Part shown: positions 1 through 64,000 of the stretch, piece after piece | How positions within the stretch are numbered: position 1 is the first letter of the stretch | Layout: every line of letters begins with the position of its first letter | Origin: an uncultured Gammaproteobacteria bacterium | Lineage (GTDB): Bacteria; Patescibacteriota; Microgenomatia; Levybacterales; UBA12049 | NCBI GenBank assembly: GCA_964598355.1 | Contig: CAZRBN010000001.1 | Span: forward strand, 5,839-69,838 | Direction of reading: 5' to 3' | DNA length: 64,000 nucleotides | Notes under the pieces: generated by a model | Databases searched by the model: none | What the model was told of the DNA's origin: nothing | Seen by the model: the letters and a program-made list of their open reading frames with translations, nothing else | Translations under genes and position numbers: made by a program

Positions 1-888
1 TTATTTAACTCAATGGTATCTCCAACTCGCACAAGTCGAATATCTTTTACTCCTGTAACAATATAGCCTATTTCTCCAGCTGATAAGTGACCCGAACTCA
101 CGAGTTGAGGAGTGAAATACCCTACATCAATGGCATTGGTTTTGGTACGAGTCTGTACAAGCTCTAGTGCGTCATTTGTCTTCACTTTTCCATCAATAAG
201 CCTCACAAAAGCAACAACGCCTCGATGCTCATCATAGACAGCATCAAAAATAAGTGCCCGGAGATTCTTGTCTACAGACCCTATTGGTGCAGGAATTTGC
301 TCAATTGCCTTTTGAAGAAGCGCCTCAACGCCCAAACCCGTCTTCGCAGAGATTTTCAAAACCGTATGTGGATCAAATCCTAACACCTCTAATTGTTTGA
401 GTGTCTTCTCTACCTCTGCTCCGTCCATATCGATTTTGTTAATTGCTGGAACAATGACTAAGTTTTGTTTTTGTGCTGCGCGCAAATGGGCGACTGTCTG
501 GGCTTGTACACCTTTTGTTGCATCAACGAGCAGAATTACTCCTTCACATGCTGCGAGAGTTCGCGAAACCTCATAGGAGAAGTCTACATGACCTGGAGTG
601 TCTATCAAATTCAACATATATGTTGAATTAATTTTCAAATCCTTTCCATCGTCATCCTGAACTTGTTTCAGGATCTCTTTTGGTGTATAGAACATTCTCA
701 CCGGGGCTAGTTTGATAGTAATTCCACGCTCACGGGAAATTGGATTTTGATCTAAAAATTGCTCCTGCTTTCCTAAAATATCTTTTCGGATAGTATTTGT
801 TATCTCCAAAAATCTATCTGACAAAGTTGATTTGCCGTGGTCAATATGCGCAACTATACAAAAGTTTCTAATAAATTTATTTTCCATA
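1..888 (-). CDS. lepA: Elongation factor 4 (LepA), N-terminal part; gene runs off the window start (C-terminus missing)
   Basis: Reverse-strand translation from ATG at 886-888 gives MENKFIRNFCIVAHIDHGKSTLSDRFLE...DTPGHVDFSYEVSRTLAACEGVILLVDA. The G1 and G3 GTPase motifs and the LepA-specific context are present, and AAAAGGAA lies just upstream as an RBS. Confidence 0.85.
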
Positions 889-1119
889 TATATTCCTTTT
901 AAGCAACTTGCCCTGTAGGCGTGAAATCATGAGGCGATGACATACACCTCGTGAATGACAAACGACCTATCCGGGAGTTACGAATAAATTCCTGATCTAT
1001 AAAAATAAGCGTTCACCGTCAAGCGTTAAGAAAAAGGTTGAGAAATGTTAACGGTTACCGCTTCACCTTTAATGCTAGTAACTCATTCTACCAGAAAGTG
1101 AGGCTAGAAGAAAGAAAGA

Positions 1120-2778
1120 CTATACTTTCGGGCTGGATCCCTCAAGTAACTCCTGAATTTTACTGAGTATCTCTTCCCAGTTACCCAGCTTCTTAAACAT
1201 GAGTACATATGTTTGGGCTTCTTTCACTTGGAAAATCCACGTGAGGAAAAGATATAAAGAAAGACCAATCAAACTTGTAATTCCAGTAAGCAAAATAAGA
1301 TTTATTGTATGGGTAGTATCAAAGACTAACTGATCGAGTAACTTCAAAGGAATATATAAAGCAAAACCGGTAAAGAAAGTAGCAATAATAATTTTTGAAA
1401 ATGAGAGGAAAAGGTAGGCTTTTGTGAATCCTCCTGTTTTGTAGGAAAGGAGAATAAATAAAACAACAAATTGAAAAATACTCCCAAAAGAATACGAAAT
1501 GGCAATACTAGAAATTCCAGCCTTCATTCCAAATACCATCACTGCTGCAATTCCCAGCATAACACCTGTTGAAATTGCTCCTACGACAAGCGGGATAACG
1601 GTATCATGCAGTGCATAGAAAGCCCGTGATACTAAGTATGTTAAGGCCTGAGCAAAAAGTGAAATAGAAAAAAGAGCCAAAATACGACCTGTCATTACTG
1701 TTGCTGGCCAGTCAAATTGAGAAGCTCCATATTCGAGTCTCACAATAGGAATTCTCAACACTAAAAATAATACCGAAATAGGTAGGACTAAATAAAGCAT
1801 TTGTGAAAGACTTGTCAAAAAGGTTACTTTAAAATCATCAAGCTGTTCTCGTTGCCTTGATAAAACAGGAAATGCAGCTTGAGCAATTGTTTGTCCAAAC
1901 AAAGCAACAGGAGCGAATGCTAAGGTTTGAGCATAGTCAAAAATGACATAACTTCTCCCTGGATCAGATAAAAATGAAATAAGTGTGACCGTAAGCAGCG
2001 TCCCAATTTGAAAAATCGCCAAAGAAATCGTCCTTGGCCACATGAGGTGAAAGATTTCTTTGATTCCAGCTACATTTTTCAGTGCTTTTGGATGAAAAGA
2101 AAACCCTACTCGTTTTACTAAGGGAATTTGCAGAGCTAAAAAAATAATTGCTCCGATAATAACCCCAACAGCAGGAGCAAAGATTCCAAGCCATGGCCAT
2201 AGTGTTACCATACCAATAATAATTCCCAAGTTGTATAGAGCTGCAGCAATACCAGGAATAAAAAAGTGGTTATAAGACTGAAGGACAGCAGAGAGAAAGC
2301 TTGCAACAATAAAAAATAATTCTCCAATGACAATAACCCGCATGAGATTGGCCATAAGAACAATTTGAGAATGACTAAAGCCTGGAGCAATAAGATATGA
2401 GAAATACTCAGCAAAAATGACCAAAATTAAAGAAATAACAACGAAAATACCAAGCCCTAATGATAAAAGAGTTGAAGCAAATTCATGACCCTCTTTTTCT
2501 TTCCCTTTGGATAAATAATCCGAAAATACAGGAATAAAGGCAGATGACAAAGCTCCTGCAATAATCAATTGAAACAAGAAATCAGGTAAACGAGAAGAAG
2601 CTAGATAAACACCTAAGGTATTAGACGCACCAAAAATACCAACCAAAAAGCGTTGTCTAATAAGCCCAAGAAACTGCGACAAAATAACTGTTGCCATAAT
2701 AATAAAGGCTGCAGAAAGGATATTTGTTTGCTGTTTGAGTAAGACATTGAGACTTTTTTTAAAGAAATTTGTAGGCAT
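1120..2778 (-). CDS. murJ: Lipid II flippase MurJ/MviN
   Basis: 552-aa polytopic membrane protein. The N-terminus LSAAFIIMATVILSQFLGLIRQRFLVGIFGASNTLGVYLASSRLPDFLFQL is typical of the MurJ/MOP family. Confidence 0.8.
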   Translation of the reverse strand: MPTNFFKKSLNVLLKQQTNILSAAFIIMATVILSQFLGLIRQRFLVGIFGASNTLGVYLASSRLPDFLFQLIIAGALSSAFIPVFSDYLSKGKEKEGHEFASTLLSLGLGIFVVISLILVIFAEYFSYLIAPGFSHSQIVLMANLMRVIVIGELFFIVASFLSAVLQSYNHFFIPGIAAALYNLGIIIGMVTLWPWLGIFAPAVGVIIGAIIFLALQIPLVKRVGFSFHPKALKNVAGIKEIFHLMWPRTISLAIFQIGTLLTVTLISFLSDPGRSYVIFDYAQTLAFAPVALFGQTIAQAAFPVLSRQREQLDDFKVTFLTSLSQMLYLVLPISVLFLVLRIPIVRLEYGASQFDWPATVMTGRILALFSISLFAQALTYLVSRAFYALHDTVIPLVVGAISTGVMLGIAAVMVFGMKAGISSIAISYSFGSIFQFVVLFILLSYKTGGFTKAYLFLSFSKIIIATFFTGFALYIPLKLLDQLVFDTTHTINLILLTGITSLIGLSLYLFLTWIFQVKEAQTYVLMFKKLGNWEEILSKIQELLEGSSPKV

Positions 2779-2892
2779 AATTCTATTATTATCCTCTCCT
2801 GAAACTTTTATCAGAACCCTATGTGGAAGAGATTTTTTGAAACGAGCTTTGACAAGAAATCAACTCGAAAAACCAAGCGTATGCTTTTTCTC

Positions 2893-2921
2893 TTGCGGAT
2901 TCAAGTATAGCATGATAAAAT
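2893..2921 (+). promoter_or_regulatory. Candidate sigma70-type promoter of rpsT: TTGCGG, 17-bp spacer, TAAAAT. It ends 6 bp before the rpsT ATG, so the mRNA could be leaderless or short-leadered
   Basis: Hexamers and spacing were read directly from the sequence; the match to consensus is weak to moderate. Confidence 0.25.
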
Positions 2922-2927
2922 ATGGTC

Positions 2928-3254
2928 ATGCCAGTTATAAAATCAGCAAAAAAGAAATTGCGACAAGACGAAAATGCAACAATTCGCAACGCTAAAATGG
3001 AAACAGCCTTGAAGGATGCTATTAAAGCAGCTAAAAAGAACCCATCTCTCGAGCTAGTCAGAAAAGCAACCAGTGCTGCAGATAAAGCAGCGAAGCGTCA
3101 TATTGTTCATAACAATAAGGCTGCACGCATAAAATCAGCTCTTTCCAAACTTCTTGGAGGCAAAACAGCATCTAAATCAGAATCCAAACCTACAGCTAAA
3201 GCAAAAAAAACAGTAAAGAAAACAACTAAAAAATCCCCAGCAAAGAAGAAATAG
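2928..3254 (+). CDS. rpsT: 30S ribosomal protein S20 with a Lys-rich C-terminal extension
   Basis: MPVIKSAKKKLRQDE...HNNKAARIKS matches the S20 family. The tail KSESKPTAKAKKTVKKTTKKSPAKKK is extra. The ORF track also offers an upstream ATG at 2922. Confidence 0.8.
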   Translation: MPVIKSAKKKLRQDENATIRNAKMETALKDAIKAAKKNPSLELVRKATSAADKAAKRHIVHNNKAARIKSALSKLLGGKTASKSESKPTAKAKKTVKKTTKKSPAKKK

Positions 3255-3422
3255 CCACATATATTGCTTTATTGACCCATTGTTTCATTTCACCCTTTCA
3301 AATCTTACGTTTTACACGATCCATACCCCGGTTTGTCCAACTATTTCAACCCAGGTTTAAACTTCTAATAATTCGTTTTTTCTTTTGACAAAGAGCTTAA
3401 TTCTCCCTAGACTAATAGTAGT

Positions 3423-3983
3423 ATGGAAAAGTCTACTGCACCATCTATTAATTTGGCTAAAAACCGAGGAGAACATTTCATAGATAGATTTTTTTCCTGG
3501 GCACTTTCCGCTGGACGTGTCTTAGTGATCCTTACCGAAGCTATAGCACTAGGAGCTTTTCTTTTCCGTTTTGGATTGGACAGGCAAATTCTTGATTTGC
3601 ATGACAGAATTACTCAAGAACAAGCTATTGTGAAATTATTAAAGAATAATGAAACAACATATAGGAATCTTCAAGAAAGACTAAGTCTTGCAAAAAACAT
3701 AGATACAACAACCACTACCCAACTCAAAACATACACAGATGTTTCTACAATGATTCCATCTGATATGGTCGTACAAAATATTTTTTATTCGATAAATGAT
3801 ATCCATGTGGATGGATCTGTAGGCTCAATTATTTCTCTCTCATCATTTGTAAAAAAGCTTAAAGCTTATCCAACAGTCGAGAAAGTAAGTATAGATAGGT
3901 TAGAAAATAAATCATCAACAGGAGAATATACCATTGGAATTACAGCATTTTTCAAAGTAGAAAAGCAGAAATCATTACTATGA
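3423..3983 (+). CDS. PilN-like type IV pilus/competence assembly protein (single N-terminal TM, coiled coil, C-terminal alpha/beta domain)
   Basis: 186 aa. Short cytoplasmic N-terminus (SINLAK), a TM helix and coiled-coil region. The call rests on architecture plus the pairing with the next gene. A TTGACA -35 lies upstream at about 3386. Confidence 0.4.
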   Translation: MEKSTAPSINLAKNRGEHFIDRFFSWALSAGRVLVILTEAIALGAFLFRFGLDRQILDLHDRITQEQAIVKLLKNNETTYRNLQERLSLAKNIDTTTTTQLKTYTDVSTMIPSDMVVQNIFYSINDIHVDGSVGSIISLSSFVKKLKAYPTVEKVSIDRLENKSSTGEYTIGITAFFKVEKQKSLL

Positions 3984-4615
3984 ATTTAAAAATATCCTTA
4001 CCTACTCTCAAAAAACTTGGAATTGGCAATCCAAAAGAAAGCAAGCTCTTTCTTTCTATTATTCCTGGAATTCAAGAAAAACGAACAAAACAATTTACGA
4101 CTCTTTCTCTTACGCTTGCCACTATCGCATTTTTCGGTATTTTCGCGATTAATCCAACATTTGGAACTATTTCTGATTTACAAAAGCAACTCGATGATGA
4201 TAATTTTACACATCAAAGTCTGCAAAAAAAAATTGCCAATTTAACTACTCTTCAGCAAGTATACTCGGATATCCAAGACACACTTCCTCCATTATATGAC
4301 GCCATTCCTACTTCATTATCCATCGATATTTTTGTTGGACAATTGCATACGCTTGCTGGACTAAACAATGTACAACTTACCAGGGTTCAGACTTTGCCTG
4401 TTGATATTTCACCACAAACAACATCAGCAAAATATACAACCTATGAATTTTCTGTTGAAGCTCAAGGAGCATATGCTGATCTGGTGAAATATATAACAAA
4501 TGTCACGAACGCTAGTCGGCTCATAACATTACAATCAATTTCTATGGCCCATATCGGAAAAGTTGACAATACCTTTCGTATGCAGTTGAGAGGAAAAACA
4601 TACTTTAAATCATAA
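3980..4615 (+). CDS. PilO-like assembly protein
   Basis: 211 aa with a TM helix after about 40 aa, coiled coil and a C-terminal ferredoxin-like region. It overlaps the upstream gene by ATGA, which suggests translational coupling. Confidence 0.4.
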   Translation: MNLKISLPTLKKLGIGNPKESKLFLSIIPGIQEKRTKQFTTLSLTLATIAFFGIFAINPTFGTISDLQKQLDDDNFTHQSLQKKIANLTTLQQVYSDIQDTLPPLYDAIPTSLSIDIFVGQLHTLAGLNNVQLTRVQTLPVDISPQTTSAKYTTYEFSVEAQGAYADLVKYITNVTNASRLITLQSISMAHIGKVDNTFRMQLRGKTYFKS

Positions 4616-4617
4616 CT

Positions 4618-4938
4618 ATGAGACAACGCGATATATTATTTCTTCTTGCATCAATTTGTGTTGTTATTTTTGCATGGATAGCATTTACTATTCTTCATAA
4701 TTCACTTACTTCAACAATAACCCCTGCAACAACTGAAGCAATCGCTCCAATTCAACCCAACTTTGATACTGCAACCCTCAAAAAAATGAAAACACGAATT
4801 GTTGTTAACCCAGCATTTACCATTTCAGTTACCCCTACAATTACTCTTAGTCCAGCCCCTACACCAACGACTCTTCCATTTAATAACGTTGCTTCTCAAT
4901 CTGCACAAACAGCATCCCAAGGAGGTACGTTGAAATAA
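4618..4938 (+). CDS. Small Thr/Pro-rich membrane-anchored protein (hypothetical; possible pilus/secretion accessory)
   Basis: 106 aa with an N-terminal TM helix and a low-complexity T/P-rich tail. It is tightly packed between the PilO-like gene and the LPXTG protein gene. Confidence 0.4.
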   Translation: MRQRDILFLLASICVVIFAWIAFTILHNSLTSTITPATTEAIAPIQPNFDTATLKKMKTRIVVNPAFTISVTPTITLSPAPTPTTLPFNNVASQSAQTASQGGTLK

Positions 4939-6314
4939 TGAATATCTGGAATAAAAGAATTCCTACAGTATTTGGCATAGCCTTTGTTTTAGGGACAGTT
5001 ATTGGAACAATATTTTTAGTCCAAACAGGAGTAATCTATTTGGGTGGAGCTGCTCCAGCTGATAATCCTCACTCAGTACGAGTTACAAATATTTCAGACA
5101 AGGCCGTATCTATTACCTATACTACAGAAACAAAGGTTATCGGAACAGTCTCAATCGGACAAGATAAAGATAGTCTACAAACAATTTTGGATGAGCGAGA
5201 CCAACAATCAGGAACTCCTCAAACATATAAAGTACATAGTATAAGTATTAAAAACCTTAAACCAAATACTTCGTATGTTTTTTCTATTACATCAGGAGCA
5301 ACGACGTATCTGAATCATGATAAGTATTTCTCAGCTCAAACGGCACCAACACTTACTACAGCTCCTACCTCACAACTTCCTCTCACAGGAAAACTGGTTA
5401 GCCCAGATGGAAATAATCCAGAGGAAGCATTGGTATATCTAACAACAGACAAAGGGGAAGTCTTGTCAACTCTTACGAAATCCTCTGGTATTTATACTAT
5501 TCCCCTTAATACCTTTCGAACATCGGATGGAAAAAATTTCTTCACCTTCCAACCAACGACACCGCTTCATATTCTGGCAACTAATGGAGACTTAACCTCG
5601 CAAGCAACTGTTTTGTTATCAGGAAGCAGTCCTGTCCCACTTATTACGCTTTCTCAAACGTATAACTTCACTGCATCAACCCAACCTGTCGCGTCTAATT
5701 CCGCAGAAGCTACTATTGGTTTCCCATCGTTCTCAGCAAATAATGCTCTTGAGGCAACACCTGTGATTATTACTCCCAAGAAAGACGAAAGTTTTACTGA
5801 TACCCAACCACGATTTAGTGGGAAAGCCTTACCCAATCAAACTATCACAATAGAAATCCATTCATCAGATGTTATAACAGATACGATTAAGACAGATGCG
5901 TTTGGCAATTGGACATATAGACCATCCACACAACTATCACCAGGTAACCATACCTTAACTATTATGACAAAAGATGCTAGTGGCATTCTTAAGACAATCG
6001 AACAGTCATTTACTGTTTTTGCAGCAGGATCTCAGGTGACTCAATCAGCAACGCCATCAGCAACACCAACCGTGACAAAATCACCAACTGCAACACCAAT
6101 ACCAACAATAATACCTACCATTACGACACAACCAACAGGTATTACTCCTACCCTGCAGCCAACACTACTTCCAACAGTTGCTCTATCCCTCACACCGCGA
6201 CCCTCACTGCCACCAACGGGAAGCAATAGTATTATAGTCGTAGGAACAACCGGTATTGTCACAACGCTCCTTGGTATTGTATTATTCTTGATAAGCCGTG
6301 GTGCAATATTATGA
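4938..6314 (+). CDS. LPXTG-anchored cell-surface protein with Fn3/Ig-like domains (sortase substrate)
   Basis: N-terminal signal-anchor. Fn3-like segment (VRVTNISDKAVSITYTTETKV...NLKPNTSYVFSI) and a Big-like segment. The C-terminus SLPPTGSNSIIVVGTTGIVTTLLGIVLFLISRGAIL is a canonical LPXTG motif followed by a hydrophobic stretch and a positively charged tail. Confidence 0.75.
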   Translation: MNIWNKRIPTVFGIAFVLGTVIGTIFLVQTGVIYLGGAAPADNPHSVRVTNISDKAVSITYTTETKVIGTVSIGQDKDSLQTILDERDQQSGTPQTYKVHSISIKNLKPNTSYVFSITSGATTYLNHDKYFSAQTAPTLTTAPTSQLPLTGKLVSPDGNNPEEALVYLTTDKGEVLSTLTKSSGIYTIPLNTFRTSDGKNFFTFQPTTPLHILATNGDLTSQATVLLSGSSPVPLITLSQTYNFTASTQPVASNSAEATIGFPSFSANNALEATPVIITPKKDESFTDTQPRFSGKALPNQTITIEIHSSDVITDTIKTDAFGNWTYRPSTQLSPGNHTLTIMTKDASGILKTIEQSFTVFAAGSQVTQSATPSATPTVTKSPTATPIPTIIPTITTQPTGITPTLQPTLLPTVALSLTPRPSLPPTGSNSIIVVGTTGIVTTLLGIVLFLISRGAIL

Positions 6315-7579
6315 AGATTGGAATTATAGGAGCTGGTTTTACAGGACTTGGGGCAGCATATTCGTTAGTAAAACAAGGACATTCAGTTACTATCTTTGAA
6401 AAGGATGATCATCCAGGTGGTCTTGCCATAGGTTATCAAAAAAATGAATGGGAATGGACCTTAGAAAGCTATTACCATCATTGGTTTACGAACGACAATA
6501 CTGTTTTATCCTTGGCAAAAGAAATTCATTTTCCTGTAGCAATAAAGCGTCCAAAAACATCTGTCTTTATCGAAGGAAAACTATATCAACTTGATTCTCC
6601 TTCCAGTTTTTTAACCTTCCCCAAACTTCCTATATGGGATAGACTTCGGATGATTGAAACGCTTGGACTGCTGAGAATCAATCCTTTCTGGAAACCAATG
6701 GAAAAAGTGAAAGCCTCAGAGTATCTTCCAAAAGCTATGGGTGAAAAGGCATATAAATTAATTTGGGAACCTCAGCTTACCAATAAATTTGGCAATTATG
6801 CAGATAAAATTTCTCTTGCATGGTTTTGGGCACGCATTGTTAAAAGAACTCCTTCCCTTGCTTATCCAAAGGGGGGATTTTTATCCTTTGCACGACATGT
6901 AGAAAAAGTTATTACAGAAAAGGGAGGAGAATTTTTCTATGGAGCAGGTGTAACTGAAATAAAAACAGTAAAAGATAAAACAATTGTTATCGTCGGAAAA
7001 GAAAAATATGAATTTGATAAAGTCATTGTTACGCTTCCTTCTTTCCCATTCCTCAAGCTTTGTCCAACACTTCCTGAAGGGTATAAAGAAAAATTACGAA
7101 AACTTGAGGGTCTCGGAGCTATGACTGTTGTATTGAGACTAAAAAAACAGTTCCTTCCTGATAATACCTACTGGCTAAGTATGTGTGATCCTGCTTCTCC
7201 TGTTATGGCTGTTGTTGAACATACTAATTTTATGAATAAAAAACACTATAATAACGAGCATCTTGTTTATTTAGGAAACTACTTAGCGCAAAATCACCCA
7301 TACTTCTCTTTATCAGAAAAAGAGATCCTTAAAGAGTTTGATCCCATTCTTCAAGAGTTACATCCTGGATATGAAAAAGATATTATTGGTGTTGATATCT
7401 TTAAAACTCCTTTTGCTCAGCCAATCATACCCACTAATTACTCAAGAATTATGCCACCATTTGATACGCCATTACCAAATATTTATTTGGCCAATATTCA
7501 ACAAGTATATCCCTGGGATAGAGGGACTAATTATGCTGTTGAATTAGGACAAAAGATAGCAGACCACATTACAAAGTGA
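6311..7579 (+). CDS. FAD/NAD(P)-binding oxidoreductase, amine-oxidase / CrtI / HemY-like superfamily
   Basis: N-terminal Rossmann dinucleotide motif MKIGIIGAGFTGLGAAYSL...FEKDDHPGG. 422 aa. Overlaps the upstream gene by ATGA. Confidence 0.65.
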   Translation: MKIGIIGAGFTGLGAAYSLVKQGHSVTIFEKDDHPGGLAIGYQKNEWEWTLESYYHHWFTNDNTVLSLAKEIHFPVAIKRPKTSVFIEGKLYQLDSPSSFLTFPKLPIWDRLRMIETLGLLRINPFWKPMEKVKASEYLPKAMGEKAYKLIWEPQLTNKFGNYADKISLAWFWARIVKRTPSLAYPKGGFLSFARHVEKVITEKGGEFFYGAGVTEIKTVKDKTIVIVGKEKYEFDKVIVTLPSFPFLKLCPTLPEGYKEKLRKLEGLGAMTVVLRLKKQFLPDNTYWLSMCDPASPVMAVVEHTNFMNKKHYNNEHLVYLGNYLAQNHPYFSLSEKEILKEFDPILQELHPGYEKDIIGVDIFKTPFAQPIIPTNYSRIMPPFDTPLPNIYLANIQQVYPWDRGTNYAVELGQKIADHITK

Positions 7580-7610
7580 TTTTAAATTTGAAATTTAAAA
7601 TTAAACTTAT

Positions 7611-9196
7611 ATGTTTTCGAAACAAAACCTCTTTCTTCTATTTTTAGTTTTAGTAGGAACATTTCTCAGATTCTATAATCTCCTCTGGGGGGCACCATTT
7701 TTTTTCATCCTGATGAGCGAAATATAGTATATGCAATTAGTCAGCTTTCTTTTCCCCAGCAATTTAACCCACATTTTTTTGCCTATGGGTCTCTTCCTAT
7801 CTATGCAGTATATTTTATAAACAATTTTTTTTCATTTATTCTAAAAAGAGAAAATGATTTTGCATCTATAATTTTCTGGCTTCGATTTTTCTCTGCAACA
7901 TTTTCTTTATTACTTATTCCGTCTCTATATATCATTGTTTCAAAATTATTTGGCAAAACAGCTGCACTTATTACTGCTTTTTTAGCAACTTTTAGCGTTG
8001 GATTTATTCAATATGCGCATTTTGGAACATTTGAAATGTGGAATACTTTTTTTACTTTATGGTTATTCTATTTTTCTATTCGCTTAACAAAAGGCTCTTC
8101 TTTCCAAACAATTCTAAGAATAAGTACAGTCATGGGTATTTTGTTATCAGTAAAAGTATCAAACAGTATATTATTTCCATTACCTATTCTGGGTATAGTG
8201 ATGTATCAGTACATCACTATAAAGTCACTCTTATATAAAAAATTGCTAGGCAATATTTTACTCTATATAGTTATAGTTGCGGTAATATTTGTAGTAACAA
8301 ACCCTTTCGCATTACTTGATTTTCAATCATTTTTTAACAGTATCCATTATGAATCCTCAGTTGCTTTAGGGACACTTCCGGTTTTTTATACGGGAAGTTT
8401 TTTTAATACTATCCCAATACTTTTTCAATTTTCTAAGGTCTATCCTTTTCTTGTAAATCCATTCGTCGAATTTCTTTTTATCCCAGCCTTCTTTTTTGTT
8501 ATTTTTAAGGGAATTAAAAATAAAAACATGGCCATTATACTGCTTGCTGCATATTACATACTCGTCTTTCTATCTCAAGCATTTTTTTATGTGAAATGGA
8601 CACGCTATGTACTTCCTACACTTCCTTTTCTCTATATAATGACTGCTATGTTTCTTACCAACTTACCTACCAAACTGAAAAAAATAACATTAGTATTCCT
8701 TGGCATATTCGTCATTATATACAGTTATGCTTTTATAAAAACGGTTTATTTTTCACAGGATACCAGAATTGCTGCGTCAGTATGGGCAAAACATACAATA
8801 GCATCCACTAGTCCTACTGTAAGTGAGCCTTATGATCTGGGTATTATTCCTTTTAACCCTCTTTTCCCGAATATACAACTAATTCCTGTCTATGACATCG
8901 AAACTAATGCCGATGCTTTCTCTCTGGTGCAACAAAACCTTTCACAAGCAAAAATATTTATTATTCCAAGTCAGCGACTTATTCATAGTAGAATGATTAA
9001 TAAAACTACTTTCCCAAAAGGGAACACTCTTTATACCAATCTTTTAGACAATAAAACAGATTTTAAAAAAGTATATGAAACACCATGTAATATATTTTGC
9101 AAAATAGTATATGACGGAGATCCTCTCTTTAATGTAGAAGAAACAACAACTGTCTTTGATCGACCAACAGTAGTTATCTTTGAAAAAAAGCTATGA
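7611..9196 (+). pseudogene. GT39/GT-C family membrane glycosyltransferase (PMT/ArnT-like), frameshifted within a G6/T8 homopolymer region at 7687-7706; paralog of the 9193..10905 gene
   Basis: Frame 0 from ATG 7611 reads MFSKQNLFLLFLVLVGTFLRFYNLLWGAPFFF and stops at 7727. Frame 2 opens at 7679 and continues HPDERNIVYAISQLSFPQQFNPHFFAYGSLPIY to 9196. The intact paralog has the same order (LRAYGINWDNGFHLHPDERAI...NPHFFAYGSFPLY), so the break is a -1 shift relative to an intact gene. Confidence 0.7.
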
Positions 9197-10905
9197 AAAA
9201 ATTTCAATTAATTTCTTTATTTATTATTCTCTTACTCTCTTTTAGTTTGAGAGCATATGGCATTAATTGGGATAATGGCTTTCATTTACATCCTGATGAA
9301 AGAGCTATTATCTTATTTTCTCAGCCTCTTGCATTTCCTTTATCGTTTTCTCAGTTTTTTTCAGTCACAAGTCCCTTGAATCCCCATTTTTTTGCCTATG
9401 GGTCTTTCCCTTTATATCTCTTAAAACTCCTGAGCAGCATTCTTTCCCTTTGGATTCCTTTTTTAGGCACATATGATGGAATGAGTATTGTAGGAAGAAT
9501 CATATCAACAACAGCTGATTTAGGGACTCTTTTTATTATTTTTCTTCTGGGGAAAAGAATTTTTACAACGTTCAGTGGCCTTCTGGGAAGTCTTTTTTAT
9601 GGACTATCAACACTTGCTTTGCAAACTTCCCATTTTTATGTTGTTGACCCTCTCCTCACCTTCCTCGTTACGTTGTGTTTGTATTGCATTGTATTGCTGT
9701 ATAATGAACCTTCCTATAAAAAAGCATTATTGGTTGGAATACTATTTGGATTATCCTTAGCAACAAAAAATAGTGCAGTTGCTCTTATCTCATCAATAAG
9801 CTTCACACTCATTGCAGATATATGGCTCCTCGCTCTCAGACACAAAAGAAAAATTCATTTGCATGCAGAAGAAGTAAAGAAAATTATTATGCAAAATGTC
9901 CCATTTGGTATATATATTTTTCTTACTGCTTGTATTACATTTTTTATTTTTGAACCATATGCACTTATTGATTTTTCCACTTTCCTGACACAAACACTAC
10001 AGCAATACCAAATGACAAAAGATGCATTTACTTTTCCTTATACTCTGCAATACGTAGACAAAATACCCTATCTGTATGAGATTAAAAACATGTTTCTCTG
10101 GGGACAAGGACCTGTTCTTTTTCTCTTTTCTCTTTCTGGTCTCCTTATGGTTTTATACTCTCTCTATAAAAAAGAAAAACAGACAAAATGGCCAGAAGAA
10201 ATACTTCTTATACTTTTCTTAGGGACATACTTTTTTGTTGTAGGAAAGTTTGCAGTTGGATTTATGAGATATATGCTTCCGATGTACCCACTTCTTGCTC
10301 TCTTTGCTGGAATAGGTGTTGAAAAAGTTATTACATATCTTACTAGTTCACATGGTTTCTATTGGCTCAAAATCCTTCTGGTATTGTATATTGTCATCCT
10401 GGTTGGTTATTGGCCTCTTGCGTTTCTCCATATCTACTCCTTACCCAATACCCGGGTTCAAGCAACCAACTGGATACAAACGCATATTGCTCCTGGCTCA
10501 CATATTGCTATTGAACATTGGGATGATTCCCTTCCTCTTTTAGGACAAGACGTATATACAATGATAACATTGCCATTGTATGACCCTGATACTAATTTCA
10601 AGTGGCAACAAATCAACCAACAGCTTACAACAACTGATTATATTATCATTGCATCAAACAGGCTCTATGTTCCGCTCCAGAAGTTAGCAGACTGTAATAA
10701 ACACCCTTTTCCTCACTGTTACCCACTCACAGCCAACTATTATACACAGCTTTTCCATGGAGAAAAAGGATTTAAAAAAATAGCTGAATTTGCTTCATAT
10801 CCAACACTTCCTTTCAGTAATCAACCGATTAATGACCAAGAGGCGGACGAATCATTTACCGTATATGATCATCCGAAAGTAATGATTTTTCAAAAGGTAC
10901 CTTGA
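9193..10905 (+). CDS. GT39/GT-C family membrane glycosyltransferase (dolichyl-phosphate-mannose-protein mannosyltransferase / ArnT-like)
   Basis: 570 aa, about 11-13 TM helices, with the loop-1 HPDE(R) acidic motif typical of the PMT/ArnT family. Overlaps the upstream gene by ATGA. Confidence 0.65.
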   Translation: MKKFQLISLFIILLLSFSLRAYGINWDNGFHLHPDERAIILFSQPLAFPLSFSQFFSVTSPLNPHFFAYGSFPLYLLKLLSSILSLWIPFLGTYDGMSIVGRIISTTADLGTLFIIFLLGKRIFTTFSGLLGSLFYGLSTLALQTSHFYVVDPLLTFLVTLCLYCIVLLYNEPSYKKALLVGILFGLSLATKNSAVALISSISFTLIADIWLLALRHKRKIHLHAEEVKKIIMQNVPFGIYIFLTACITFFIFEPYALIDFSTFLTQTLQQYQMTKDAFTFPYTLQYVDKIPYLYEIKNMFLWGQGPVLFLFSLSGLLMVLYSLYKKEKQTKWPEEILLILFLGTYFFVVGKFAVGFMRYMLPMYPLLALFAGIGVEKVITYLTSSHGFYWLKILLVLYIVILVGYWPLAFLHIYSLPNTRVQATNWIQTHIAPGSHIAIEHWDDSLPLLGQDVYTMITLPLYDPDTNFKWQQINQQLTTTDYIIIASNRLYVPLQKLADCNKHPFPHCYPLTANYYTQLFHGEKGFKKIAEFASYPTLPFSNQPINDQEADESFTVYDHPKVMIFQKVP

Positions 10906-10942
10906 GCGAAGCTTGGTAATGAGGTAGAATGAAGCATAACCT

Positions 10943-11989
10943 ATGAAAAAGAGGAAAGTATTAATTACAGGAGGCACAGGATTTTTAGGTTGCCATTTAG
11001 CGAGGCATTTTTTACAATCAGGAGATTATACTGTTACTCTTTTTGATATTGCCCCTTTGGACGCACAAGACCTACTAGGAAAAGTTATCTATGTTAAGGG
11101 AGATATTACAGACAAAAATAAAGTTTTGAAAGAATTTAAGGATTGCGATTTTGTTGTTCATACTGCAGCTGCACTACCAATACAAAAAACTAAATCAGCA
11201 ATATTTCACACAAATATCGATGGCACAAAAGCAGTTTTGGAAGCATCATTAAAAAATCACATAAAACGACTTGTATTTATCTCTTCAACAGCAGTTTATG
11301 GAGTTCCCAAACATCTTCCAGAAACAGAAGAAAGTCCGCTTGATCCAATTGGATTCTATGGTGAATCAAAAATTGCTGGAGAAAATTTATGCAAAGAATA
11401 TATGAAAAAAGGCCTTTCCATTAATATTATTCGACCTAAAACATTTTTAGGAACAGAGAGACTTGGTGTATTTCAATTATGGTTTGAGGCAATCTATCAA
11501 GGGAAAGGAGTATTCCTTTTGGGGAATGGAAACAACAGATACCAATTACTTGCAGTTACTGATATTGCAGCACTTATTCAAAAAGCTCTAGAGAGCAACG
11601 TTGAGAATGAAATATTTAATGCCGGTGCAAAAGAATTTAGGACATGGCGAGAAGATTTAGGATCTGTTATACAGTATGCAAAATCTTCATCGAAAATCGT
11701 AGGATTACCTGTTGTCCCTTCACAGATCCTTTTAGGATTATTTGAATTTTTGGGCATTTCCCCCATTGCAGCATGGCATTATAAAACACTTCCAGTCCCA
11801 TCATATGTCTCCATACAAAAAGCACAAAAACTGCTGAAATGGGAACCTAAAAAGTCAAATAAGCAACTGCTTTTAGAAACATACCAATGGTATGAAAAAC
11901 ATCGAAATGAAATTATAGGAAGGAAAGGTAAGACACACAGAGTGGGATGGAATTTTCAAATCCTTAACCTTATTACTAAGTTCTTTTAA
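10943..11989 (+). CDS. NAD-dependent sugar epimerase/dehydratase (SDR family, UDP-glucose 4-epimerase-like)
   Basis: VLITGGTGFLGCHLARHF is a Rossmann motif and YGESK is the catalytic YxxxK. 348 aa. Confidence 0.8.
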   Translation: MKKRKVLITGGTGFLGCHLARHFLQSGDYTVTLFDIAPLDAQDLLGKVIYVKGDITDKNKVLKEFKDCDFVVHTAAALPIQKTKSAIFHTNIDGTKAVLEASLKNHIKRLVFISSTAVYGVPKHLPETEESPLDPIGFYGESKIAGENLCKEYMKKGLSINIIRPKTFLGTERLGVFQLWFEAIYQGKGVFLLGNGNNRYQLLAVTDIAALIQKALESNVENEIFNAGAKEFRTWREDLGSVIQYAKSSSKIVGLPVVPSQILLGLFEFLGISPIAAWHYKTLPVPSYVSIQKAQKLLKWEPKKSNKQLLLETYQWYEKHRNEIIGRKGKTHRVGWNFQILNLITKFF

Positions 11990-11993
11990 AACA

Positions 11994-12530
11994 ATGAATA
12001 TTGGTTTTGATTTAGATAAAGTTTTTATTGATTATCCACCTTTCATTCCATCCTGGATTATAGATAAGTTATACAAGAAAAAAGATAATGGAATTTTGCT
12101 CTATAGAATTCCGGGAAAATTTGAGCAATATATCCGCATTCTATCTCACCACCCATTACTCAGACCTTACATAACCCCAAATGTAAGCTTTGTGAGAAAG
12201 CTTTCGCAAAAAGATCATACAAAATTATTTCTTATATCCAGCAGATTTAGCTTTTTAAAAGGACGGACTACAGACGTTGTGAAAAAAGCTCATCTGGATA
12301 AAATTTTTGACAAACTGTATTTCAATTATCATGATGAACAACCACATGAATTTAAAAATGAAATTATTAAAAAAGAGCATATTCAAAAATATGTTGATGA
12401 TGATCTTTCACTATTAAAATTTTTATCAAAAAATAATCCACAAACTAATTTCTACTGGTTAAATCCCCAAAGCACTGACACTATAACAAAAAATCTTTTT
12501 GGAATAACGCATATTTCTCAAATGTTATGA
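11994..12530 (+). CDS. HAD-superfamily hydrolase-like protein (hypothetical)
   Basis: N-terminal GFDLDKVF resembles HAD motif I (DxD) and a C-terminal YVDDD resembles motif IV. 178 aa. The stop overlaps the next gene's start. Confidence 0.4.
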   Translation: MNIGFDLDKVFIDYPPFIPSWIIDKLYKKKDNGILLYRIPGKFEQYIRILSHHPLLRPYITPNVSFVRKLSQKDHTKLFLISSRFSFLKGRTTDVVKKAHLDKIFDKLYFNYHDEQPHEFKNEIIKKEHIQKYVDDDLSLLKFLSKNNPQTNFYWLNPQSTDTITKNLFGITHISQML

Positions 12531-14659
12531 TAGATGTTATCAAACAAATACTAATTTGGTGGGTTGTTTTTTTTATGATTGGAGTTATTTTTCTTCCAAT
12601 AACAAAAAGACTCTTTACTTCATTTTTAGATAAAGGTTATATTTTTTCTAAAATTATTGGTATTATTCTTATTTCCTATACAAGCTTTGTTTTGGGTATT
12701 ATCCATCTTGTTCCCTTTAATCATTATGCTTTGGTTGGAATTATTTTTACTTTTTCCCTAGTAAATATTTTTCTTCTAAAAAAAGAGGATTTGTTGGAGA
12801 TGAAAAAGTCACTAGGGTTATTTTTTATCGAAGAAGTTCTCTTTTTCACTGGTCTCATTACCTGGTCATGGGTGAGAGGGTTTCAGCCTAATATCAATGG
12901 CTTAGAAAAATTCATGGATTTTGGATTTGTAAATTCTATTCTCAGAAGCACCTATTTCCCTCCAAAAGATATGTGGATGACTCCTCTATACATAAATTAT
13001 TATTATTTTGGTCACCTTGTCACTGCCGTCCTGACTAAATTATCACTTCTTCCAAGTAATATTACTTTTAATTTTATGATCGCTACCATTTTTTCGTTTA
13101 CTTTTGTTGGCAGTTTTTCATTAGGTGGTAATTTTTACACATTACTCAAGCAGTTAAGGAAGCGATTCACAGCATTTCTCATTCCCGGAATTCTATCTGC
13201 TTGGCTAGTCACTTTTGCAGGCAATCTTCATACCATCTATACACTCTTTAAACCTTATGAAAATGATAACCCGGTTGCTCCATGGCAATTAATTTTTTCT
13301 CCTCAAACTTTCCCTAATTCCTATTGGTATCCCAATGCAACACGATTTATTTATCATACAATTCATGAATTCCCTATGTACTCTTTTGTTGTTTCAGACC
13401 TCCATGGGCATGTACTCGATATTCCCTTTGTCCTATTAACTCTTGCAACTCTCCTGGTTATTTTCTTGAAACCTTTAAATCTGAATACTAAATCCCAAAT
13501 ACTAAATACTATTTTGTTGGGAGGTCTTAGTGGCATAATGTACATGACTAATGCATGGGATGGACTTATTTATATTCTCATCTCGTCAACAATTCTTATC
13601 TATAAACTGTATGAATATAAAAAAATATCCTGGCAAAATATTCTTATACAACTAGGACTGGTTGTCGGAAGTTTTTTTGTTGTATCTCTTCCGTTCTCTT
13701 TATTTTTCAAACCGTTTGCATCTCAAATAGGTATTAATTGTCCACCTGATTTTTTAATCCATATAGGGAAAATTGGCCCTATTCTTTTTGAACAAGGATA
13801 TTGCCAATATAGTCCATGGTGGCAGTTAGCAATTCTCTATGGTTTTTTCTTTTTCTGGTTTATCGCATTGAGCTTTTTCCTATTTTTTACGGCAAAGAGA
13901 GAACATCAAAAGATGGATATTTTTATCACTATTTTAAATTGCTTTGCATTTCTTCTTATTCTCGCTCCAGAATTTGTGTATCTAAAAGATATTTATACAA
14001 CGTATTTTAGAGCAAACACTATGTTTAAATTATGTTATCAAGCCTTTATCATTCTTTCTTTAACCAGTGCATACTCCATTCTGAGAATTTTTTCGGGTAT
14101 ATCATTTAAGAAAAAAATACAGGCTCCATTTATTTTTGTCTTTACTCTTATGAGTGGTATACTTATTACCATTGTTAGTATCTATCCGTATTTTGCAATT
14201 AATTCTTACTATAACAATTTACAAAAATTTGAAGGAGTAGACGGAACAAAGTACCTTCTGTCTTCATATAAAAGCGATGCTAATGCCATTACCTGGATTA
14301 ATCAAAATATTAAAGGCCAACCAGTTATGGTTGAAGCACAAGGAGATTCATACACGGATTATGAACGAATTTCCAGTAACACTGGCTTACCAACTATTTT
14401 TGGATGGACAGTCCATGAATGGCTCTGGCATGGCACCTATGACATAGCACCTCCCCGAATTGAAGATGTTAAAACACTTTATGAAACAGCTGACATTGCT
14501 AAAACAAAAAATATCATAAAAAAATATAACGTTACCTACATGTATATTGGAGACATGGAACGAAAAAAATATACTGTTAATGATGAGAAATTTAAACAGC
14601 TAGGCAAAGTTATTTATCACAATGGAGCCACTACAATCTATCAAATCTCTTTAGAGTGA
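12527..14659 (+). CDS. Large polytopic GT-C-type membrane protein with a C-terminal soluble domain (DUF2298 / oligosaccharyl- or mannosyl-transferase-like)
   Basis: 710 aa with more than 12 predicted TM helices and an approximately 150-aa hydrophilic C-terminal domain (GWTVHEWLWHGTYDIAPPRIEDVK...). Third membrane glycosyltransferase-like gene in this locus. Confidence 0.5.
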   Translation: MIDVIKQILIWWVVFFMIGVIFLPITKRLFTSFLDKGYIFSKIIGIILISYTSFVLGIIHLVPFNHYALVGIIFTFSLVNIFLLKKEDLLEMKKSLGLFFIEEVLFFTGLITWSWVRGFQPNINGLEKFMDFGFVNSILRSTYFPPKDMWMTPLYINYYYFGHLVTAVLTKLSLLPSNITFNFMIATIFSFTFVGSFSLGGNFYTLLKQLRKRFTAFLIPGILSAWLVTFAGNLHTIYTLFKPYENDNPVAPWQLIFSPQTFPNSYWYPNATRFIYHTIHEFPMYSFVVSDLHGHVLDIPFVLLTLATLLVIFLKPLNLNTKSQILNTILLGGLSGIMYMTNAWDGLIYILISSTILIYKLYEYKKISWQNILIQLGLVVGSFFVVSLPFSLFFKPFASQIGINCPPDFLIHIGKIGPILFEQGYCQYSPWWQLAILYGFFFFWFIALSFFLFFTAKREHQKMDIFITILNCFAFLLILAPEFVYLKDIYTTYFRANTMFKLCYQAFIILSLTSAYSILRIFSGISFKKKIQAPFIFVFTLMSGILITIVSIYPYFAINSYYNNLQKFEGVDGTKYLLSSYKSDANAITWINQNIKGQPVMVEAQGDSYTDYERISSNTGLPTIFGWTVHEWLWHGTYDIAPPRIEDVKTLYETADIAKTKNIIKKYNVTYMYIGDMERKKYTVNDEKFKQLGKVIYHNGATTIYQISLE

Positions 14660-14740
14660 TAGTTTGTAGTATAAAATTCCAAAAGGAGAAGGAAAATGGA
14701 ATTCTAGATATCCTTAAATCATTTCTTAAATCCTGAATCT

Positions 14741-15862
14741 TTACTTTCCCACAGTAGGAGTTACTGGAGTAGCAGTTACTTTGCATCCACCCTTATTTAT
14801 TTCACACGCAATAAAAGCTTGAATTTCTGAAAAATCTCCATCCCCAATTCTTGGTATAAGAGCAGCAGCATAACTGTATGTAGGAGATAAGGGGGCATTC
14901 ATAAGAAGACCAGGACGCCCAGTAATAGCATCTCCATAATCCAAAACAGCATTTTCTATTTTTGCACTTCGTAATTTAGGAGCAAGCTGTAAAAATAATC
15001 CTACCTCTTGTTGCTTAATATCTGTATCAATGCTACTTTGTAAAATGCTGTAGAGATTTGCCAGCCTATTTGGATTAAAGATTGTCTGCAATGAAAATAT
15101 TTTTTCTCTAAATGCTTCTATGACTTTTTGTTGTCGGGCAGATCGAGCAAAATCACTTCCTTCAGCTCCCAGAGCATGACGAGACCGTACATATTCAAGT
15201 GCTGTCTGTCCATCCATGTGCTGCTTGCCTGGATCAAAATGCAAGTGTTTGTATCGGCACGGGAAAAACTCCAAAGCTGACGAATCACTCGCATTTTTTG
15301 AATAGTCCTTAATTTCAGCATCTGTATGCCCACAGGTCTCCTCCTCTTTTCCCTCAATTGGATATAGATAATCATCAAGTGTCCGGTCTACAGTCACATC
15401 AACCCCTCCAACTTCATCTACAGCCTTTACAAAGCCCTGGAAATCAATTCTGAATGCATAATGCATTGGTTGTCCGGTTATTTTTCCGACTTCTGATTTT
15501 GCTAAAGATAGCCCTTCAGGAGGAGTATTATCTTGTCCGTCAGCATACACTGCATTTACTTTTTCAGAAAGGTGTGTTACCCATAAGTCTCTCGGAATTG
15601 ATATCAATGTCACTTTATTTACTTTCACATCAATACTGGCAAGTATCATGGTATCTGTAAGATTTGGTCCATCATGAGTGCCCCCACCAATACCAAGAAG
15701 TAAGATATTTGTCTTTCCATTGGTAGAGGCAAGAGAGGGTGCTGTATGGAGCAAAACCTGAGTAGCAGTTGGAGCAACACGTTGGAAGAGTGGCCAGAAA
15801 AGCCAACCCAAAAAGGCAACAAGAATAAGACTAACAATGATAAATCCTTTACGCATGATCAA
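14741..15862 (-). CDS. LytR-CpsA-Psr (LCP) family cell-envelope glycopolymer transferase
   Basis: N-terminal TM helix, then ILLLGIGGGTHDGPNLTDTMILASID...ISIPRDLWV, the LCP-domain signature. Confidence 0.8.
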   Translation of the reverse strand: MIMRKGFIIVSLILVAFLGWLFWPLFQRVAPTATQVLLHTAPSLASTNGKTNILLLGIGGGTHDGPNLTDTMILASIDVKVNKVTLISIPRDLWVTHLSEKVNAVYADGQDNTPPEGLSLAKSEVGKITGQPMHYAFRIDFQGFVKAVDEVGGVDVTVDRTLDDYLYPIEGKEEETCGHTDAEIKDYSKNASDSSALEFFPCRYKHLHFDPGKQHMDGQTALEYVRSRHALGAEGSDFARSARQQKVIEAFREKIFSLQTIFNPNRLANLYSILQSSIDTDIKQQEVGLFLQLAPKLRSAKIENAVLDYGDAITGRPGLLMNAPLSPTYSYAAALIPRIGDGDFSEIQAFIACEINKGGCKVTATPVTPTVGK

Positions 15863-16521
15863 CTATTAGTAATAATATCGGCAAACAATTGAGGATTAAG
15901 ACTATCTTTTCCTGGTAAAACACCATCCACAGAAGGCTGAGTTGTAAATGAAGAAACATTTTCAGGGCTTACGCTTCCTCCGTAAATAGTTGTTGTCATA
16001 CCTTTTTCTTTAAAGAATTTCAAAACTTCTTCTGCATCTTCCGGGGTATCGGCTATTCCAGTCCCAATGGCAAATACAGGCTCATATGCAATGACGTGTA
16101 CTCCTTCAGGCACTGGTGTTTCTTTTCCTTGGACACAAACAACTGGTATCAGTCCTGCTTTTAATACTTGTTGGGATTTTTGTGCAACTATTTCATCTGT
16201 TTCACCTAGATTTCGTCTTTCGGAATGACCAACCAAAATATATTGTACAAACTCTTTGAGTTGCACTGCTGCGATCTCACCTGTATGAGCTCCTTCATCA
16301 AATGGAGATACATCCTGTGCTCCAAGAATAAAAGGTAAAGCATATTCCTGAATAAGAGCTGAAGAGAGTGACAGCAGTTCAAAAGGTGGACAAAGAATGA
16401 TAGTTTTATTCTCCAGATTTGAGAATTGAGGTTTCAAGTGAGAAATCTTTTCAAACCACTCTGCAGCTTCTGAGACTGTCTTATGTGATTTCCAGTTACC
16501 GATAATATATATTTTTTTCAT
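15859..16521 (-). CDS. tpiA: Triosephosphate isomerase
   Basis: Motifs GNWKSH, VGHSERR, AYEPVFAIGTG and YGGSV. 220 aa. Overlaps the LCP gene by 4 bp. Confidence 0.85.
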   Translation of the reverse strand: MKKIYIIGNWKSHKTVSEAAEWFEKISHLKPQFSNLENKTIILCPPFELLSLSSALIQEYALPFILGAQDVSPFDEGAHTGEIAAVQLKEFVQYILVGHSERRNLGETDEIVAQKSQQVLKAGLIPVVCVQGKETPVPEGVHVIAYEPVFAIGTGIADTPEDAEEVLKFFKEKGMTTTIYGGSVSPENVSSFTTQPSVDGVLPGKDSLNPQLFADIITNS

Positions 16522-16556
16522 GTGTTAAAATAGTAGAAGTCTTTCTATTATAGCCT

Positions 16557-18413
16557 ATGAACAATGACCTTCTCAAGCAACTGAATAAACAGCAACAAGA
16601 GGCTGTTTTGTACAACCAAGGCCCCATGATTATCCTCGCCGGTGCAGGATCTGGGAAAACTCGTGTTCTTACCTTTAAAGTATTATACCTAATATCCGAA
16701 CTGAAAATTTCTGCCGTAAATATTTTATGTCTTACCTTTACTAACAAAGCTGCCAATGAAATGAAAGAGCGTATTCAAAAAATTCTTTCAGCAACAAGTC
16801 AACCAACCGTTGCTACTTTTCATTCTCTATGTGCAAAAATTCTCAGGCGTGAAGCGATGCATCTGGGAATGACCTCTGATTTTGTTATCTATGATACACA
16901 AGATCAGCAGGATGCTCTTAAACAAGTCATGGAGCTTTTAAATATTTCAACCAAAGAATACAAACCTGCAGCAATTCATGCTATGATATCTCAGGCTAAG
17001 AATGAAATGCTTTCTCCTTCTGAATATAGTCAATTTGCAAAAGGGACATTTCAGCAAGTAGTTAGCATTGTCTATTCTGCCTATCAAAAACTCCTCAAAG
17101 CAAATAATGCATTTGATTTTGACGATTTACTCCTTCAAGTTGTTGCCCTTTTTGACCAGCATCCGGAAATCCTTGAAAAGTATCAAGAGAAATTTCAGTA
17201 TATTCTTATTGATGAGTATCAGGATACGAATAAAGTCCAATACAAACTTACTCGACAATTAGGAAGAAAGTACAACAATGTGTGTGTGGTTGGAGATTTT
17301 TCTCAGTCCATCTATTCCTGGCGTGGAGCTGACTTTCAAAATCTTTCTAAATTCAAGGTTGATTTCCCAAATGTCCGGACTTTTGAGCTATCTCAAAATT
17401 ATCGTTCTACGCAAAAAATTCTTGATGCTGCATCTCATGTTATTTCCCACAATACCACTCACCCAGTCCTTAAGTTGTGGACAAAAAATGATGGTGGAGA
17501 AGAATTGGTAGTCTATGAAGCACGAAACGAACAGGAAGAAATACTGTTTATCACAAGCTTTATCCAAAATTATGGATCAGATAATTTATCTGACATTGCT
17601 ATTTTGTATAGGACAAACGCGCAATCCCGCGTTGTTGAAGAAATTCTTCTGCACCATGGCATTCCTTACACTCTCATTGGGGGAACACGATTTTATGAGA
17701 GAAAAGAAGTTAAGGATGTTCTATCATACTTGCGTGCAGTTGTTAATCGAAAAGACAGTGTTTCATGGAAAAGAATTGAAAAATTAGGAAAAACTCGCCT
17801 TCTCAAATTTGAAGTCTTTTTGGAAGACCTGAAAGGGAAAGACCCTTTACCAACCATTGATTTATTGGATGGCATTATGCGTGCAACTGGATATTTGGAT
17901 TTGTATGATGAAGATGACGAAGAAGATAGACAAAGGCTGGAAAATATTAAAGAACTCCGCTCTGTTGCTCTCTCTTTTTCTAGTGTAGTGAATTTCTTAG
18001 AAAATGTTGCACTTGTTGAACAAGAGTATTCTCCTACAGCCCAAGCAGGTATGCCTGATGGGTCAGTAGGACAAAAAACAAATGCTGTTACACTTATGAC
18101 TCTTCATGCTGCAAAGGGACTGGAATTCCCTGTTGTTTTTATGATTGGTATGGAAGAAGGCCTTTTCCCACACAGTCGATCTCTTATGGATAAAAATGAG
18201 TTGGAAGAAGAAAGAAGACTTTGCTATGTGGGGATGACACGAGCTAAAGAACGGCTTTTTCTTACCTATACTACGAAACGTCTCTTTTTTGGACAACGTA
18301 GTACAAATACTATCTCAAGGTTTATACTAGAATTACCTGAAGATGTCATTGGAGAGCAGCTCAAGCCTCCAGGGTATAAGGACAGTGATGGAGATTATCC
18401 AGACTACCTATGA
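16557..18413 (+). CDS. pcrA: ATP-dependent DNA helicase PcrA/UvrD (SF1)
   Basis: QQEAVLYNQGPMIILAGAGSGKTRVLT (Walker A), DEYQDTN (motif II), plus the conserved VGDFSQSIYSWRGA and LMTLHAAKGLEFPVVF motifs. Confidence 0.85.
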   Translation: MNNDLLKQLNKQQQEAVLYNQGPMIILAGAGSGKTRVLTFKVLYLISELKISAVNILCLTFTNKAANEMKERIQKILSATSQPTVATFHSLCAKILRREAMHLGMTSDFVIYDTQDQQDALKQVMELLNISTKEYKPAAIHAMISQAKNEMLSPSEYSQFAKGTFQQVVSIVYSAYQKLLKANNAFDFDDLLLQVVALFDQHPEILEKYQEKFQYILIDEYQDTNKVQYKLTRQLGRKYNNVCVVGDFSQSIYSWRGADFQNLSKFKVDFPNVRTFELSQNYRSTQKILDAASHVISHNTTHPVLKLWTKNDGGEELVVYEARNEQEEILFITSFIQNYGSDNLSDIAILYRTNAQSRVVEEILLHHGIPYTLIGGTRFYERKEVKDVLSYLRAVVNRKDSVSWKRIEKLGKTRLLKFEVFLEDLKGKDPLPTIDLLDGIMRATGYLDLYDEDDEEDRQRLENIKELRSVALSFSSVVNFLENVALVEQEYSPTAQAGMPDGSVGQKTNAVTLMTLHAAKGLEFPVVFMIGMEEGLFPHSRSLMDKNELEEERRLCYVGMTRAKERLFLTYTTKRLFFGQRSTNTISRFILELPEDVIGEQLKPPGYKDSDGDYPDYL

Positions 18414-18472
18414 CGAAATAAAGGCACAGAAATCTCTTGTGTCCCTTTTGGCTCTTTTGGTACCTGTTAGAA

Positions 18473-19495
18473 ATGAGTATGTGGAGAGATATAACACCCA
18501 AAGATAAAGATGCTTTTAATAAGCTCGCAACACATCCTTTACAATCCTTTGAATGGGGAGAATTTCGTGAACATACAGGGATAAGAGTGGTAAGACGTGG
18601 TTTAGAACAAAATGACAAATTAATACAAGCTTTTCAACTAACAATTCATAACATTCCCCGTACGCCTTGGACCATAGGCTATTTACCAAAAGGCACTCTA
18701 CCCACAAAGGAATTATTGGAAGAACTACAAAGAGTTGGAAAAGAAAACAATTGTATTTTTATACAATTGGAACCCAATGTTCAGAAGCAAGAATTAGGAA
18801 TCATGAATCAAGGGAAGAATTGGAAATTGCCACAGGCTGCACATCCACTTTTTACAAAACATACCTTACAGCTTGATCTGACAAAAGCAGACGAAGATCT
18901 CCTCAAGGCAATGCATCCCAAAGCAAGGTATAACATTAAAGTTGCTCAAAAGCACAATGTTATTGTTAAAGAAGAAAATTCCTCAAAAGCCTTTGATATA
19001 TTTTGGGAATTGACCGAAAAAACAACATCTCGTCAACGGTTTTTTGCTCATACAAAGTCCTACCACCAAGCCCAATGGAAGACGCTTCCTCATAATGCAA
19101 AAGAGAATATACTCTCTTCACATTTACTCATTGCAACATATAAAGACCAACCGCTTACCGCATGGATTGTTTTTATTTTTAAAGATAGCTTGTACTATCC
19201 ATACGGTGCATCTTCTCAAGAGCATCGTGAAGTCATGCATTCAACGCTCATGATGTGGGAAGCAATTTGCTTTGGAAAAAAGCATAAACTGAAGTTTTTC
19301 GATTTGTGGGGCTCGGCTGCACCAGGAACTCCTCCATCAGATCCCTGGTTTGGCTTTACACAGTTTAAAGAGCGCTTTGGACCAGAGAGAATAGAATTCG
19401 TAGGAAGTTACGATTTAATAATTAACCCCCTGCTTTACCAAGGCTACAAACTTGCTGATAAACTCCGTTGGTTGATCCTGAAATTAAGCAAGTAA
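18473..19495 (+). CDS. FemAB-family peptidyltransferase (peptidoglycan interpeptide-bridge formation, FemX/MurM-like)
   Basis: About 340 aa; the sequence resembles lipid II:aminoacyl-transferases of the FemABX family (...QSFEWGEFREHTGIRV...FFDLWGSAAPGTPPSDPWFGFTQFKERFG). The ORF track places the first ATG at 18437; the start is uncertain. Confidence 0.55.
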   Translation: MSMWRDITPKDKDAFNKLATHPLQSFEWGEFREHTGIRVVRRGLEQNDKLIQAFQLTIHNIPRTPWTIGYLPKGTLPTKELLEELQRVGKENNCIFIQLEPNVQKQELGIMNQGKNWKLPQAAHPLFTKHTLQLDLTKADEDLLKAMHPKARYNIKVAQKHNVIVKEENSSKAFDIFWELTEKTTSRQRFFAHTKSYHQAQWKTLPHNAKENILSSHLLIATYKDQPLTAWIVFIFKDSLYYPYGASSQEHREVMHSTLMMWEAICFGKKHKLKFFDLWGSAAPGTPPSDPWFGFTQFKERFGPERIEFVGSYDLIINPLLYQGYKLADKLRWLILKLSK

Positions 19496-20086
19496 TTTGT
19501 AAACAAAGATTTTCTTTTCTTCATCACGCTTGAGTAATTTCAAATGCCCCTTATATGCCTCTTTTGGAAAATCATATATATACGTAATAAGAAGAGTTCC
19601 AGGCTTAAGCTCTTTAAAAAATTTCTTTGAAAGACCAGTGAGTGCTTTTGGAACCAAATAGACAAAAATAACAGTTGCTGCTGAAAGAGGTACATCAAAA
19701 AAGTTCTTTTTAATAATAGTTATATCTATTTCCTTTGATACTAAGTTTGACTTGGTCTTTTTCTGGTTTTCTTTTTTAATCGCGTTTGATGTGACCATAA
19801 CATTCCACTTAGCTAGCCAAACACGTACAGGATCTATTTCTATTCAAACACCTTTTGCTCCAAATTCTTTTGCTGCAATACATAAAGCCTTACCAGTTCC
19901 ACATCCTAAATCATAAATACTGTCTTTTGATGAAAGCTTTGCAACTTTACACATTTCTCGTATAACATCCTCAGGCATTTGCCACCAGGGAGCCCAGGGA
20001 CTATCAGGGGGCCACACTGCTGATAAAACAAGGAAAAGACCAAAGATAATAAGAAGGACCATAAGCTCAGTAAGAATAAATGCCAT
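19484..20086 (-). pseudogene. Membrane-anchored class I SAM-dependent methyltransferase interrupted by a single in-frame TGA (19844-19846) at a conserved Gly position
   Basis: Upstream ORF: TM helix plus DLGCGTGKALCIAAKEFGAKGV (SAM motif I). Then TGA, then in the same frame IEIDPVRVWLAKWNV-MVTSNAIKK.... The post-I motif G(V)GIEIDP of methyltransferases predicts Gly exactly where the TGA sits. Confidence 0.6.
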
Positions 20087-20222
20087 AGCTTTTATACTAC
20101 AAGAGCATATAGGTTATGGCAATGGCAGAAGTGCATGCAGAGATTGATGAAAAATAGAGTGAGATACTAAGTGCTTACTAAAAGCATGGAATCTCTTACT
20201 ATTCTAGTATCCCGTGTCTCTT

Positions 20223-21296
20223 TTACTTTAGGTATTTGTCGAAAAAGGCAATTGAGCGGTCCATTGCCAAAGAAAAGTTATGAGAAATATTATGATTGTC
20301 ACCAGAATATGTGTATAATTCTGCACTCTTTCCCAAACTCTTCAATTTATTGTATACATTCTCAGAAAAAGATACTGGTACTTCTTCATCCTGTTCTCCT
20401 GCCTGTATTTGGATAGGTGCTGTTATATCTTTGAGAAAGAATGTCGGGTCAATGGAATTCCAAAAATTTGGGTTAGATTCTGGGGTACCATATGATTTTT
20501 CAAGGTTTGCTCTATAACGATATCGAAGTGAGAGCTCATACGCAGAAGGGTGATATGCAGGGTCATGCCAATGCTCCAAATCTGTATATGTTCCAATAAC
20601 GCCTCCCCAAATGACCGCAGCTTTTATATCCTTTGTATTAACAACAATATTCCGAAGAGTAATATTACCACCCAGAGAATGTCCCCACATGCCAATTTTT
20701 TGAGGATTAGCATCCTTATATCTTTTTACAGAAGCGACCCCATTTAAGACATCTGTAGCATACGCTGATGAATAATATGCACCTTCTGGCTTACCATCTG
20801 AATTTCCATTCCCTCTATAATCCGGCTTCAAAACAATATAACCTGCACGTGCAAAAGGAGGATAATAGGTGGCATACTGCCCTATTTCAGGAAATGTTTG
20901 ATAGGTTGTCGGTGCAATATACCCATGATTAAAAACAATCACAGGCCATCCACTCCTTGGTTTCTGTCCTTCTGGAATAGTCATTAACGCATAAATTTTA
21001 TTCCCTTCAGATTGATAACTAACAATGTATTGGTTGTAATTACTTCCACTAGAAAGTGTCTGTTCTATAATAATGTCACTTCCTGGATACGTTTGCTGTC
21101 GCATGTTTGCAATACTTAGTGAGATAGAGGGAACATGAGGAGTTACTTGTTGTGAACTACTCTCCTTTAATGGAGGTAGGACTTGTCTATAGGCAAGATA
21201 TCCTCCAATACCCACAAGAAGTATCAACATAATAAGTAACATCTTCTTCATATACCTATTGTACACCTGAGGAATAAGAAACTCCTGAAAAATCAC
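20223..21296 (-). CDS. Secreted/membrane-anchored alpha/beta hydrolase, prolyl-oligopeptidase (S9)/esterase-like
   Basis: Signal/TM MKKMLLIMLILLVGIGGYLAY, the GHSLGG nucleophile elbow (GxSxG) and a C-terminal Asp/His region. An alternative start is MKKM at about 21251. Confidence 0.7.
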   Translation of the reverse strand: MIFQEFLIPQVYNRYMKKMLLIMLILLVGIGGYLAYRQVLPPLKESSSQQVTPHVPSISLSIANMRQQTYPGSDIIIEQTLSSGSNYNQYIVSYQSEGNKIYALMTIPEGQKPRSGWPVIVFNHGYIAPTTYQTFPEIGQYATYYPPFARAGYIVLKPDYRGNGNSDGKPEGAYYSSAYATDVLNGVASVKRYKDANPQKIGMWGHSLGGNITLRNIVVNTKDIKAAVIWGGVIGTYTDLEHWHDPAYHPSAYELSLRYRYRANLEKSYGTPESNPNFWNSIDPTFFLKDITAPIQIQAGEQDEEVPVSFSENVYNKLKSLGKSAELYTYSGDNHNISHNFSLAMDRSIAFFDKYLK

Positions 21297-21640
21297 CTCT
21301 GGGGATAGATAACTTTTCCAACAAGAAACTCTTTAGAAACCCATCCAAAGTGCCTACTATCTGTACTTTCCTTCTTATTATCTCCTTCTACAAAAAGTTT
21401 TTCTTTATCTATCTGCATTATTCGCTTTACTAATAATCGTCCATTTCTTGGATCTTTCAGAACAACTATATTTCCTGTTCTTAGATTTCCAAACAACCAA
21501 ACAAGTATCTTTTGTTTTGGGAAAAGGGTCGGTGTCATACTGGCTCCAACAATATCAAAAATACGTATTGGAACTAGAATGGATAGTATTTTTTTAAAAT
21601 TTTTGAGAATTGAAGATTGATTGGAAATTGGAAATTGCAA
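21293..21640 (-). CDS. sodX: S26-family signal-peptidase-like protease, candidate SodX (NiSOD maturation peptidase)
   Basis: 115 aa. DIVGASMTPTL is the S26 catalytic Ser box; VKRIM and GDNKKESTDSRHFGWV are further S26 boxes. It sits immediately downstream of the NiSOD gene. Confidence 0.65.
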   Translation of the reverse strand: MQFPISNQSSILKNFKKILSILVPIRIFDIVGASMTPTLFPKQKILVWLFGNLRTGNIVVLKDPRNGRLLVKRIMQIDKEKLFVEGDNKKESTDSRHFGWVSKEFLVGKVIYPQR

Positions 21641-21648
21641 ATTTAAAA

Positions 21649-22089
21649 TTATTTTGCTGCTGCAGCTTTTGCTTTTTCAAACATGTCTGCTATTTCATTT
21701 ACAGCCATTACTAATTTTTCTGCTGATTCCATACTAACATGCTGTTTATTTTCCGAACACAATTTTGCTGCTTTCCAAAAAGTGTCATGAAGATTTGGAA
21801 ACATTTCCAAATGTTGTGGTTTAAAATAATCAGTCCATAGGATAAGGAGCTCTTCCTTGCATTTTCTTGCGTGCTCTTCTTTAGTCCAAATGTAGCGAAC
21901 AAAATTTGCGTGATCATCAGTGGTCCATTTGTCTTTTTCTGGAAGTGCATCTACTTTTTCAACCATTTTTGCGACTGTCGCTGCTGCAATTTGTGCTGGT
22001 TTTGGATCATAAATGCCACATGGGATATCACAATGTGCATACACAGGCTGAGAAGGAAGAACAGAAAGAAGTTGACTTAGAATGTTCAT
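21649..22089 (-). CDS. sodN: Nickel superoxide dismutase precursor (NiSOD)
   Basis: An 18-aa propeptide MNILSQLLSVLPSQPVYA is followed by HCDIPCGIYDP. This is the Ni-hook His-Cys-X-X-Pro-Cys-Gly-X-Tyr that must become the mature N-terminus. 146 aa, the normal NiSOD size. Confidence 0.8.
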   Translation of the reverse strand: MNILSQLLSVLPSQPVYAHCDIPCGIYDPKPAQIAAATVAKMVEKVDALPEKDKWTTDDHANFVRYIWTKEEHARKCKEELLILWTDYFKPQHLEMFPNLHDTFWKAAKLCSENKQHVSMESAEKLVMAVNEIADMFEKAKAAAAK

Positions 22090-22214
22090 ATTTTCATATT
22101 AGTTCTGATATATAAAAAAGTCAACAGGAATAAGATAAAAATTGTTACATTGTTAAACACGAACAAAAATAAAAAGCAAGAATTCAAAATAGCAGCTGAT
22201 AAAATAATGTAGGC

Positions 22215-23969
22215 TTAGAAAATAATACGAACGCCACCTAAATCAGAGTATTCGAATGGATGCTCATCATGAATAGACCCAATAAGAATTCTATTCTTTC
22301 TTATTTTAAATTCTTTTGAAACTTCATCGATAAGGTCGGGACTAAATGGTTTATTTTTATATACCACATCCATATTGAAATGAGGGAAAGCGCCTGCCTT
22401 TTTTAAGTTTGGTAATACTTCTTTTAATTCTTCAAGGCTTTTATCATATTGTTCTTTATTGCCATTATTACAATGCACGAGAATAACATTTCTTCCTGTT
22501 TCATTTTTATTAATGTATTCAAGTACTTGAAATAAGCGATCCACATGGTGAATAAAGACGACAAAACTACCATTAGTTACATCTTGAAAATTTTTGTAAA
22601 CAAATTCATCAATTTTTCTAAGATATTTTGTAAATCGCAAAATAAGTTGTAATACCCAGTCAAATCGTAAAGAAAGAAAAACAAAAAGGATTGCTGGAAC
22701 AAAATACATTCCGAAATAATCAAGATTTAATGGATTAATTTTTATATTTCCAATAACTCCAGCCACTGTTGCAAAGAATGCAATGAGTACAAAGATAACT
22801 GGAGCTCGATATGTTCTTTTTAGTTCAGTTCTGGTTTCTCGCATAATAAGATTACCGAGTGCAAACAAACTCATAACAGAAAGGAATGCAATGGTATATA
22901 CACCTGCAAGTGATAGTAGATTACCATTTGTTATAAGAAGAATTGATGTACATAAAAGGAAAAATGCAACAACAATTCCTGGATAAGAACCTTTACTATT
23001 TTCTTTTGCTAAAAAGTTAGGAAAACAACCATCCGTTGTCATACGATAAATAAGCCCACTTACGCCAACAAATGCTGTTAACACTGCACCAGCAAGTACT
23101 AAAAATGCATCTGCAATAAGAATATATTGGAAAATTATTCCGCCCATAGCCCTTGCAACGTTTGAAAGAAGAAAATCTTGAGACTTGAGAATAGTGTCAA
23201 ATGGTAAAACATTTAATGCAGCAAGAGCTGTTAAAGGATTAAAAATAGCAACACCGATTAACATGTTACGAAGTGTTTTTCGAAATACTCCTGGTCCTTG
23301 TTCTTCAACGAAATTTGCCGAACTTTCATATCCAGATACTCCTAAAAGTGAAGTTGAAAAGCCAAAGAAAAATGCTGGAATAATACCACCAACCTGAGAA
23401 ATAAGTAACCTGGTGTGAGTAATATTCTCAAAGAAGTACCAATGTCCTCCATGAACACTATAGAAAATTGCATATCCGACAAATACAGTAAGCACCAAAA
23501 TATGGAATACAAAAATAGAAAAAGCAACTTTCGCAGAGTCTTTAATACCTGAAATAACCAAAACTGCAAAAGCGAGCATGAGAAGAATTGTCACTGGAAT
23601 AACAGGAATACTGATTGCTGAATGAATGTATTCAATAGCTGTTTTTCCTGAGATCACGGCTGTTGCAACATATGATAACAATGTCATTGTACCTGCGACT
23701 GCAGCTAACGTCTTTGAAGTTGCATTAAGCAAACAATTATATGCTCCCCCATTTGTAGGAAGTGCTTCGACTACTTCTATATAGACTGCTTTGTATAAAA
23801 ACAAAACAACAGCAATAGAAAGAAGAATAAGTGGTGCAAAAACGCCAGCAAATGCAATAGCAATACCGGAAACGTAAAATGTGGAACTTAAAATATCATT
23901 ACCACAAATAGCGGTTGCAAACCACTGATTTAATTTAATATGTTCCTTACGTACAGGCTTTGTTACCAT
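22215..23969 (-). CDS. APC-superfamily amino acid/polyamine permease with an extra ~140-aa C-terminal cytoplasmic domain
   Basis: 12-TM APC-like core (GNDILSSTFYVSGIAIAFAG...) followed by a hydrophilic C-terminal domain of unknown function. Confidence 0.65.
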   Translation of the reverse strand: MVTKPVRKEHIKLNQWFATAICGNDILSSTFYVSGIAIAFAGVFAPLILLSIAVVLFLYKAVYIEVVEALPTNGGAYNCLLNATSKTLAAVAGTMTLLSYVATAVISGKTAIEYIHSAISIPVIPVTILLMLAFAVLVISGIKDSAKVAFSIFVFHILVLTVFVGYAIFYSVHGGHWYFFENITHTRLLISQVGGIIPAFFFGFSTSLLGVSGYESSANFVEEQGPGVFRKTLRNMLIGVAIFNPLTALAALNVLPFDTILKSQDFLLSNVARAMGGIIFQYILIADAFLVLAGAVLTAFVGVSGLIYRMTTDGCFPNFLAKENSKGSYPGIVVAFFLLCTSILLITNGNLLSLAGVYTIAFLSVMSLFALGNLIMRETRTELKRTYRAPVIFVLIAFFATVAGVIGNIKINPLNLDYFGMYFVPAILFVFLSLRFDWVLQLILRFTKYLRKIDEFVYKNFQDVTNGSFVVFIHHVDRLFQVLEYINKNETGRNVILVHCNNGNKEQYDKSLEELKEVLPNLKKAGAFPHFNMDVVYKNKPFSPDLIDEVSKEFKIRKNRILIGSIHDEHPFEYSDLGGVRIIF

Positions 23970-24039
23970 ATTAGTTTCTCTGTCTTAGAAGAAAGTATTA
24001 TAGAACAAAAACCATTAACAAACAAGATAAGTTTCTAAC

Positions 24040-24058
24040 GTGACTCACTGTGAGTCAA
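24040..24058. promoter_or_regulatory. Near-perfect palindrome GTGACTCAC-T-GTGAGTCA upstream of the permease gene; candidate operator
   Basis: Read directly: arms at 24040-24048 and 24050-24058 match 8/9 as reverse complements. It lies about 70 bp upstream of the permease start on the minus strand. Confidence 0.3.
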
Positions 24059-24319
24059 AAACTATCTAAGGATTATTGTGAAAGGACATCTGCGAGAGAG
24101 GAAGCATTGCTCCCTGAACAGTTTCTATCAGAGGTGACGAGTAGAATAAGAGAAGGAAAAAAGCAAATAAAACAACCAAAAGACCAGAAAGTATATCTAA
24201 CTGTTTAATTTCTTTAATTTCTTCAAACGATAGGGCAGATTCCATTATTTTCATATATAGTACAAAAAGAATTTAACAAGGGAATAATGGATCGGTAAGA
24301 GGACACTAAGAAAAGCAGG

Positions 24320-24985
24320 TTACTCCTTAATCATATAACCAAAACCACGCACGGAGTGGATGAGTTTCTTTTTATAATCGGCATCTATTTTTTTGCGAAG
24401 ATACCCTATATATACATCAACAACTCGCGTATCTACTTCATAGGAATACAACCATACTCTATTAAGTATCATTTCTCGAGTCAATACGCGTCCCTTATTA
24501 CTAATAAGATATTGGAGTAGTTTAAACTCATGAGGAGAGAGTTGTATAAGTGTGCCACTTCTTTTAACTTCAAACGTCTTATTATTTAACTCTAAATCTG
24601 CAATTATTAACTTTACTTCATCACTGTGGCGAAGTCTGGCCTTAATGCGTGCAATAAGTTCATCAGCAACAAATGGTTTGGTAATATAATCATCCGCACC
24701 TAAATTAAGTCCGCGGACAACATCTGACACATCATCTTTTGCAGTAAGAATAATAATAGGGAGGTCCGGATATTTTTTTCTTATTTCAAGACAAACAGCT
24801 TCACCAGCTAAGTTGGGAAGACCTAAATCAAGTAGCACTAAATCAGGCTGAGATTTTTTAATAAGAGATAATGCTTGAACGCCATCAGAAGCAACTTCGG
24901 CAGCAAAACCATTATCCAAAAGAAGCTCTCTCAAAAATTCTTGAATTCCTTGATCGTCTTCAACAACTAATACTTTATTTACCAT
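24320..24985 (-). CDS. OmpR/PhoB-family response regulator
   Basis: Receiver domain (VLVVEDDQGIQEF...LVLLDLGLPNLAG...IIILTAKDD) plus a winged-helix output domain (LSPHEFKLLQYLI...VDVYIGYLRKKI). The ORF track extends to 25048, but MMVNKVLVVEDD is the likely start. Confidence 0.85.
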   Translation of the reverse strand: MVNKVLVVEDDQGIQEFLRELLLDNGFAAEVASDGVQALSLIKKSQPDLVLLDLGLPNLAGEAVCLEIRKKYPDLPIIILTAKDDVSDVVRGLNLGADDYITKPFVADELIARIKARLRHSDEVKLIIADLELNNKTFEVKRSGTLIQLSPHEFKLLQYLISNKGRVLTREMILNRVWLYSYEVDTRVVDVYIGYLRKKIDADYKKKLIHSVRGFGYMIKE

Positions 24986-25089
24986 CATATATCTATTGTA
25001 GTAGCTTATTGAAAAGCATGTCAATTGAGGACACCTTTCATTAAGCAATTTCGTGCTTTACCATTCTCTTATAAAACACCAAAGAGTGC

Positions 25090-25117
25090 GTAAGAGAAAG
25101 GTAAGAATTAGGTAAGA
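25090..25117. promoter_or_regulatory. Three direct GTAAGA repeats with 11-bp periodicity upstream of the response-regulator gene; candidate OmpR-type binding site (autoregulation)
   Basis: GTAAGA occurs at 25090-25095, 25101-25106 and 25112-25117. Direct repeats on one DNA face are the usual architecture of OmpR-family sites. Confidence 0.35.
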
Positions 25118-25148
25118 TTAGCTTCTTCATGCTTTTGCTTGCTCTTAC

Positions 25149-25379
25149 TCAATTTTCATAACTTTTCTTAGTATTTTGCCTTGATTTTCCCCCTAAACTC
25201 CCTGCTTTTTTCGCTCTTTCAGGGTTATTTTTAAAATTACCTGGACTTACCCTTCCGCCTTTTTTTCCGATAGCACTATAAAAATGCTCTCCGTATTTTT
25301 GCGATGTTTTTAATCCTCCTGCTTTGCCAGCAAGCGAATGTCCTTTTCTGTTACCATGCCAACCAGAAGAATTACCCAT
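25149..25379 (-). CDS. KGG-repeat general stress protein (YciG/con-10-like)
   Basis: 76-aa Gly/Lys-rich protein with repeated KGG / GGK motifs (GKAGGLKTSQKYGEHFYSAIGKKGGRVSPGNF). Confidence 0.6.
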   Translation of the reverse strand: MGNSSGWHGNRKGHSLAGKAGGLKTSQKYGEHFYSAIGKKGGRVSPGNFKNNPERAKKAGSLGGKSRQNTKKSYEN

Positions 25380-25449
25380 TTCTTATTACACAGTAACTAT
25401 CCCACGTAAGAAGACTTTCCTATCTTCCTAAGAGAATGGTAAGAGGAAA

Positions 25450-26004
25450 CTATAGCGTTGCAATTGTCGCTTTAAGACGCTTAAAGTCTTGTTCAAAATA
25501 GACAAAATTTTTTACAAATCGAATAGCTGCTGCAGGATGATAGCTTATAAAATATTTCTGTCCATTTTTATTTATTACTTTTCCGTGTTCTTTGGCAACT
25601 GATACCGACATGTCTAAAACTGCTTTACTTGCAACACTTCCCAAAAGTACGAGTAATTGTGGCTGTATAATACCAATTTGTTTCCATAAATAGTGTTTCC
25701 CATGATCTATCTGTTCTTGAGAGAGAGTACCTGTAGCAGGCAAATATTTACCTAAACTTGTTATAAAGACTTCATCTTCTGAAAGTCCTATATCACGTAT
25801 TTGTTTTCTCAGAAGTTGCCCTGAGCGACCAATAAAAGGACGTCCTGTTTCTGCTTCTTGTTTGCCAGGTGCTTCCCCAATAAACATAATGCTAGCATTA
25901 GGATTTCCTTCTCCCGGAACAGGTTTTCCCAAAGATCCTTTTTGGCATACTCTACAATGTGCAATTTCTTCAGCAATTTCTGCCAGTTGTCCCTTTTTAT
26001 TCAT
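25450..26004 (-). CDS. Uracil-DNA glycosylase, family 4
   Basis: HCRVCQK...GEGNPNASIMFIGEAPG...GRPFIGRSGQLL are the family-4 UDG motifs, including the Fe-S Cys ligands. Confidence 0.8.
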   Translation of the reverse strand: MNKKGQLAEIAEEIAHCRVCQKGSLGKPVPGEGNPNASIMFIGEAPGKQEAETGRPFIGRSGQLLRKQIRDIGLSEDEVFITSLGKYLPATGTLSQEQIDHGKHYLWKQIGIIQPQLLVLLGSVASKAVLDMSVSVAKEHGKVINKNGQKYFISYHPAAAIRFVKNFVYFEQDFKRLKATIATL

Positions 26005-29000
26005 GATTGTGTTGTTTTAGAGGAAGATAGACATATATCTTGGTCCCTTGCCCAACTGAACTCTCAACCCACATTTTTCCTTCATGTCTTTTAACAATTT
26101 CTGATGATATATGAAGGCCTAGTCCAAGACCAGGAAAATTCTGTCCATTACGTATGGGTGAGCGATAAAATGGCTCAAAAATATTTTCTTGATCATTTTT
26201 TTCAATACCTACCCCATAATCTTTTACACATATAGTAACGCCTTTATTATCTTCCGTGAGAAGAACATCTACTGTATCTGCATCAGGGGAATATTTAATA
26301 GCATTGGTCAGTAGATTAATAATGACTTGTCTCATTCTTTCTTTATCAAGAAGTATTATTTTTTTTGATTCACCTATTAAATTGAGCTTATGAGTAACGG
26401 TTGTATATTGTATTTCTTCAATGGTATCTTTCAGAAGATTTTCTATAGCTACTTTTTCTTTATTAAACATAATCTTCCCTGACTTAATTTTTGTTACATC
26501 AAGTAAATCGTTAATAAGTTTTGTCAATCTATCCAACTGAACGTCCAATTTTGTAATCATGGTATATGTTTTTTGATCTCCTAATTGTTGTATCCTTTCA
26601 CTTAAAATACCCGCGTATAATTTTGCACTGGTAATAGGAGTTTTGAGTTCATGGCTCGCTGTACTAATAAACTCGTCTTTTAATTTCTCTTTTTGTTTTT
26701 CTTCTGTAATATCTTGAGCAACAGAAACAATGAGCAAAATATTTCCTGCATCATCAAAGATAGGTGCTGAGGTCACTTGTCTCCATTGATTTTCATGGGT
26801 ATCTCGAAAAGTAACACACATAGTAATTTGGGTTGGTTTTTTTTCACGCATAGTGCGATGTAGTGTCATTTGATCCTCAGACAACAAATGTCCCTCTTCA
26901 TCAACAATTTTTTCAAACCTGGAAAGGTAATTATCGTAGGATATATCTTCAACAAATTCTTCTATACTAGAATATCTATTTAACTTCGCTGCTGCATGAT
27001 TAACATATAAAATATCTCCTTTTGCATCCCATACAACAACAGCATCTGCAACATTTTCAAATATGATTTCTAACTCATCTTTTGATTGTTTGATTGTGGT
27101 CTCATATTCTATTCGCTCAGTAATATCTCTGTAATTTATTACCAATGCTTTAATATTTTGATTGTGCAGCATATTTCTTCCTACACCTTCCATCCAAGGA
27201 ATTGACCCATTTTTATTAATTCTCCTGTACGTAATGGGAAGCAGCTGATCTCCAGGAGAAGAGACTAATTCTTTAATAAACATTTTTACTTTTTCTTGAT
27301 CTTTAGGGTAAATAGCACTAACCATTGATTTTTTTAATTGTTCTTCAGGAGAATATCCAGTCACTCTTTTTGTAGATGGACTTGAATAAATAATAGTTCC
27401 ATTTGCATCTGTTAAGACGATTGCATCTGAGCTATATTCAATAAGAGCTCTAAAGCGTGCTTCTCTTCTTTCAATTTCCTGAGTAACTAATTTCTTCTCA
27501 TGAATATCTGTCTCGGTTCCAAACCAGCGAGTAATAATACCTTTCCTATTCTTAATCGGAACTGCTTTTGATAAAAACCATCGATATTCTCCCTTCTTAT
27601 TACGAATACGAAACTCTACTTCATACGGCTTTTTCTCCCTTCGTGCTTTCTCCCACTGCTCGTGTACAAACTTTTTATCGTCGGGATGAAGCACTTCAAG
27701 CCAAAGATCTTTCTCTATTAGTTTCTCCTGAGAAATTCCGGTATATTCTTCCCATCTCATATTGTAATATTCCGATTTCCCTATTTTATCGCCAGTCCAT
27801 ACAAGTTGTGGAATAGTTTCGGCAAGTTGCCTCCAATTTTCTTCACTTTGACGAAGACTTTCGGTAATTCGTTTTTCTTTTTCATAAATGTTGGACCTTT
27901 CTATAGCCTGAGAAGTCTGCTGAGCAAGTGACATAATAAAGCTCTTGTCTTCTTCTGTAAAAGAGACGGTTTTATCAAAGAGCAATTGAAGACATCCAAG
28001 GACTTCTCCACCAACTGACAAGGGAACTGTTGCTTGCGACTTGAAATTAGTTGCATCTACAAATTTCTTTGCAACTGTATAATGCGAAGGAAAATCAAAA
28101 ATATTACTAATATAAAATGGATAATTCTTTTTAAGTACCTCCCACATAATTAACGGTTCTTTTTCTGAAAATTCATCCTTTTTTTTAATATTTTTATCTA
28201 TGTAATATTTGGGGTATCCACGATAAGCAACAATCCGTAAAGTCTTTTTGTCTTCACTCAATAAAGCAACCTCTCCACCATTCGCCCCAAGAATTTTCAT
28301 TCCTTCCTTCATAATTGTTTGGAGAACTTGTTGTAGTGTGACCGCTTTAGATAACAGAGAGGTAATATGCTGTAGTGATTCTATTCTTTTTAATACAATT
28401 CTTAAGTACTCTTTTTGAGACTTTTCCTCCTCATACATTTTTGCCCTCTCATAAGCTTGCGTAAATAATTGTGAAAGCGTTATCAAAAATTCTGTCTCAT
28501 CTTTTGTAAACTTATTATGGTGTTTGAAGAATAGTCCTAAAACACCCACGGAATTATTTTCTGCTACAAGAGGCATTAATGCTCCTGCATTGCAATCAAT
28601 TCTATGAGCAAATTGTCTCATAACTACATACTCCTGAGATAAAGAGGAGAAATCGGTAATCATGAGAGGAAGTTTTGTCTTAATAACATCCATCATAAGT
28701 AAAGGCTGGTTTACTGAAGCTTCCATCCATGTACCAGTCCCACTTTTTGTAAATGATGTAGGATAGCCTGCAAAAGTAAGTATTTTTATGTTTTTTCTAT
28801 CTTCAGAAAGTACTGTTATTTCTCCGCCAATAGCATTTAATCCTTTTATTGCCTCCTCAATGATAATTTTGCCAATTTCTTTTGGAGTTAAAGCTTTTGA
28901 GAGAGAAACAGTAATTGTATTAAGAGCTTTGATGCGGTCAACAACCTGTGTCAAGGCATTTTTTTGCCGTAACTCCTCATCATATAAACGCGCCCGATCC

Positions 29001-29545
29001 ACAGCCTGAGAACATTGCTGCACAAGAGCATACAGAAATTCTTGTTCTTCAACCGTAAATTCTTGTATTTCCTTAAAAGCGAAATTGACACATCCTAACA
29101 CTGTGTTACCAGCCAAAAATGGTATTGCAATAAAACCTTCTTTTTCTGTTTTAGTAAAAATATCAGCTATATGTGGATAGAGTTTTTTCTTTTCTTCAAA
29201 TGAACGAAGAAAGACTGGCTTACGCATTCGGATTGCGTCTTGAATGGGAGTGGGAACATCTTCTCGTAAAGTAGTTACCTTTTCAATCTGCTCCTTGCTG
29301 TACCCCATATATGCAGTAAGAGAGAGTTTTTTTTGCTCATCAAAAAGCCATACTGATCCAGCACTTGCATGAATTGTAGCAGCACCCAAGCTAACCACTA
29401 TTTCCGCTATTTGCTGACTAGTAACTGCTTGTGTAAGAGCTGTTGTGACGTATTGAAGACGATATAATCTATCACGAGCTTCCTCAGCTTCGTGAAGAAT
29501 AGTTTCTTCTGATAATAATATCTTTCCTTTTTTTGCGTTTCCCAC
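25997..29545 (-). CDS. Large cytoplasmic multi-sensor histidine kinase (3 GAF + 3 PAS + HisKA + HATPase_c)
   Basis: 1182 aa. H-box FISTASHELKTPITS and C-terminal G-boxes (DYGVGIEKNDQENIFEPFYR...GLGLGLHIS). Repeated GAF and PAS modules; no TM segments. Confidence 0.8.
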   Translation of the reverse strand: MGNAKKGKILLSEETILHEAEEARDRLYRLQYVTTALTQAVTSQQIAEIVVSLGAATIHASAGSVWLFDEQKKLSLTAYMGYSKEQIEKVTTLREDVPTPIQDAIRMRKPVFLRSFEEKKKLYPHIADIFTKTEKEGFIAIPFLAGNTVLGCVNFAFKEIQEFTVEEQEFLYALVQQCSQAVDRARLYDEELRQKNALTQVVDRIKALNTITVSLSKALTPKEIGKIIIEEAIKGLNAIGGEITVLSEDRKNIKILTFAGYPTSFTKSGTGTWMEASVNQPLLMMDVIKTKLPLMITDFSSLSQEYVVMRQFAHRIDCNAGALMPLVAENNSVGVLGLFFKHHNKFTKDETEFLITLSQLFTQAYERAKMYEEEKSQKEYLRIVLKRIESLQHITSLLSKAVTLQQVLQTIMKEGMKILGANGGEVALLSEDKKTLRIVAYRGYPKYYIDKNIKKKDEFSEKEPLIMWEVLKKNYPFYISNIFDFPSHYTVAKKFVDATNFKSQATVPLSVGGEVLGCLQLLFDKTVSFTEEDKSFIMSLAQQTSQAIERSNIYEKEKRITESLRQSEENWRQLAETIPQLVWTGDKIGKSEYYNMRWEEYTGISQEKLIEKDLWLEVLHPDDKKFVHEQWEKARREKKPYEVEFRIRNKKGEYRWFLSKAVPIKNRKGIITRWFGTETDIHEKKLVTQEIERREARFRALIEYSSDAIVLTDANGTIIYSSPSTKRVTGYSPEEQLKKSMVSAIYPKDQEKVKMFIKELVSSPGDQLLPITYRRINKNGSIPWMEGVGRNMLHNQNIKALVINYRDITERIEYETTIKQSKDELEIIFENVADAVVVWDAKGDILYVNHAAAKLNRYSSIEEFVEDISYDNYLSRFEKIVDEEGHLLSEDQMTLHRTMREKKPTQITMCVTFRDTHENQWRQVTSAPIFDDAGNILLIVSVAQDITEEKQKEKLKDEFISTASHELKTPITSAKLYAGILSERIQQLGDQKTYTMITKLDVQLDRLTKLINDLLDVTKIKSGKIMFNKEKVAIENLLKDTIEEIQYTTVTHKLNLIGESKKIILLDKERMRQVIINLLTNAIKYSPDADTVDVLLTEDNKGVTICVKDYGVGIEKNDQENIFEPFYRSPIRNGQNFPGLGLGLHISSEIVKRHEGKMWVESSVGQGTKIYVYLPLKQHNHE

Positions 29546-30021
29546 GGTAAATAGACCGCTTTTGTGGCAGTAATCTTAGCATATCATACTTCCTATTATG
29601 AAACCTCCGTAAACAAAAAGATAATAACTCCAATGATGATAATTAAAACCACAATGTTAGAAAGTCCCGCAAAAAAAAATACCGAGCAACGACAAAATCC
29701 ATAAAAGAAGTAATACTCTAGCAATTTCTCGAAAAGGACGTGGAAGAATACCAATCATTGCCAATACAACAGCTAACACTAGTAGATTTCATAAAGAAAT
29801 AGGATGCCCATTTATGGAAAATAGTATGGGGTTAGGAATAGCAAAAAGTATGATAGGAATATATCCAAGTACCCATAATACAACAAGAATAAGAAGTAAC
29901 GCTAATAACACACAGACATTCTATTCATTCAACCATACAAGCGTATACAAAATAAGTAAGAATACCTTAAGATTTTTTGGTTTGAATAGTGAAAAACAGT
30001 AATCTGTGGTATTATACATGT

Positions 30022-30564
30022 ATGACAGAGCTTGCAACATTCGCCAGTGGCTGTTTCTGGTGTACAGAGGCAATTTTTAAAAGACTGAAAGGAATTATTT
30101 CAGTGACTTCTGGATACGCCGGAGGAAACAGCAAAGATCCAAGTTATGAACAGGTTTCAACTGGAGCAACAGGACATGCAGAAAGTCTTCAAATAAAATT
30201 TGACCCATCAATTATTCCGTATCATCACTTACTCGATATTTTCTGGCATACGCATAATCCAACCACTCTGAATCAACAAGGTGCTGATAGAGGGACACAG
30301 TATCGCTCTATTATTTTTTATCATTCAGATGAGCAAAAAAAAATTGCCGAAAATTCAAAAGAAGAATTAGAAAAGTCAGGTACGTATAAAGATCCTATTG
30401 TTACAGAAATCGTTCCATTTACTAACTTCTATCCTGCAGAAGATTACCATAAGGATTATTATGACACGAACAAATCTGCGCCTTATTGCACATTTGTCAT
30501 CGACCCAAAAATACAAAAACTGCTAAAAGAATTTGGAAATGATGTAAAAGAAGAATATAAGTAA
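30022..30564 (+). CDS. msrA: Peptide methionine sulfoxide reductase MsrA
   Basis: ATFASGCFWCTEAIF is the catalytic GCFWC motif. ...GHAESLQIKFDP...HNPTTLNQQGADRGTQYRS. The ORF track opens at 29989; M at 30022 fits the family N-terminus better. Confidence 0.85.
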   Translation: MTELATFASGCFWCTEAIFKRLKGIISVTSGYAGGNSKDPSYEQVSTGATGHAESLQIKFDPSIIPYHHLLDIFWHTHNPTTLNQQGADRGTQYRSIIFYHSDEQKKIAENSKEELEKSGTYKDPIVTEIVPFTNFYPAEDYHKDYYDTNKSAPYCTFVIDPKIQKLLKEFGNDVKEEYK

Positions 30565-33075
30565 TTAAGCACTCGGAAGTGAAAGGGTAAAAACAGATCC
30601 TTTCCCTAACGTACTTTCAACGCTTATATCACCTCCATGTTTGGTAACAATATCCCGTGTTATATAAAGTCCCATTCCTAATCCTGGATAGGTACTTTCT
30701 CTTTTCCCAAGAACACGGTAGTACGGTTTGAAAATATTGTGGAGATCTTTTTCTGGAATTCCTATTCCTGAATCCTTCACTGAAAGATGCACATACGCAC
30801 CCTTTTTAGAAAGCGTAAGAATTATTTCCTTCTTATCTTGTGAATATTTTGCTGCATTAGACAGAAGATTGGCCAAGACTTGTTCCATTCTGTACCTATC
30901 TATAGTAACAATACTATCTGTTTTGCCTTTTACAATAAGATGAAAATCCGGAAGAAGTTCTTGATACTGATCGATAAACTCCTTTATAAAAAAATCAAAG
31001 TATATTTCTTTTAATTGTAACGATAGCTTGCCTTGCTGAATAGTCGATTGATCCAATAAATCAGATACAAGTTGCTGTAGCTTATCAATTTGTTCTGCTG
31101 CTTTGGTAACATACTCTGTTTGCTTCCTCGTATCAAGTTTTTTAATATCTGACAGCAAATGCATATAGATTTTAAGACTCGTTAATGGTGTTTTTAACTC
31201 ATGGGATGCCATACTAATAAAGTTATTTTTTCTAACATCTATATCTTTAAATTCTGTAATATCTTGCAACACATTAATGACCAATGGATTTTTTCCATGA
31301 CCTTTATAAATGACTGTTGAAGTAATAGTTAACCAACGAGATTTATTTGTTTTTTTATTAACAAACTTTATTGTTACTTGAACAGTTTTACCAGTTTCGA
31401 ATGCCTTTCTACCTGGCATATTTTCTAGTGGAAATTTTTTACCATACTCATCTTGTAAATCAAATTTATAAATATATTCAAATCGGGGAGATTTCATCAT
31501 CTGTTCTATTGATTCGTATCCTAGCAAATGCATTGCTTCTTTATTTGCATACACAAGAGTGCTTTCACTATCCTGGACTATAACTCCATTAGGAATATTT
31601 TTCAGAATAGCCTCTAATTCCTGCTGTGTATCAATAACTTGTTGCTGAATATTTTTTTCTTCTGTACTATTTCTGTTATACACTGCAATACCTTCAATAC
31701 TTGGATAGATATAATTTTCATACCACATGTTGTGAGATGGATAATATTGAGTCACTGTCATCGGAGTTCTATTTTTCATGACCTGACGCATCGCCTTCCC
31801 TATCTCCAACTTTTCTACATCTGGAAAAACATTCCAAACAGTTTTTCCTAGAACATCATCTCTTTTGATATGCCCCATTTCTTCTCCTTTTTTATTTACA
31901 TATACATAACGCCACTCTTTATCCATAGCATAGTATCCGTAATTAAAATTCTCAACAATTTCCGTAATCTTTCTATTTTTTCCTTCAAGTTCTAATTCAT
32001 ATAATTTTTTGTCTGTAATATCACGAAAATTTGAAACAATACCTTTCACTGCTGCATCAGCAAGGAAATTTGATGAATTTGCTTCTATCCAACGCCATTC
32101 ACCCTTTTTATTTTTTACACGAAATTCTCCTTTTATATTCTTTTCTTTTGTAAACAGCATTTTACGAATATTCATTATAAGAGGGAAATCATCTGGGTGA
32201 ATGATTTTTTGTAAGGACATTTTCAAAAACTCATCCTGAGAATATCCTAAAATTTTTTTTATAGATGATGAAACATACGTGAATTTTAAATTTCCATTAC
32301 TTACAAGGATTCCATCTGAACTATTTTCAATAAGAGATCTGAACTTTTTTTCATTCATTAAAAGATCTCTTTTCACTGATTCATGTTCTGTTATATCCCT
32401 GTTAATCTCTAAGATTTTTGTTGTATCGCCTACATGTAATAAGGACCAGCGACTTTGAATAATAAGTTCTTTACCTTTTTTGGTAATGTGTTTTATAGTA
32501 CCTTCCCATGTTTTTTTCTTCTCAATTTCTTTATGAATTTTTTCAAGAGAAATAGGATATACTGTCTTCAGAATAGTATCTCCATGCTTACCAATAACTT
32601 CATTGCTCTTCCACCCATATAAATCTTCTGACCCTTTATTCCAAAAAACTATTTTATTATTTTTATCCATAATGAAAATCGCCTCATGAGACAGTTCTAT
32701 AAGTTTTGCTTTTTCAATAAGATCTTCTTCAAGTTTATGTCTATTGGTAATGTCTGTATAAAAGATCACTATCCCTTGACTAGTCTTGTAGGCATTCCCT
32801 CGAAGCCATTGCTTACCACCTGATGAATAATATTCCCAGGTATAAGGTTTGCCGGTTTTGAGAACTATTTGAAGGGGCTTTCCTAATTTTGTATGTAAAA
32901 TGCCTGGGAAAATATCAGTTACTTTCTTTCCCAAAACATCCTCTTTTATCTTATTAATAATCTCGCAAGCTCTTTTATTGATATACGTGTATCGCAGTTC
33001 ATTATCAAACGTAATAATAGCGTCATTAATAGAATCAAACAGAGAAACGAGATGATTATTGCCATCAAAGTCCAT
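30565..33075 (-). CDS. Cytoplasmic multi-PAS sensor histidine kinase
   Basis: 836 aa with about 5 PAS/PAC modules, H-box ISMASHELKTPLTS and an HATPase_c domain with DSGIGIPEKDLHNIFKPYYR. Its stop abuts the msrA stop (convergent, 0-bp gap). Confidence 0.8.
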   Translation of the reverse strand: MDFDGNNHLVSLFDSINDAIITFDNELRYTYINKRACEIINKIKEDVLGKKVTDIFPGILHTKLGKPLQIVLKTGKPYTWEYYSSGGKQWLRGNAYKTSQGIVIFYTDITNRHKLEEDLIEKAKLIELSHEAIFIMDKNNKIVFWNKGSEDLYGWKSNEVIGKHGDTILKTVYPISLEKIHKEIEKKKTWEGTIKHITKKGKELIIQSRWSLLHVGDTTKILEINRDITEHESVKRDLLMNEKKFRSLIENSSDGILVSNGNLKFTYVSSSIKKILGYSQDEFLKMSLQKIIHPDDFPLIMNIRKMLFTKEKNIKGEFRVKNKKGEWRWIEANSSNFLADAAVKGIVSNFRDITDKKLYELELEGKNRKITEIVENFNYGYYAMDKEWRYVYVNKKGEEMGHIKRDDVLGKTVWNVFPDVEKLEIGKAMRQVMKNRTPMTVTQYYPSHNMWYENYIYPSIEGIAVYNRNSTEEKNIQQQVIDTQQELEAILKNIPNGVIVQDSESTLVYANKEAMHLLGYESIEQMMKSPRFEYIYKFDLQDEYGKKFPLENMPGRKAFETGKTVQVTIKFVNKKTNKSRWLTITSTVIYKGHGKNPLVINVLQDITEFKDIDVRKNNFISMASHELKTPLTSLKIYMHLLSDIKKLDTRKQTEYVTKAAEQIDKLQQLVSDLLDQSTIQQGKLSLQLKEIYFDFFIKEFIDQYQELLPDFHLIVKGKTDSIVTIDRYRMEQVLANLLSNAAKYSQDKKEIILTLSKKGAYVHLSVKDSGIGIPEKDLHNIFKPYYRVLGKRESTYPGLGMGLYITRDIVTKHGGDISVESTLGKGSVFTLSLPSA

Positions 33076-33202
33076 AGAAAAGTATGTTTAGCATACCACA
33101 GAAAAGATAAAATCTGAAGCTATTTTTTGAGAAATACTAGTGAGGAAATACTTAAGAGAACAACTCCCTTAAGCAAAATGAGACAAGTATATACAAACTA
33201 CG

Positions 33203-33775
33203 TTATTGTGTTTCTTCTCTTCCTTTTTTTAAAAGTGTAGCATACCAAATAAGTTGAGGTATCATTGCATCTGCTTGAGATTGAAGATGTTCTGTTTTTA
33301 ACCTTCCCTTTTCATCAAGCTGTGTCCAGTAAAGAGGAATATGCACTCCTGCTCGAATTGGTGTCATCTGCAATTCGATAGCAACTTGTCGAAGCTGTTG
33401 AACAGCTCTTGTACCGCCAGCAATTCCTCCATAGCTAACAAAAGCGATGGGTTTGTTATTCCATTGTTTGTAGACATAATCCAAAGCATTTTTCAAAACA
33501 GCGGAGTATCCATGATTGTATTCAGGAGTTACGATAACGTATGCATCTGCTTCACCAATTTTATCAGCCCATTTTGCAGCTAATTCATTTGTATATTTTC
33601 CACCCGAGGTAGAGGGAGACATAGGCTCATCAAAGAAAGGAAGAGGCCAGTCACGTAAATCAAGAAGCTCTACATCAAGACCTTTTTGTTTTTTTAATTC
33701 TGAAAAAATCCACTGGGCTGGTTGTTCTCCAAAACGCTTTTGTCTAGTACTTCCGATAATTACCTGCACCTTCAT
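33203..33775 (-). CDS. NAD(P)H-dependent FMN reductase family oxidoreductase (flavodoxin-like fold)
   Basis: MKVQVIIGSTRQKRFG...YVIVTPEYNHGYSAVLKNALD is the NADPH-dependent FMN reductase signature. Confidence 0.7.
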   Translation of the reverse strand: MKVQVIIGSTRQKRFGEQPAQWIFSELKKQKGLDVELLDLRDWPLPFFDEPMSPSTSGGKYTNELAAKWADKIGEADAYVIVTPEYNHGYSAVLKNALDYVYKQWNNKPIAFVSYGGIAGGTRAVQQLRQVAIELQMTPIRAGVHIPLYWTQLDEKGRLKTEHLQSQADAMIPQLIWYATLLKKGREETQ

Positions 33776-33839
33776 CTTATTTGCATGATACGCTCTTATA
33801 CTTTACTTTGTAAAGTAGTTACCTTTTCTAAAGTATATC

Positions 33840-34538
33840 TTATTCTTGGATAGTATAGGTAAGAATAACTTGAAGAGTTGGTAAGGATTGCTCTCCACTC
33901 AGTAATGTTACATGATTTTTCTTATCTATAATAAATAAGGCAGGCAATTGACTAACTCCTGCAGTTTCTCCGGTTAATTTTTCCTGTTGTACTCGACTCG
34001 TCATTTCTCCTGTATCCAAACACTTCATGAATGATGTTTCTGAAATCCCCAATTCCTTCGATAACGGAATCAGTTTTCCCAATGCAAAACCTTCTCCACC
34101 TTCTATACCTGCTGTTCTTTTGAAAATCTCATCAGTATATCTCCAATATATACCTTGTCCTCCAATTTTTCCTGCACATAAAAAACCTACTGCTTCTATC
34201 TTGGCATTTATATATACGGGGAGAGGAAACATACTTTCGACAAAGCGAATATCTTTTCCATATTGCTTAAGAAGTCTTTGAAAAACAGGATGCATTCTCT
34301 GACAAGAAGGACACTCAAAATCTGAATATTCAATAAGGGTTACAGCTGCTTGCGTATTACCAGTTGTATAAGCTGAAGATCCAACTTTTTCAAGATTTCC
34401 TTGAGGAGTTTGGAGGGTATTAGGTGGAAGAGCAGCAAAGGCTTTTTGACGATTTTCAAGATAACTAACTCGCATAAACAACGAAATAAGAATTATAGAG
34501 AGCACTCCTAATCCCAAAAAAAGAACCACTTTTTTCAT
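33840..34538 (-). CDS. Membrane-anchored DsbA-like thiol:disulfide oxidoreductase
   Basis: N-terminal TM, then YSDFECPSCQRMH, a thioredoxin-fold CxxC active site. 232 aa. Confidence 0.7.
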   Translation of the reverse strand: MKKVVLFLGLGVLSIILISLFMRVSYLENRQKAFAALPPNTLQTPQGNLEKVGSSAYTTGNTQAAVTLIEYSDFECPSCQRMHPVFQRLLKQYGKDIRFVESMFPLPVYINAKIEAVGFLCAGKIGGQGIYWRYTDEIFKRTAGIEGGEGFALGKLIPLSKELGISETSFMKCLDTGEMTSRVQQEKLTGETAGVSQLPALFIIDKKNHVTLLSGEQSLPTLQVILTYTIQE

Positions 34539-34606
34539 ATCGTTATTGTACCAAAGAAACGTATGATTTCCTCATCATACGTTTCTTCTTTCAACGTTAC
34601 ACAGTT

Positions 34607-35032
34607 TCACTTCGTTGGATGAGGTGTTACTCTTATTTGCATTTGTTGAGGATTCAGCTGAATATTTTGTGCTGTAACAGACCCATCTGCATTCTGGTTT
34701 CCAAATATCATTACCTGCTTTCCCGTTTGCAGTGCATCTTTTCCTGCACTTGTTGCTTCAGTGATAGATGTGTTAACAGATACAACAATAATCTTACTTG
34801 ATCCGTCCATCATCTTTACCGTAATAGTATTGGCATCTGCACTAATAATTTCGCCTCTGATTGGTCGAGCATTCCCAGATTGGCCACCAAATCGTCTCCC
34901 TCCGTTTTGCGTCATTCCTGCTTGGCCAAAAAATGTTACCTTTTGCATTTTTTGATATTGCATACCTCCAAAAAATGCTCCTGCACCAACAAGAACAACA
35001 ATGACAATTGTTATTATCCAATGATTTTTCAT
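34607..35032 (-). CDS. Secreted/anchored hypothetical protein
   Basis: 141 aa with an N-terminal signal/TM and a Gly/Gln-rich linker. No recognisable family. Confidence 0.4.
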   Translation of the reverse strand: MKNHWIITIVIVVLVGAGAFFGGMQYQKMQKVTFFGQAGMTQNGGRRFGGQSGNARPIRGEIISADANTITVKMMDGSSKIIVVSVNTSITEATSAGKDALQTGKQVMIFGNQNADGSVTAQNIQLNPQQMQIRVTPHPTK

Positions 35033-35129
35033 AATTCACCTCCTTCCTCCGAAATTCATCGTTCATAGGTATTAGTTCATTGCTATTTTTTGATCTATGA
35101 ACTGTGAACCATGAATAACGAACTACTTT

Positions 35130-36356
35130 CTATTCATACCTCAGTGCTTCAATCGGTTGTAAGTTCGCTGCTCGTTGTGCTGGATACCACCCAAAAAGAA
35201 TCCCTATCCCTCCAGAAACAATCGTTGCTAAAAGAATTGATGAAACAGATACAACAAAAGGAGAACTAGTAAGTGTTGCTATGACAAACGATACAATGAT
35301 TCCAATAATCATGCCAAAAATTCCTCCGATAAACGTTAAAATAACAGACTCTAAAAGAAATTGTGTAATAATAATTTTTTTCTTTGCACCAAGTGCTTTT
35401 CGCAAACCTATTTCCCGTGTACGCTCAGTAACAGTAACAAGCATAATATTCATAATGCCGATTCCACCTACCAGCAAGGAAATAGCAGCAATACCGGCAA
35501 GAAGAGATGTAAAGCTTCCTGTTGTTTGGGACGCTGTATTTAAAATATCCTGTTGAGAAAAGATAGAAAAATCAGCTTGAGCCGGATCAGCTAATTTATG
35601 CCTTGCTAAAAGCACATATCCTACCTGATTTTGTGCATCAACCATAACATCCGGACTTTTTGCTTCGAGAGCAATTGATGAAAGGTAGCTCTGTCCAAAT
35701 AATTGCTTTTGTGCAGTAGATAAAGGAACATAGACAATACTATCTTGATTTAAGAAGCCAGTTCCTCCTTTACTGACAGTAATACCAATAATAGTAAACG
35801 TTTGACCACTCATACGAACAGTTTGCCCGACAGGATCTGAACCATCAGGAAAAAGTGTACTAACAACTTGAGGCCCTAATACCGCAACTTTCTTCATCGC
35901 ATCCACATCACGTTGACTAATAAATGATCCTTCCTGCATGTCGACTTTATGAACAGTTGGATAGACAGAGGTTGATCCAATAACCTGAGCATTCATGTTT
36001 TCTTTTCCTGTTGTTATCTGAATTCGCTTTGATACTTCAGGTGAAACATTTTGAATGGTTGTAACTGTCGCAGAGGCCTTAATGGCATCAGCATCAGAAA
36101 CAGTCAGCGTTGTCCCACCACCGGCTGCACCTCTTACTGCTCCTGTATTTTGCCCACCGGGAATAACTGTGAGTAAATTCGCTCCCAGTGACTGAATTTG
36201 AGATTGTACTTGCTGTTGAGTTGCCTGACCCAACGAAACGAGCGCAATAACACTCCCAATACCAATCACAATACCTAGAATAGCTAATCCTGTTCGAAGT
36301 TTGTTAACTGTTAATGTGCCAATACTTTCTACAAGTGTTTCTTTAAAATCGTCCAT
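35130..36356 (-). CDS. ABC exporter permease, MacB/FtsX-like
   Basis: 408 aa. N-terminal TM, a large extracytoplasmic domain, and a C-terminal FtsX 3-TM bundle with the typical ...TERTREIGLRKALGAKKKIIITQFLLES motif. Confidence 0.8.
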   Translation of the reverse strand: MDDFKETLVESIGTLTVNKLRTGLAILGIVIGIGSVIALVSLGQATQQQVQSQIQSLGANLLTVIPGGQNTGAVRGAAGGGTTLTVSDADAIKASATVTTIQNVSPEVSKRIQITTGKENMNAQVIGSTSVYPTVHKVDMQEGSFISQRDVDAMKKVAVLGPQVVSTLFPDGSDPVGQTVRMSGQTFTIIGITVSKGGTGFLNQDSIVYVPLSTAQKQLFGQSYLSSIALEAKSPDVMVDAQNQVGYVLLARHKLADPAQADFSIFSQQDILNTASQTTGSFTSLLAGIAAISLLVGGIGIMNIMLVTVTERTREIGLRKALGAKKKIIITQFLLESVILTFIGGIFGMIIGIIVSFVIATLTSSPFVVSVSSILLATIVSGGIGILFGWYPAQRAANLQPIEALRYE

Positions 36357-36371
36357 ATATAAAATTAAAAA

Positions 36372-37082
36372 TTATCTTTTTGCCATTGTCTGTTTTTTAT
36401 TTATCTCATCTTCTATTATATTTCCGTCTCTAATATGAATAATTCTTTTTGCATGGGCTGCAATATCTGGTTCATGAGTAATCATAACAATGGTATGACC
36501 CTGTTTGTTTAGCTCCTGAAAAACTGCCATAACTTCTTCTGCTTGAGCAGAGGCAATATTCCCAGTTGGCTCATCAGCAAGTAACAGTGCGGGATTCATA
36601 ACAAGTGATCGTGCAATAGCAACACGTTGTTGTTGCCCTCCAGAAATTTGATTGCTTGTATGATACATTCGTTCTGTAAGACCAACCATCTGGATATATT
36701 TTTCTGCAGTTTTTTTCCGTTCTTCCAAAGGAACTCCTGCATATCTCATTGGTAACATAACATTTTGTAATACTGTAGTACGAGGTAGCAAATTAAATGC
36801 CTGGAAAATAAAACCTATTTTCCTGTTACGGATATCTGCTAAATCATCGTCAGTGAGGTTCTCAACATTTTCTCCATCTAATATATATATTCCACTACTT
36901 GGAGTATCAAGTGCTCCGAGAATATGCATCAGTGTTGATTTTCCGCTTCCTGAAGGTCCCATGATTGCCACAAATTCGCCTTTTTTAATAGAAAACGAAA
37001 TATCGCCAAGTGCAATTGTTTCCATTGCTTCTGTTTTGTAGACTTTTGATAAATGAGAGACCGAAATTATTGAAGTAGTCAT
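36372..37082 (-). CDS. ABC transporter ATP-binding protein (MacB/LolD-type)
   Basis: Walker A GPSGSGKST, signature LSGGQQQRVAIARSL, Walker B LLLADEPTGN. Confidence 0.85.
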   Translation of the reverse strand: MTTSIISVSHLSKVYKTEAMETIALGDISFSIKKGEFVAIMGPSGSGKSTLMHILGALDTPSSGIYILDGENVENLTDDDLADIRNRKIGFIFQAFNLLPRTTVLQNVMLPMRYAGVPLEERKKTAEKYIQMVGLTERMYHTSNQISGGQQQRVAIARSLVMNPALLLADEPTGNIASAQAEEVMAVFQELNKQGHTIVMITHEPDIAAHAKRIIHIRDGNIIEDEINKKQTMAKR

Positions 37083-37190
37083 ATATTATTTTCGTTCTCA
37101 GTTTTTGGAATTTAGTTGATCTGTTATCTATTTATCAGACCGACAAACAGATAACTAGTTAATAACTATCTGAGAAACGAGAAGTAAAAA

Positions 37191-38513
37191 TTATCCTCCC
37201 TTTGCGCCTCTTCCTCCACCACCATTAATAAATACTCTATTACCTCCTCCAAACCCAGATCCACCAAAAGGAGAGGATGTTACACGGCTACCTGTACTTT
37301 GCGTTGTAACACTAGTTACGACAGTATCTCCTTCAGAAAGACCAGTCGTTATTTCAGTTTGTGTATCATTTGCATCTCCTGTTTGAACAGATACTGATTG
37401 TATCTGACCGTTTTTCAACACTCTTACCGTTGTTTGACCACTTGAGGTTTGGATAGCTGTTGACGGAATAAGAAGTATACTGTCTTTTACTTCAGTAATA
37501 ATTTTTGCGTTGACTGCCATATTTGGGTAGATAGTTTTGTCTGATGTATCTAAGGTAATAACTGTGGGATAGGTTGTCACACCCGAACTGACTGTCCCCG
37601 AGGTATCAATTGATGAAACTTTACCAGTAAATGTTTTATTTGGAAATGCGTCTAGAGTAAGTGTAACTTTTTGACCAGTTTGCACGTGGGTCACATCAAT
37701 CTCAGAAAGGTTAACAGTTGCTTGTAGATTACCCGAAGGTAATGTAATAGTACCAAGAGACTGTGAAGATGTCGAAGAGTTGCTTGAATTTGAAGAACTT
37801 GATTGTGTTATAGGAAATCCTGAGGCAATAGAAAGACCACTTATTGTCCCACTCGCTGGAGCAGTAATAGTCGAGGCTAACTGCTGATAAGCAAACCATG
37901 CACCTGTCAAAGATGCTTGGGCTGCTGCAATAACTCCTTGTTGATTTGTATAATCTGCTTCTGCCTGTTGCCAATCAGCACTTTCTTCAATATATTTCGG
38001 GTCAGCAGTATTTGGATTTTGTGTCCCTTTATCATTGATAAAGGTTTGATTTGCTTTGAAAAGTGCTGATTGTAATGAATTCATTTTTGATTTTGCAGCA
38101 CTCAGTGTATTTTGTGCATTCAAATAGGTTGCCCATGCCTGAGCTTGCTTTTGTTGTGCATTTTGATCTAGCACAAGATCTGCAATTTTCTGTCCCTGCG
38201 TAACTGTATCACCATTACTAACAGAAACACTAGTTACAACTCCTGATGCTTGTGTGGTAATACTAACGGTGCTTCCAGAAGAGATAGTTCCTGATGCAGT
38301 AACGTTTGTAATAAGCGTCCCGCGTTCGACTTGAGAAGTTTGATATTGAGGTGCAGCTTGCTGTTTTGTAAGAAAAACCCACCCAGCAGTGAAAATAAGA
38401 AGCATGCCAATGATAATTACAATGACTTTTCTGCGATTCCCAAAAAATAATTTTTTAACCGTACTAAGCATACAAGTATACTCCACAATTCTAGACACCT
38501 TACCTGAGAACAA
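37191..38513 (-). CDS. HlyD/MacA-family periplasmic adaptor (membrane fusion) protein with a Gly-rich C-terminal tail
   Basis: N-terminal TM, a long coiled coil (QNAQQKQAQAW...LQSALFKANQ) and beta-barrel/lipoyl-like segments. The Gly-rich tail is GGSGFGGGNRVFINGGGGRGAKGG. Confidence 0.7.
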   Translation of the reverse strand: MFSGKVSRIVEYTCMLSTVKKLFFGNRRKVIVIIIGMLLIFTAGWVFLTKQQAAPQYQTSQVERGTLITNVTASGTISSGSTVSITTQASGVVTSVSVSNGDTVTQGQKIADLVLDQNAQQKQAQAWATYLNAQNTLSAAKSKMNSLQSALFKANQTFINDKGTQNPNTADPKYIEESADWQQAEADYTNQQGVIAAAQASLTGAWFAYQQLASTITAPASGTISGLSIASGFPITQSSSSNSSNSSTSSQSLGTITLPSGNLQATVNLSEIDVTHVQTGQKVTLTLDAFPNKTFTGKVSSIDTSGTVSSGVTTYPTVITLDTSDKTIYPNMAVNAKIITEVKDSILLIPSTAIQTSSGQTTVRVLKNGQIQSVSVQTGDANDTQTEITTGLSEGDTVVTSVTTQSTGSRVTSSPFGGSGFGGGNRVFINGGGGRGAKGG

Positions 38514-38521
38514 CCTGAATT

Positions 38522-39529
38522 TTAACTGATAGCTGAAAAAGACAGAGTAAACGTAGTACCTTTCCCTACACGACTTTCTACAGATATCGTCCCTTTGTGT
38601 TCTTCAATAATCTTTTTTGCAATAGAAAGTCCCAACCCATAGCCTGTTACTTTATTCTTTGTCCGAGATTTTTCAGCCCGATAAAATCTGTCAAAAATAG
38701 ATGGAATGTCTTCTTTCTCTATCCCAATACCATTATCTTGTATAATAAGATTGATATGACTATCTATTTTTCTTGTTACAATAGTAACTGAACTTCCCCT
38801 CGGACTGTATTTAATTGCATTATCAAGAAAAATAAGGAATAATTCTTCGAAACTTTGCGCGTCTCCTTTTATTGTATGCCGAGTAATTTTTTGAGTAATT
38901 GTTATATTTTTTGCCTTTGCCAATGGAGCAATTTTTTTAACAGCAATATCTATAATCTCAGACAAAGAAATGATTGTAAATGTAGGACTTCTCTGTATTT
39001 TTTCAGATTGAGAAAGACGAAGCAAATTGTCTGAAAGAACTTGAATAGAGGTAATATCTTCAAGACTTCCTTCTAAAACCTTTTTTGCATCAGCAAGGCT
39101 TAACTGTTTATCTCTGAGTGCTACCTCAATACTGGTACGAGTTGCTGTAAGAGGAGTGCGAAGCTCATGAGACGCATCAGTAATAAAACGGTTTTGCTCA
39201 GTAACCATATGTTGTATTGGTCGAAGCGTTCTTCCCGCAAGAAAATACCCACCACCACCAGCTACAATAAAAACAATACCATTTAAAAAAATAAGTGACC
39301 ACAATAATCGTTGCTCTGATTCTCGTAAGTCTTGAATCCGTTGTTGCGTAAATTGAGAAGGCATATGATACAAATCAAATGGATCTTGTCTTTGATGCTC
39401 CATACGGTTAATGAGTCGTTGTACTTCTTGCGTTGTTACATTGTAGAATGCCAAACTAAATAAGATACTTATTCCCATAATAATGAGAAGATACCAGGCA
39501 GTCAGTGTTAAACGTGCGCTATGAAACAT
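38522..39529 (-). CDS. Membrane sensor histidine kinase (2 TM, HisKA, HATPase_c)
   Basis: H-box ITDASHELRTPLTA, N-box and G-boxes IQDNGIGIEKEDIPSIFDRFYR...GYGLGLSIAKKI. 335 aa. Confidence 0.85.
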   Translation of the reverse strand: MFHSARLTLTAWYLLIIMGISILFSLAFYNVTTQEVQRLINRMEHQRQDPFDLYHMPSQFTQQRIQDLRESEQRLLWSLIFLNGIVFIVAGGGGYFLAGRTLRPIQHMVTEQNRFITDASHELRTPLTATRTSIEVALRDKQLSLADAKKVLEGSLEDITSIQVLSDNLLRLSQSEKIQRSPTFTIISLSEIIDIAVKKIAPLAKAKNITITQKITRHTIKGDAQSFEELFLIFLDNAIKYSPRGSSVTIVTRKIDSHINLIIQDNGIGIEKEDIPSIFDRFYRAEKSRTKNKVTGYGLGLSIAKKIIEEHKGTISVESRVGKGTTFTLSFSAIS

Positions 39530-39605
39530 AATACAAACGTTAAAAGTTTACAGTGAAAAATTAAAAATTACGATACTTTTATTTATACATAAGGTACCAG
39601 CACTT

Positions 39606-40283
39606 TTAACTTACTCCTACCTTGTATCCAAAGCCTCGTATTGTGTGAATAAGTTTTAGTCTGTTAGGAAAGGGTTTATCAATTTTATTTCGCAAGTACC
39701 CTATATAAACCTCTATCGTATTGGGAAGAATATCTGCATCATAATTCCATACATGAGTAATAATTTGTTCTTTCGATAGTATTTTATTTTGATGACGAAG
39801 CATATATTCCAGAAGTGCAAATTCTTTACTTGAAAGCTGCACTTCTGTACTTCCGCGTTTTACTTCAAAAGAATCGATATCCAAAGATAAATCACCACAT
39901 GAAAGGATATTGCTCACACTTTTTTTAGGCCTTCTTACTAACGCGCGAATTCTTACCAGCAATTCTTCGAAAGCAAATGGCTTTACTAAATAGTCATCTG
40001 CTCCAGCGTTAAATCCTTCGAGTCTATCTTGCAATTGTCCTTTTGCTGTTAACATGAGGATTGGAGTATGGTTTTCTTTTTCTCGAAGATGCTTGCAGAT
40101 TGTTACTCCGTCTATTTCTGGTAAAAGCCTATCTAAGATAATAAGATCATACTCTTCAGTACTGGCCAAATCCAATCCTTCTGTTCCAGTATAGACAACA
40201 TCTACTGTATAGGATTCTTGCTCAAGACCTTTTTTAATAGATCCCGCAATCTTATAATCATCCTCAACTAATAACAATTTCAT
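39606..40283 (-). CDS. OmpR-family response regulator, cognate partner of the adjacent kinase
   Basis: MKLLLVEDDYKIAGSIKKGLEQESY...LIILDRLLPEIDG...ILMLTAKGQ plus a winged helix. The ORF track extends to 40316. Confidence 0.85.
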   Translation of the reverse strand: MKLLLVEDDYKIAGSIKKGLEQESYTVDVVYTGTEGLDLASTEEYDLIILDRLLPEIDGVTICKHLREKENHTPILMLTAKGQLQDRLEGFNAGADDYLVKPFAFEELLVRIRALVRRPKKSVSNILSCGDLSLDIDSFEVKRGSTEVQLSSKEFALLEYMLRHQNKILSKEQIITHVWNYDADILPNTIEVYIGYLRNKIDKPFPNRLKLIHTIRGFGYKVGVS

Positions 40284-40333
40284 GAGGTTATTATACTCCT
40301 TTTGTCCTGAGAACAAGCTGAAAGGAAGCTTAA

Positions 40334-41836
40334 TTAAACAAAACCTGGGAAGTAATCTTTTTTAATGTGAGAAATACCAATTTTTTTCAACGTATTTCCA
40401 AAGGATTCTATCATGGCATTTGGGCCCGAAAGATAAAAAATTCTCTCTTTAAAATCTGGGATTTCTTTTTGTATTAATTGTTCATCAATTCGTCCTATAT
40501 GTCCTTTCCAGTTTTTGGGAATGTTTTTGATATCTGTAATAGTATAGATAACTTTTATTCCCATCTCTTTTGCTGCTTCATCAAATATATTTCTATAAGC
40601 AAAATCCTCATAATTTTTTGCGGTATATAACACAACAATATCTCGTTTTTCTTTTGTATCTAGTATAGATTTCACCATACTTCTAAATGGCGTAACACCA
40701 ATTCCTCCTGCAATAAAAACAAGTTTTTTCCTCAGATCTTTTGGCATAGTAAAATCTCCTGCTATTTGACCTGCTATAATTTCACTATTTTCAGAAAGAG
40801 AAGAAAGCTTGTTTTTAAAACTACTCCCATGAGGAGTAAATCGTACTCCCAAAACAATATCTCTTTCTGTAGGTGATGAAGCAATAGTAAAATAGCGCCT
40901 ATTCCCTCGACTATCACTTTTGGAATGAGATAATGTCCACTCCATATATTGTCCTGGAAGAAAAGAAAACTTCTGAGAGGTTGAGAAAATAACATTATAG
41001 ATATCCTCTGTTATCTTCGTTTTCTCTTTCAACAGTAATTGAAGTCTTACTTTTGGACTGACAATGAAAGAATAGATATTCCCTAAAAGTAGTGCTATTT
41101 CAGGAGTTGTGTAGAAATTTACAACATGAATTTCTGGTGAGAAAAGCAATCCTACTATTCCTCCATACACAAGTTGCAGTATTCTTGTTGGTGGAGTTGT
41201 TAAGGGCTCGGTTAACATAACGAATGCAAAAAAGAGAATTGGGGTCTCAAGTAATGTATTTTTTAAATAAACTAAAGGATCTGTTTTATGTGTAATGTCA
41301 AAACCAAAAATAGTGAGGAGCGCTACAATAAAAAAAGTAAAGACCATATCTTCTCGTCTAATTTTTCTTACAACCAATAATCCCCCTATCAAAACAATTG
41401 GCATCATCCACACTGTCCCAACCCACCAACTTGCATATTGTCCAGTAATAAGTCCTCCAAGAGCGATACCAAAAGCAACAGGATTAAAAATATGTTTTTT
41501 ATTCAGATTTACGATATATTTGGAAGCAATAGTAATTAGTGCAGCAATTGCCAAAAATACTATAGATTTTGGACTGATAATAAGAGCTAAAATAAGTGCG
41601 GAGATATATACAGATTCAATATTTGTCTGAACCGTAAAAAGCACTGCAAACACTTTATTTGTAACCCAACATATACTGAGCAAAAGAAATGTTGAAAGCA
41701 AAAGGGCAAATGGGGTAAATGGAAGCAGATGAAAGAAAGTGAGAATTTCAGCAATAAGCAATAATACCATAAGATAGTACAGCAAAAGTCTGTACATAGT
41801 GATTCTGTTAAGATAGTAGTCAACAAAAGTAAACAT
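40334..41836 (-). CDS. Membrane oxidoreductase: ~270-aa polytopic N-terminal domain fused to an FNR-like FAD/NAD(P)H-binding reductase module
   Basis: Six or seven TM helices, then RRYFTIASSP (the RxYS FAD-binding motif) and VFIAGGIGVTPFRSM (NAD(P)-binding GGxGxxP). 500 aa. It shares one strand and tight spacing with the ApbE and FMN-binding genes. Confidence 0.65.
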   Translation of the reverse strand: MFTFVDYYLNRITMYRLLLYYLMVLLLIAEILTFFHLLPFTPFALLLSTFLLLSICWVTNKVFAVLFTVQTNIESVYISALILALIISPKSIVFLAIAALITIASKYIVNLNKKHIFNPVAFGIALGGLITGQYASWWVGTVWMMPIVLIGGLLVVRKIRREDMVFTFFIVALLTIFGFDITHKTDPLVYLKNTLLETPILFFAFVMLTEPLTTPPTRILQLVYGGIVGLLFSPEIHVVNFYTTPEIALLLGNIYSFIVSPKVRLQLLLKEKTKITEDIYNVIFSTSQKFSFLPGQYMEWTLSHSKSDSRGNRRYFTIASSPTERDIVLGVRFTPHGSSFKNKLSSLSENSEIIAGQIAGDFTMPKDLRKKLVFIAGGIGVTPFRSMVKSILDTKEKRDIVVLYTAKNYEDFAYRNIFDEAAKEMGIKVIYTITDIKNIPKNWKGHIGRIDEQLIQKEIPDFKERIFYLSGPNAMIESFGNTLKKIGISHIKKDYFPGFV

Positions 41837-41923
41837 ATATAAAATTAAAAATTATGGTACTTTTATTTATAATACGTGAGGCATCATCACTTTTCACTTT
41901 TAATTGTAAATTTTTAATTTTAT
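41837..41923. promoter_or_regulatory. Recurrent AT-rich element flanked by the inverted repeat AAAATTAAAAATT ... AATTTTTAATTTT; it fills the whole spacer between the ApbE gene and the membrane oxidoreductase gene
   Basis: TATAAAATTAAAAATTATGGTACTTTTATTTATAAT contains TTAAAA, a 17-bp spacer and TATAAT (41868-41873). The reverse-complement arm lies at 41908-41923. Confidence 0.4.
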
Positions 41924-42664
41924 TTATATTGTGTACTTCTCCCATCCACTGGTATACGTCGCCAGACCTTCACTGTCTATCATATATCCTTCTATGTCTT
42001 TTTGTCTTTCTATAAAATTGATACCGGTCTTTCCCATAGCAAATGCTGCTGTTGCAAATCTATCTGCTTCATAAATATTTTTTCCAATAACAGTCAGGCT
42101 GATAATATCTGTAATAATTGTTCCATTTCGGTGAGGATTATAAACATGTTGTCCTCGTATATACGTACCTGATGTTGCAATGCCTTCGTTAGTCAAATAA
42201 ACAACTTTCACAATTTCTTCTAGATTGAAGGGATTTTTAATACCAACTCTCCATTTTTCCCCTTTACTATTTCTTCCATTCACCTGAATATCTCCTCCCG
42301 CTTCCACGTAATAGTTTTTAAAACCTTCTTTCTCCAGATTCTTTGCAGCGTTATAAATAGCCCATCCTTTCACAAGTCCTGACGGGTCAATATCCCCATT
42401 GTGAACAATGTTAAAATACCCATTTGTATGTTGTCTTGTTTCTTCAGATAGTCTTAAAACTTCCTGCATTGCTTCACTATATTCATTTTCTTTCATTTCT
42501 CCTCTATTAATTTTTGAAATTTCACTATTTTCTTTGTAGGTACTAAAGCGGTTATCTATAGAAATAAAATAATCAAAAACTTTTTCGAGATTTTCTTTCA
42601 TTGCAGAAGGGTCAACTATTTCAATAGTAATGGGCATTCCCATTAAGAAGTGGTTCTGTTTCAT
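41924..42664 (-). CDS. apbE: ApbE/Ftp-family FAD:protein FMN transferase (flavinylation enzyme)
   Basis: MGMPITIEI, GLVKGWAIYNA, EAGGDIQVNG and IATSGTYIRG are the ApbE family motifs. 246 aa, apparently without a signal peptide. Confidence 0.8.
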   Translation of the reverse strand: MKQNHFLMGMPITIEIVDPSAMKENLEKVFDYFISIDNRFSTYKENSEISKINRGEMKENEYSEAMQEVLRLSEETRQHTNGYFNIVHNGDIDPSGLVKGWAIYNAAKNLEKEGFKNYYVEAGGDIQVNGRNSKGEKWRVGIKNPFNLEEIVKVVYLTNEGIATSGTYIRGQHVYNPHRNGTIITDIISLTVIGKNIYEADRFATAAFAMGKTGINFIERQKDIEGYMIDSEGLATYTSGWEKYTI

Positions 42665-43158
42665 TGAGCTTTTGCAAGAGCAGATGCAAGAGATTGATTG
42701 AATGCATCACTAGTCTGTGTTGCACCTGAAATAATATCAACTGGTGCAGATTGTTTTTGGATTACTTCTTGCTTTAAGATAGGCAGTGCTTCATTACTGA
42801 CTTCCGCTGTATGGCCTGGTTTGTTAGGGAATTGAAGAAGTTGCACATCACTAATTTTGCCCCCTGCTACAACCACTTGTACTTGCATCATCCCATAAAA
42901 TGCATCAGTTGTATCTCCTGTATAGGTACCATTTTTATATGCTTTTCCCCCTGCTTGACTAGGTATTGGAGACCCTGACCCAGCAGAAGAGGTGGAAGTA
43001 GTTGCATTATTAGTTGGATTTGCTCCAGCAGAACTTGTTGGATTGGTAGTAATATCAGGAGATTTTGCTGTTGTTGTAGATTGACCGTTTATTTTTTGGA
43101 AGAGAATATATCCTCCTAATACCAAAACTAAAACAAAAACAATTGCTAGTTTTTTCAT
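42661..43158 (-). CDS. Secreted/anchored FMN-binding-domain protein (NqrC/RnfG/PplA-like flavinylation substrate)
   Basis: N-terminal signal/TM and an S/T/N-rich linker. The FMN_bind domain carries DIISGATQTSDAF, the [S/T]GA[S/T] flavinylation motif. Overlaps the apbE start by 4 bp. Confidence 0.75.
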   Translation of the reverse strand: MKKLAIVFVLVLVLGGYILFQKINGQSTTTAKSPDITTNPTSSAGANPTNNATTSTSSAGSGSPIPSQAGGKAYKNGTYTGDTTDAFYGMMQVQVVVAGGKISDVQLLQFPNKPGHTAEVSNEALPILKQEVIQKQSAPVDIISGATQTSDAFNQSLASALAKAQ

Positions 43159-43248
43159 ATACGTTTATGTACTATACCATACTTGTCAAAACTGAGAAAT
43201 AGCTGAAAAAATTCTTATATATTATTTTTGGACTATCCTACAAGTTAC

Positions 43249-44091
43249 TTATACCTCTTTATCCTCATGAGAAACTAGATTATAGAGATGAGGAGAAATA
43301 GCATGCACTAAAGATACAGTAAGCAAGTACGACATTGCTGAAAGACCTGCAATAAAAAAACTTGGTGGACCATGCAACAGTAAGGCTAGTAGTAGTCCTC
43401 CCCATGTAAAAAATAATCCAAGAAGTATAGAGAGCACAATTGTTGTGAAAGGACGCTTACTTATATGTTGTGCTATTGCAGCAGGTGCTACAACAAGAGC
43501 AAATACTAGCAAAACTCCAACGATAAGAATTGCTTCTGTTACTGCTACTGCAAGAAGTATCATAAAAATAATTGATAGAAAATTAACTGGTACTCCTCGT
43601 GCTGTTGCCACTTCTGGGTCAACAGAGGCAAAAAGTAGAGGACGAAATAAGACAACAATGAATATAATTGTAACAATGCCAGTTATAATACTTAGCCATA
43701 AATCAAATGTTGTCACACTGAGAATTGATCCAAAGAGAATACCAACTGCCTCATTAGCATTTGTTGTATAGAGTTTGAGAAACAACACTCCTAGACCTAG
43801 TGCAAAGGAAAGAATCATACCAATTTCGACATCCCTTCCTTGTATTCGTTTGCCAAGTGTTCCCATACCTAGTGCCGCCAAAATGGTAAAAATGAATGTT
43901 CCTGTTAAAGAACTTACACTAATGAGTGCTGCGCCTGTAGCTCCTGCAAACCCAATATGTGACAGTGCATGTGCAGCAAAAGCTTGGGAGCGTAGTACAA
44001 CGAAATATCCAATAACTGCTGACGTTATCGCAATAATGGTTCCCGCAAGAAGGGCATATTGGACAAATTGATAATGAAGAAGAGCAATCAT
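43249..44091 (-). CDS. ABC-3 family metal (Zn/Mn/Fe) transporter permease
   Basis: 280 aa, about 8 TM, ZnuB/TroD-like (LLAGTIIAITSAVIGYFVVLRSQAFAAHALSHIGFAGA). Confidence 0.8.
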   Translation of the reverse strand: MIALLHYQFVQYALLAGTIIAITSAVIGYFVVLRSQAFAAHALSHIGFAGATGAALISVSSLTGTFIFTILAALGMGTLGKRIQGRDVEIGMILSFALGLGVLFLKLYTTNANEAVGILFGSILSVTTFDLWLSIITGIVTIIFIVVLFRPLLFASVDPEVATARGVPVNFLSIIFMILLAVAVTEAILIVGVLLVFALVVAPAAIAQHISKRPFTTIVLSILLGLFFTWGGLLLALLLHGPPSFFIAGLSAMSYLLTVSLVHAISPHLYNLVSHEDKEV

Positions 44092-44900
44092 ATTTTTCTT
44101 TTCGCAACTGCTGGTACAAATAATCGAACAGGCAAATAGATACCAAATGACAATGTAGCAATAAAGAAAGAAACGGGGAGATTTGTTGTAGCTGCTAAGA
44201 AAATACCAATCCAGCTATATAAAAGACCTAAGACAATTGCAAGGCCTATTGCACTGTACGGACTTGTCGTTAATCTCATTGCAGTAGCAGCAGGTCCGAC
44301 AAGAAGAGTAAAAATAAGAAGTACTCCTACTACTTGTACGGAAATAGAGACAGTGATAGCAACGAGAATAAGAAAAGCTATTGAAAGTAATTTGGTCGGC
44401 ACTCCTCGTGCTTCTGCTACTTCAGGATCAAACGAGCTGAAAAGAAGCGGACGAAAAAGAATTGCAAGAATGCCCAAAGTTAAAAGACTAAAAAGTGTTG
44501 TTATAAGCACACTCACTGAACCAATTCCAAGTATCGTTCCAAAAAGGATACTGTATGCTCCTTCTGCATAGCCGACATAAAGAAATAAAAATAATACACC
44601 AAAAGCAAGTGCCAACGTGAAAATAATACCAATTGTTATATCTCTTTCACGAAGTTGTTTTCCTAGAGAACCAATTGCCACAGCTGCGATAATGGTAAAA
44701 AAAAGTAGTCCCCATAATGGATTAATGCCAAGCCAAACTGCTCCTGCTGCTCCTGCGAATCCTACATGAGAAAAAGCATGCCCAGCAAATGTTAACCCCC
44801 GTACAAGAATAAAATACCCAATAACAGCAGCTACAACAGAAACAAAGAAAGAAGCAAGGAATGCATTCTGAATAAATGGATACTGCAGAATCTCAAACAT
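44088..44900 (-). CDS. ABC-3 family metal transporter permease (second subunit, TroC-like)
   Basis: 270 aa, a paralog of the downstream permease (FLASFFVSVVAAVIGYFILVRGLTFAGHAFSHVGFAGA). Confidence 0.8.
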   Translation of the reverse strand: MFEILQYPFIQNAFLASFFVSVVAAVIGYFILVRGLTFAGHAFSHVGFAGAAGAVWLGINPLWGLLFFTIIAAVAIGSLGKQLRERDITIGIIFTLALAFGVLFLFLYVGYAEGAYSILFGTILGIGSVSVLITTLFSLLTLGILAILFRPLLFSSFDPEVAEARGVPTKLLSIAFLILVAITVSISVQVVGVLLIFTLLVGPAATAMRLTTSPYSAIGLAIVLGLLYSWIGIFLAATTNLPVSFFIATLSFGIYLPVRLFVPAVAKRKI

Positions 44901-44905
44901 GGTAC

Positions 44906-45697
44906 CTAACGTTCTTCTCCAAGAACAAAAACTCTTCCTTTCGTTTCTATTACTTCAATTGGTGAATTGTAAAGTTTTGATAGTGCTTCGCTCGTAATAA
45001 CCTCTTCTGTTTTTCCTATTGCACTATGTGTATTTGCCATGTATAAAACTCTATTAATAACTGGAAGAAGCAAATTAACATCATGCGTAACCAGTAAAAC
45101 AGTAATATGTCTGGTACGAGCAATTTTTGTTACTAATGAAACTATTGCTTGTGCATGAGTAATATCTAGATTTGACAAAGGTTCGTCTAAAAGAAGAATT
45201 TTAGGATGAGTAAGCAGTGCTTGCGCTATGAGCAGTCTCTGCTGTTCGCCACCTGATAATCTTCCTACAGGCACATCAGCTAAGGGAAGTAAATCAACTT
45301 CATGGAGGGCGCGTTCTACATGTTGATCTCTCTCCTTATTTGGAAATGAAATACCCCATTTGTTCCCATCTAGTCCAAACCCCACAACATCTCTTGCTCG
45401 TAAAGCTAAATCAGCTTCTAATATCCGATGTTGTGGAGCATACCCCATTTCATTATTACCTCTTTTTGGAGATTTGCCAAGAATGGTTATTCTACCTTTT
45501 GTTGGTTTATATAGCCCAAGTAATAATTTAAGAAGCGTACTCTTTCCTGCACCATTTGGGCCTAACACTGCAATAAATTCTCCCTCATCAATCGTCAAAC
45601 TGATATCATGAAAAATTGTTCTTCCACCAAGTGCAAGATCTACATTTTGTAATTCTATGTCGGGTTGTTGCATAAGTAGTTTTATTGTACTATGCAT
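44906..45697 (-). CDS. Metal ABC transporter ATP-binding protein (ZnuC/TroB-like)
   Basis: Walker A GPNGAGKSTLLK, signature LSGGEQQRLLIAQAL, Walker B LLLDEP. Confidence 0.85.
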   Translation of the reverse strand: MHSTIKLLMQQPDIELQNVDLALGGRTIFHDISLTIDEGEFIAVLGPNGAGKSTLLKLLLGLYKPTKGRITILGKSPKRGNNEMGYAPQHRILEADLALRARDVVGFGLDGNKWGISFPNKERDQHVERALHEVDLLPLADVPVGRLSGGEQQRLLIAQALLTHPKILLLDEPLSNLDITHAQAIVSLVTKIARTRHITVLLVTHDVNLLLPVINRVLYMANTHSAIGKTEEVITSEALSKLYNSPIEVIETKGRVFVLGEER

Positions 45698-46617
45698 TAG
45701 CGAGAAGAGGAAGATGCAAGAGCTTGTTCTAAGTTATTTAACTGATCCATCATCCAACTCTGGTAATGTTTTGTCGTAGGCATAGTTTCAGTTGCCGAGA
45801 CAACTGGAATATTGTTTTGCTTTGCTTCATTTTGGAGATTTGTTGTAACCGGAGTAACCGTTTGTGCATTATAGATAAGGACTTTTACTTGTTTTTTTGT
45901 TATTTGATCGTTTGTTGTTGCAACATCTTGTGCTGATGGATCATTTCCTTCTGCAATTGCTCGTTCAAACCCAATTGGAGTGAGAACAGTAAGGCCCATT
46001 GGTTGCGTTTGGTATAGGTAAATTGTTTCTGTTAAAGCAACTGAAGTGTTAGCGTATTTCATTTTAATCTGGCTCATTTTTTGTTGCAGCGGTTGCAGAG
46101 ATGCATCAAACTTTGCAAGATTTTGATCATATTCTAAAGTATGACTTGGATCATCTTTTTTGAGTGTCTCTGTTATTTTAGCGGCAATTGTTTGAACATT
46201 ATCAAGTCCATACCAAACATGTGGATTATCTTCTAACTTGTGGTTGGCAATATCAGCTCCCACCAAAATAGTTCTATTCTTATTTGGGGATGCAGAAAGT
46301 AGTTTATCCATCCATGTGTCATAACCGGCTCCATTTTCAATCACAAAATTTGCATGACTTATTGCTATACCATCTTGTACATTTGACTCATATTCGTGAG
46401 GATCAACATTTGGGTCAGAAAGAATACTTGTTACTTGGACATTATTACCACCAAGTTGTTTTGTAATATCTCCATAGAAATTTTCTGCTGCAACAATTTG
46501 TAGCTTACTACTTGAATTTTGAATATTCCTATGTCCAGTTAAAACAAAAAAACTCAAACTTATAATACCTATGAGAACTAGTAATAATAAAAAATTTTTC
46601 ATACTGTTTTTTGTCAT
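45697..46617 (-). CDS. Metal-binding lipoprotein / substrate-binding protein (ZnuA/TroA, cluster A-I)
   Basis: Signal peptide. DPHEYE and NPHVWYG are the His-containing metal-site motifs of the TroA/ZnuA family. Confidence 0.8.
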   Translation of the reverse strand: MTKNSMKNFLLLLVLIGIISLSFFVLTGHRNIQNSSSKLQIVAAENFYGDITKQLGGNNVQVTSILSDPNVDPHEYESNVQDGIAISHANFVIENGAGYDTWMDKLLSASPNKNRTILVGADIANHKLEDNPHVWYGLDNVQTIAAKITETLKKDDPSHTLEYDQNLAKFDASLQPLQQKMSQIKMKYANTSVALTETIYLYQTQPMGLTVLTPIGFERAIAEGNDPSAQDVATTNDQITKKQVKVLIYNAQTVTPVTTNLQNEAKQNNIPVVSATETMPTTKHYQSWMMDQLNNLEQALASSSSR

Positions 46618-46686
46618 TTATGCAAAAGCGAGAATATTATCCTCAGTTTCTAGATTTCGACTTAGTTAAAATGACAGTGTTACTCA

Positions 46687-47106
46687 TTATTGTTGACAAT
46701 CTTTACAAAGTCCAAAAAACTCCAAGGAGTGTTGCCTAACTAAAAATCCTTTCTTTTTCTTAATATCTTTTTCAAGTTCGCCAATATTACAATCAGAGAT
46801 ATCTTCAATTTTTCCACACTGTTCACAAATAAGATGGTGATGCTCTCCTTTATTTAATTCATATCGAGCTTTTCCTTCACCAAATTCTACCTTTCGTAAA
46901 AGTCCTTTTTCAACAAATGCATTAATTATTCTAAACACAGTTACCCTGTCTATTCCTAAATCTTTTTGTAAATGATCGATAAGATGCTGTGCATCGAGAG
47001 GAGTATCATGTGATTCAAAAAGCTGCATTGTTGCAACTCGCGCGGGAGTTACTTGCAAAGAAACTTCTTGTAATTCTCTTCTGCAATCGTGTTGCGTATT
47101 TATCAT
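46687..47106 (-). CDS. Fur-family metalloregulator (Zur/Mur/Fur)
   Basis: Winged helix FRIINAFVEKGLLRKVEF, then HHHLICEQCG...CKDC, the metal-site His cluster and two CxxC pairs. 139 aa. Confidence 0.8.
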   Translation of the reverse strand: MINTQHDCRRELQEVSLQVTPARVATMQLFESHDTPLDAQHLIDHLQKDLGIDRVTVFRIINAFVEKGLLRKVEFGEGKARYELNKGEHHHLICEQCGKIEDISDCNIGELEKDIKKKKGFLVRQHSLEFFGLCKDCQQ

Positions 47107-47117
47107 ATCAACATTAT

Positions 47118-47134
47118 ATGCAACTTTGTTGCAT
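47118..47134. promoter_or_regulatory. Perfect inverted repeat ATGCAAC-TTT-GTTGCAT immediately upstream of the Fur-family gene start; candidate operator
   Basis: Read directly: a 7-bp arm, 3-bp spacer, 7-bp arm. It lies 12 bp upstream of the fur-like start codon (minus strand). Confidence 0.35.
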
Positions 47135-47221
47135 GTGTCAATAGCAGTCTTTCAACTAAAATCCTTTAGGAGTATGTGCAGAAAGCGTAAGAGTAACAAA
47201 AAAATAAATAGCAAAAAATTT

Positions 47222-48688
47222 TTATTTTTTCTGTTTTTTCTTCATAATGGGTAAAGAAAAATAAAAAGTAGAACCTTTCTTCTCTTTACTTTCTACCCAC
47301 ATTTTCCCCTGATGTTCTTTAATAATTTGAGAAGAAATATATAATCCCAAACCTAACCCTGGATAAGGTGAATTTCCTTTTACTTGATAAAATCTTTCAA
47401 ATATTTTTTCCTGCTGGCTTTTTGGAATACCTAATCCAAAATCTTTTACATATACCGCAATATGTGTATTATTCTTGTGTGAACCAACATAAACTTTTGA
47501 CTTATCAGGAGAATACTTCGTGGCATTGGTGATAAGGTTAGTTAAAACTTGTTGTATCTTTTCTTTGTCTGCAAATACTGAAGACTTTGTGTGCCAGTCT
47601 AGGATAAGCTTATGAGAAGTTATTGGTTGCAAATCACTTATTACTTCTTCTACCAATTCCTTTACATAAAACTCTTGTTTTTCTATTCTTAATGTACCTC
47701 TTTGGATCTTGGTAACATCAAGTAAATCTCTCACCAAAGCAGTTAACTTTGTAAGCTGTCCATCTAATTTTCCTGTAAGCTGTTGTAATTCTGGATCTCT
47801 TTTCTGAGAAATTTTTTTACTTAAGACCTGTGCAAAAACTTTAATTGTTGTTAAAGGAGTTTTGAGCTCATGACTTGCCATATTAATAAAATCATCTTTA
47901 GCATTTTCTGCTTCCTTTTGACGGGTAATATCATTGATGATTGAAGCAGCAGCAATAATTTTTCCTGCCTGGTTATGTATCACTGAGGCACTGATTTGAA
48001 GGTATACTGTCTTCCCTTGCGCATTTTCAATAGTAAATTCCTTTCCTTCAATTGCTCCACCTTTTTGCAACACTTCTGCCAATGGCAGTTCAGAAAAAGC
48101 AATCGGTTTTCCCTTATACTCACTTTTTTTTAGTGATATATCTTCTATCTGTATGTCTTTACGTATTGATCTTCCTAACATGACTTCTACTTGTTTATTT
48201 GCCTGAGTTATTATCCCTTTATCATCTGTTATCAAAACACCCACAGGGAGTTGCTCGATAATAGCAGCTAATCTCCTCCTCCCATTTGATTCTTTTTCAA
48301 TAAGCTTATCCACTATCTGTTTTAAGCCTCCAATAACAATAACCAGTACCATATAAATAAAAGCGAGCACTACAATAGTCTCCTCCTGTACCAGGAGGTC
48401 TGCAGGAGCCGCGTGTCGTGTGATAACAATATATATGTAATATAAGAGGGTAACGAGAGTTGCAGCTAACCCACCCATAATTCCTTCACGGAAAGCAAAA
48501 TAAATAATCAACGCGACAAAGAAAAATACACCATATACTCCAACAATATTTGGATTGTGAACAATTTTGTAAGCAAATACTTCTGAAATGATTGAAAAGA
48601 AAAGCATTGTCAGAAAAGGAAAGAAAAAAGAGTAGTGTGAATCGCCTAAATGTTGTAGTGGGTTAAGATAGCGAAATATTTTCTTCAT
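47222..48688 (-). CDS. Membrane sensor histidine kinase with PAS domain
   Basis: N-terminal TM helices, a PAS domain, H-box INMASHELKTPLTT and HATPase_c with DFGLGIPKSQQEKIFERFYQ. 488 aa. Confidence 0.85.
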   Translation of the reverse strand: MKKIFRYLNPLQHLGDSHYSFFFPFLTMLFFSIISEVFAYKIVHNPNIVGVYGVFFFVALIIYFAFREGIMGGLAATLVTLLYYIYIVITRHAAPADLLVQEETIVVLAFIYMVLVIVIGGLKQIVDKLIEKESNGRRRLAAIIEQLPVGVLITDDKGIITQANKQVEVMLGRSIRKDIQIEDISLKKSEYKGKPIAFSELPLAEVLQKGGAIEGKEFTIENAQGKTVYLQISASVIHNQAGKIIAAASIINDITRQKEAENAKDDFINMASHELKTPLTTIKVFAQVLSKKISQKRDPELQQLTGKLDGQLTKLTALVRDLLDVTKIQRGTLRIEKQEFYVKELVEEVISDLQPITSHKLILDWHTKSSVFADKEKIQQVLTNLITNATKYSPDKSKVYVGSHKNNTHIAVYVKDFGLGIPKSQQEKIFERFYQVKGNSPYPGLGLGLYISSQIIKEHQGKMWVESKEKKGSTFYFSLPIMKKKQKK

Positions 48689-48795
48689 TGTGTATTTATT
48701 TTACCATGTTCTAAGACCATTTTTGAAAAAAATATATTTTTATACCAATGTAAAAAGTATTTACTTATACTATATCTTAGAGAAAAATCTTTTTA

Positions 48796-48820
48796 TTGAC
48801 ATATACTTGATATATCAAGT
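48796..48820 (+). promoter_or_regulatory. MarR promoter/operator: TTGACA -35 hexamer followed by the perfect 16-bp palindrome ACTTGATATATCAAGT
   Basis: TTGACA is at 48796-48801 and the palindrome at 48805-48820. It ends 13 bp upstream of the probable MarR start codon (48834), the usual arrangement for an autoregulated MarR operator. Confidence 0.5.
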
Positions 48821-48833
48821 ACTATACAAATAT

Positions 48834-49262
48834 ATGACCTCTATTAGCACACGTTTAAAATTCTTTCTCACTTTGGCAAAGGTGCAATCGTTACTTACTC
48901 GCAAATTTGATGGAGGGCTGGGAGGATTGGGATTTAGTGAATTTATGATTTTGTATCACCTCTCTCAAGCAAAAGATGAAAAATTAAGACGTGTCGATTT
49001 AGCATTAAAGATAGGACTTACTGCGTCCGGAGTAACAAGATTACTTCTTCCAATGGAAAAAATAGGTCTGGTCAATAAAGAATCTCATGCAACGGATGCC
49101 CGAGTTAGTTACGTATCTCTTGCGCCTGGAGGGAAAAGAAAATTCACCGAAGCATTCGAAGATGCAGAATTGTTAGCTTTTGAGCTTATCCCTTCTGCAA
49201 AAAAGAAAAAACTGGAAGAGCTAGCAGAACTTCTCTCTCAATTGAGCGGAACAATTTCCTAA
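48834..49262 (+). CDS. MarR-family transcriptional regulator
   Basis: Winged-HTH: GLGFSEFMILYHLSQAKDEKLRRVDLALKIGLTASGVTRLLLPMEKIGLV...DARVSYVSL. The ORF track opens at 48690, but that stretch is AT-rich and Tyr-rich and contains the promoter elements. Confidence 0.75.
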   Translation: MTSISTRLKFFLTLAKVQSLLTRKFDGGLGGLGFSEFMILYHLSQAKDEKLRRVDLALKIGLTASGVTRLLLPMEKIGLVNKESHATDARVSYVSLAPGGKRKFTEAFEDAELLAFELIPSAKKKKLEELAELLSQLSGTIS

Positions 49263-49440
49263 CCTCTCTTGTTTTCACTACGCGTTTTCTCTCGAAACTG
49301 TATTCTACTTCGCCCCAGAACACAATTACTGTTGATCTATCTTACTAAAATACTCTTTGCTTATTGACAAAAAGATATAGAATATTGTTCATTTAAATAG
49401 AGGGGTATTTCCCTTTACTTGTAGTTATCATAATGTTTTC

Positions 49441-51264
49441 ATGATTAAATTTGTCGGAGTTGCCCAAAAATACAAAGAAGTTGTCCTCTATTTTCTTCAA
49501 ACTGAAGGCGATAATACATTCTTTAAGGCAGTAATTAGTCAAAATGGGTTTGAATTTGGAGACACAAGCAAATATGTTTTTGCACTCGACAATATGCAAC
49601 GTGAAGAGCAAAGCTACAACTGGGATAGCTTCCGTATTGCAAAAGAGGGACATGAATATATATTGACCTATAAACATAATACGGAAAAAAATGGTCTTTT
49701 ACTGGGTGCCTTATCCACTGATCTTACTGTTTGGCAAAAAATAGGAAAAATTGAAAACATCACTGAGACAGGCACAGTAGTCCCTGAGTACCAACATCAT
49801 GATACCTTTGTGATGTATGTTGGAGAAAAAGAAATAAAAATTGCTTACTCGAAAGATTTAGTAACATGGAAGTTAGATACAACTCCGCTTCTTACCCCAC
49901 GTCCTGAATTCTTTGATGATAGTGACATAGAAGTTGCTAACGCATACGAAAGAGATGGGCATATCCTTCTTATTTATTACGTAAAAAAACAAGGGGATGG
50001 CACTCCTCGCTTTTTAGTAGGCGCTGCATATTTTGATAAAGCAAATCCTTCTAAACTCGTATGGAGATCTGATGAACCAATTTATGAACACCCTCAAGAA
50101 TTTTATAAAGAGAACATTCAGCCTATTGGCTCTGCAATTATACATGACCAACTTATTTTGTATTGGTCAGTTAATGAAAGCAGTATCTTTTCAGTTGCTT
50201 GCCCAATTCCTGTTATTACAGAAGTTCCAAAGAAAAAAATCTTTTCCTTTCTTATTAACAAAGCCACAAACAATCCAATCATTACGCCACGACCCAATGT
50301 CCCATGGGAATCCAGAGCGACCTTTAACACTGCAGCAATCTATGAAGATGGCAAAGTTCATTTTTTATATAGAGCTCTTGGTGATACCGACCTTTCAGTC
50401 TTAGGCTATGCAACAAGTACAGACGGTCTAACAATTGACGAAAGATCCGATTTACCCGCATATATTCCTCGCGAACCTTTTGAAACGCCAGGTGGTCATC
50501 AATTTAATTCAATGGCGCAACATTTTGCATCAGGAGGCGGATATGGTGGAGTTGAAGATCCACGCATTACCCGAGTTGAGGATAGAGTGTACTTAACCTA
50601 CGTTGCATTTGACGGAGCGACACCTCCACGAGCTGCAATGTCTAGTATCCATATTGATGATTTCTTGAAAAATAATTGGGAGGCATGGAATAAAGCAAAG
50701 CTTATTTCAGCGCCTGGCATGGTCAATAAAAGCGCTGTTGTTTTGCCTCGGAAAATAAAGGGGAAATATGTTGTGATGCATCGTGTTTACCCAAATATTC
50801 TTATAGATTACCTAGACAATTTGGAGTTTAACGACTATTTACAAGGACATTATTTTATTCCACCACGAAAAAAATTTTGGGATAGTAAAAAAGTTGGCGC
50901 AGGAGCTCCCCCAATGGAAACAAAAGATGGCTGGCTTCTTATTTATCAATCAGTTGGATATCAGGATCCTGGACGATATAAGATAGGAGCTATGATGCTA
51001 GATAAAGATAATCCATCAAAAGTCCTTTATCGTACTCACACACCAATCATTGAACCAAATGAAGACTATGAGAATAGTGGGTTTAAAGCAGGCGTTGTGT
51101 ATCCTTGTGGTGCTGTTATAATGAAAGATAAGCTGCATGTGTACTATGGTGGCGCAGATACGGTTGTGTGTGCTGCTTCTGCAGACTTGGATACATTTCT
51201 TGATGAAATGAAACATCATCAAGAACCAAAACTCAGAAAAGTGTCCAGTACTTTATTTCATTGA
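49441..51264 (+). CDS. Protein with two GH130-like domains (glycoside hydrolase/phosphorylase family 130, beta-mannoside phosphorylase-like; 5-bladed beta-propeller)
   Basis: 607 aa with two repeated ~300-aa modules. The second carries GGYGGVEDPRITRVEDRVYLTYVAFDG and ends ...YPCGAVIMKDKLHVYYGGADTVV. Both are GH130 (formerly DUF377) hallmarks, including the EDPR(I) catalytic-Asp box. Confidence 0.7.
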   Translation: MIKFVGVAQKYKEVVLYFLQTEGDNTFFKAVISQNGFEFGDTSKYVFALDNMQREEQSYNWDSFRIAKEGHEYILTYKHNTEKNGLLLGALSTDLTVWQKIGKIENITETGTVVPEYQHHDTFVMYVGEKEIKIAYSKDLVTWKLDTTPLLTPRPEFFDDSDIEVANAYERDGHILLIYYVKKQGDGTPRFLVGAAYFDKANPSKLVWRSDEPIYEHPQEFYKENIQPIGSAIIHDQLILYWSVNESSIFSVACPIPVITEVPKKKIFSFLINKATNNPIITPRPNVPWESRATFNTAAIYEDGKVHFLYRALGDTDLSVLGYATSTDGLTIDERSDLPAYIPREPFETPGGHQFNSMAQHFASGGGYGGVEDPRITRVEDRVYLTYVAFDGATPPRAAMSSIHIDDFLKNNWEAWNKAKLISAPGMVNKSAVVLPRKIKGKYVVMHRVYPNILIDYLDNLEFNDYLQGHYFIPPRKKFWDSKKVGAGAPPMETKDGWLLIYQSVGYQDPGRYKIGAMMLDKDNPSKVLYRTHTPIIEPNEDYENSGFKAGVVYPCGAVIMKDKLHVYYGGADTVVCAASADLDTFLDEMKHHQEPKLRKVSSTLFH

Positions 51265-51367
51265 AATTATAAGAGCAAAATGAAAAGTTAAAAGTTTTGG
51301 TACTTTATGCTTATAGATAGATTCCTTAACTTTACATTTTTAACTTTAAGCTTTTAACTTAATTTAT

Positions 51368-53299
51368 ATGGCAACACTATCACGAGTCAAGGAAAATCCT
51401 ATTCTCTCACCAGACCCAAATCACCTCTGGGAACACGATGGGGCATTTAATGGATGCGTTGTTTTTGCAGAAGGTAAATATCATATGGTGTACCGTGCAT
51501 ATTCTGCACAAACTCAGCAAAATGGCGTGCAGACGCAAGTTTCCTCCATTGGATATGCGCAAAGTGATGACGGCATTCATTTCTCCGAGCATAAACAAAT
51601 AATTATACCGACAGAAGACTGGGAAATATATGGATGTGAAGACCCACGCATTACCTATATGGATGGGAAATTTTATATTATCTACACAGCCCTTTCTGTA
51701 TATCCATTTGCTGCATATGGTATAAAACTTGCTGTTGCAATAACGACCGATTTTCAAAATTTTGAAAAACACCCAGTAACTACTTTTAACTCAAAAGCAA
51801 TGGGACTGTTTCCGGAAAAAATTAACGGAAAAATGGCAGCTCTTTTAACAATGCATACAGACTTACCACCAGCAAAAATCGCACTTGCAGTGTTTGATAA
51901 GCCAGAAGATCTATGGTCGCAGCAATATTGGACACAATGGTATGAGAATGCTAACGAACATATTATTCACCTGCTTCGGGATGCGCGAGATCAAGTAGAA
52001 TTAGGAGCTCCTCCGCTAAAAACAGAACACGGCTGGCTTGTTATTTATTCATATATTAGGAATTATATGTCCAATGAAAAAATATTTGGTATTGAAGCAG
52101 TACTCCTAAACTTGAACGACCCAAGAAAAGTAATTGGACGGACAGCACTTCCTATCCTCACTCCTGAAGAGCCATACGAACTTGAAGGCATTGTTCCACA
52201 AGTGGTTTTCCCATCAGGAGCGTTGATTAAAGATGACCTGCTCTACGTGTACTACGGCGCAGCAGATACTCGTGTTGCTCTTGCAACGATGCATCTTGCA
52301 TCGCTGCTTGACCAACTCAAACCTGTTACCAATCTTCCTTCGACTACTAAAGATTCAGATCCAAAAAAATTTGCTAGATTTGAAGGAAATCCTATTCTGA
52401 AACCTCTTCCAGAACTCGAGTGGGAAAAGCAAGGAACCTTTAATCCTGCATCCCTCTATGAAGACGGGAAATTTCATATTCTTTATCGGGCACAATCATC
52501 AGAGGGGACATCCACCATTGGATACGCATCAAGTACAGACGGATTTCACATCGATGAACGTCTCAATACTCCTATCTATACTCCACGAGAAAGTTTTGAA
52601 CTCCCAACACATCCAGGAAATTCAGGCTGTGAAGACCCAAGAATTACAAAAATCGGTGATAGACTGTATATGACCTATACTGCCTATGACGGCACAAATC
52701 CTCCTCGGGTTGCGTTAACATCTATTGCCCTCTCTGATTTTTTGGCAAAAAACTGGAATTGGGAAAAACCCAAACTCATTTCACCTCCTGGTGTTGATGA
52801 TAAAGACGCATGTATTGTGAAAAAAGTAAAAGGAGAAGGATACGTTGCATTCCATCGTCTGGGAGATGCTATGTGGGTAGATTTTTTACGAGACTTAGAT
52901 TTTCCCGAGAAGAAATATTTAACTGGGGGCATTATTGCTCAAGCTCGAAAAGACAAATGGGATAATGTTAAATTAGGTATTGCTGCACCTCCTCTGGAAA
53001 CCGAACAGGGATGGCTTCTCCTCTATCATGGTGTTAGCCAACCTGGTTTTAAATATAAAGTAGGAGCAATGCTTCTGGACTATGAGGATCCACGAAAGAT
53101 TTTAGGTCGAACAGATGAGCCTATTTTTGAGCCAAAAGAACTCTATGAATTAGAGGGAGTTGTTCCAAATGTAGTCTTCCCTTGTGGTGCCTCAGTAAAA
53201 GATGGAACAATATACATCTATTATGGAGGAGCAGATACTGTACTTGGTGTTGCTACGATGTCGCAACAAATACTTCTGGATATGCTTCTTGGAAAATAA
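51368..53299 (+). CDS. Second protein with two GH130-like domains (paralog of the upstream gene)
   Basis: 643 aa. Module 1 has GCEDPRITYMDGKFYIIYTA; module 2 has GCEDPRITKIGDRLYMTYTAYDG. Both end in the (V)YYGGADT motif. Confidence 0.7.
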   Translation: MATLSRVKENPILSPDPNHLWEHDGAFNGCVVFAEGKYHMVYRAYSAQTQQNGVQTQVSSIGYAQSDDGIHFSEHKQIIIPTEDWEIYGCEDPRITYMDGKFYIIYTALSVYPFAAYGIKLAVAITTDFQNFEKHPVTTFNSKAMGLFPEKINGKMAALLTMHTDLPPAKIALAVFDKPEDLWSQQYWTQWYENANEHIIHLLRDARDQVELGAPPLKTEHGWLVIYSYIRNYMSNEKIFGIEAVLLNLNDPRKVIGRTALPILTPEEPYELEGIVPQVVFPSGALIKDDLLYVYYGAADTRVALATMHLASLLDQLKPVTNLPSTTKDSDPKKFARFEGNPILKPLPELEWEKQGTFNPASLYEDGKFHILYRAQSSEGTSTIGYASSTDGFHIDERLNTPIYTPRESFELPTHPGNSGCEDPRITKIGDRLYMTYTAYDGTNPPRVALTSIALSDFLAKNWNWEKPKLISPPGVDDKDACIVKKVKGEGYVAFHRLGDAMWVDFLRDLDFPEKKYLTGGIIAQARKDKWDNVKLGIAAPPLETEQGWLLLYHGVSQPGFKYKVGAMLLDYEDPRKILGRTDEPIFEPKELYELEGVVPNVVFPCGASVKDGTIYIYYGGADTVLGVATMSQQILLDMLLGK

Positions 53300-53356
53300 A
53301 GAAATGATCTCTACTAGAAACTCTGTAGTAATTTCGTTATAGTAAATATAACTGCT

Positions 53357-54178
53357 ATGAAAAAGCTTCTTTTTCTTTCCTTATTTGTTTATTTGGTTAT
53401 TGGCTTATTTGCTTATGTACCTACCTTTGCCTTTGCTCAAACACCTTCTGATACAACTCAAACTGATCCTGCTAGTGGAGCTGTCGCAGGACTTGGCGTT
53501 GCACGAATGGTTGATACAAAAGAAAAGAATGTAAAAGATGGGAATATTCTTTCTTCATCACCCCAAGGAGCAGTTTTAACAACTATTCCTTATGATTCAC
53601 AGATCTTAGGAATTGTCAGTCGTAATGCGGGTATCATGGTAAGCACAACAGGTGATGATAACGGAATTCCTGTTATTTCTGACGGGACATTGTATGTTCT
53701 TGTTTCATCTCAACAAGGAGCAATTAAAAAAGGTGACCAAATAACATCATCAACAATTCCTGGGGTTGGAGTAAAGGCAATAAAATCAGGCTACGTTTTG
53801 GGGAGTGCTTTGGAGGACTATACCAATCCAGATCCTAAAAAAACAGGTCTTATTGCTGTCAGTGTTAATTTGCACTATTTTAATTCCAAGCCGACCTTTG
53901 CTGGGACACTGACTGATATTTTTAAGATTGCTCTTTTACCAACGAAAGATTCACCCGCTCCTATTTTTAAATATGTTGTTGCTGCTCTCGTTGTACTAGG
54001 ATCACTGGCTCTCGGGTTTATCAGTTTTGGCCGTACAGCAGCAAAAGGAGTTGAAGCCTTAGGACGAAATCCGGCAGCAAGCGGAGTTATTCAATTAGGA
54101 ATTATTTTTAATGTTGCAATTGTGGTTGTTATTGCTGCAGCAGGTTTGGTGGTCGCCTTCTTAATCTTAAGACTCTGA
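53357..54178 (+). CDS. Atypical ATP synthase c-subunit-like protein: signal peptide + ~170-aa extracytoplasmic domain fused to a C-terminal c-subunit helical hairpin that lacks the conserved ion-binding carboxylate
   Basis: The C-terminus VAALVVLGSLALGFISFGRTAAKGVEALGRNPAASGVIQLGIIFNVAIVVVIAAAGLVVAFLILRL aligns with F-type c subunits. Helix 1 is Gly-rich, the loop RNPAA matches RQPE/RNP, and helix 2 follows. At the helix-2 position of E. coli Asp61 / I. tartaricus Glu65 there is Asn (AAT at 54109-54111), and helix 2 has no Asp or Glu at all. It lies directly upstream of atpF-atpH-atpA-atpG-atpD-atpC. Confidence 0.55.
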   Translation: MKKLLFLSLFVYLVIGLFAYVPTFAFAQTPSDTTQTDPASGAVAGLGVARMVDTKEKNVKDGNILSSSPQGAVLTTIPYDSQILGIVSRNAGIMVSTTGDDNGIPVISDGTLYVLVSSQQGAIKKGDQITSSTIPGVGVKAIKSGYVLGSALEDYTNPDPKKTGLIAVSVNLHYFNSKPTFAGTLTDIFKIALLPTKDSPAPIFKYVVAALVVLGSLALGFISFGRTAAKGVEALGRNPAASGVIQLGIIFNVAIVVVIAAAGLVVAFLILRL

Positions 54179-54242
54179 AAGAGTACCTCATCTCTACCTC
54201 TTCCCATATGGGAGAAACTCCTTTACAATAGTAGATATACAT

Positions 54243-54878
54243 ATGCTGCCCACATTGTTTCAGCTAATTACTGTTAGTGCTGATATTGCTATTTTTGTCT
54301 ACGTAGGATACTACCTGCTAAAACTTCGGCAAAAAGATAACTATTTAAAAAGAAAAGAACAACGAATAGACACCAATTACCACGAAGTTGTAGATAATGC
54401 TCTTACCAAAGAACGGAAAATTCTTGAGGATGCAACTGATGAAGCTGATGAAATAATAAGCGGCGCTCAGTATATAAGCCAATCTTCTAGAGAAGCAATT
54501 CATGATGCTTTACGGGTTATGATACTTGATATTCAAAAAGAAGCAGGAGAGATTAGTCATAATTTTAATATCACGTATGCAAATTCCTTAAAGCAACTTA
54601 CTGCAGAATCATTGGGGGATTTTCAACAAATCTCCAAAGAACTCCAGACAGATTTGGAGCTCCAAATTAAAACCTTTCGAGAGACACTTTTGCCAAATTT
54701 AGAAAAAGAATTAGAAACATATAAACAGACACGCTTGCAGCAAACTGAGAAAATGATAGCAAGCATTGTGCAACGTGTATCTCAAGAGGTTCTCAATAAA
54801 TCACTATCTCTTTCTGACCATCAAACACTAATTATTGAAGCCCTTGAAAAATCAAAAAAAGAAGGACTATTCGACTAA
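54243..54878 (+). CDS. atpF: F-type ATP synthase subunit b (peripheral stalk)
   Basis: 211 aa with one N-terminal TM followed by a long charged coiled coil, in the operon position of atpF. Confidence 0.65.
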   Translation: MLPTLFQLITVSADIAIFVYVGYYLLKLRQKDNYLKRKEQRIDTNYHEVVDNALTKERKILEDATDEADEIISGAQYISQSSREAIHDALRVMILDIQKEAGEISHNFNITYANSLKQLTAESLGDFQQISKELQTDLELQIKTFRETLLPNLEKELETYKQTRLQQTEKMIASIVQRVSQEVLNKSLSLSDHQTLIIEALEKSKKEGLFD

Positions 54879-54940
54879 ATTTAAAAATTAAAAATTGTGG
54901 TACTTTTGTTTATAAATAAAGTACTTCAATTTTTGATTCG
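54876..54940 (+). promoter_or_regulatory. Copy of the recurrent AT-rich element AAATTTAAAAATTAAAAATTGTGGTACTTTTGTTTATAAATAAAGTACTTCAATTTTT (nested palindromes) between atpF and atpH; candidate promoter/regulatory site
   Basis: Shares the core AAAATTAAAAATT-N3-GGTACTTTT(A/G)TTTAT with copies at 36357, 39556, 41837, 51277 and 60399. Contains the inverted repeats AAAAATTG/CAATTTTT and GTACTTT/AAAGTAC. Confidence 0.4.
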
Positions 54941-54945
54941 CCATT

Positions 54946-55461
54946 ATGGATTCACTTAATTTATCAGATTTTTTTACAACAAAAGGTCAGGCAACTGATT
55001 TTTTATCACGACTGGCAACATTATCAGAAATGATTTACAAAACAGATTTTAAGTTAGAGACATCACTTATGGGATTATTTGGCATTCAAAAAAAAGATAA
55101 ATTTTTAACTTTGCTACGAGAAAATAATATTCCATCTAATTCTGCTGAAGATTTGAAAAATTTTATTATAACCCTACAAACAACCATAGCAAAACTTCCT
55201 GTTTTTTCTCTTACTATTGCCTTTGAGCCGACAGAACAAACACTCAAAGTTATTTCAGAATGGTTTGTCATGAATCTGAGAAAACAGGCTATCTTTGATT
55301 TTGTTGTTGATCCGTCTCTTATTGCTGGAGCAACCATTAACTATAACGGAAGATTTAAAGATTATTCTTTCAAGAATCCGGTAGAGCAGATGCTTTCAAC
55401 CCTTCTACAATCACAAAATAGACAAACACAACAGACAAGTGCACCAACAGAAGTAAGTTAA
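54946..55461 (+). CDS. atpH: F-type ATP synthase subunit delta (OSCP)
   Basis: 171 aa. The C-terminal ...VVDPSLIAGATINYNGRFKDYSFKNPVEQM resembles the delta/OSCP C-terminal domain. Operon position supports the call. Confidence 0.6.
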   Translation: MDSLNLSDFFTTKGQATDFLSRLATLSEMIYKTDFKLETSLMGLFGIQKKDKFLTLLRENNIPSNSAEDLKNFIITLQTTIAKLPVFSLTIAFEPTEQTLKVISEWFVMNLRKQAIFDFVVDPSLIAGATINYNGRFKDYSFKNPVEQMLSTLLQSQNRQTQQTSAPTEVS

Positions 55462-55552
55462 AATGCAAAATCGATAACTCAAAACCTAAGGTATTTTACT
55501 TATATACTTTTATTTTTTTTCAATTTTGACTTTTGCATTTTGAATTGACGTT

Positions 55553-57058
55553 ATGGAAACATTTGAGCAATTATTACAAAAAACAGGAGAATATGGTGTG
55601 GTTTACCAGGTAAGTCACCCTATTGTTTTTATAGAAGGACTACCGAATGTTAAAACGCATGAGGTTATTTTGTTTGAAAGTGGACAAAAAGGCGAAGTGT
55701 TTAGTATTAACCGCGGGAAAATTGAAGCAAGAATTTTTTCTCATGAACCAGCAAGAGTTGGCACGAAAGTTACTCGTACTGATCAGCTGCTTTCAGTACC
55801 TGTTGGAAAAGAATTATTAGGACAAGCTATAAACCCATTAGGAGAACCTCTTGATTCAAGCGTTCCTTTCACCAAACCAACTCAAATGGGTGATTTGGAT
55901 GCCAAACCAGTGGGTATTGCTGGCAGACAAAAAATAACGACTCCTTTGGCAACTGGTATTTCGCTTATTGATCTTCTTCTTCCTTTAGGACGAGGCCAGC
56001 GGGAATTGATCATTGGAGACAGAAAAACAGGAAAGACGTCAGTGCTTATGACCGTAATAAAAAAACAAGTCTATGAAGGCGTTATCGCAATTTATGCAGC
56101 AATTGCCAAGAAAAAAAGTGATATAAAAAGGCTCCAAGAATTTTTTGTCCAAGAAAAAATTATGGGAAATATTATTCTTGTTGCAACCAGCTCGTATGAC
56201 TCTCCAAGTCTTATTTACCAAACACCATACGCAGCAATGGCAATTGCTGAGTATTTTAAAGAACAAGGTATTCATACTCTTGTCATTTTGGATGATCTTT
56301 CAACCCATGCAAAATTTTATCGAGAACTGTCTCTCCTTGCTCGACGCTTCCCTGGCCGAGATTCTTACCCTGGCGACGTTTTTTATACACATTCTAGACT
56401 TCTTGAACGGGCTGGGAATTTTAAGCATCCAAAAGTAGGGGAAGTATCAATTACCTGTTTGCCTGTTATAGAAATTGTTGAAGGAGATTTTACTGGCTAT
56501 ATTTCAACAAATGTTATGGGCATTACTGATGGCCACCTTTATTTGGATACCAATATCTATTATCAAGGTATGCGTCCTGCCGTGAATATTCCTTTATCAG
56601 TTACCCGTGTTGGCCGACAGACGCTTAGCAAGTTATCCCGAGAAATCAATAAAAATCTCACCTCCTTTTTAGCAGAATACACAAAACTTCAGACTATTTC
56701 TCACTTTGGTCAGGAATTAACTGATGATGTAAAAAAGAAACTTAAACTTGGAGATATGGTTTATAAATTTTTCAATCAACCATATCAAGTTACCGTTCCA
56801 ACACAAGTACAACTGGTTATCCTTTCTATGATTCTTCAGGATTTCATTCCAGATAAAGAAGCACTTGAGAAAATAAAAAATGGTCTTATTGCTGCTTCAT
56901 ATGATCGGGGAAAACAAAAAATATTATATGACCTAACAAATACAAAGGATTCAAAAACTTTTGATGAAAATGTTTTAAAAAATAAAGATCAGTTACTCAC
57001 ACTTGCCGGATTTAATGTAACACAACCAACTCCAACATCAACACAACCAGTAGGATAA
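55553..57058 (+). CDS. atpA: F1 ATP synthase alpha subunit
   Basis: PLATGISLIDLLLPLGRGQRELIIGDRKTGKTSVLMT (P-loop), ...LVILDDLSTHAKFYRELSLLARRFPGRDSYPGDVFYTHSRLLERA. Confidence 0.9.
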   Translation: METFEQLLQKTGEYGVVYQVSHPIVFIEGLPNVKTHEVILFESGQKGEVFSINRGKIEARIFSHEPARVGTKVTRTDQLLSVPVGKELLGQAINPLGEPLDSSVPFTKPTQMGDLDAKPVGIAGRQKITTPLATGISLIDLLLPLGRGQRELIIGDRKTGKTSVLMTVIKKQVYEGVIAIYAAIAKKKSDIKRLQEFFVQEKIMGNIILVATSSYDSPSLIYQTPYAAMAIAEYFKEQGIHTLVILDDLSTHAKFYRELSLLARRFPGRDSYPGDVFYTHSRLLERAGNFKHPKVGEVSITCLPVIEIVEGDFTGYISTNVMGITDGHLYLDTNIYYQGMRPAVNIPLSVTRVGRQTLSKLSREINKNLTSFLAEYTKLQTISHFGQELTDDVKKKLKLGDMVYKFFNQPYQVTVPTQVQLVILSMILQDFIPDKEALEKIKNGLIAASYDRGKQKILYDLTNTKDSKTFDENVLKNKDQLLTLAGFNVTQPTPTSTQPVG

Positions 57059-57152
57059 CAAGTGACAATACAGACAGGGAGTTAAAAGATGAAAGCAGTA
57101 TAAAGTAGAAGAATAGCAAACCAAAAACGGATGGACTACTAAATATTAACCT

Positions 57153-58049
57153 ATGGCACAAAAAAAATTAGTTCAAGAAGACCTGGAGGCACTTAATAGT
57201 TTAAAAGATTTGGTACAAAGTTATGAAGAGATTGCAGTTATTCGTATGCAAAATATTAAGGAGTCCGTCTTAAAAACACGTGATTTTTTAACTGAAATTT
57301 CCGATATTTTTGTTGACTTAAAAGCATCGTATGAACGGGAGGTAAAAGACCTTATGGCACGAATAAAACGAGGTGAAAAGACAATTATACAAGGACTGCA
57401 AAACAATGGAAAAACACTTCTTGTCTATTTATCTTCTAACGGTCGGCTTTATGGATCTGTTACACAAAAGACATTCAGGTTATTTACTGAAGATTTGAAA
57501 AAACCAGAAGGGACAACAGCAGATCTTGTTGTTATTGGAAGCGCCGGACGTGAAATGTTTGAAGGATCAAATGCAAGTAAAAATAAGCAATTTGAATATT
57601 TTGAAATTCCTGATACTAGTGTCAATGTTGATCACATTAAAAAACTCATGCAAAAATTTCTCCAGTACGAAAAAGTATATATCTATTATGGAAAATTTGG
57701 GAATGTCGTTACACAAACTCCTATTGCAACAAGTATTACCGGCGAAGATGTTTTTGAAACTGAAATAGTTAATCCAACTCCGAGAGAAGACAGATTTATT
57801 TTTGAGCCAACACTCGAGAAAATTTTTCATTTTTTTGAAACGCAAATTATGGCAAATCTTTTTAGCCAAACACTACTGGAAAATCAACTTGCTCGTCATG
57901 CATCTCGAGTCAATGCGATGGAAGAGGCACTTGGACATATAGAAGAAGAATCTAAAAAATTAAACCAGGTAAAAAATCGCTTGAGACATTTAACACAAAA
58001 TAAAAAACAGCTAGAGACCATTTCAGGGGTCATTTCTTTGCTTGAATAG
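57153..58049 (+). CDS. atpG: F1 ATP synthase gamma subunit
   Basis: 298 aa. N-terminal coiled-coil helix (LKDLVQSYEEIAVIRMQN) and the C-terminal helix ...LLENQLARHASRVNAMEEALGHIEEESKKLNQVKNRLRHLTQNKKQLETISGVISLLE, typical of gamma. Confidence 0.75.
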   Translation: MAQKKLVQEDLEALNSLKDLVQSYEEIAVIRMQNIKESVLKTRDFLTEISDIFVDLKASYEREVKDLMARIKRGEKTIIQGLQNNGKTLLVYLSSNGRLYGSVTQKTFRLFTEDLKKPEGTTADLVVIGSAGREMFEGSNASKNKQFEYFEIPDTSVNVDHIKKLMQKFLQYEKVYIYYGKFGNVVTQTPIATSITGEDVFETEIVNPTPREDRFIFEPTLEKIFHFFETQIMANLFSQTLLENQLARHASRVNAMEEALGHIEEESKKLNQVKNRLRHLTQNKKQLETISGVISLLE

Positions 58050-58127
58050 TTGTGAAAATTAATGAACATTATATATGATCTAAAATTAGCTTTAGTAATT
58101 AAATACAGTCTAAATATATTTACATAA

Positions 58128-59693
<1,566 letters not shown>

Positions 59694-60054
59694 AGAGATG
59701 TATTACTGAAACATATGTAAAAAACATACTTTTACTATTTTAAAAGTTATCAATTTTGTAAACTCATAGGGTTTTTGGGCTTTAAAAATCGGTGAGTTTT
59801 ATGATGTTGTAACATTACAGACTTTGGTAGATTGAGTAAGCTTTGTTGCTTTTTAGTTTTTTGGGCTTTAAAACTTGTTGCATGCATAAGCTATATAGAC
59901 TACACGAGTTTTAAAAACTGTATAAGCTCTTTACAGGTTTTGTTTTTTGTTGTTTTAAAAGAAAAATATTTGTATACTAAAAGAGTTGTTTTGTTGTGCT
60001 TAATTGGCGGCTTTGTATGAAGATATAGCATATTTAATTTTGCACTAATCACGT

Positions 60055-60372
60055 ATGTCCAATAAAAAACCTATTAAAGTAAAAGTTAGAGACACCAAAG
60101 ATGTTATCTTTGAAGGAGAAGTAGACCGAATTAGCTCATACAATGAAGTTGGACGCTTTGATGTTTTTCCGATGCACGCTAACTTTATTTCTATAATTCA
60201 ACAGGAAATTATCTTATATAAAGATCATCAAAAAGTGAAGGAACTGAAAATTGAAAAAGCCGTGATGAAAGTCAAACAAGACAACGTTGTTATCTTTTTA
60301 GGTATTGAAGCACTTGTTGTCGAAGATGAAATTCTAACAACACAGCCAACTCCACCAAAAACCACGAACTAA
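60055..60372 (+). CDS. atpC: F1 ATP synthase epsilon subunit (short form, beta-sandwich domain only)
   Basis: 105 aa. ...DVIFEGEVDRISSYNEVGRFDVFPMHANFISII matches the epsilon N-terminal domain. It is separated from atpD by an unusual 360-bp repeat-containing spacer. Confidence 0.7.
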   Translation: MSNKKPIKVKVRDTKDVIFEGEVDRISSYNEVGRFDVFPMHANFISIIQQEIILYKDHQKVKELKIEKAVMKVKQDNVVIFLGIEALVVEDEILTTQPTPPKTTN

Positions 60373-60779
60373 ATTAAACTTCAAGGGTACATATAAGTAA
60401 AATGAAAAACTTAAAATTGCGGTATTTTATTTATTGATAAAGTATCGTAATTTTTCACCTATTATTTTCCATTTTTATTAGCTTTGTCTTCTTCTTGAAT
60501 TTGCTAATTACTGCAAATAGATTTAGATTTTTGGGAAAATAATTTCATAAAATTATGATCAATAAATATCATCAATACTCCTCTTTAGACTATTAAATCA
60601 AGTAAAAATAGTACGCAATCTGTCTACTATATATATTTAGGATATTGACTAGATATACTAAAACCAATTACAGTTAAATTAGGCTTAAAAAATGATCTTT
60701 TTTGAGATAAGAAAGTGCCCACACATTTCTACTTTTTTTAGCCTTAGCATTTATTTTTTAAAACAACAAGATGGATTCA

Positions 60780-63700
60780 GCTCGCCCAGGCAATCCTAAA
60801 AAGTTATTGACGTTGAAAGAAGCTGCCCAGCAATTGGCAGTTTCTATTGACGTCCTCATCGAATGGAATAAGCACCACATTCTCAAACCTACTATCACAC
60901 CTGAAGGCGAAATGGGCTATACGCCTGAGCAACTGGAAGACTTTGCACAAATCAGACAATCGCTTCTCGAGGGAGTCTCACTCAATACAGAAAAACCTTC
61001 ACAAGATTTGCCTGGGCGGGCTGAGTCTATTGTGGAGAATGCAATCTATGAAGAAAGGAGGACGCAAAGCAATCTCTACCAAAAATTCTTAAGGTGGATT
61101 GGACGTGAATTCTACAGTGATGACTTCGTCAAAGAATATCTCAAATCTCAAGTGAGAGACTCACTAACATCTCCTATTAAGATGCCATCACGCAAAGTAG
61201 CTACCATTACAACAGGAATCATTGTCATTGGTGTGATAACATTATTTACTCAACAAAACCACATTAAATTTATTTTTGATACATATCAAGAGCGATTTAT
61301 AAAATTAACCGAAAATAGAACCAAAATTCTAGGGGCACAGACAAGCAAACTTCAACTTACTGGAAATGTTATTTTTGGTCTTCCTGTAGAATTTAAAGAA
61401 AACGCAACATTAAAAAAAGATCTCACCGTTGCGGGAAACGGCACATTTACTGGCCATCTAACAGCTCCAAATATTTTATACGGCTTCAAAGCTGGAGCAA
61501 ACGTTAAGGTCGCTGGAGACAAGCAAAACCCAACCATCTCAGTTGATCTTTCTAAGACAGTTACCTCGATAGGAGGTCTTGTAGGAGATATAACATTACA
61601 AGCTGGAAACACAGACATTACCATTACTGGCACGACCATTTCAAACACAGCAACCCTGAGTACTGTTGTTAGTCGAGGACACTGCTCGAGTTGTGTAACA
61701 AATGCTGATGTAGCACACAATTTGATTATTGATGCAACCGGTCAAATTGCCGGAGAAGCAATTAAGTCAGGCGTTATTAGTCCAAGTGTTGGAGGGACTG
61801 GTTTGACAACGTACACATCAGGAGCATTTTTGTATGCTTCTTCGTCAAATGTCCTTGCCACACTGCCAATCGGAACAGCCAATGGACAAATTTTACAGGT
61901 ACAAAATGGTCTTCCATCTTGGACATCCATTGCACTTAATGCTGCAGGAGCAAACTCAAACACGTCAGGAGCAAACTTGGTTGGTGTCTTCCCTAATCTC
62001 ACCAATACAACAGCCACAAATTTACAACAAGTGTTAAAAGACTTGGATTCATCAATTACATCAGCTGGACAATCTCCTTTTATCATTAACACTGACGTAA
62101 CCTACGGAAATTATATAAGGTCAAGCACTACCTCAAACCATTTTGTACTTGGAGGTAATGGTTCGATTACAAAATCGACGCTATTTTTTAATGCAACAAC
62201 AGGAAATCTTGCTCTTGGCACTGCTGCCTCCATCAGTGGTACGCTCACTCTTAATGCGTCTGGTACTGGAGCAACTGCCCCAACCATTTCTGCAAGTTCG
62301 TCTGGTGATTTGCTCATTCCAACGGGCAATATCGGAATTGGCATCGGTACTAATCCTTTTGATGTCGATGCTTCTAATAACCCTTTCAGACTTGAAGTAG
62401 CAGGAAGTATTGGGCCAAACGCTAATAATACATACGACTTAGGTTCACCAACCAGACAATACCGAAACCTGTACCTTTCTGGCCAGACAACCTCAGGAGG
62501 AAATATAACAATAGCCAATACTTCACCAACAATAACATTTATTGATACTGATCCTGGTGAGAATCAATTTGCAATTAATACTGACGCTTCAAAATTTGTC
62601 ATAAACAATAACACAACAGGCCTTAAAGCATTTGCCATAACTGCAAACGGAGACCTTGCTCTAGGTTCAACAGCAACTGCAAATGCTCCATTTTCTTTTC
62701 TTAACGTAGCAAGCGGTACTCCTATCGCATCTGTCTCTGCAGGAGCAAGCGGAGCAACATATTTGACAGCAAATGGGACCCTAGCAACCACAGCAAAGCA
62801 AACATTAACCCTAGGAACGATAACCACAGGCAATATTGTCTTGGCTCCTGGAGGAGTAACAGCACTACAAACAGCTGGTACTAACTTAATTGCAGGAGGA
62901 ACCCTTACCGGACTCACTGGTATTACCTCTTCAGGGACTATCACTTTTAGCGGTCTTACCAATGGATTGCTTAAAGCAAATGGCTCTGGCGCTCTTTCTA
63001 TCGCAGTGCCAGGAGCTGATTTTGAAAATCCACTTACTTTCTCAAATGGTTTAACACGAACAAGTAATGCAGTTGCCTTAGGAGGCACTCTAACTGGTAA
63101 CACGGATCTCCCATTAGCTGGATTTAACCTCACATTATCTGGAAGCGGAAAGGTTGGTATAGGAACAGCCACCCCATCTGCTCTGCTTCATATACAAGGA
63201 GGTAACACAGGTGGAAATGCAGCACTTATTGTTAATCAAACAGGTGCAGTAACTAATGATTTGTTTACCGCATCCTCATCCGGAACCACCCAATTTACCA
63301 TTGCAAACAATGGTAATATTACTGCCAATGGTACTCTTCTCTCTTTGGGGAATGGCTCTGCTGCAACCATCAATACTCCATCTGGCAATGCTTCTCTCAC
63401 GGTTGCTCCTAATGGCACAGGTGCTTTGAACTTAGGTACTACCAACACTGGCAATGTTGCCATTGGAAACAGTACTGGTACCTTTGCTCTCACCTCCAGT
63501 GGTGGCTTAAATGTCACTACCGCTGGTGCTCTCACTGGTGTCTCTTCTCTGGACACCATCACCACTTCTGCTACCTCTCTTGGGTTTGCCAATGCAGGTA
63601 CCATTTCCACTGGCAACAATGGTAACTTCACCATTACTCCTAATGGCACTGGCAACACTGTTCTGACAAGTACTGCAACCAGTGGTGTTCTCGTTGGTTC

Positions 63701-64000
63701 CTCATCCAATACCCTCGCTCCGCTCTCTGTCTCTGGTGGCATTGGGTCCAATGCTTCTTTCATTGTGAACAATTTGAACTCTGGTGATTTGTTCACTGCA
63801 AGTGCAAGTGGAACTACCCGATTCACTGTTGCCAACAATGGCAGTTTGAAGAACAATTTGCTCCCTAATATTACCAACACCTATGACGTAGGATCCGCAT
63901 CCTTCCAATGGAACAATGTCTATGCCAACAACATTTATCAAAATGGTACTCCTCTCACCCAACTCTTCCAGAGAAACAATGGTGCACTTTCACCATTCAA
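60780..64000 (+). CDS. Giant cell-surface protein (partial, more than 1070 aa in window): N-terminal excisionase/MerR-like HTH, one TM helix, then a long Gly/Thr/Asn/Ala-rich beta-helical, tail-fibre-like repeat region. It continues past the window end
   Basis: Translation from ATG 60780 is open to position 64000. KLLTLKEAAQQLAVSIDVLIEWNKHHIL is HTH_17-like. The TM is VATITTGIIVIGVITLF (aa ~140-160). Repeats include GKVGIGTATPSALLHIQGGN. A motif recurs as NTYDLGSPTRQYRNLYLSG and NTYDVGSASFQWNNVYANNIY. The minus-strand ORFs in this region are antisense artefacts (Pro/Val/Ala-rich). Confidence 0.65.

What the first reader, a model, noticed from the sequence alone, without database searches (positions are those of the whole stretch)
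19484..20086. In-frame TGA at an invariant Gly position of a SAM-methyltransferase: pseudogene, sequencing error or localized recoding
The two minus-strand ORFs share one frame and are separated only by TGA at 19844-19846. Reading through gives ...DLGCGTGKALCIAAKEFGAKGV-[TGA]-IEIDPVRVWLAK..., so the stop falls exactly where class I methyltransferases have the Gly of the G(V)GIEIDP box. UGA-to-Gly is the defining reassignment of genetic code 25 (SR1/Gracilibacteria). The rest of the window clearly uses TGA as stop: many long ORFs end on TGA and there are no other split genes. The likeliest explanations are therefore a GGA-to-TGA point mutation (young pseudogene) or a base-call error. The exact coincidence with a Gly codon still deserves a check.
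Basis: partly seen in the sequence, partly recalled or inferred. Interest (0 to 1): 0.55.

Follow-up and report, generated by a model that had tools for sequence, protein, structure and literature searches.

The report
Private stop codon in methyltransferase gene
The in-frame TGA is a one-letter G-to-T difference found only in this assembly, because near-identical DNA from two other sequencing runs reads GGA (glycine) there and one of them has the whole gene intact, so it is an ordinary nonsense variant or consensus error and not a change of the genetic code.

Summary
A minus-strand TGA at 19846-19844 splits a 200-codon membrane-anchored class I SAM methyltransferase. It sits on a glycine that is invariant in 29 aligned homologues and is GGN in 79 of 79 related genomic loci.

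It is not recoding:
- Sixteen other genes in the window end in TGA. TIM, the UvrD-like helicase, DUF2298 and the S26 peptidase stop where their orthologues stop.
- Coding density under the standard code is 93%.
- The relatives are Levybacteria/Microgenomates, not the code-25 lineages.
- No RNA structure or Rfam match lies at the site.

The decisive evidence comes from independent assemblies. A Logan contig from SRR31070013 matches the window at 981 of 983 bases. It carries GGA and an intact 200-aa ORF. A second contig, from SRR12266074, is 100% identical over 1,484 bases and then reads G at that base.

The T is therefore not fixed in this population. It is either a consensus miscall or minority allele in the deposited MAG (my lean) or a very young nonsense allele. 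Only reads can decide.

A second lesion exists in the window: a T8 homopolymer frameshift in a glycosyltransferase at 7698-7705. So "no other split genes" is not quite right. Interest is low.

The parts
19484..20086 (-). Whole interrupted gene: 200 codons for a membrane-anchored class I SAM-dependent methyltransferase (aKMT-like). It is intact in a near-identical strain.
   Evidence: Translation. Pfam domains span the stop. 1,456 homologues at E<=1e-5, typically about 183 aa. The intact 200-aa allele is P0124/L086. The closest solved structures are aKMT 5FA8/5JWJ, E=6.6e-22.
19844..19846 (-). The in-frame TGA, codon 81. On the plus strand it reads TCA. The variant base is 19846: T on the minus strand, A on the plus strand.
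   Evidence: The same position is G in L001 (SRR12266074) and L086 (SRR31070013), giving GGA. The codon is GGN in 79 of 79 related loci.
19844..20086 (-). N-terminal fragment as translated under the standard code (80 aa). It contains a hydrophobic helix (about 20015-20077), the invariant WPPDSPWAPWW motif (19982-20014) and SAM-binding motif I DLGCGTG (19892-19912).
   Evidence: ORF list. Invariant columns W25-W35, L60, G61 and G63. The product is on record from an NCBI contig of 69,987 nt.
19484..19843 (-). C-terminal remainder: 119 codons plus TAA, with no further lesion. The first possible restart is the ATG at 19798, which would lose the invariant E83/D85 of the IEIDP box.
   Evidence: The amino-acid sequence is identical to the intact allele P0124. 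All 82 orthologue alignments continue 89-104 residues past the position of the TGA.
19724..19795 (-). Lineage-specific variable loop, residues 98-121 (VTSNAIKKENQKKTKSNLVSKEID). It is about 16 aa longer than in the closest homologues and is also present in the intact allele.
   Evidence: Alignment. P0124 has the same sequence. Other family members (P0009, P0010, P0013, P0054) carry unrelated insertions at the same place.
19787..19787 (-). The only other difference from the SRR31070013 contig: TCA in the window against TCG, a synonymous Ser change.

Best explanation
The TGA is a single G-to-T replacement of the first base of a GGA glycine codon. It is private to this assembly and not fixed in the population. 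The organism uses the standard bacterial code, so UGA terminates here. The 80-aa product lacks the IEIDP acidic box and the rest of the Rossmann fold, so it would be dead. The normal allele in this population is the intact 200-aa gene. My lean is that the T is a consensus miscall or a minority allele that the assembler of the deposited MAG picked up, and not the dominant base in the cells.

Shown: the lesion, the intact GGA allele in near-identical DNA, and TGA acting as a stop in the window.

Inferred: that the T is not the majority base in the source reads, and that the fragment is non-functional. Separately from this lean, I put 'no recoding of any kind' at about 0.95.
For: (1) L086 (Logan, SRR31070013) matches window 20233..19251 at 981 of 983 bases. 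It has GGA at the site and an uninterrupted 200-aa ORF whose other 199 residues are identical. The second difference is synonymous.

(2) L001 (Logan, SRR12266074) is 100% identical to window 21330..19847, and its next and last base is G. L084 from the same run and L087 from SRR12266076 are 100% identical over 2,086 and 1,191 bases. In about 4.5 kb of same-strain sequence, the only discrepancy is therefore this base.

(3) All 79 related loci have GGN: GGT 24, GGA 22, GGG 21, GGC 12. None has TGA. GGA is the window's preferred Gly codon.

(4) TGA is a true terminator. TIM ends ...ITNS* and the helicase ends ...DYPDYL* on TGA, exactly where the L002 orthologues end on TAA and TAG. The terminus offset is 0 in 54 of 60 TIM orthologues and 33 of 34 helicase orthologues, and within about 2 residues for most DUF2298 and S26 orthologues. 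Relatives also use TGA stops.

(5) Coding density is 92.6% under code 11.

(6) The region downstream of the stop has no further lesions.

(7) The window holds a second lesion of a kind that assemblies often get wrong, a T8 homopolymer frameshift. This is compatible with imperfect consensus quality.
Against: No reads could be inspected, so T could be the majority base in the sample that gave the MAG. A 70-kb contig suggests decent coverage, at which Illumina substitution errors in the consensus are rare.

L001 carries only one base of the alternative allele, and it stops exactly on that base. That points to heterogeneity in the SRR12266074 reads at or just after the site, which would fit a real segregating allele as well as an error. 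L086 comes from a different run and differs at one more site, so it may be a slightly different strain.
Confidence: 0.6

Rival explanations
1. This is a genuine nonsense mutation that is dominant or fixed in the sampled strain. It would be a very young pseudogene or a segregating loss-of-function allele of the methyltransferase, still without secondary decay.
For: The sequence as deposited carries TGA. The source contig is 69,987 nt long, which suggests adequate coverage. The Logan contig of SRR12266074 breaks exactly at the site, and window 19711-19845 is left unassembled in that run, as expected if two alleles coexist. The window differs from L086 at another, synonymous site, so real strain-level SNPs occur here. 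A second disrupted gene at 7698-7705 could equally be real gene decay or phase variation.
Against: Both independent assemblies that reach the site read G. One of them comes from a run whose contigs are otherwise 100% identical to the window. The glycine is invariant in more than 100 homologues and the family is widely conserved, so purifying selection is expected. There is no secondary lesion in 119 downstream codons.
Confidence: 0.33
2. The UGA is decoded site-specifically, by near-cognate read-through or by a suppressor tRNA such as tRNA-Gly(UCA) encoded elsewhere in the genome or on a phage. Full-length enzyme is then still made, and GGA/TGA is a near-neutral polymorphism.
For: The stop sits exactly on a Gly codon. 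The sister allele is GGA, which is the pattern a synonymous change would give under UGA=Gly. The downstream ORF is perfectly preserved.
Against: A suppressor tRNA would also read through the 16 bona fide TGA terminators in the window. There is no tRNA gene in the window. There is no stimulatory structure: a 91-nt stretch from 14 nt upstream of the TGA to 74 nt downstream folds no better than shuffles, z=+0.54. Rfam gives no match in 19400-20200 at E<=1. A preserved downstream ORF is equally expected for an error or a very recent mutation.
Confidence: 0.03
3. The genome uses genetic code 25 (UGA=Gly), as Absconditabacteria/SR1 and Gracilibacteria do. A variant of this idea is that the gene was recently acquired from such a donor.
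For: UGA falls at an invariant Gly. The organism belongs to the Candidate Phyla Radiation, which also contains the code-25 lineages (background in PMC8629427).
Against: Only one in-frame TGA occurs in about 19,700 codons. Sixteen other genes end in TGA, several at the orthologous terminus. Coding density under code 11 is 92.6%. The closest relatives are Levybacteria/Microgenomates MAGs, which themselves end genes on TGA. Synteny of peptidase, MTase, FemAB, helicase, TIM and LytR is conserved with L002, which argues against recent transfer.
Confidence: 0.01
4. The UGA encodes selenocysteine.
For: It is an in-frame UGA in an enzyme gene.
Against: The homologous residue is always Gly and never Cys. 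It lies in a beta-strand of the SAM-binding fold, not at a redox site. There is no hairpin downstream and no Rfam hit. No sel genes appear among the ORFs scanned.
Confidence: 0.005

Closest known systems
Ordinary nonsense SNP or consensus error ('internal stop' pseudogene call) in a metagenome-assembled genome
   Same: It is a single-base change of a sense codon to a stop in an otherwise perfect ORF. The intact allele is found in near-identical sequence from other runs.
   Different: Nothing differs in kind. The only open point is whether the base is a real allele or a miscall.
Genetic code 25 (UGA=Gly) of Absconditabacteria (SR1) and Gracilibacteria
   Same: UGA sits at a conserved Gly position, and the host is a CPR bacterium with low GC (36%).
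   Different: Code-25 genomes carry UGA at many Gly positions, do not terminate on UGA, encode tRNA-Gly(UCA) and lack RF2 (PMC8629427). Here there is one UGA of this kind. UGA ends 16 genes, several at orthologous termini, and the lineage is Levybacteria-like.
aKMT, the crenarchaeal protein-lysine N-methyltransferase (PDB 5FA8, 5FAD, 5JWJ; NCBIfam NF041081)
   Same: It has the same class I fold and motif order. The alignment covers residues 30-173 at E=6.6e-22 and includes the ...VG[IV]EI... strand that carries the affected Gly.
   Different: The window protein has an N-terminal hydrophobic anchor, an invariant WPPDSPWAPWW motif and a lineage-specific loop. It scores 77.7 bits against a curated cut-off of 200 for NF041081. 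It is a relative and not a member, and its substrate is unknown.
Bacterial selenocysteine recoding (UGA plus SECIS hairpin)
   Same: An in-frame UGA inside an enzyme gene.
   Different: There is no Cys/Sec homology, no downstream hairpin and no Rfam match.

Membership tests
Genetic code 25 (UGA=Gly) | In-frame UGA recurs at conserved Gly columns in many genes | tested here: not met
   There is one case in about 19,700 codons of 58 ORFs. The scan for same-frame neighbouring ORFs found no other real split. The apparent candidates at 61352-63880 are antisense artefacts of a plus-strand gene.
Genetic code 25 (UGA=Gly) | UGA is not used as a terminator | tested here: not met
   Besides the MTase fragment, 16 ORFs end in TGA. 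The termini coincide with orthologues for TIM (54/60), the helicase (33/34), DUF2298 and the S26 peptidase.
Genetic code 25 (UGA=Gly) | tRNA-Gly with anticodon UCA is present | not testable with these tools
   ARAGORN finds no tRNA gene at all in the 64-kb window. The rest of the genome is not available.
Genetic code 25 (UGA=Gly) | Release factor 2 (prfB) is absent | not testable with these tools
   No RF domain appears among the ORFs scanned. Absence from 64 kb says nothing about the genome.
Genetic code 25 (UGA=Gly) | Placement in Absconditabacteria or Gracilibacteria | tested here: not met
   The closest loci are Levybacteria/Levyibacteriota, Microgenomates and unclassified Patescibacteria MAGs, and gene order is conserved with them.
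Class I (Rossmann-fold) SAM-dependent methyltransferase | Motif I (D/E)xGxGxG, an acidic residue at the end of strand beta-2, and a domain-level profile match | tested here: met
   DLGCGTG and GIEID are present and conserved. DOT1 scores 32.4 bits (cut-off 23), Methyltransf_31 30.7 (27) and PrmA 28.1 (22) on the read-through protein.
aKMT-type protein-lysine N-methyltransferase (NF041081) | Score at or above the curated equivalog cut-off of 200 bits | tested here: not met
   The score is 77.7 bits. The PDB aKMT chains are nevertheless the best solved relatives.
Pseudogene (fixed, decaying) | A disabling lesion relative to intact orthologues | tested here: met
   There is a premature stop at codon 81 of 200. 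All 82 orthologue alignments continue 89-104 residues further.
Pseudogene (fixed, decaying) | The lesion is fixed in the lineage, or further decay is present | tested here: not met
   The intact GGA allele occurs in near-identical DNA from SRR31070013, and G occurs in SRR12266074. There is no second lesion.
Selenoprotein (UGA=Sec) | A SECIS hairpin just 3' of the UGA, and Cys in homologues at the same column | tested here: not met
   The fold z-score is +0.54. There is no Rfam match. The column is Gly in all homologues.

The most novel reading that the evidence does not exclude
A standard-code Levybacterium carries, elsewhere in its genome or on a resident phage, a tRNA-Gly(UCA)-type suppressor that decodes a fraction of UGA codons as glycine. 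GGA/TGA would then be a tolerated polymorphism at this site, which could represent an early, ambiguous stage on the path to code 25 within the Candidate Phyla Radiation.
Probability: 0.015. Interest if true: 0.75.

Novelty: already known. Interest (0 to 1): 0.06.

Why it matters
The practical value is for annotation. The record should carry this gene as an internal-stop pseudogene or as a probable consensus error, not as two hypothetical proteins and not as evidence for an alternative code.

It is also a useful negative control for code screens. A single UGA on an invariant glycine in a CPR genome looks like code 25. It dissolves once terminator usage at orthologous C-termini and near-identical assemblies are checked.

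The gene family itself is a membrane-anchored aKMT-like methyltransferase with an invariant WPPDSPWAPWW motif, widespread in Levybacteria. It is uncharacterised and may deserve attention on its own, independently of the stop.

Tried and rejected
- Minus-strand ORFs at 61352-63880 share one frame and are separated by TGAs, so they looked like further split genes. They are antisense artefacts of a large plus-strand T/G/N-rich gene that runs off the window.
- The genome-contig scan did not recover the window's own genome. The best relative was 66% identical.
- The metagenome contigs pattern search with N at the variant base found only a distant relative, L085. It happens to share 28 bases around the site and has GGA.
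- Exact look-ups returned nothing for the C-terminal ORF, FemAB from the second ATG, TIM and the amine oxidase. The FemAB form starting MSMWRD... worked.
- A literature search for the two SRA run numbers found nothing.
- The last homology search, on the repaired N-terminus of the frameshifted glycosyltransferase, found no near-identical protein. Exact look-ups of the T9 and T6 repaired products also failed. That lesion therefore could not be classed as error or real.
- I looked for a recoding signal, either a hairpin or an Rfam family, at the stop. There was none.
- I considered that the two fragments act as a split enzyme and rejected it. The first restart codon is M97, so the invariant E83 and D85 would be missing from both pieces.
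- I tried to explain from de Bruijn graph logic why L001 ends exactly on the variant base. No model fitted cleanly, so this is left as unexplained.

Full report
**The observation**

On the minus strand the window reads ...GGA GCA AAA GGT GTT TGA ATA GAA ATA GAT CCT..., with TGA at 19846-19844. The 80-aa ORF 19844..20086 and the ORF ending at 19484 share one frame and are separated only by this codon. If the stop is replaced by Gly, the 200-aa product matches class I methyltransferase profiles across the junction: DOT1 covers residues 40-168, Methyltransf_31 covers 52-177, and PrmA also matches.

**What the gene is**

The read-through protein has 1,456 relatives at E<=1e-5. Most are about 183 aa and come from Patescibacteria (CPR) metagenomes, and the best are 72-73% identical. 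The family has three conserved parts:
- an N-terminal hydrophobic helix;
- an invariant WPPDSPWAPWW motif;
- a Rossmann-type SAM-binding domain (DLGCGTG ... GVGIEIDP ... NFF ... YLVP).

The closest solved structures are the crenarchaeal protein-lysine methyltransferase aKMT (5FA8, 5FAD, 5JWJ; E=6.6e-22 over residues 30-173). The NCBIfam aKMT model scores 77.7 bits against a cut-off of 200. I therefore call it a membrane-anchored aKMT-like methyltransferase of unknown substrate. It is a relative of that family and not a member.

The window copy has a loop about 16 aa longer (residues 98-121) than its closest relatives. Other family members carry unrelated insertions at the same place.

**The residue under the stop**

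Column 81 is Gly in all 29 aligned homologues. In 79 related genomic loci the codon is always GGN: GGT 24, GGA 22, GGG 21, GGC 12. It is never TGA. These loci were fetched from GTDB species representatives and Logan. They are mostly Levybacteria/Levyibacteriota, Microgenomates and unclassified Patescibacteria MAGs. GGA is also the window's preferred Gly codon, 625 of 1,311. One G-to-T change of GGA therefore explains the stop.

**Is UGA a sense codon in this organism? No.**

- Under the standard code the window is 92.6% coding, with 58 ORFs and about 19,700 codons. The stops of the 56 complete ORFs are TAA 32, TGA 17 and TAG 7.
- The TGA stops are real termini. TIM ends ...IITNS* and the UvrD-like helicase ends ...DYPDYL* on TGA, exactly where the orthologues in locus L002 end on TAA and TAG.
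- Across all fetched loci, the terminus offset is 0 in 54 of 60 TIM orthologues and in 33 of 34 helicase orthologues. It is within about two residues for most DUF2298 and S26 peptidase orthologues.
- By contrast, all 82 alignments to the 80-aa MTase fragment continue for 89-104 more residues.
- The relatives themselves often terminate on TGA; for example, 25 of 34 helicase orthologues do.
- Gene order (S15-type peptidase, MTase, FemAB, helicase, TIM, LytR) is conserved with L002. The gene is therefore resident and not a recent import from a code-25 donor.

Code 25 is defined by UGA=Gly together with tRNA-Gly(UCA) and loss of RF2, in Absconditabacteria and Gracilibacteria (PMC8629427). Three of its features were tested here and not met. 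The window has no tRNA genes and no RF gene among the ORFs scanned, so the other two features cannot be tested from 64 kb.

No local recoding signal exists either. A 91-nt stretch around and downstream of the stop folds no better than shuffled sequence (z=+0.54), and Rfam gives nothing in 19400-20200 even at E<=1.

**The decisive comparison**

The window's fragments are on record from a single NCBI contig of 69,987 nt, presumably the source MAG. The 90%-identity cluster of the C-terminal fragment has one further member, P0124. It is a 200-aa protein identical to the read-through translation, with Gly at position 81.

Its contig L086 (Logan assembly of SRR31070013, 983 nt) differs from window 20233..19251 at two bases only:
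- 19846, G instead of T, which gives GGA;
- 19787, TCG instead of TCA, a synonymous Ser change.

Independently, Logan contig L001 from SRR12266074 is 100% identical to window 21330..19847, and its next and final base is G. Contigs L084 (same run) and L087 (SRR12266076) are 100% identical to the window over 2,086 and 1,191 bases. The same strain is therefore present in those runs, and the only discrepancy in about 4.5 kb is the T of the stop codon.

The intact allele thus exists in this population and the T is not fixed. A GGA/TGA pair would look 'synonymous' under code 25. This comparison alone therefore does not exclude recoding; the terminator evidence above does.

**Error or real allele?**

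This cannot be settled without reads.

For a miscall or minority allele:
- both independent assemblies that reach the site read G;
- the residue and the family are strongly conserved;
- there is no secondary decay;
- the window has a second lesion of an error-prone kind (described below).

For a real allele:
- the source contig is long, which suggests good coverage;
- real strain SNPs occur nearby (19787);
- L001 ends exactly on the variant base, and Logan leaves window 19711-19845 unassembled in that run. This hints at heterogeneity among the reads at or just after the site.

I could not derive the exact break position from a simple two-allele de Bruijn graph, and I record it as unexplained. 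My split is about 0.60 for a consensus miscall or minority allele, 0.33 for a dominant young nonsense allele, and about 0.05 for every form of recoding or suppression together.

Either way, translation under the standard code stops after residue 80. A restart at M97 would lack the invariant E83 and D85. The T allele is therefore a null.

**A second lesion in the window**

The ORF 7679..9196 has 119 start-less codons before its first ATG, at 8036. Those codons encode the conserved ...FFHPDERNIVY... N-terminal region of a PMT_2/ArnT-like glycosyltransferase. An ATG at 7611 opens another frame (MFSKQNLFLLFLVLVGTFLRFYNLLWGAPFFF...) that stops at 7722-7724. The two frames join if the T8 run at 7698-7705 were T9 or T6. 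A relative in L040 aligns across the junction, at query residues 20-142. No near-identical product could be found to show which length is real.

**Verdict**

This is an ordinary single-base nonsense difference in a MAG, of a kind already well known, and interest is low.

Noticed in passing
window 7611-9196 (+), T8 run at 7698-7705: A PMT_2/ArnT-like glycosyltransferase is split by a frameshift in a T8 homopolymer. The ATG at 7611 gives 37 residues before a stop. The main frame has 119 start-less codons encoding ...FFHPDERNIVY.... T9 or T6 would restore a protein of about 528 aa. A relative in L040 aligns across the junction. This could be an assembly error, a pseudogene or a phase-variable tract.
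   Followed up: partly
L001 (SRR12266074) end = window 19846; L084 end = window 19710: The Logan contig stops exactly on the variant base, and the 135 nt between the two contigs are unassembled in that run. This suggests read-level heterogeneity there, but it does not fit a simple SNP bubble.
   Followed up: partly
window 19484-20086 (-) and homologues P0001-P0120: The family itself is uncharacterised. It is an aKMT-like methyltransferase of about 183 aa with an N-terminal membrane helix and an invariant WPPDSPWAPWW motif. It is near-ubiquitous in Levybacteria/Microgenomates MAGs and usually sits next to an S15/S9-type peptidase.
   Followed up: partly
window 19724-19795 (-): A Lys/Asn-rich loop about 16 aa longer than in the closest homologues. 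Other family members have unrelated insertions, up to about 40 aa, at the same point, so it is a hot spot for insertions.
   Followed up: no
window 18183-18277 (+): The only Rfam match above gathering score is RF03531 (n00280, 'C. difficile sRNA included into helicase gene', 67.5 bits). It lies inside the UvrD/PcrA-like helicase ORF 16557-18413, so it probably reflects conserved coding sequence and not an sRNA.
   Followed up: no
window 60762-64000 (+): A very large Thr/Gly/Asn/Ser-rich ORF (>1,079 aa, no Pfam match) runs off the window end. Its antisense strand shows long Val/Pro/Ala-rich pseudo-ORFs separated by TGAs, which mimic split genes. Local GC is 44%, against 36% for the window.
   Followed up: partly
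window 21293-22089 (-): A nickel superoxide dismutase gene (Sod_Ni, 146 aa) is followed by a short S26 peptidase (115 aa). By recall, not tested here, a NiSOD gene next to an S26-type protease is the usual NiSOD plus maturation-protease pair. The pair is conserved in L002/L003.
   Followed up: no
window 19484-19495 versus L002 2212-3615: In the window the MTase and the convergent FemAB gene overlap by 12 nt. The related locus L002 has an extra 467-aa gene without Pfam hits between them.
   Followed up: no
window 59694-60054: There is a 361-nt gap between the 520-aa ORF at 58131-59693 (not scanned; presumed ATP synthase beta, with a Ser-rich C-terminal tail) and the short (105 aa) epsilon gene.
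   Followed up: no

Follow-up and report, generated by a model that had tools for sequence, protein, structure and literature searches.

Does a Patescibacteria (CPR) chromosome carry a complete unit for making and maturing a nickel superoxide dismutase (NiSOD), and does such a unit stand alone or belong to a larger set of oxidative-stress genes? The question is raised by two adjacent genes in the window, the whole 64,000-nucleotide stretch of DNA that we analysed, which comes from a Microgenomates-like Patescibacteria (CPR) metagenome-assembled genome. The genes and their key elements are:

21649..22089, minus strand: sodN, ATG start, encoding a 146-aa NiSOD precursor (Sod_Ni and TIGR02753)
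22036..22089, minus strand: 18-codon leader MNILSQLLSVLPSQPVYA, from sequence reading; its removal would expose His1
22003..22035, minus strand: Ni-hook HCDIPCGIYDP, with ligands His1, Cys2 and Cys6 and also Asp3, Pro5, Gly7 and Tyr9
21293..21640, minus strand: sodX, TTG start, encoding a 115-aa S26-family putative NiSOD maturation protease with a Ser34/Lys72 dyad
21541..21539, minus strand: Ser codon of the SM box (Ser34-Met35) in sodX
21427..21425, minus strand: Lys codon of the KR box (Lys72-Arg73) in sodX

We consider it highly probable that the two genes make up a typical sodN-sodX operon of a Patescibacteria genome, and no observation speaks against this assignment. In a Pfam profile search SodN matched Sod_Ni (PF09055; E=5.8e-45, 153.4 bits against a cutoff of 25), and it scored 168.1 bits against a cutoff of 90 with the TIGR02753 equivalog model, covering model positions 4-144 of 145. 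Alignment to PDB NiSOD chains starts precisely at His1, and residues 1-115 of 1Q0D (S. seoulensis NiSOD) align to SodN residues 19-141 (E=8.7e-18). The AlphaFold model (pLDDT 90.2) has four long helices, at 30-47, 57-88, 100-116 and 120-145, and the predicted subunit is a right-handed four-helix bundle. When this model was compared with the PDB using Foldseek, hits 1-16 were all NiSOD (TM 0.88-0.93, normalised to the target), and NiSOD entries were the only significant hits. Together, sequence and predicted structure confirm 21649..22089 as the NiSOD precursor that the initial annotation had proposed, 146 aa long with an 18-aa leader followed directly by HCDIPCGIYDP.

The leader of SodN ends in V-Y-A, immediately before the hook. 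Among 81 related sodN genes, leaders are usually 14-24 aa long, with Ala at position -1 and V/A/I/L at -3 in all 81 and Tyr at -2 in 72. HCDIPCGIY agrees with the Ni-hook pattern H-C-x-x-P-C-G-x-Y. H1, C2, D3, P5, C6 and Y9, among them the three ligand residues on which the earlier assignment relied, are invariant in 82/82 aligned sequences, the Streptomyces structure sequence included, and G7 is present in 81 of the 82.

SodX matched Peptidase_S26 in Pfam (E=4.8e-16, 59.6 bits against a cutoff of 22.9), so that both profile searches proposed at the outset were significant. With the TIGR02754 sod_Ni_protease equivalog it scored 70.4 bits against a cutoff of 63.25, a margin of only 7 bits, over model positions 3-88 of 90. 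Because of the Sod_Ni, Peptidase_S26, TIGR02753 and TIGR02754 scores, family membership is far beyond chance. S34, M35, P37, K72, D94 and S95 of SodX are invariant in 53/53 sodN-adjacent homologues, and the assignment as a dedicated S26 SodX with SM and KR boxes was borne out. In a 14-row database alignment, Lys72 was likewise invariant and Ser34 occurred in all rows extending over that position, seven rows being gene calls that begin at Met35. After the SM box SodX has Lys-Gln, where G-D/Q is usual and the first position is Gly in at least 80% of homologues. The AlphaFold model of SodX (pLDDT 79.7) has a predicted signal-peptidase/LexA-type beta fold; its best PDB hits were the type-I signal peptidases SpsB, SipA and LepB, together with LexA C-domains. 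TTG is the sole canonical start codon that retains the catalytic Ser, and no ribosome-binding site is visible ahead of it. The NCBI gene call gives the identical 115-aa product; the Logan call is 81 aa long from Met35 and would delete the nucleophile. Truncation of SodX at the SM-box Met is a frequent fault of gene callers, and this finding is a practical by-product of the analysis for annotation.

The arrangement of the pair and of its flanks involves three further features:

21641..21648, minus strand: spacer separating the TAA stop codon of sodN from the TTG start codon of sodX, from sequence reading
22096..22124, minus strand: promoter-like site TTGACT-17 nt-TAATAT, from a consensus scan, its end lying 6 nt ahead of the sodN ATG
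20223..21296, minus strand: alpha/beta hydrolase (Peptidase_S9/Hydrolase_4-like, with an N-terminal membrane anchor), from Pfam, downstream of sodX

The spacer is 8 nt long, rather than the 9 bp first reported. In relatives the two genes mostly share 1 or 4 nt at the sodN stop, or sodX starts within a few nt after it, and the close spacing seen here fits co-translation of sodN and sodX from one mRNA. The consensus scan found 13 promoter-like sites in the region against 9.6 expected, and the site ahead of sodN alone is not significant. The same promoter layout precedes sodN in the closest relatives (L002, L004, L005, L007, L008 and L009), and a -10-like hexamer lies 4-9 nt before the sodN start in 28 of 79 loci, against 12.3 expected from shifted windows. 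No Shine-Dalgarno sequence was found ahead of the sodN ATG, and it is possible that the sodN mRNA is leaderless. On the downstream side, the longest hydrolase ORF and the sodX stop share 4 nt, though translation may really begin about 45 nt later, at the ATG of MKKMLL. No terminator-like site was found in 20100..22400, and the hydrolase is probably co-transcribed with sodN-sodX. None of 80 related loci has an alpha/beta hydrolase at this position downstream of sodX and, judged by gene order, it is not part of the conserved sodN-sodX system. The neighbouring methyltransferase gene has a TGA in frame, which suggested an alternative code with UGA read as Gly; this was rejected, as TGA ends 15 of 52 window genes, including sodX.

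How widely the pair is conserved was assessed in 80 related sodN loci with flanks of up to 6 kb. A SodX-like ORF adjoins sodN in 73 of 81 loci, which span several phyla. The closest relatives share the gene order sodN-sodX-methyltransferase-FemAB-UvrD-TIM-LytR, with downstream proteins 47-65% identical, and when all 52 window proteins were searched by tblastn against the 80 loci, only the methyltransferase, FemAB, UvrD, TIM and LytR recurred. ORF clustering of the 81 loci also revealed a thioredoxin-reductase-like gene immediately upstream of sodN in 20 loci of a Daviesbacteria-like clade and, in a Parcubacteria-type clade, a small membrane protein of the MS-channel type near sodN. The nearest SodN relatives in species-representative genomes are 47-72% identical (best segment) and are labelled as Patescibacteria, Chloroflexota (Limnocylindria, Dehalococcoidia) or Woesearchaeota. 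Metagenome homologues reach 66-85% identity, the few named ones being Patescibacteria, and the database name of close homologues is 'superoxide dismutase, Ni [Patescibacteria group bacterium]'. In a neighbour-joining tree without support values, the window SodN groups with Curtiss-, Levy- and Daviesbacteria sequences; its closest relatives are other Microgenomates-type Patescibacteria, which lends no support to recent horizontal acquisition.

The initial annotation had gone further, placing the pair in a defined oxidative-stress island, possibly acquired horizontally, with four other genes that profile matches at 25450-34538 show to exist:

25450..26004, minus strand: family-4 UDG (TIGR00758, 126.8 bits against a cutoff of 125.3)
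29989..30564, plus strand: MsrA (TIGR00401, 206 bits against a cutoff of 108.1)
33203..33775, minus strand: FMN_red, a neighbour named in the initial annotation
33840..34538, minus strand: Thioredoxin_4/DSBA-like protein, likewise named there

That sodN-sodX forms the core of such an acquired island is very improbable. All four genes do lie within 12.5 kb of sodN, and the thioredoxin-reductase-like neighbour in the Daviesbacteria-like loci indicates that local redox clustering occurs in the phylum. However, UDG, MsrA, FMN_red and the DsbA-like gene are 3.4, 7.9, 11.1 and 11.8 kb away, respectively, on both strands, interleaved with an amino-acid permease, an OmpR-type regulator and two very large PAS/GAF histidine kinases. 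MsrA and UDG each occur near sodN in one of the 80 related loci and FMN_red and DsbA in none (flanks of at most 6 kb). Conserved core-gene backbone adjoins the pair on its sodX side. As to acquisition, Sutherland et al. 2021 (bioRxiv 10.1101/2021.01.12.426412) found clades of Patescibacteria NiSOD placed within the NiSOD of Chloroflexota and inferred transfers of sodN from Chloroflexota to Patescibacteria, which speaks for ancient movement of the gene. Recent transfer, considered on grounds of composition, was rejected because sodN has a GC of 0.372 and a GC3 of 0.238, both within one s.d. of the means for window genes (0.360 +/- 0.027 and 0.243 +/- 0.031); the GC profile of the window is flat. 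The 64-kb window contains no tRNA gene, and Pfam scans of its ORFs revealed no integrase or transposase family. From the native composition, the Microgenomates-type closest relatives and the conserved backbone block it follows that any sodN transfer is ancient. The impression of an island, gained from reading one window, was not borne out by comparative synteny and is, on this genomic evidence, largely refuted; the same evidence indicates that sodN-sodX is a long-standing, vertically kept part of the lineage's chromosome.

How would the two products work together? SodN would be made as a 146-aa cytoplasmic precursor, and SodX, a small soluble Ser/Lys (S26-type) protease translated probably from the same mRNA, would cut it after Ala18 at V-Y-A|H to free the His1 alpha-amine. 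HCDIPCGIY would then fold round nickel as the Ni-hook, in which His1 supplies its amine and imidazole as ligands, Cys2 its amide and thiolate and Cys6 its thiolate; the hook would sit on the four-helix bundle of SodN, and the Ni(II)/Ni(III) couple would dismutate superoxide. Cleavage, nickel loading, hexamer assembly and SOD activity are features of the characterised Streptomyces NiSOD system, and by analogy we infer them for SodN; literature searches returned no biochemical study of any CPR NiSOD.

A contrary reading takes the small S26 protein for a type-I signal peptidase of general function and the SodN leader for a secretion signal, with the enzyme exported and processed outside the cytoplasm. 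It can draw on a cleavage site that obeys the signal-peptidase -3/-1 rule, on the 56 bits (cutoff 47) that SodX scores with TIGR02227, the generic model for signal peptidase I, on SpsB and LepB as structural neighbours of the SodX model and on a 19-residue SodX hydropathy window that peaks at 1.72. It is nevertheless very improbable, since the SodN leader is short, without a basic n-region, and because of its low hydropathy (19-residue Kyte-Doolittle maximum 0.71) not a Sec-type signal peptide, the dedicated TIGR02754 outscores TIGR02227, sodX is physically tied to sodN across several phyla, and NiSOD is reported to be cytoplasmic (PMC8346466). The hydrophobic stretch of SodX comprises only 11 residues ahead of Arg26 and Asp29 and continues into the catalytic strand, and is for that reason no convincing membrane anchor; SodX as a membrane-anchored general signal peptidase was not adopted, its hydropathy being borderline and interrupted by these Arg and Asp residues.

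With this gene pair, the CPR bacterium carries a complete-looking, iron-independent superoxide defence. That its presence implies a nickel supply, as was noted at the outset, is a logically sound inference from a NiSOD. Pfam and NCBIfam scans of about 55 ORFs within the 64-kb window found no nickel importer family; the sole metal-uptake system there, at 43249..47106, combines a ZnuABC/AztABC-like ABC transporter and a Fur/PerR-like regulator, and all its matches fall below equivalog cutoffs. ORF clustering in the 81 loci revealed no conserved transporter around sodN. The biological question that the locus raises concerns the source of nickel in cells this reduced, and its insertion. The defence fits a published enrichment of SOD genes among Patescibacteria of oxic groundwater (bioRxiv 10.1101/2021.07.28.454184). 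The statement that NiSOD is mainly known from actinomycetes, cyanobacteria and some marine bacteria no longer holds, as a published phylogeny includes Patescibacteria NiSOD (bioRxiv 10.1101/2021.01.12.426412). NiSOD systems in Patescibacteria are already known, the present pair is one more member, and its importance extends little beyond annotation.

Among known systems, the type-I signal peptidases (LepB, SpsB; MEROPS S26) have in common with SodX a Ser/Lys dyad, a beta fold in the core and three sequence boxes (SM, KR and GDN..S.DSR). In contrast to them, SodX has only 115 aa, no convincing TM anchor and, by genomic linkage, one substrate, and scores better with the SodX-specific model.

The NiSOD of Streptomyces coelicolor and S. 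seoulensis (PDB 1T6U, 1Q0D), with its SodX, resembles the window pair in having a cleavable leader that ends in Ala, followed by HCDxPCGxYDP, the same four-helix-bundle fold (TM about 0.9 to the window SodN model) and an adjacent small Ser/Lys S26 protease, and it passes the same curated equivalog models. Identity between the window SodN and the solved Streptomyces chains is, however, only 28-36% in structural alignments. The Streptomyces leader is 14 aa long, against 18 aa here, and the window SodN has about eight additional residues in the loop after helix 1. In Streptomyces NiSOD, Glu17 and Arg47 are second-sphere partners of His1; the window SodN has Ala and His at these positions, as do 78 (Ala) and 74 (His) of 82 sequences of its own and neighbouring clades, and the Glu17/Arg47 pair is a feature of the Streptomyces clade rather than one that defines the family. 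The window SodN also contains two extra cysteines, C59 and C93 (mature numbering), neither of which is present in Streptomyces; both cysteines occur without exception in 60/60 close homologues.

The cyanobacterial and marine sodN-sodX systems (Prochlorococcus/Synechococcus type) follow the same two-gene logic and have the same hook, with sodX after sodN in loci L073 and L077. Their SodN forms a separate clade in the neighbour-joining tree, which has no support values, and has a C93+C96 cysteine pair (LCSACK), likewise absent from Streptomyces, instead of C59+C93; some of these loci also have larger sodN-sodX spacers, for example 177 nt in L073. With the Patescibacteria/Chloroflexota NiSOD clade of Sutherland et al. 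2021, the relatives of the window SodN share the same mixture of Patescibacteria, Chloroflexota and Woesearchaeota, and nothing substantive differs. The text of that study (bioRxiv 10.1101/2021.01.12.426412) mentions neither sodX nor any peptidase, and the sodN-sodX adjacency counts presented here (73/81) are an addition to its phylogeny.

Finally, the C59/C93 pair, the lack of Glu17/Arg47 and the apparently leaderless mRNAs raise the idea that Patescibacteria-type NiSODs are a mechanistically distinct subclass, which we regard as unlikely. C59 and C93 might be joined in a disulfide that stabilises the enzyme or acts as a redox switch, or might make up a second metal site or one for Ni delivery and, if so, their role could matter in tiny cells without a recognisable nickel importer or metallochaperone.

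The two genes that the initial annotation had read as a nickel superoxide dismutase (NiSOD) precursor (sodN) and its adjacent S26 maturation protease (sodX) are both present on the minus strand, separated by 8 nt rather than by the 9 nt given there:

22090–22124, minus: sequence upstream of sodN, TTGACT-17-TAATAT-gaaaat-ATG
21649–22089, minus: sodN, ATG start, 146 aa
22035–22003, minus: HCDIPCGIYDP hook, read from the sequence
21859–21861 and 21757–21759, minus: precursor codons 77 and 111, the extra cysteines C59 and C93 of the mature protein
21641–21648, minus: 8-nt spacer from the sodN TAA stop to the sodX TTG
21293–21640, minus: sodX, TTG start, 115-aa ORF

In the sequence, the SodN leader (residues 1–18, MNILSQLLSVLPSQPVYA) is directly followed by the hook. 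SodN matched the Pfam family Sod_Ni (E=5.8e-45) and the NCBIfam equivalog TIGR02753 (168.1 bits; cutoff 90), and its residues 19–141 aligned with residues 1–115 in the NiSOD crystal structures from S. seoulensis and S. coelicolor (E=8.7e-18), starting precisely at His1. An AlphaFold model, computed from an alignment of 60 homologues, showed four long helices (mean pLDDT 90.2), and all 16 of its significant PDB matches were NiSODs (TM 0.88–0.93, normalised to target). Across 81 sodN genes (the window's own and those of 80 related loci), the hook always stood right behind the leader, with Ala at position -1 and V, A, I or L at -3 in all 81 and Tyr at -2 in 72. When the Streptomyces structure sequence was included, H1, C2, D3, P5, C6 and Y9 (mature numbering) were invariant in 82/82 sequences, among them the His1, Cys2 and Cys6 singled out in the initial annotation; G7 was present in 81.

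SodX matched Peptidase_S26 (E=4.8e-16) and the NiSOD maturation protease equivalog TIGR02754 (70.4 bits; cutoff 63.25), with a generic signal-peptidase model behind at 56 bits, and its AlphaFold model (pLDDT 79.7) resembled SpsB, SipA, LepB and LexA C-domains. TTG is the sole canonical start codon upstream of the Ser34 codon, so that no other start would retain the catalytic serine. The NCBI gene call on the same contig gives an identical 115-aa protein. The call in the Logan sequence collection is 81 aa long and begins at Met35, so that the nucleophile is missing, and 7 of 13 database homologues (P0122, P0124, P0127–P0130 and P0136) likewise begin at the SM-box Met, without the catalytic Ser. 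These short calls look like systematic start mis-calling, as the true starts are GTG or TTG codons overlapping or closely behind the sodN stop. ORF clustering placed a SodX-like ORF beside sodN in 73 of the 81 loci, and tblastn did so in 57; in 53 of these ORFs, S34, M35, P37, K72, D94 and S95 were invariant and the start mostly overlapped the sodN stop or lay within a few nucleotides of it. The reading as NiSOD precursor and SodX protease is correct, supported by family models, residue conservation, predicted folds and linkage.

A precursor with an intact hook, an S26 -3/-1-type cleavage site, a linked Ser/Lys protease and a predicted NiSOD fold were found. From these, and by analogy with the characterised Streptomyces system, cleavage, metal loading, oligomerisation and activity of the window SodN are likely. 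SodX would cut SodN after Ala18; Ni would then be bound through the newly exposed His1 (amine and imidazole), Cys2 (amide and thiolate) and Cys6 (thiolate), and superoxide would be dismutated by the Ni(II)/Ni(III) couple. Because the hydropathy of the leader is low (0.71) and the SodX hydrophobic stretch is only 11 residues long and broken by Arg and Asp, we favour a cytoplasmic system; NiSOD elsewhere has been reported to be cytoplasmic (PMC8346466).

No nickel-importer-annotated family was found among ∼55 scanned window ORFs, and no conserved transporter stood beside sodN in the related loci. The sole metal-uptake system among these ORFs is a ZnuABC/AztABC-like transporter with a Fur/PerR-like regulator (43249–47106), and all NCBIfam matches of the transporter fell far under cutoff. 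Adjoining it are genes for an FMN_bind protein, an ApbE flavin transferase and a 500-aa protein in which an RnfD/NqrB-like membrane domain is fused to an FAD/NAD reductase domain; the whole stretch (40334–47106, minus) possibly encodes a membrane redox module based on flavins. Among the membrane proteins adjoining sodN-sodX in related loci, just one is conserved, a ∼229-aa protein carrying the 'mechanosensitive channel conserved TM helix' repeat (PF05552), 3' of sodX in 10 Parcubacteria- or Saccharibacteria-labelled loci (L006, L017, L022, L030, L034, L037, L042, L059, L065 and L072).

The order sodN-sodX-methyltransferase-FemAB was common to the five closest loci (L002, L003, L005, L007 and L008). 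UvrD came next (63–65% identity) in L002, L007 and L008, the loci fetched that far, and in L002 and L008 the order continued to TIM and a LytR-family gene, as in the window (14741–22089). Only two departures distinguish the window:

20223–21296, minus: Peptidase_S9/Hydrolase_4-like alpha/beta hydrolase, membrane-anchored at its N terminus, separating sodX from the methyltransferase
19484–20086, minus: PrmA/Methyltransf_31-like methyltransferase, split by an in-frame TGA at 19844–19846

Not one of the 80 related loci had the hydrolase after sodX, indicating a lineage-specific insertion into an otherwise conserved order. The TGA sits exactly at a Gly of five relatives (GAKGV*IEIDP versus GAKGVGIEIDP). 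Recoding of UGA as Gly is disfavoured, since TGA terminates 15 of 52 window genes; a nonsense mutation or a misassembly appears the better explanation. The only Rfam match in the window, to the C. difficile sRNA 'included into helicase gene' (RF03531; 18183–18277, plus; 67.5 bits, cutoff 65.2), falls within the coding region of the UvrD-type helicase (16557–18413) and most likely reflects conserved coding sequence. In ∼20 loci of a Daviesbacteria-like clade (L004, L010, L011, L013, L014, L019–L021, L023, L024, L028, L031, L032, L039, L052 and L079), a thioredoxin-reductase-like gene (Pyr_redox_2, CAVC motif) stands immediately 5' of sodN in the same orientation, often with a ferredoxin-reductase-like gene nearby. 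These loci have a real redox cluster around sodN; the window does not.

The initial annotation had further placed sodN in an oxidative-stress island, possibly acquired horizontally, with four genes, all of which exist:

25450–26004, minus: family-4 UDG
29989–30564, plus: MsrA
33203–33775, minus: FMN_red
33840–34538, minus: Thioredoxin_4/DsbA-like gene

They lie 3.4 to 11.8 kb from sodN on both strands, two PAS/GAF histidine kinases, an OmpR-type regulator and a permease for amino acids come in between, and none was linked to sodN in related loci. The GC content (0.372) and GC3 (0.238) of sodN match those of window genes (0.360 ± 0.027 and 0.243 ± 0.031), the 64-kb window has no tRNA gene, and Pfam scans of its ORFs found no integrase or transposase family. 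These observations argue against an island with sodN. Recent acquisition is likewise unsupported, given the matching composition and the gene order conserved with relatives, and long residence of sodN-sodX in the Patescibacteria lineage is favoured; an ancient transfer is a published proposal. The two intervening kinases are unusually large multi-PAS/GAF sensors (25997–29545, minus, 1182 aa; 30565–33075, minus, 836 aa), and with further kinases at 38522–39529 and 47222–48688 the signalling repertoire is large for a CPR genome that is supposedly minimal.

A protein search returned 4448 SodN homologues, the best at 66–85% identity; the few named top ones were 'superoxide dismutase, Ni [Patescibacteria group bacterium]'. 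A one-genome-per-species scan gave 585 relatives, and the best 80 of these, used for the loci, comprised Patescibacteria (Davies-, Levy-, Curtiss-, Wildermuth- and Yanofskybacteria, Paceibacterota, Saccharibacteria), Chloroflexota (Limnocylindria, Dehalococcoidia, SAR202), a few archaea including Woesearchaeota, and a small set of cyanobacteria, Acidobacteria, Myxococcota and Poribacteria. Several 'uncultured Gammaproteobacteria' loci grouped with Daviesbacteria or Levybacteria; from its Levybacteria synteny, we infer that this label is wrong for L002. In a neighbour-joining tree without support values, the window SodN grouped with Curtiss-, Levy- and Daviesbacteria sequences. Taxon list and tree are compatible with a published phylogeny proposing at least three Chloroflexota–Patescibacteria sodN transfers, then onward transfer to Woesearchaea (bioRxiv 10.1101/2021.01.12.426412).

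Upstream of CPR sodN genes (L002–L034), there was a tendency to a -10-like hexamer 4–9 nt 5' of the start without a Shine-Dalgarno sequence, whereas Chloroflexota homologues carry GGAGG. Such a hexamer preceded sodN at this distance in 28 of 79 loci (12.3 expected), which suggests that sodN mRNAs may be leaderless in Patescibacteria. In the SodN of the clade, Ala and His replace Glu17 and Arg47 of Streptomyces NiSOD, and ∼8 residues are inserted after helix 1. All 60 close homologues share C59 and C93, and 50 of the 82 sequences in the wider set have both; cyanobacterial/Acidobacteria-type NiSODs instead have C93 and C96 (LCSACK in the cyanobacterial type), and Streptomyces NiSOD has neither pair. 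These residues, the insertion and the upstream layout are features of the clade rather than peculiarities of the window, whose sodN-sodX is a known kind of system in a lineage already reported to carry NiSOD.

Follow-up and report, generated by a model that had tools for sequence, protein, structure and literature searches.

An NQR/RNF-like flavinylation cassette with a leaderless ApbE beside a Fur-family gene and an ABC-3 metal importer

Introduction

Patescibacteria (CPR) mostly lack respiratory chains, and few membrane redox devices can be recognised in them; the cassette described here is one. It encodes an FMN-binding protein, an ApbE-family FMN transferase and a membrane oxidoreductase, and it raises the question which acceptor its electrons reach, and where and how its flavin is attached. 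We have analysed it within a 64-kb stretch of DNA, referred to as the window. The cassette is a real but already described NQR/RNF-like flavinylation-associated system; its surroundings suggest a local role in metal acquisition, and its ApbE is hard to reconcile with the standard route of extracytoplasmic flavinylation.

Gene content of the cassette

Three open reading frames occupy positions 40334-43158 on the minus strand (Table 1). The first-pass annotation had placed them exactly and had rightly called them co-oriented, but its first, second and third genes must be read in reverse: transcription runs from the FMN_bind gene (165 aa) through apbE (246 aa) to the gene for a 500-aa membrane/FNR fusion. 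The start codon of apbE overlaps the FMN_bind stop (ATGA). Pfam and NCBIfam searches bore out the proposed component identities, including the FNR-type C-terminal half of the fusion, and the motifs that had been quoted were all found: RRYFTIASSP (residues 313-322) and GGIGVTPFRSM (377-387) in the fusion and DIISGATQTSDAF (141-153) in the FMN_bind protein. No rRNA or tRNA genes were found in the window.

Table 1. Features of the cassette and its neighbourhood (positions in the window)
Feature	Position	Strand	Support
Fur-family regulator, first gene of putative operon	46687-47106	minus	Pfam FUR 9.8e-27
Consensus sigma-70 promoter TTGACA-17-TATAAT upstream of fur	47113-47141	minus	promoter scan 12/12
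Palindrome ATGCAAC-N3-GTTGCAT, candidate Fur-family operator	47118-47134		within fur promoter
Whole ABC-3 metal importer, upstream of cassette	43249-46617	minus	
ZnuA-type binding protein	45697-46617	minus	Pfam ZnuA 3.7e-49
ABC ATPase	44906-45697	minus	Pfam ABC_tran 1.1e-34
Two ABC-3 permeases	44088-44900, 43249-44091	minus	Pfam ABC-3 8.5e-54, 8.1e-50
NqrC/RnfG-like FMN_bind protein, 165 aa	42661-43158	minus	Pfam FMN_bind 1.6e-9
Compact leaderless ApbE-family FAD:protein FMN transferase, 246 aa	41924-42664	minus	Pfam ApbE 2.1e-42
Membrane/FNR fusion, 500 aa	40334-41836	minus	Pfam NAD_binding_1 5.8e-18
NqrB/RnfD-like membrane domain of fusion, residues 1-262	41051-41836	minus	
FNR-type FAD/NAD(P)H domain of fusion, residues 263-500	40334-41050	minus	
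OmpR-type response regulator	39606-40316	minus	Pfam Response_reg, Trans_reg_C
Histidine kinase, 335 aa	38522-39529	minus	Pfam HisKA, HATPase_c

The membrane part of the fusion, for which six to seven transmembrane helices had been assumed, has ten predicted helices, with both ends of the domain in the cytoplasm. This helix order puts the ASWWVG loop, which sits at the position of the NqrB/RnfD flavinylation loop, on the outside and the FNR domain on the inside. By structural comparison (AF2 model, pLDDT 81.5) the membrane fold is that of NqrB/RnfD, and the PF03116 score of 23.8 bits lies below the Pfam cut-off of 27.7. The flavinylation motif [ST]G[AS][ST] is absent from the membrane domain (residues 1-262) in 23 homologues. 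The alignment also contains no conserved Cys or His pairs in this domain, the only invariant His being H115 in a cytoplasmic loop, so that the fusion is not a haem protein of the NOX/ferric-reductase type, as the first-pass annotation had argued from the missing paired His. The FNR domain begins directly after helix 10 and is NqrF-like (its motifs include a C-terminal DYFPGFV), though the nqrF model covers only positions 210-394 and the NAD_binding_6 match stays below cut-off. The 2Fe-2S ferredoxin domain that precedes the FAD/NADH domain in NqrF is missing, and no conserved Cys is present.

The FMN_bind protein consists of MKK followed by a membrane helix (residues 4-21), a linker of about 49 residues rich in S/T/P/N/A/G, and the domain proper (residues 78-164). 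Its N-terminal hydrophobic stretch (Kyte-Doolittle 2.6-3.0) has a 17-residue core and no AXA-type site; it resembles an uncleaved anchor more than it does a cleavable signal. The protein had been described as secreted; the hydrophobic N-terminus and the flavinylation motif stand, but a cleaved signal seems not to be present. Lys and Arg amount to 2.2 in the N-flank of the helix and 1.0 in the C-flank, with the N-flank the richer in 52 of 78 orthologues and the reverse in 5; the orthologous linkers have a median of 55 aa and are 73% STPNQGA. This positive-inside bias and the long S/T/P-rich linker argue for an N-in/C-out topology, in which the anchored domain is predicted to face outward. NqrC and RnfG likewise face outward. 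A published AlphaFold-multimer model (PMC10979944, section 8) also places this subunit on the extracytosolic face, adjoining the former FMN site of the NqrB-like domain.

The residue predicted to be flavinylated is Thr147, within VDIISGATQTS (SGAT, residues 144-147; Thr codon 42718-42720), and a C-terminal [ST]G[AS][ST] motif is present in all but one of the 78 orthologues (77/78). The best solved relative of the domain is 8p2a (E 1.7e-14, SGAT aligned), an FMN-binding domain from a multi-FMN protein of Streptomyces azureus.

Conservation across genomes

A search for the same arrangement elsewhere, which had been proposed at the outset, compared 82 related loci from Patescibacteria, Chloroflexota and Actinomycetota. 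The order FMN_bind, ApbE, fusion is kept in approximately 65 of them, all in distinct species, which is far beyond chance; in one relative (L002) the gene order is reversed. Relatives share 52-75% identity in the fusion and 59-75% in ApbE. The family is spread very widely through Patescibacteria and Chloroflexota, with hits in at least 594 species and over 7,500 protein clusters. Two genes on each side were inspected in 77 loci: the flanking genes are otherwise highly variable, and no conserved terminal reductase was found among them.

Relation to described systems

The cassette has the architecture of the NQR/RNF-like system described by Méheust et al. (2021, PMC8238504) and Huang et al. (2024, PMC10979944). 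Both combine an NqrB/RnfD-like domain (PF03116) fused to a PF00175 NAD-binding domain with an NqrC/RnfG-like FMN_bind protein and a clustered ApbE; both have lost the NqrB/RnfD flavinylation threonine (Huang et al. 2024); and the taxa agree (CPR, Actinobacteria and Chloroflexota such as Ktedonobacter). The same path had also been proposed there, with VIT1 neighbours noted (PMC8238504, section 13; PMC10979944, section 8), and the first-pass suggestion that electrons pass from NAD(P)H to a covalent FMN outside the cytoplasm coincides with it. Some published clusters have iron-transporter neighbours, and the window carries Fur/ABC-3 genes of Mn/Fe type in place of VIT1. Nothing essential separates this system from our cassette. 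Méheust et al. defined their clusters by ApbE and/or FMN_bind genes within five genes, at least one product bearing an export signal; here both genes lie immediately upstream of the fusion, and the FMN_bind protein has its N-terminal hydrophobic anchor. The published operational screen would nevertheless probably have missed this fusion, because its PF03116 score is below the cut-off.

Compared with Na+-NQR (NqrA-F) and RNF (RnfA-G), the cassette shares homologues of NqrB/RnfD, of NqrC/RnfG with covalent FMN on Thr, of the NqrF FAD/NADH domain and of the ApbE maturase. It differs in having two subunits only, without NqrA/D/E or RnfA/B/C/E, the 2Fe-2S ferredoxin domain and the covalent-FMN site of NqrB/RnfD. 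No NqrA, D or E and no RnfA, B, C or E was found among the genes annotated between 30.5 and 53.3 kb, nor among the top flanking families of the 77 loci. With neither a quinone nor a ferredoxin half-path, the cassette presumably passes electrons one way only, outward, and probably does so without ion pumping.

The first-pass comparison with flavin-based extracellular electron transfer in Listeria (Ndh2, EetA/B, DMK, PplA, FmnB, FmnA/RibU) holds as an analogy of logic, in which NADH feeds an ApbE-flavinylated FMN_bind protein at the surface and, through it, external acceptors including Fe(III), but does not reach further. PplA, a lipoprotein, contains two FMN_bind domains, and its model gives 22.8 bits here where 325 would be required; FmnB is exported as a lipoprotein and receives its FAD through an ECF transporter, but the cassette ApbE is leaderless; and the membrane step differs, as the cassette has no Ndh2, quinone or EetAB, with neither Ndh2 nor EetAB among the annotated neighbours (30.5-53.3 kb). 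NOX, FRE, SpNOX and STEAP proteins likewise join an FNR-type dehydrogenase to an outward-conducting membrane domain, and SpNOX appears among the structural matches of the fusion through its FNR domain. However, their six-helix bis-haem ferric-reductase domain is replaced here by a ten-helix NqrB/RnfD fold without haem ligands.

Metal and regulatory neighbourhood

The neighbouring ABC-3 importer and Fur-family gene were confirmed by Pfam. The closest solved relatives of the binding protein are PsaA, MtsA, MntA and YfeA, and a Glu aligns with the Glu of PsaA that we take to be a metal ligand; the protein thus looks like one of the Mn/Fe type. The cassette follows the ABC-3 permease gene after 90 nt, and no credible terminator was found on the minus strand between fur and the kinase. 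The palindrome in the fur promoter recurs at the same position in a relative of identical synteny (L001); no second exact copy was found in the window, including before the FMN_bind gene. Because the candidate operator lies at the fur promoter alone and a weak internal promoter-like site is present at 43198-43171, co-transcription from fur to the cassette is only putative.

Downstream, the response regulator gene starts 17 nt after the 500-aa gene. It and the kinase (38522-40316) may form a co-transcribed regulator, and their membership of the module is uncertain. Among the 77 loci, 10 have a two-component pair no more than two genes from the cassette; the rate is 5.7% there as compared to 1.7% further away. 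The window also encodes several large PAS/GAF histidine kinases.

In other relatives an Nramp or VIT1 gene adjoins the cassette. Metal-homeostasis genes do so in 7 of the 77 loci, and they are 4.8-fold enriched within two genes of it (Fisher p 0.003, in a test that treats operon genes as independent).

A leaderless ApbE

The AF2 model of the cassette ApbE (pLDDT 93.6) matches Listeria FmnB (7esb) in Foldseek with E 4e-20 and TM scores of 0.88 (query) and 0.70 (target); across FmnB, ApbE and Ftp, E ranges from 4e-20 to 1e-14 and TM from 0.81 to 0.90 (query) and from 0.65 to 0.72 (target). The motifs DPSGLVKGWA, AGGD, ATSGTY, RGQH and EADRFATAAF are invariant or nearly so in its clade, and we take their general forms (DPSGxVKGWA, AGGD, ATSG, RGxH, ADRFAT) to belong to the FAD/Mg site. 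By its Pfam and Foldseek matches the protein has the ApbE fold, and it carries the conserved FAD/Mg-site motifs. It is about 55 residues shorter than E. coli ApbE, the gap between residues 86 and 92 corresponding to E. coli 104-162, so that the helical insertion domain is incomplete.

A signal peptide or lipobox is usual in ApbEs that act outside the cytoplasm. The cassette ApbE has neither: the protein starts MKQNHFLMGMPITIEIV, with at most seven residues before the first beta-strand, and no in-frame start exists upstream. A hidden leader was considered and rejected, as the longest possible ORFs had been taken and the first two core strands in the AF2 model take up residues 2-16. The leaderless start is shared by most of the approximately 65 cassette ApbEs and by all 23 aligned clade members, and the 120 best-scoring database homologues, all 238-262 aa long, are too short to carry a leader. 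The protein belongs to a very large, highly conserved clade without signal peptide and with a shortened helical insert, of which we found no discussion in the accessible portions of PMC8238504 or PMC10979944. Extracytoplasmic flavinylation by this enzyme, as first proposed, is therefore not straightforward: ApbE itself and a target predicted to lie outside remain, but the export signal of the enzyme is lacking throughout the clade.

Discussion

In the path that we propose, the FAD of the FNR-type domain would oxidise cytoplasmic NAD(P)H; the homology of this domain is evident, and its activity we presume. The next step, for which we follow Huang et al. (2024), would take the electrons across the membrane by way of the fused NqrB/RnfD-like domain. 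As there are no haem or Fe-S ligands and the domain's own covalent-FMN threonine is lost, the intramembrane carrier would probably be a non-covalently bound flavin. From there electrons would pass to FMN on Thr147 of the outward NqrC/RnfG-like protein, where motif and topology signals are present and the modification, a phosphoester bond made by ApbE, is presumed. The Thr147 flavin would finally reduce an extracytoplasmic acceptor and, given that no terminal partner is conserved across the family, the outward flavoprotein is probably itself the terminal reductase. The searchable literature holds no demonstration of flavinylation, NAD(P)H oxidation or an acceptor for any family member.

As to the acceptor, the Fur and Mn/Fe-type ABC-3 context suggests metal reduction for uptake in this genome, probably of ferric iron: the cassette stands behind a Fur gene and an importer of this type, with no terminator in between. 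We give a somewhat better than even chance to the whole reading, i.e., a two-subunit, cut-down NQR/RNF relative with its own ApbE, which would pass electrons from NAD(P)H to covalent FMN outside and whose local job would be to reduce Fe(III) or another oxidised metal for the importer. Iron reduction cannot be the general function of the family, because metal genes adjoin so few loci.

It is possible, though we consider it the less probable account, that the cassette is a general outlet for reducing equivalents from the cytoplasm, which regenerates NAD(P)+ and passes electrons at the cell surface to O2, quinones or humics, free flavins or host-derived acceptors, and that the metal-transporter neighbourhood is incidental or a lineage-specific add-on. 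Neither a conserved terminal reductase nor a metal gene stands beside the cassette in approximately 90% of loci, the family is very widespread, and the closest relative of known structure for the FMN-binding domain belongs to a protein for which E = -184 mV and reduction of O2 have been reported (PMC12052999, section 16). However, in the window and in L001 the cassette is embedded, with no terminator, between the Fur/ABC-3 genes and the two-component system, and metal genes are enriched beside it.

Where the flavin is attached is a separate matter. A compact, leaderless ApbE might flavinylate its partner from the cytoplasmic side, either ahead of export or while it is under way, after which the tail bearing Thr-FMN would be threaded across the membrane, an idea that we put forward tentatively and regard as rather doubtful. 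In the FMN_bind protein no more than about 20 residues separate the SGAT site from the C-terminus, and ApbE can modify unstructured 7-residue tags. Two other routes were considered and rejected. Tat export of a pre-folded, flavinylated domain does not fit, as most orthologues begin with MKK and have no twin-arginine motif. An FMN_bind-ApbE fusion produced by frameshifting at ATGA fails as a general mechanism, because the genes are not spaced alike everywhere (they overlap by 4 nt or lie 4 or 37 nt apart) and L002 has them in reverse order.

In another reading the FMN_bind domain would be cytoplasmic like ApbE, a membrane-tethered carrier between the FAD of the FNR domain and the NqrB-like domain, flavinylated by an ordinary reaction in the cytosol. 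This would suit an enzyme that is leaderless throughout its clade, and cytosolic ApbEs with cytosolic FMN_bind targets are documented (PMC12052999, section 6); the maturase of Klebsiella pneumoniae fumarate reductase and the ApbE domain of trypanosomatid fumarate reductase likewise lack a secretion signal. But their targets are cytosolic, whereas the target here is membrane-anchored and predicted to face outward. The charge bias, the long linker, the orientation of NqrC and RnfG and the published multimer model all speak against a cytoplasmic domain, which we regard as improbable.

Still less credit is due to an ion-translocating pump, a minimal NQR/RNF coupling NAD(P)H oxidation to Na+ or H+ export or working in reverse. 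The homologues of the membrane domain, NqrB and RnfD, belong to complexes that pump ions, and the domain has invariant buried polar residues (N72, E74, K106, E210, E246). However, neither the operon nor the annotated neighbours encode the intramembrane 2Fe-2S carriers NqrD/E or RnfA/E or any of the remaining subunits, and the cassette lacks the semicircular path on which pumping depends (PMC8238504, section 13). Chance juxtaposition or decayed remnants, with three genes that do not work together, is hardly credible, being effectively refuted by the gene order and identities kept across three phyla, by intact ORFs and by invariant key motifs, and nothing was found in its support.

Since the basic result is already in the literature, our finding alone opens no new field. 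The acceptor of the cassette, if known, would tell how the hosts shed reducing power or gain reduced iron or manganese, and the window offers one of the clearer contextual hints to it, because the cassette lies inside a putative operon with Fur and a Mn/Fe importer. The conserved absence of an export signal from ApbE poses a concrete, testable puzzle as to the site and manner of flavinylation. If flavinylation does precede export, an extracellular covalent flavoprotein needs neither an exported ApbE nor the export of FAD, and this could explain how Patescibacteria with reduced genomes, and Chloroflexota, maintain flavoproteins at their surface.

A flavinylation cassette of the NQR/RNF-like type

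The three genes of the cassette all lie on the minus strand and are thus transcribed in the order FMN_bind, ApbE, membrane/FNR protein, with the ApbE start overlapping the FMN_bind stop in an ATGA. The first-pass annotation had placed three tightly spaced reading frames at 40334-43158, and these coordinates match exactly. The motifs that it quoted are found in the cassette proteins, and a Pfam search returns the component identities that it had claimed. The C-terminal half of the 500-aa protein, which it had assigned to the FNR family, matches NCBIfam models over residues 270-491 (up to 9.4e-25). Pfam also agrees with the proposed neighbours, an ABC-3 metal importer and a Fur-family regulator: upstream lie the Fur-family gene, a ZnuA-type binding protein, an ABC ATPase and two ABC-3 permeases, and downstream an OmpR-type response regulator, a histidine kinase and a MacAB-like efflux system.

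Coordinates of the cassette and of other features in the window
Feature	Coordinates	Strand	Details
Sigma-70 promoter	47141..47113	minus	perfect TTGACA-17-TATAAT, just upstream of Fur-family gene
ZnuA-family binding protein	45697-46617		
Promoter-like site before FMN_bind	43198-43171		extended -10; implied 5' UTR only ~5 nt
FMN_bind ORF, 165 aa	43158..42661	minus	Pfam FMN_bind 1.6e-9
ApbE ORF, 246 aa	42664..41924	minus	Pfam ApbE 2.1e-42
Membrane/FNR ORF, 500 aa	41836..40334	minus	Pfam NAD_binding_1 5.8e-18
OmpR-type regulator and histidine kinase	38522-40316		
DUF5666, DsbA/Thioredoxin_4, FMN_red	33203-35032		NADPH-dependent FMN reductase, FMN_red 3.7e-44
Two adjacent GH130 genes	49441-53299		beta-1,4-mannooligosaccharide phosphorylase family
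PAS/GAF-rich histidine kinase	25997-29545		1182 aa
PAS/GAF-rich histidine kinase	30565-33075		836 aa
PAS/GAF-rich histidine kinase	47222-48688		488 aa
RF03531 match	18183-18277	plus	67.5 bits, cut-off 65.2
ORF, 618 aa	16557-18413		contains the RF03531 match

The membrane domain of the 500-aa fusion (residues 1-262) had been described as lacking paired histidines and as part of a novel electron-input protein. The first point was borne out by an alignment of 23 homologues, in which H115 is the sole invariant His and no Cys is conserved in residues 1-262. The second was mistaken: judging by profile matches, the domain is related to NqrB/RnfD and is not of a new kind. PF03116 (NQR2_RnfD_RnfE) hits the fusion below threshold (3.5e-5, 23.8 bits, cut-off 27.7), most of its close homologues carry a precomputed PF03116 annotation and the name 'RnfD subunit / ferredoxin-NADP reductase', and a profile of the membrane domain searched against all PDB sequences matched RnfD only (8ahx_D, E 0.0065).

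Méheust et al. 2021 defined the 'NQR/RNF-like system' as a PF03116 + PF00175 fusion inside a flavinylation-associated gene cluster and proposed that an extracytosolic FMN-binding domain receives electrons from NAD(P)H in the cytosol (PMC8238504). Huang et al. 2024 built an AlphaFold-multimer model of the pair from Ktedonobacter racemifer and reported that the flavinylation Thr of NqrB/RnfD is not conserved in this system (PMC10979944). The cassette in the window has the same fusion in the same flavinylation-cluster setting as the system of Méheust et al., and it belongs to this already known, purely bioinformatically defined system; our full-text literature search on the system returned these two papers only and no experimental work. 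The first-pass interpretation stands in its components and in the direction of electron flow, but not in the novelty of the input protein, and flavinylation is less straightforward than it assumed.

A database search at E <= 1e-5 finds more than 7,500 relatives of the fusion, which typically share 52-57% identity with it along the entire protein. At least 594 matches were confirmed in a scan with one genome per species, and the family thus far exceeds the 127 genomes of the original report (PMC8238504). The lower published count is in part explained by PF03116, which falls below its gathering cut-off for the window protein and many close homologues, such that screens for PF03116 + PF00175 under-count the system. 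The best 80 matches cover many Patescibacteria lineages, Chloroflexota (Ktedonobacteria, Anaerolineae) and Actinomycetota, including the cultured Dictyobacter aurantiacus S27 (L023) and Ktedonospora formicarum SOSP1-1 (L050). The three-gene arrangement recurs elsewhere: the order FMN_bind, ApbE, fusion is kept in about 65 of 82 loci, which makes the cassette a real, mobile, self-contained module.

A leaderless ApbE with a target predicted to face outward

Extracytoplasmic flavinylation by ApbE, as first proposed, finds support on the side of the target, but the ApbE itself has no export signal. Among 78 orthologues, FMN_bind almost always starts with MKK followed by a hydrophobic helix, and K/R residues average 2.2 in the N-terminal flank versus 1.0 after the helix (higher in 52 orthologues, lower in 5). 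Next comes a linker, 55 residues long at the median and 73% S/T/P/N/Q/G/A, and 77 of the 78 carry the C-terminal motif VD[IV][IV]SGAT. Together, these features support a membrane-anchored protein with N-in, C-out topology. The predicted flavinylated Thr (Thr147 in the window) lies about 20 residues from the C-terminus. Among solved structures, the closest is 8p2a (E 1.7e-14), an FMN-binding domain of the multi-FMN protein from Streptomyces azureus; a potential of -184 mV and reduction of O2 have been reported for that protein (PMC12052999).

The window ApbE begins with MKQNHFLMGMPITIEIVD, with only seven residues before the first beta-strand, and there is no in-frame start codon upstream. Residues 2-7 and 10-16 form core strands in an AF2 model (pLDDT 93.6). 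Even with the longest possible ORF taken for each, most of the approximately 65 cassette ApbEs share this leaderless start (consensus MK[QE]TR[LI][LI]MGMP[IV]TVE[IV]VD). A hidden leader was rejected on these grounds; a frameshift fusion of ApbE to FMN_bind and Tat export were rejected as well.

The protein is also compact. Of the more than 7,800 relatives that a database search yielded, the 120 top-ranking ones all fall within 238-262 aa and share 59-75% identity. The helical insertion domain is short by about 55 residues, in agreement with Foldseek comparisons of the model to full-length ApbE/FmnB/Ftp structures (TM 0.81-0.90 on the query, 0.65-0.72 on the target). In the clade, the motifs typical of ApbE structures show little or no variation, and the window ApbE is for this reason very probably active as a transferase.

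The cassette thus contains an ApbE without a leader and, as its target, a protein domain predicted to lie outside the cell. Known cytosolic ApbEs are leaderless too, but their targets are likewise cytosolic, and in Salmonella, complementation fails with an ApbE that is cytosolic (PMC12052999). Huang et al. 2024 use neither 'signal peptide' nor 'leaderless', and Méheust et al. 2021 do not use 'cytosolic ApbE'.

There are three ways in which this could be reconciled. FMN_bind could be flavinylated on the cytoplasmic side, either ahead of its translocation or while this is under way; that is plausible in principle, since unstructured 7-residue tags are substrates of ApbE (PMC12052999) and the site is close to the C-terminus. 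ApbE might also leave the cytoplasm by an unrecognised export route. A cytoplasmic location of the FMN_bind domain itself is disfavoured, as it conflicts with the topology signals and with the complex model of Huang et al. (PMC10979944).

Regulation and genomic neighbourhood

Between the hexamers of the fur promoter lies a perfect 7-3-7 palindrome, ATGCAAC-N3-GTTGCAT, which is kept at the same place in L001, a 70%-identical relative (corresponding promoter stretch 4818-4845), and has no second mismatch-free copy elsewhere in the window. It is probably the operator, of non-classical sequence, of an autoregulated Fur-family operon. No credible minus-strand terminator was found between fur and the histidine kinase gene, the sole terminator-like site of this stretch being inside the 500-aa ORF. 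The intergenic gaps are 90 nt (permease/FMN_bind), 87 nt (ApbE/fusion) and 17 nt (fusion/response regulator), and synteny with L001 is identical from fur to MacB. No Shine-Dalgarno-like sequence is visible before any cassette gene (43159-43175, 41837-41860, 42665-42680, minus).

The nearest solved relatives of the ZnuA-family binding protein are PsaA, MtsA, MntA and YfeA. In the alignment, the PsaA Glu, presumably a metal ligand that is His in Zn-type proteins, is matched by a Glu of the window protein. The importer is therefore probably of the Mn/Fe type and not Zn-specific.

Across loci, the neighbours of the cassette are otherwise highly variable, and no conserved terminal reductase was found among them. 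Nramp adjoins the cassette in L002 and L010, VIT1 in L030 and L037, and Fur/ZnuA/ABC-3 in L045 and L067. Metal-homeostasis genes lie within two genes in 7 of 77 loci, at a rate of 3.2% there versus 0.7% at greater distance (Fisher p 0.003, odds ratio 4.8; the p-value is optimistic, since genes of one operon are counted as independent). VIT1 iron transporters were reported in six NQR/RNF-like clusters (Méheust et al., PMC8238504). A small OmpR-type regulator with a histidine kinase of about 335 aa occurs no more than two genes away in 10 of 77 loci (L001, L006, L008, L009, L022, L026, L036, L040, L052, L062), at a rate of 5.7% versus 1.7% further away (about 3.5-fold, p 0.0009), and may serve the cassette as its own regulator.

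Downstream of the MacAB-like genes, a DUF5666-DsbA-FMN_red block, syntenic in L001 (16706-18533), might provide another redox or flavin connection outside the cytoplasm; DUF5666 is also present in three downstream-neighbour sets of other loci. Two GH130 genes are divergent from the Fur operon region and stand beside the syntenic block in L001 too. For a minimal-genome Patescibacterium, if that is what the host is, three PAS/GAF-rich kinases within 64 kb would be unusual. The sole Rfam match at gathering threshold in the window, RF03531 ('C. difficile sRNA included into helicase gene'), lies inside an ORF and is probably conserved coding sequence and not an sRNA.

Proposed electron path and function

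On the basis of domain content, NAD(P)H would reduce the FAD of the FNR domain, which in turn would reduce a non-covalent flavin in the NqrB/RnfD-like domain; such a flavin is suggested by the lack of other cofactor ligands and by Huang et al. 2024 (PMC10979944). Electrons would then pass to the covalent FMN that motif and topology predict on Thr147 of the anchored subunit, and from there to an external acceptor suggested by gene context, such that the outward-facing flavoprotein would itself be the terminal reductase. In the window genome, the cassette most likely reduces Fe(III) or other oxidised metal species for the presumably co-transcribed importer, and in most genomes it may be a more general electron outlet.

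The NQR/RNF-like system is widespread in CPR bacteria. The conserved leaderless compact ApbE poses a specific, testable puzzle for it, and the Fur/Mn-Fe importer setting of the window cassette provides a useful hint at its function.
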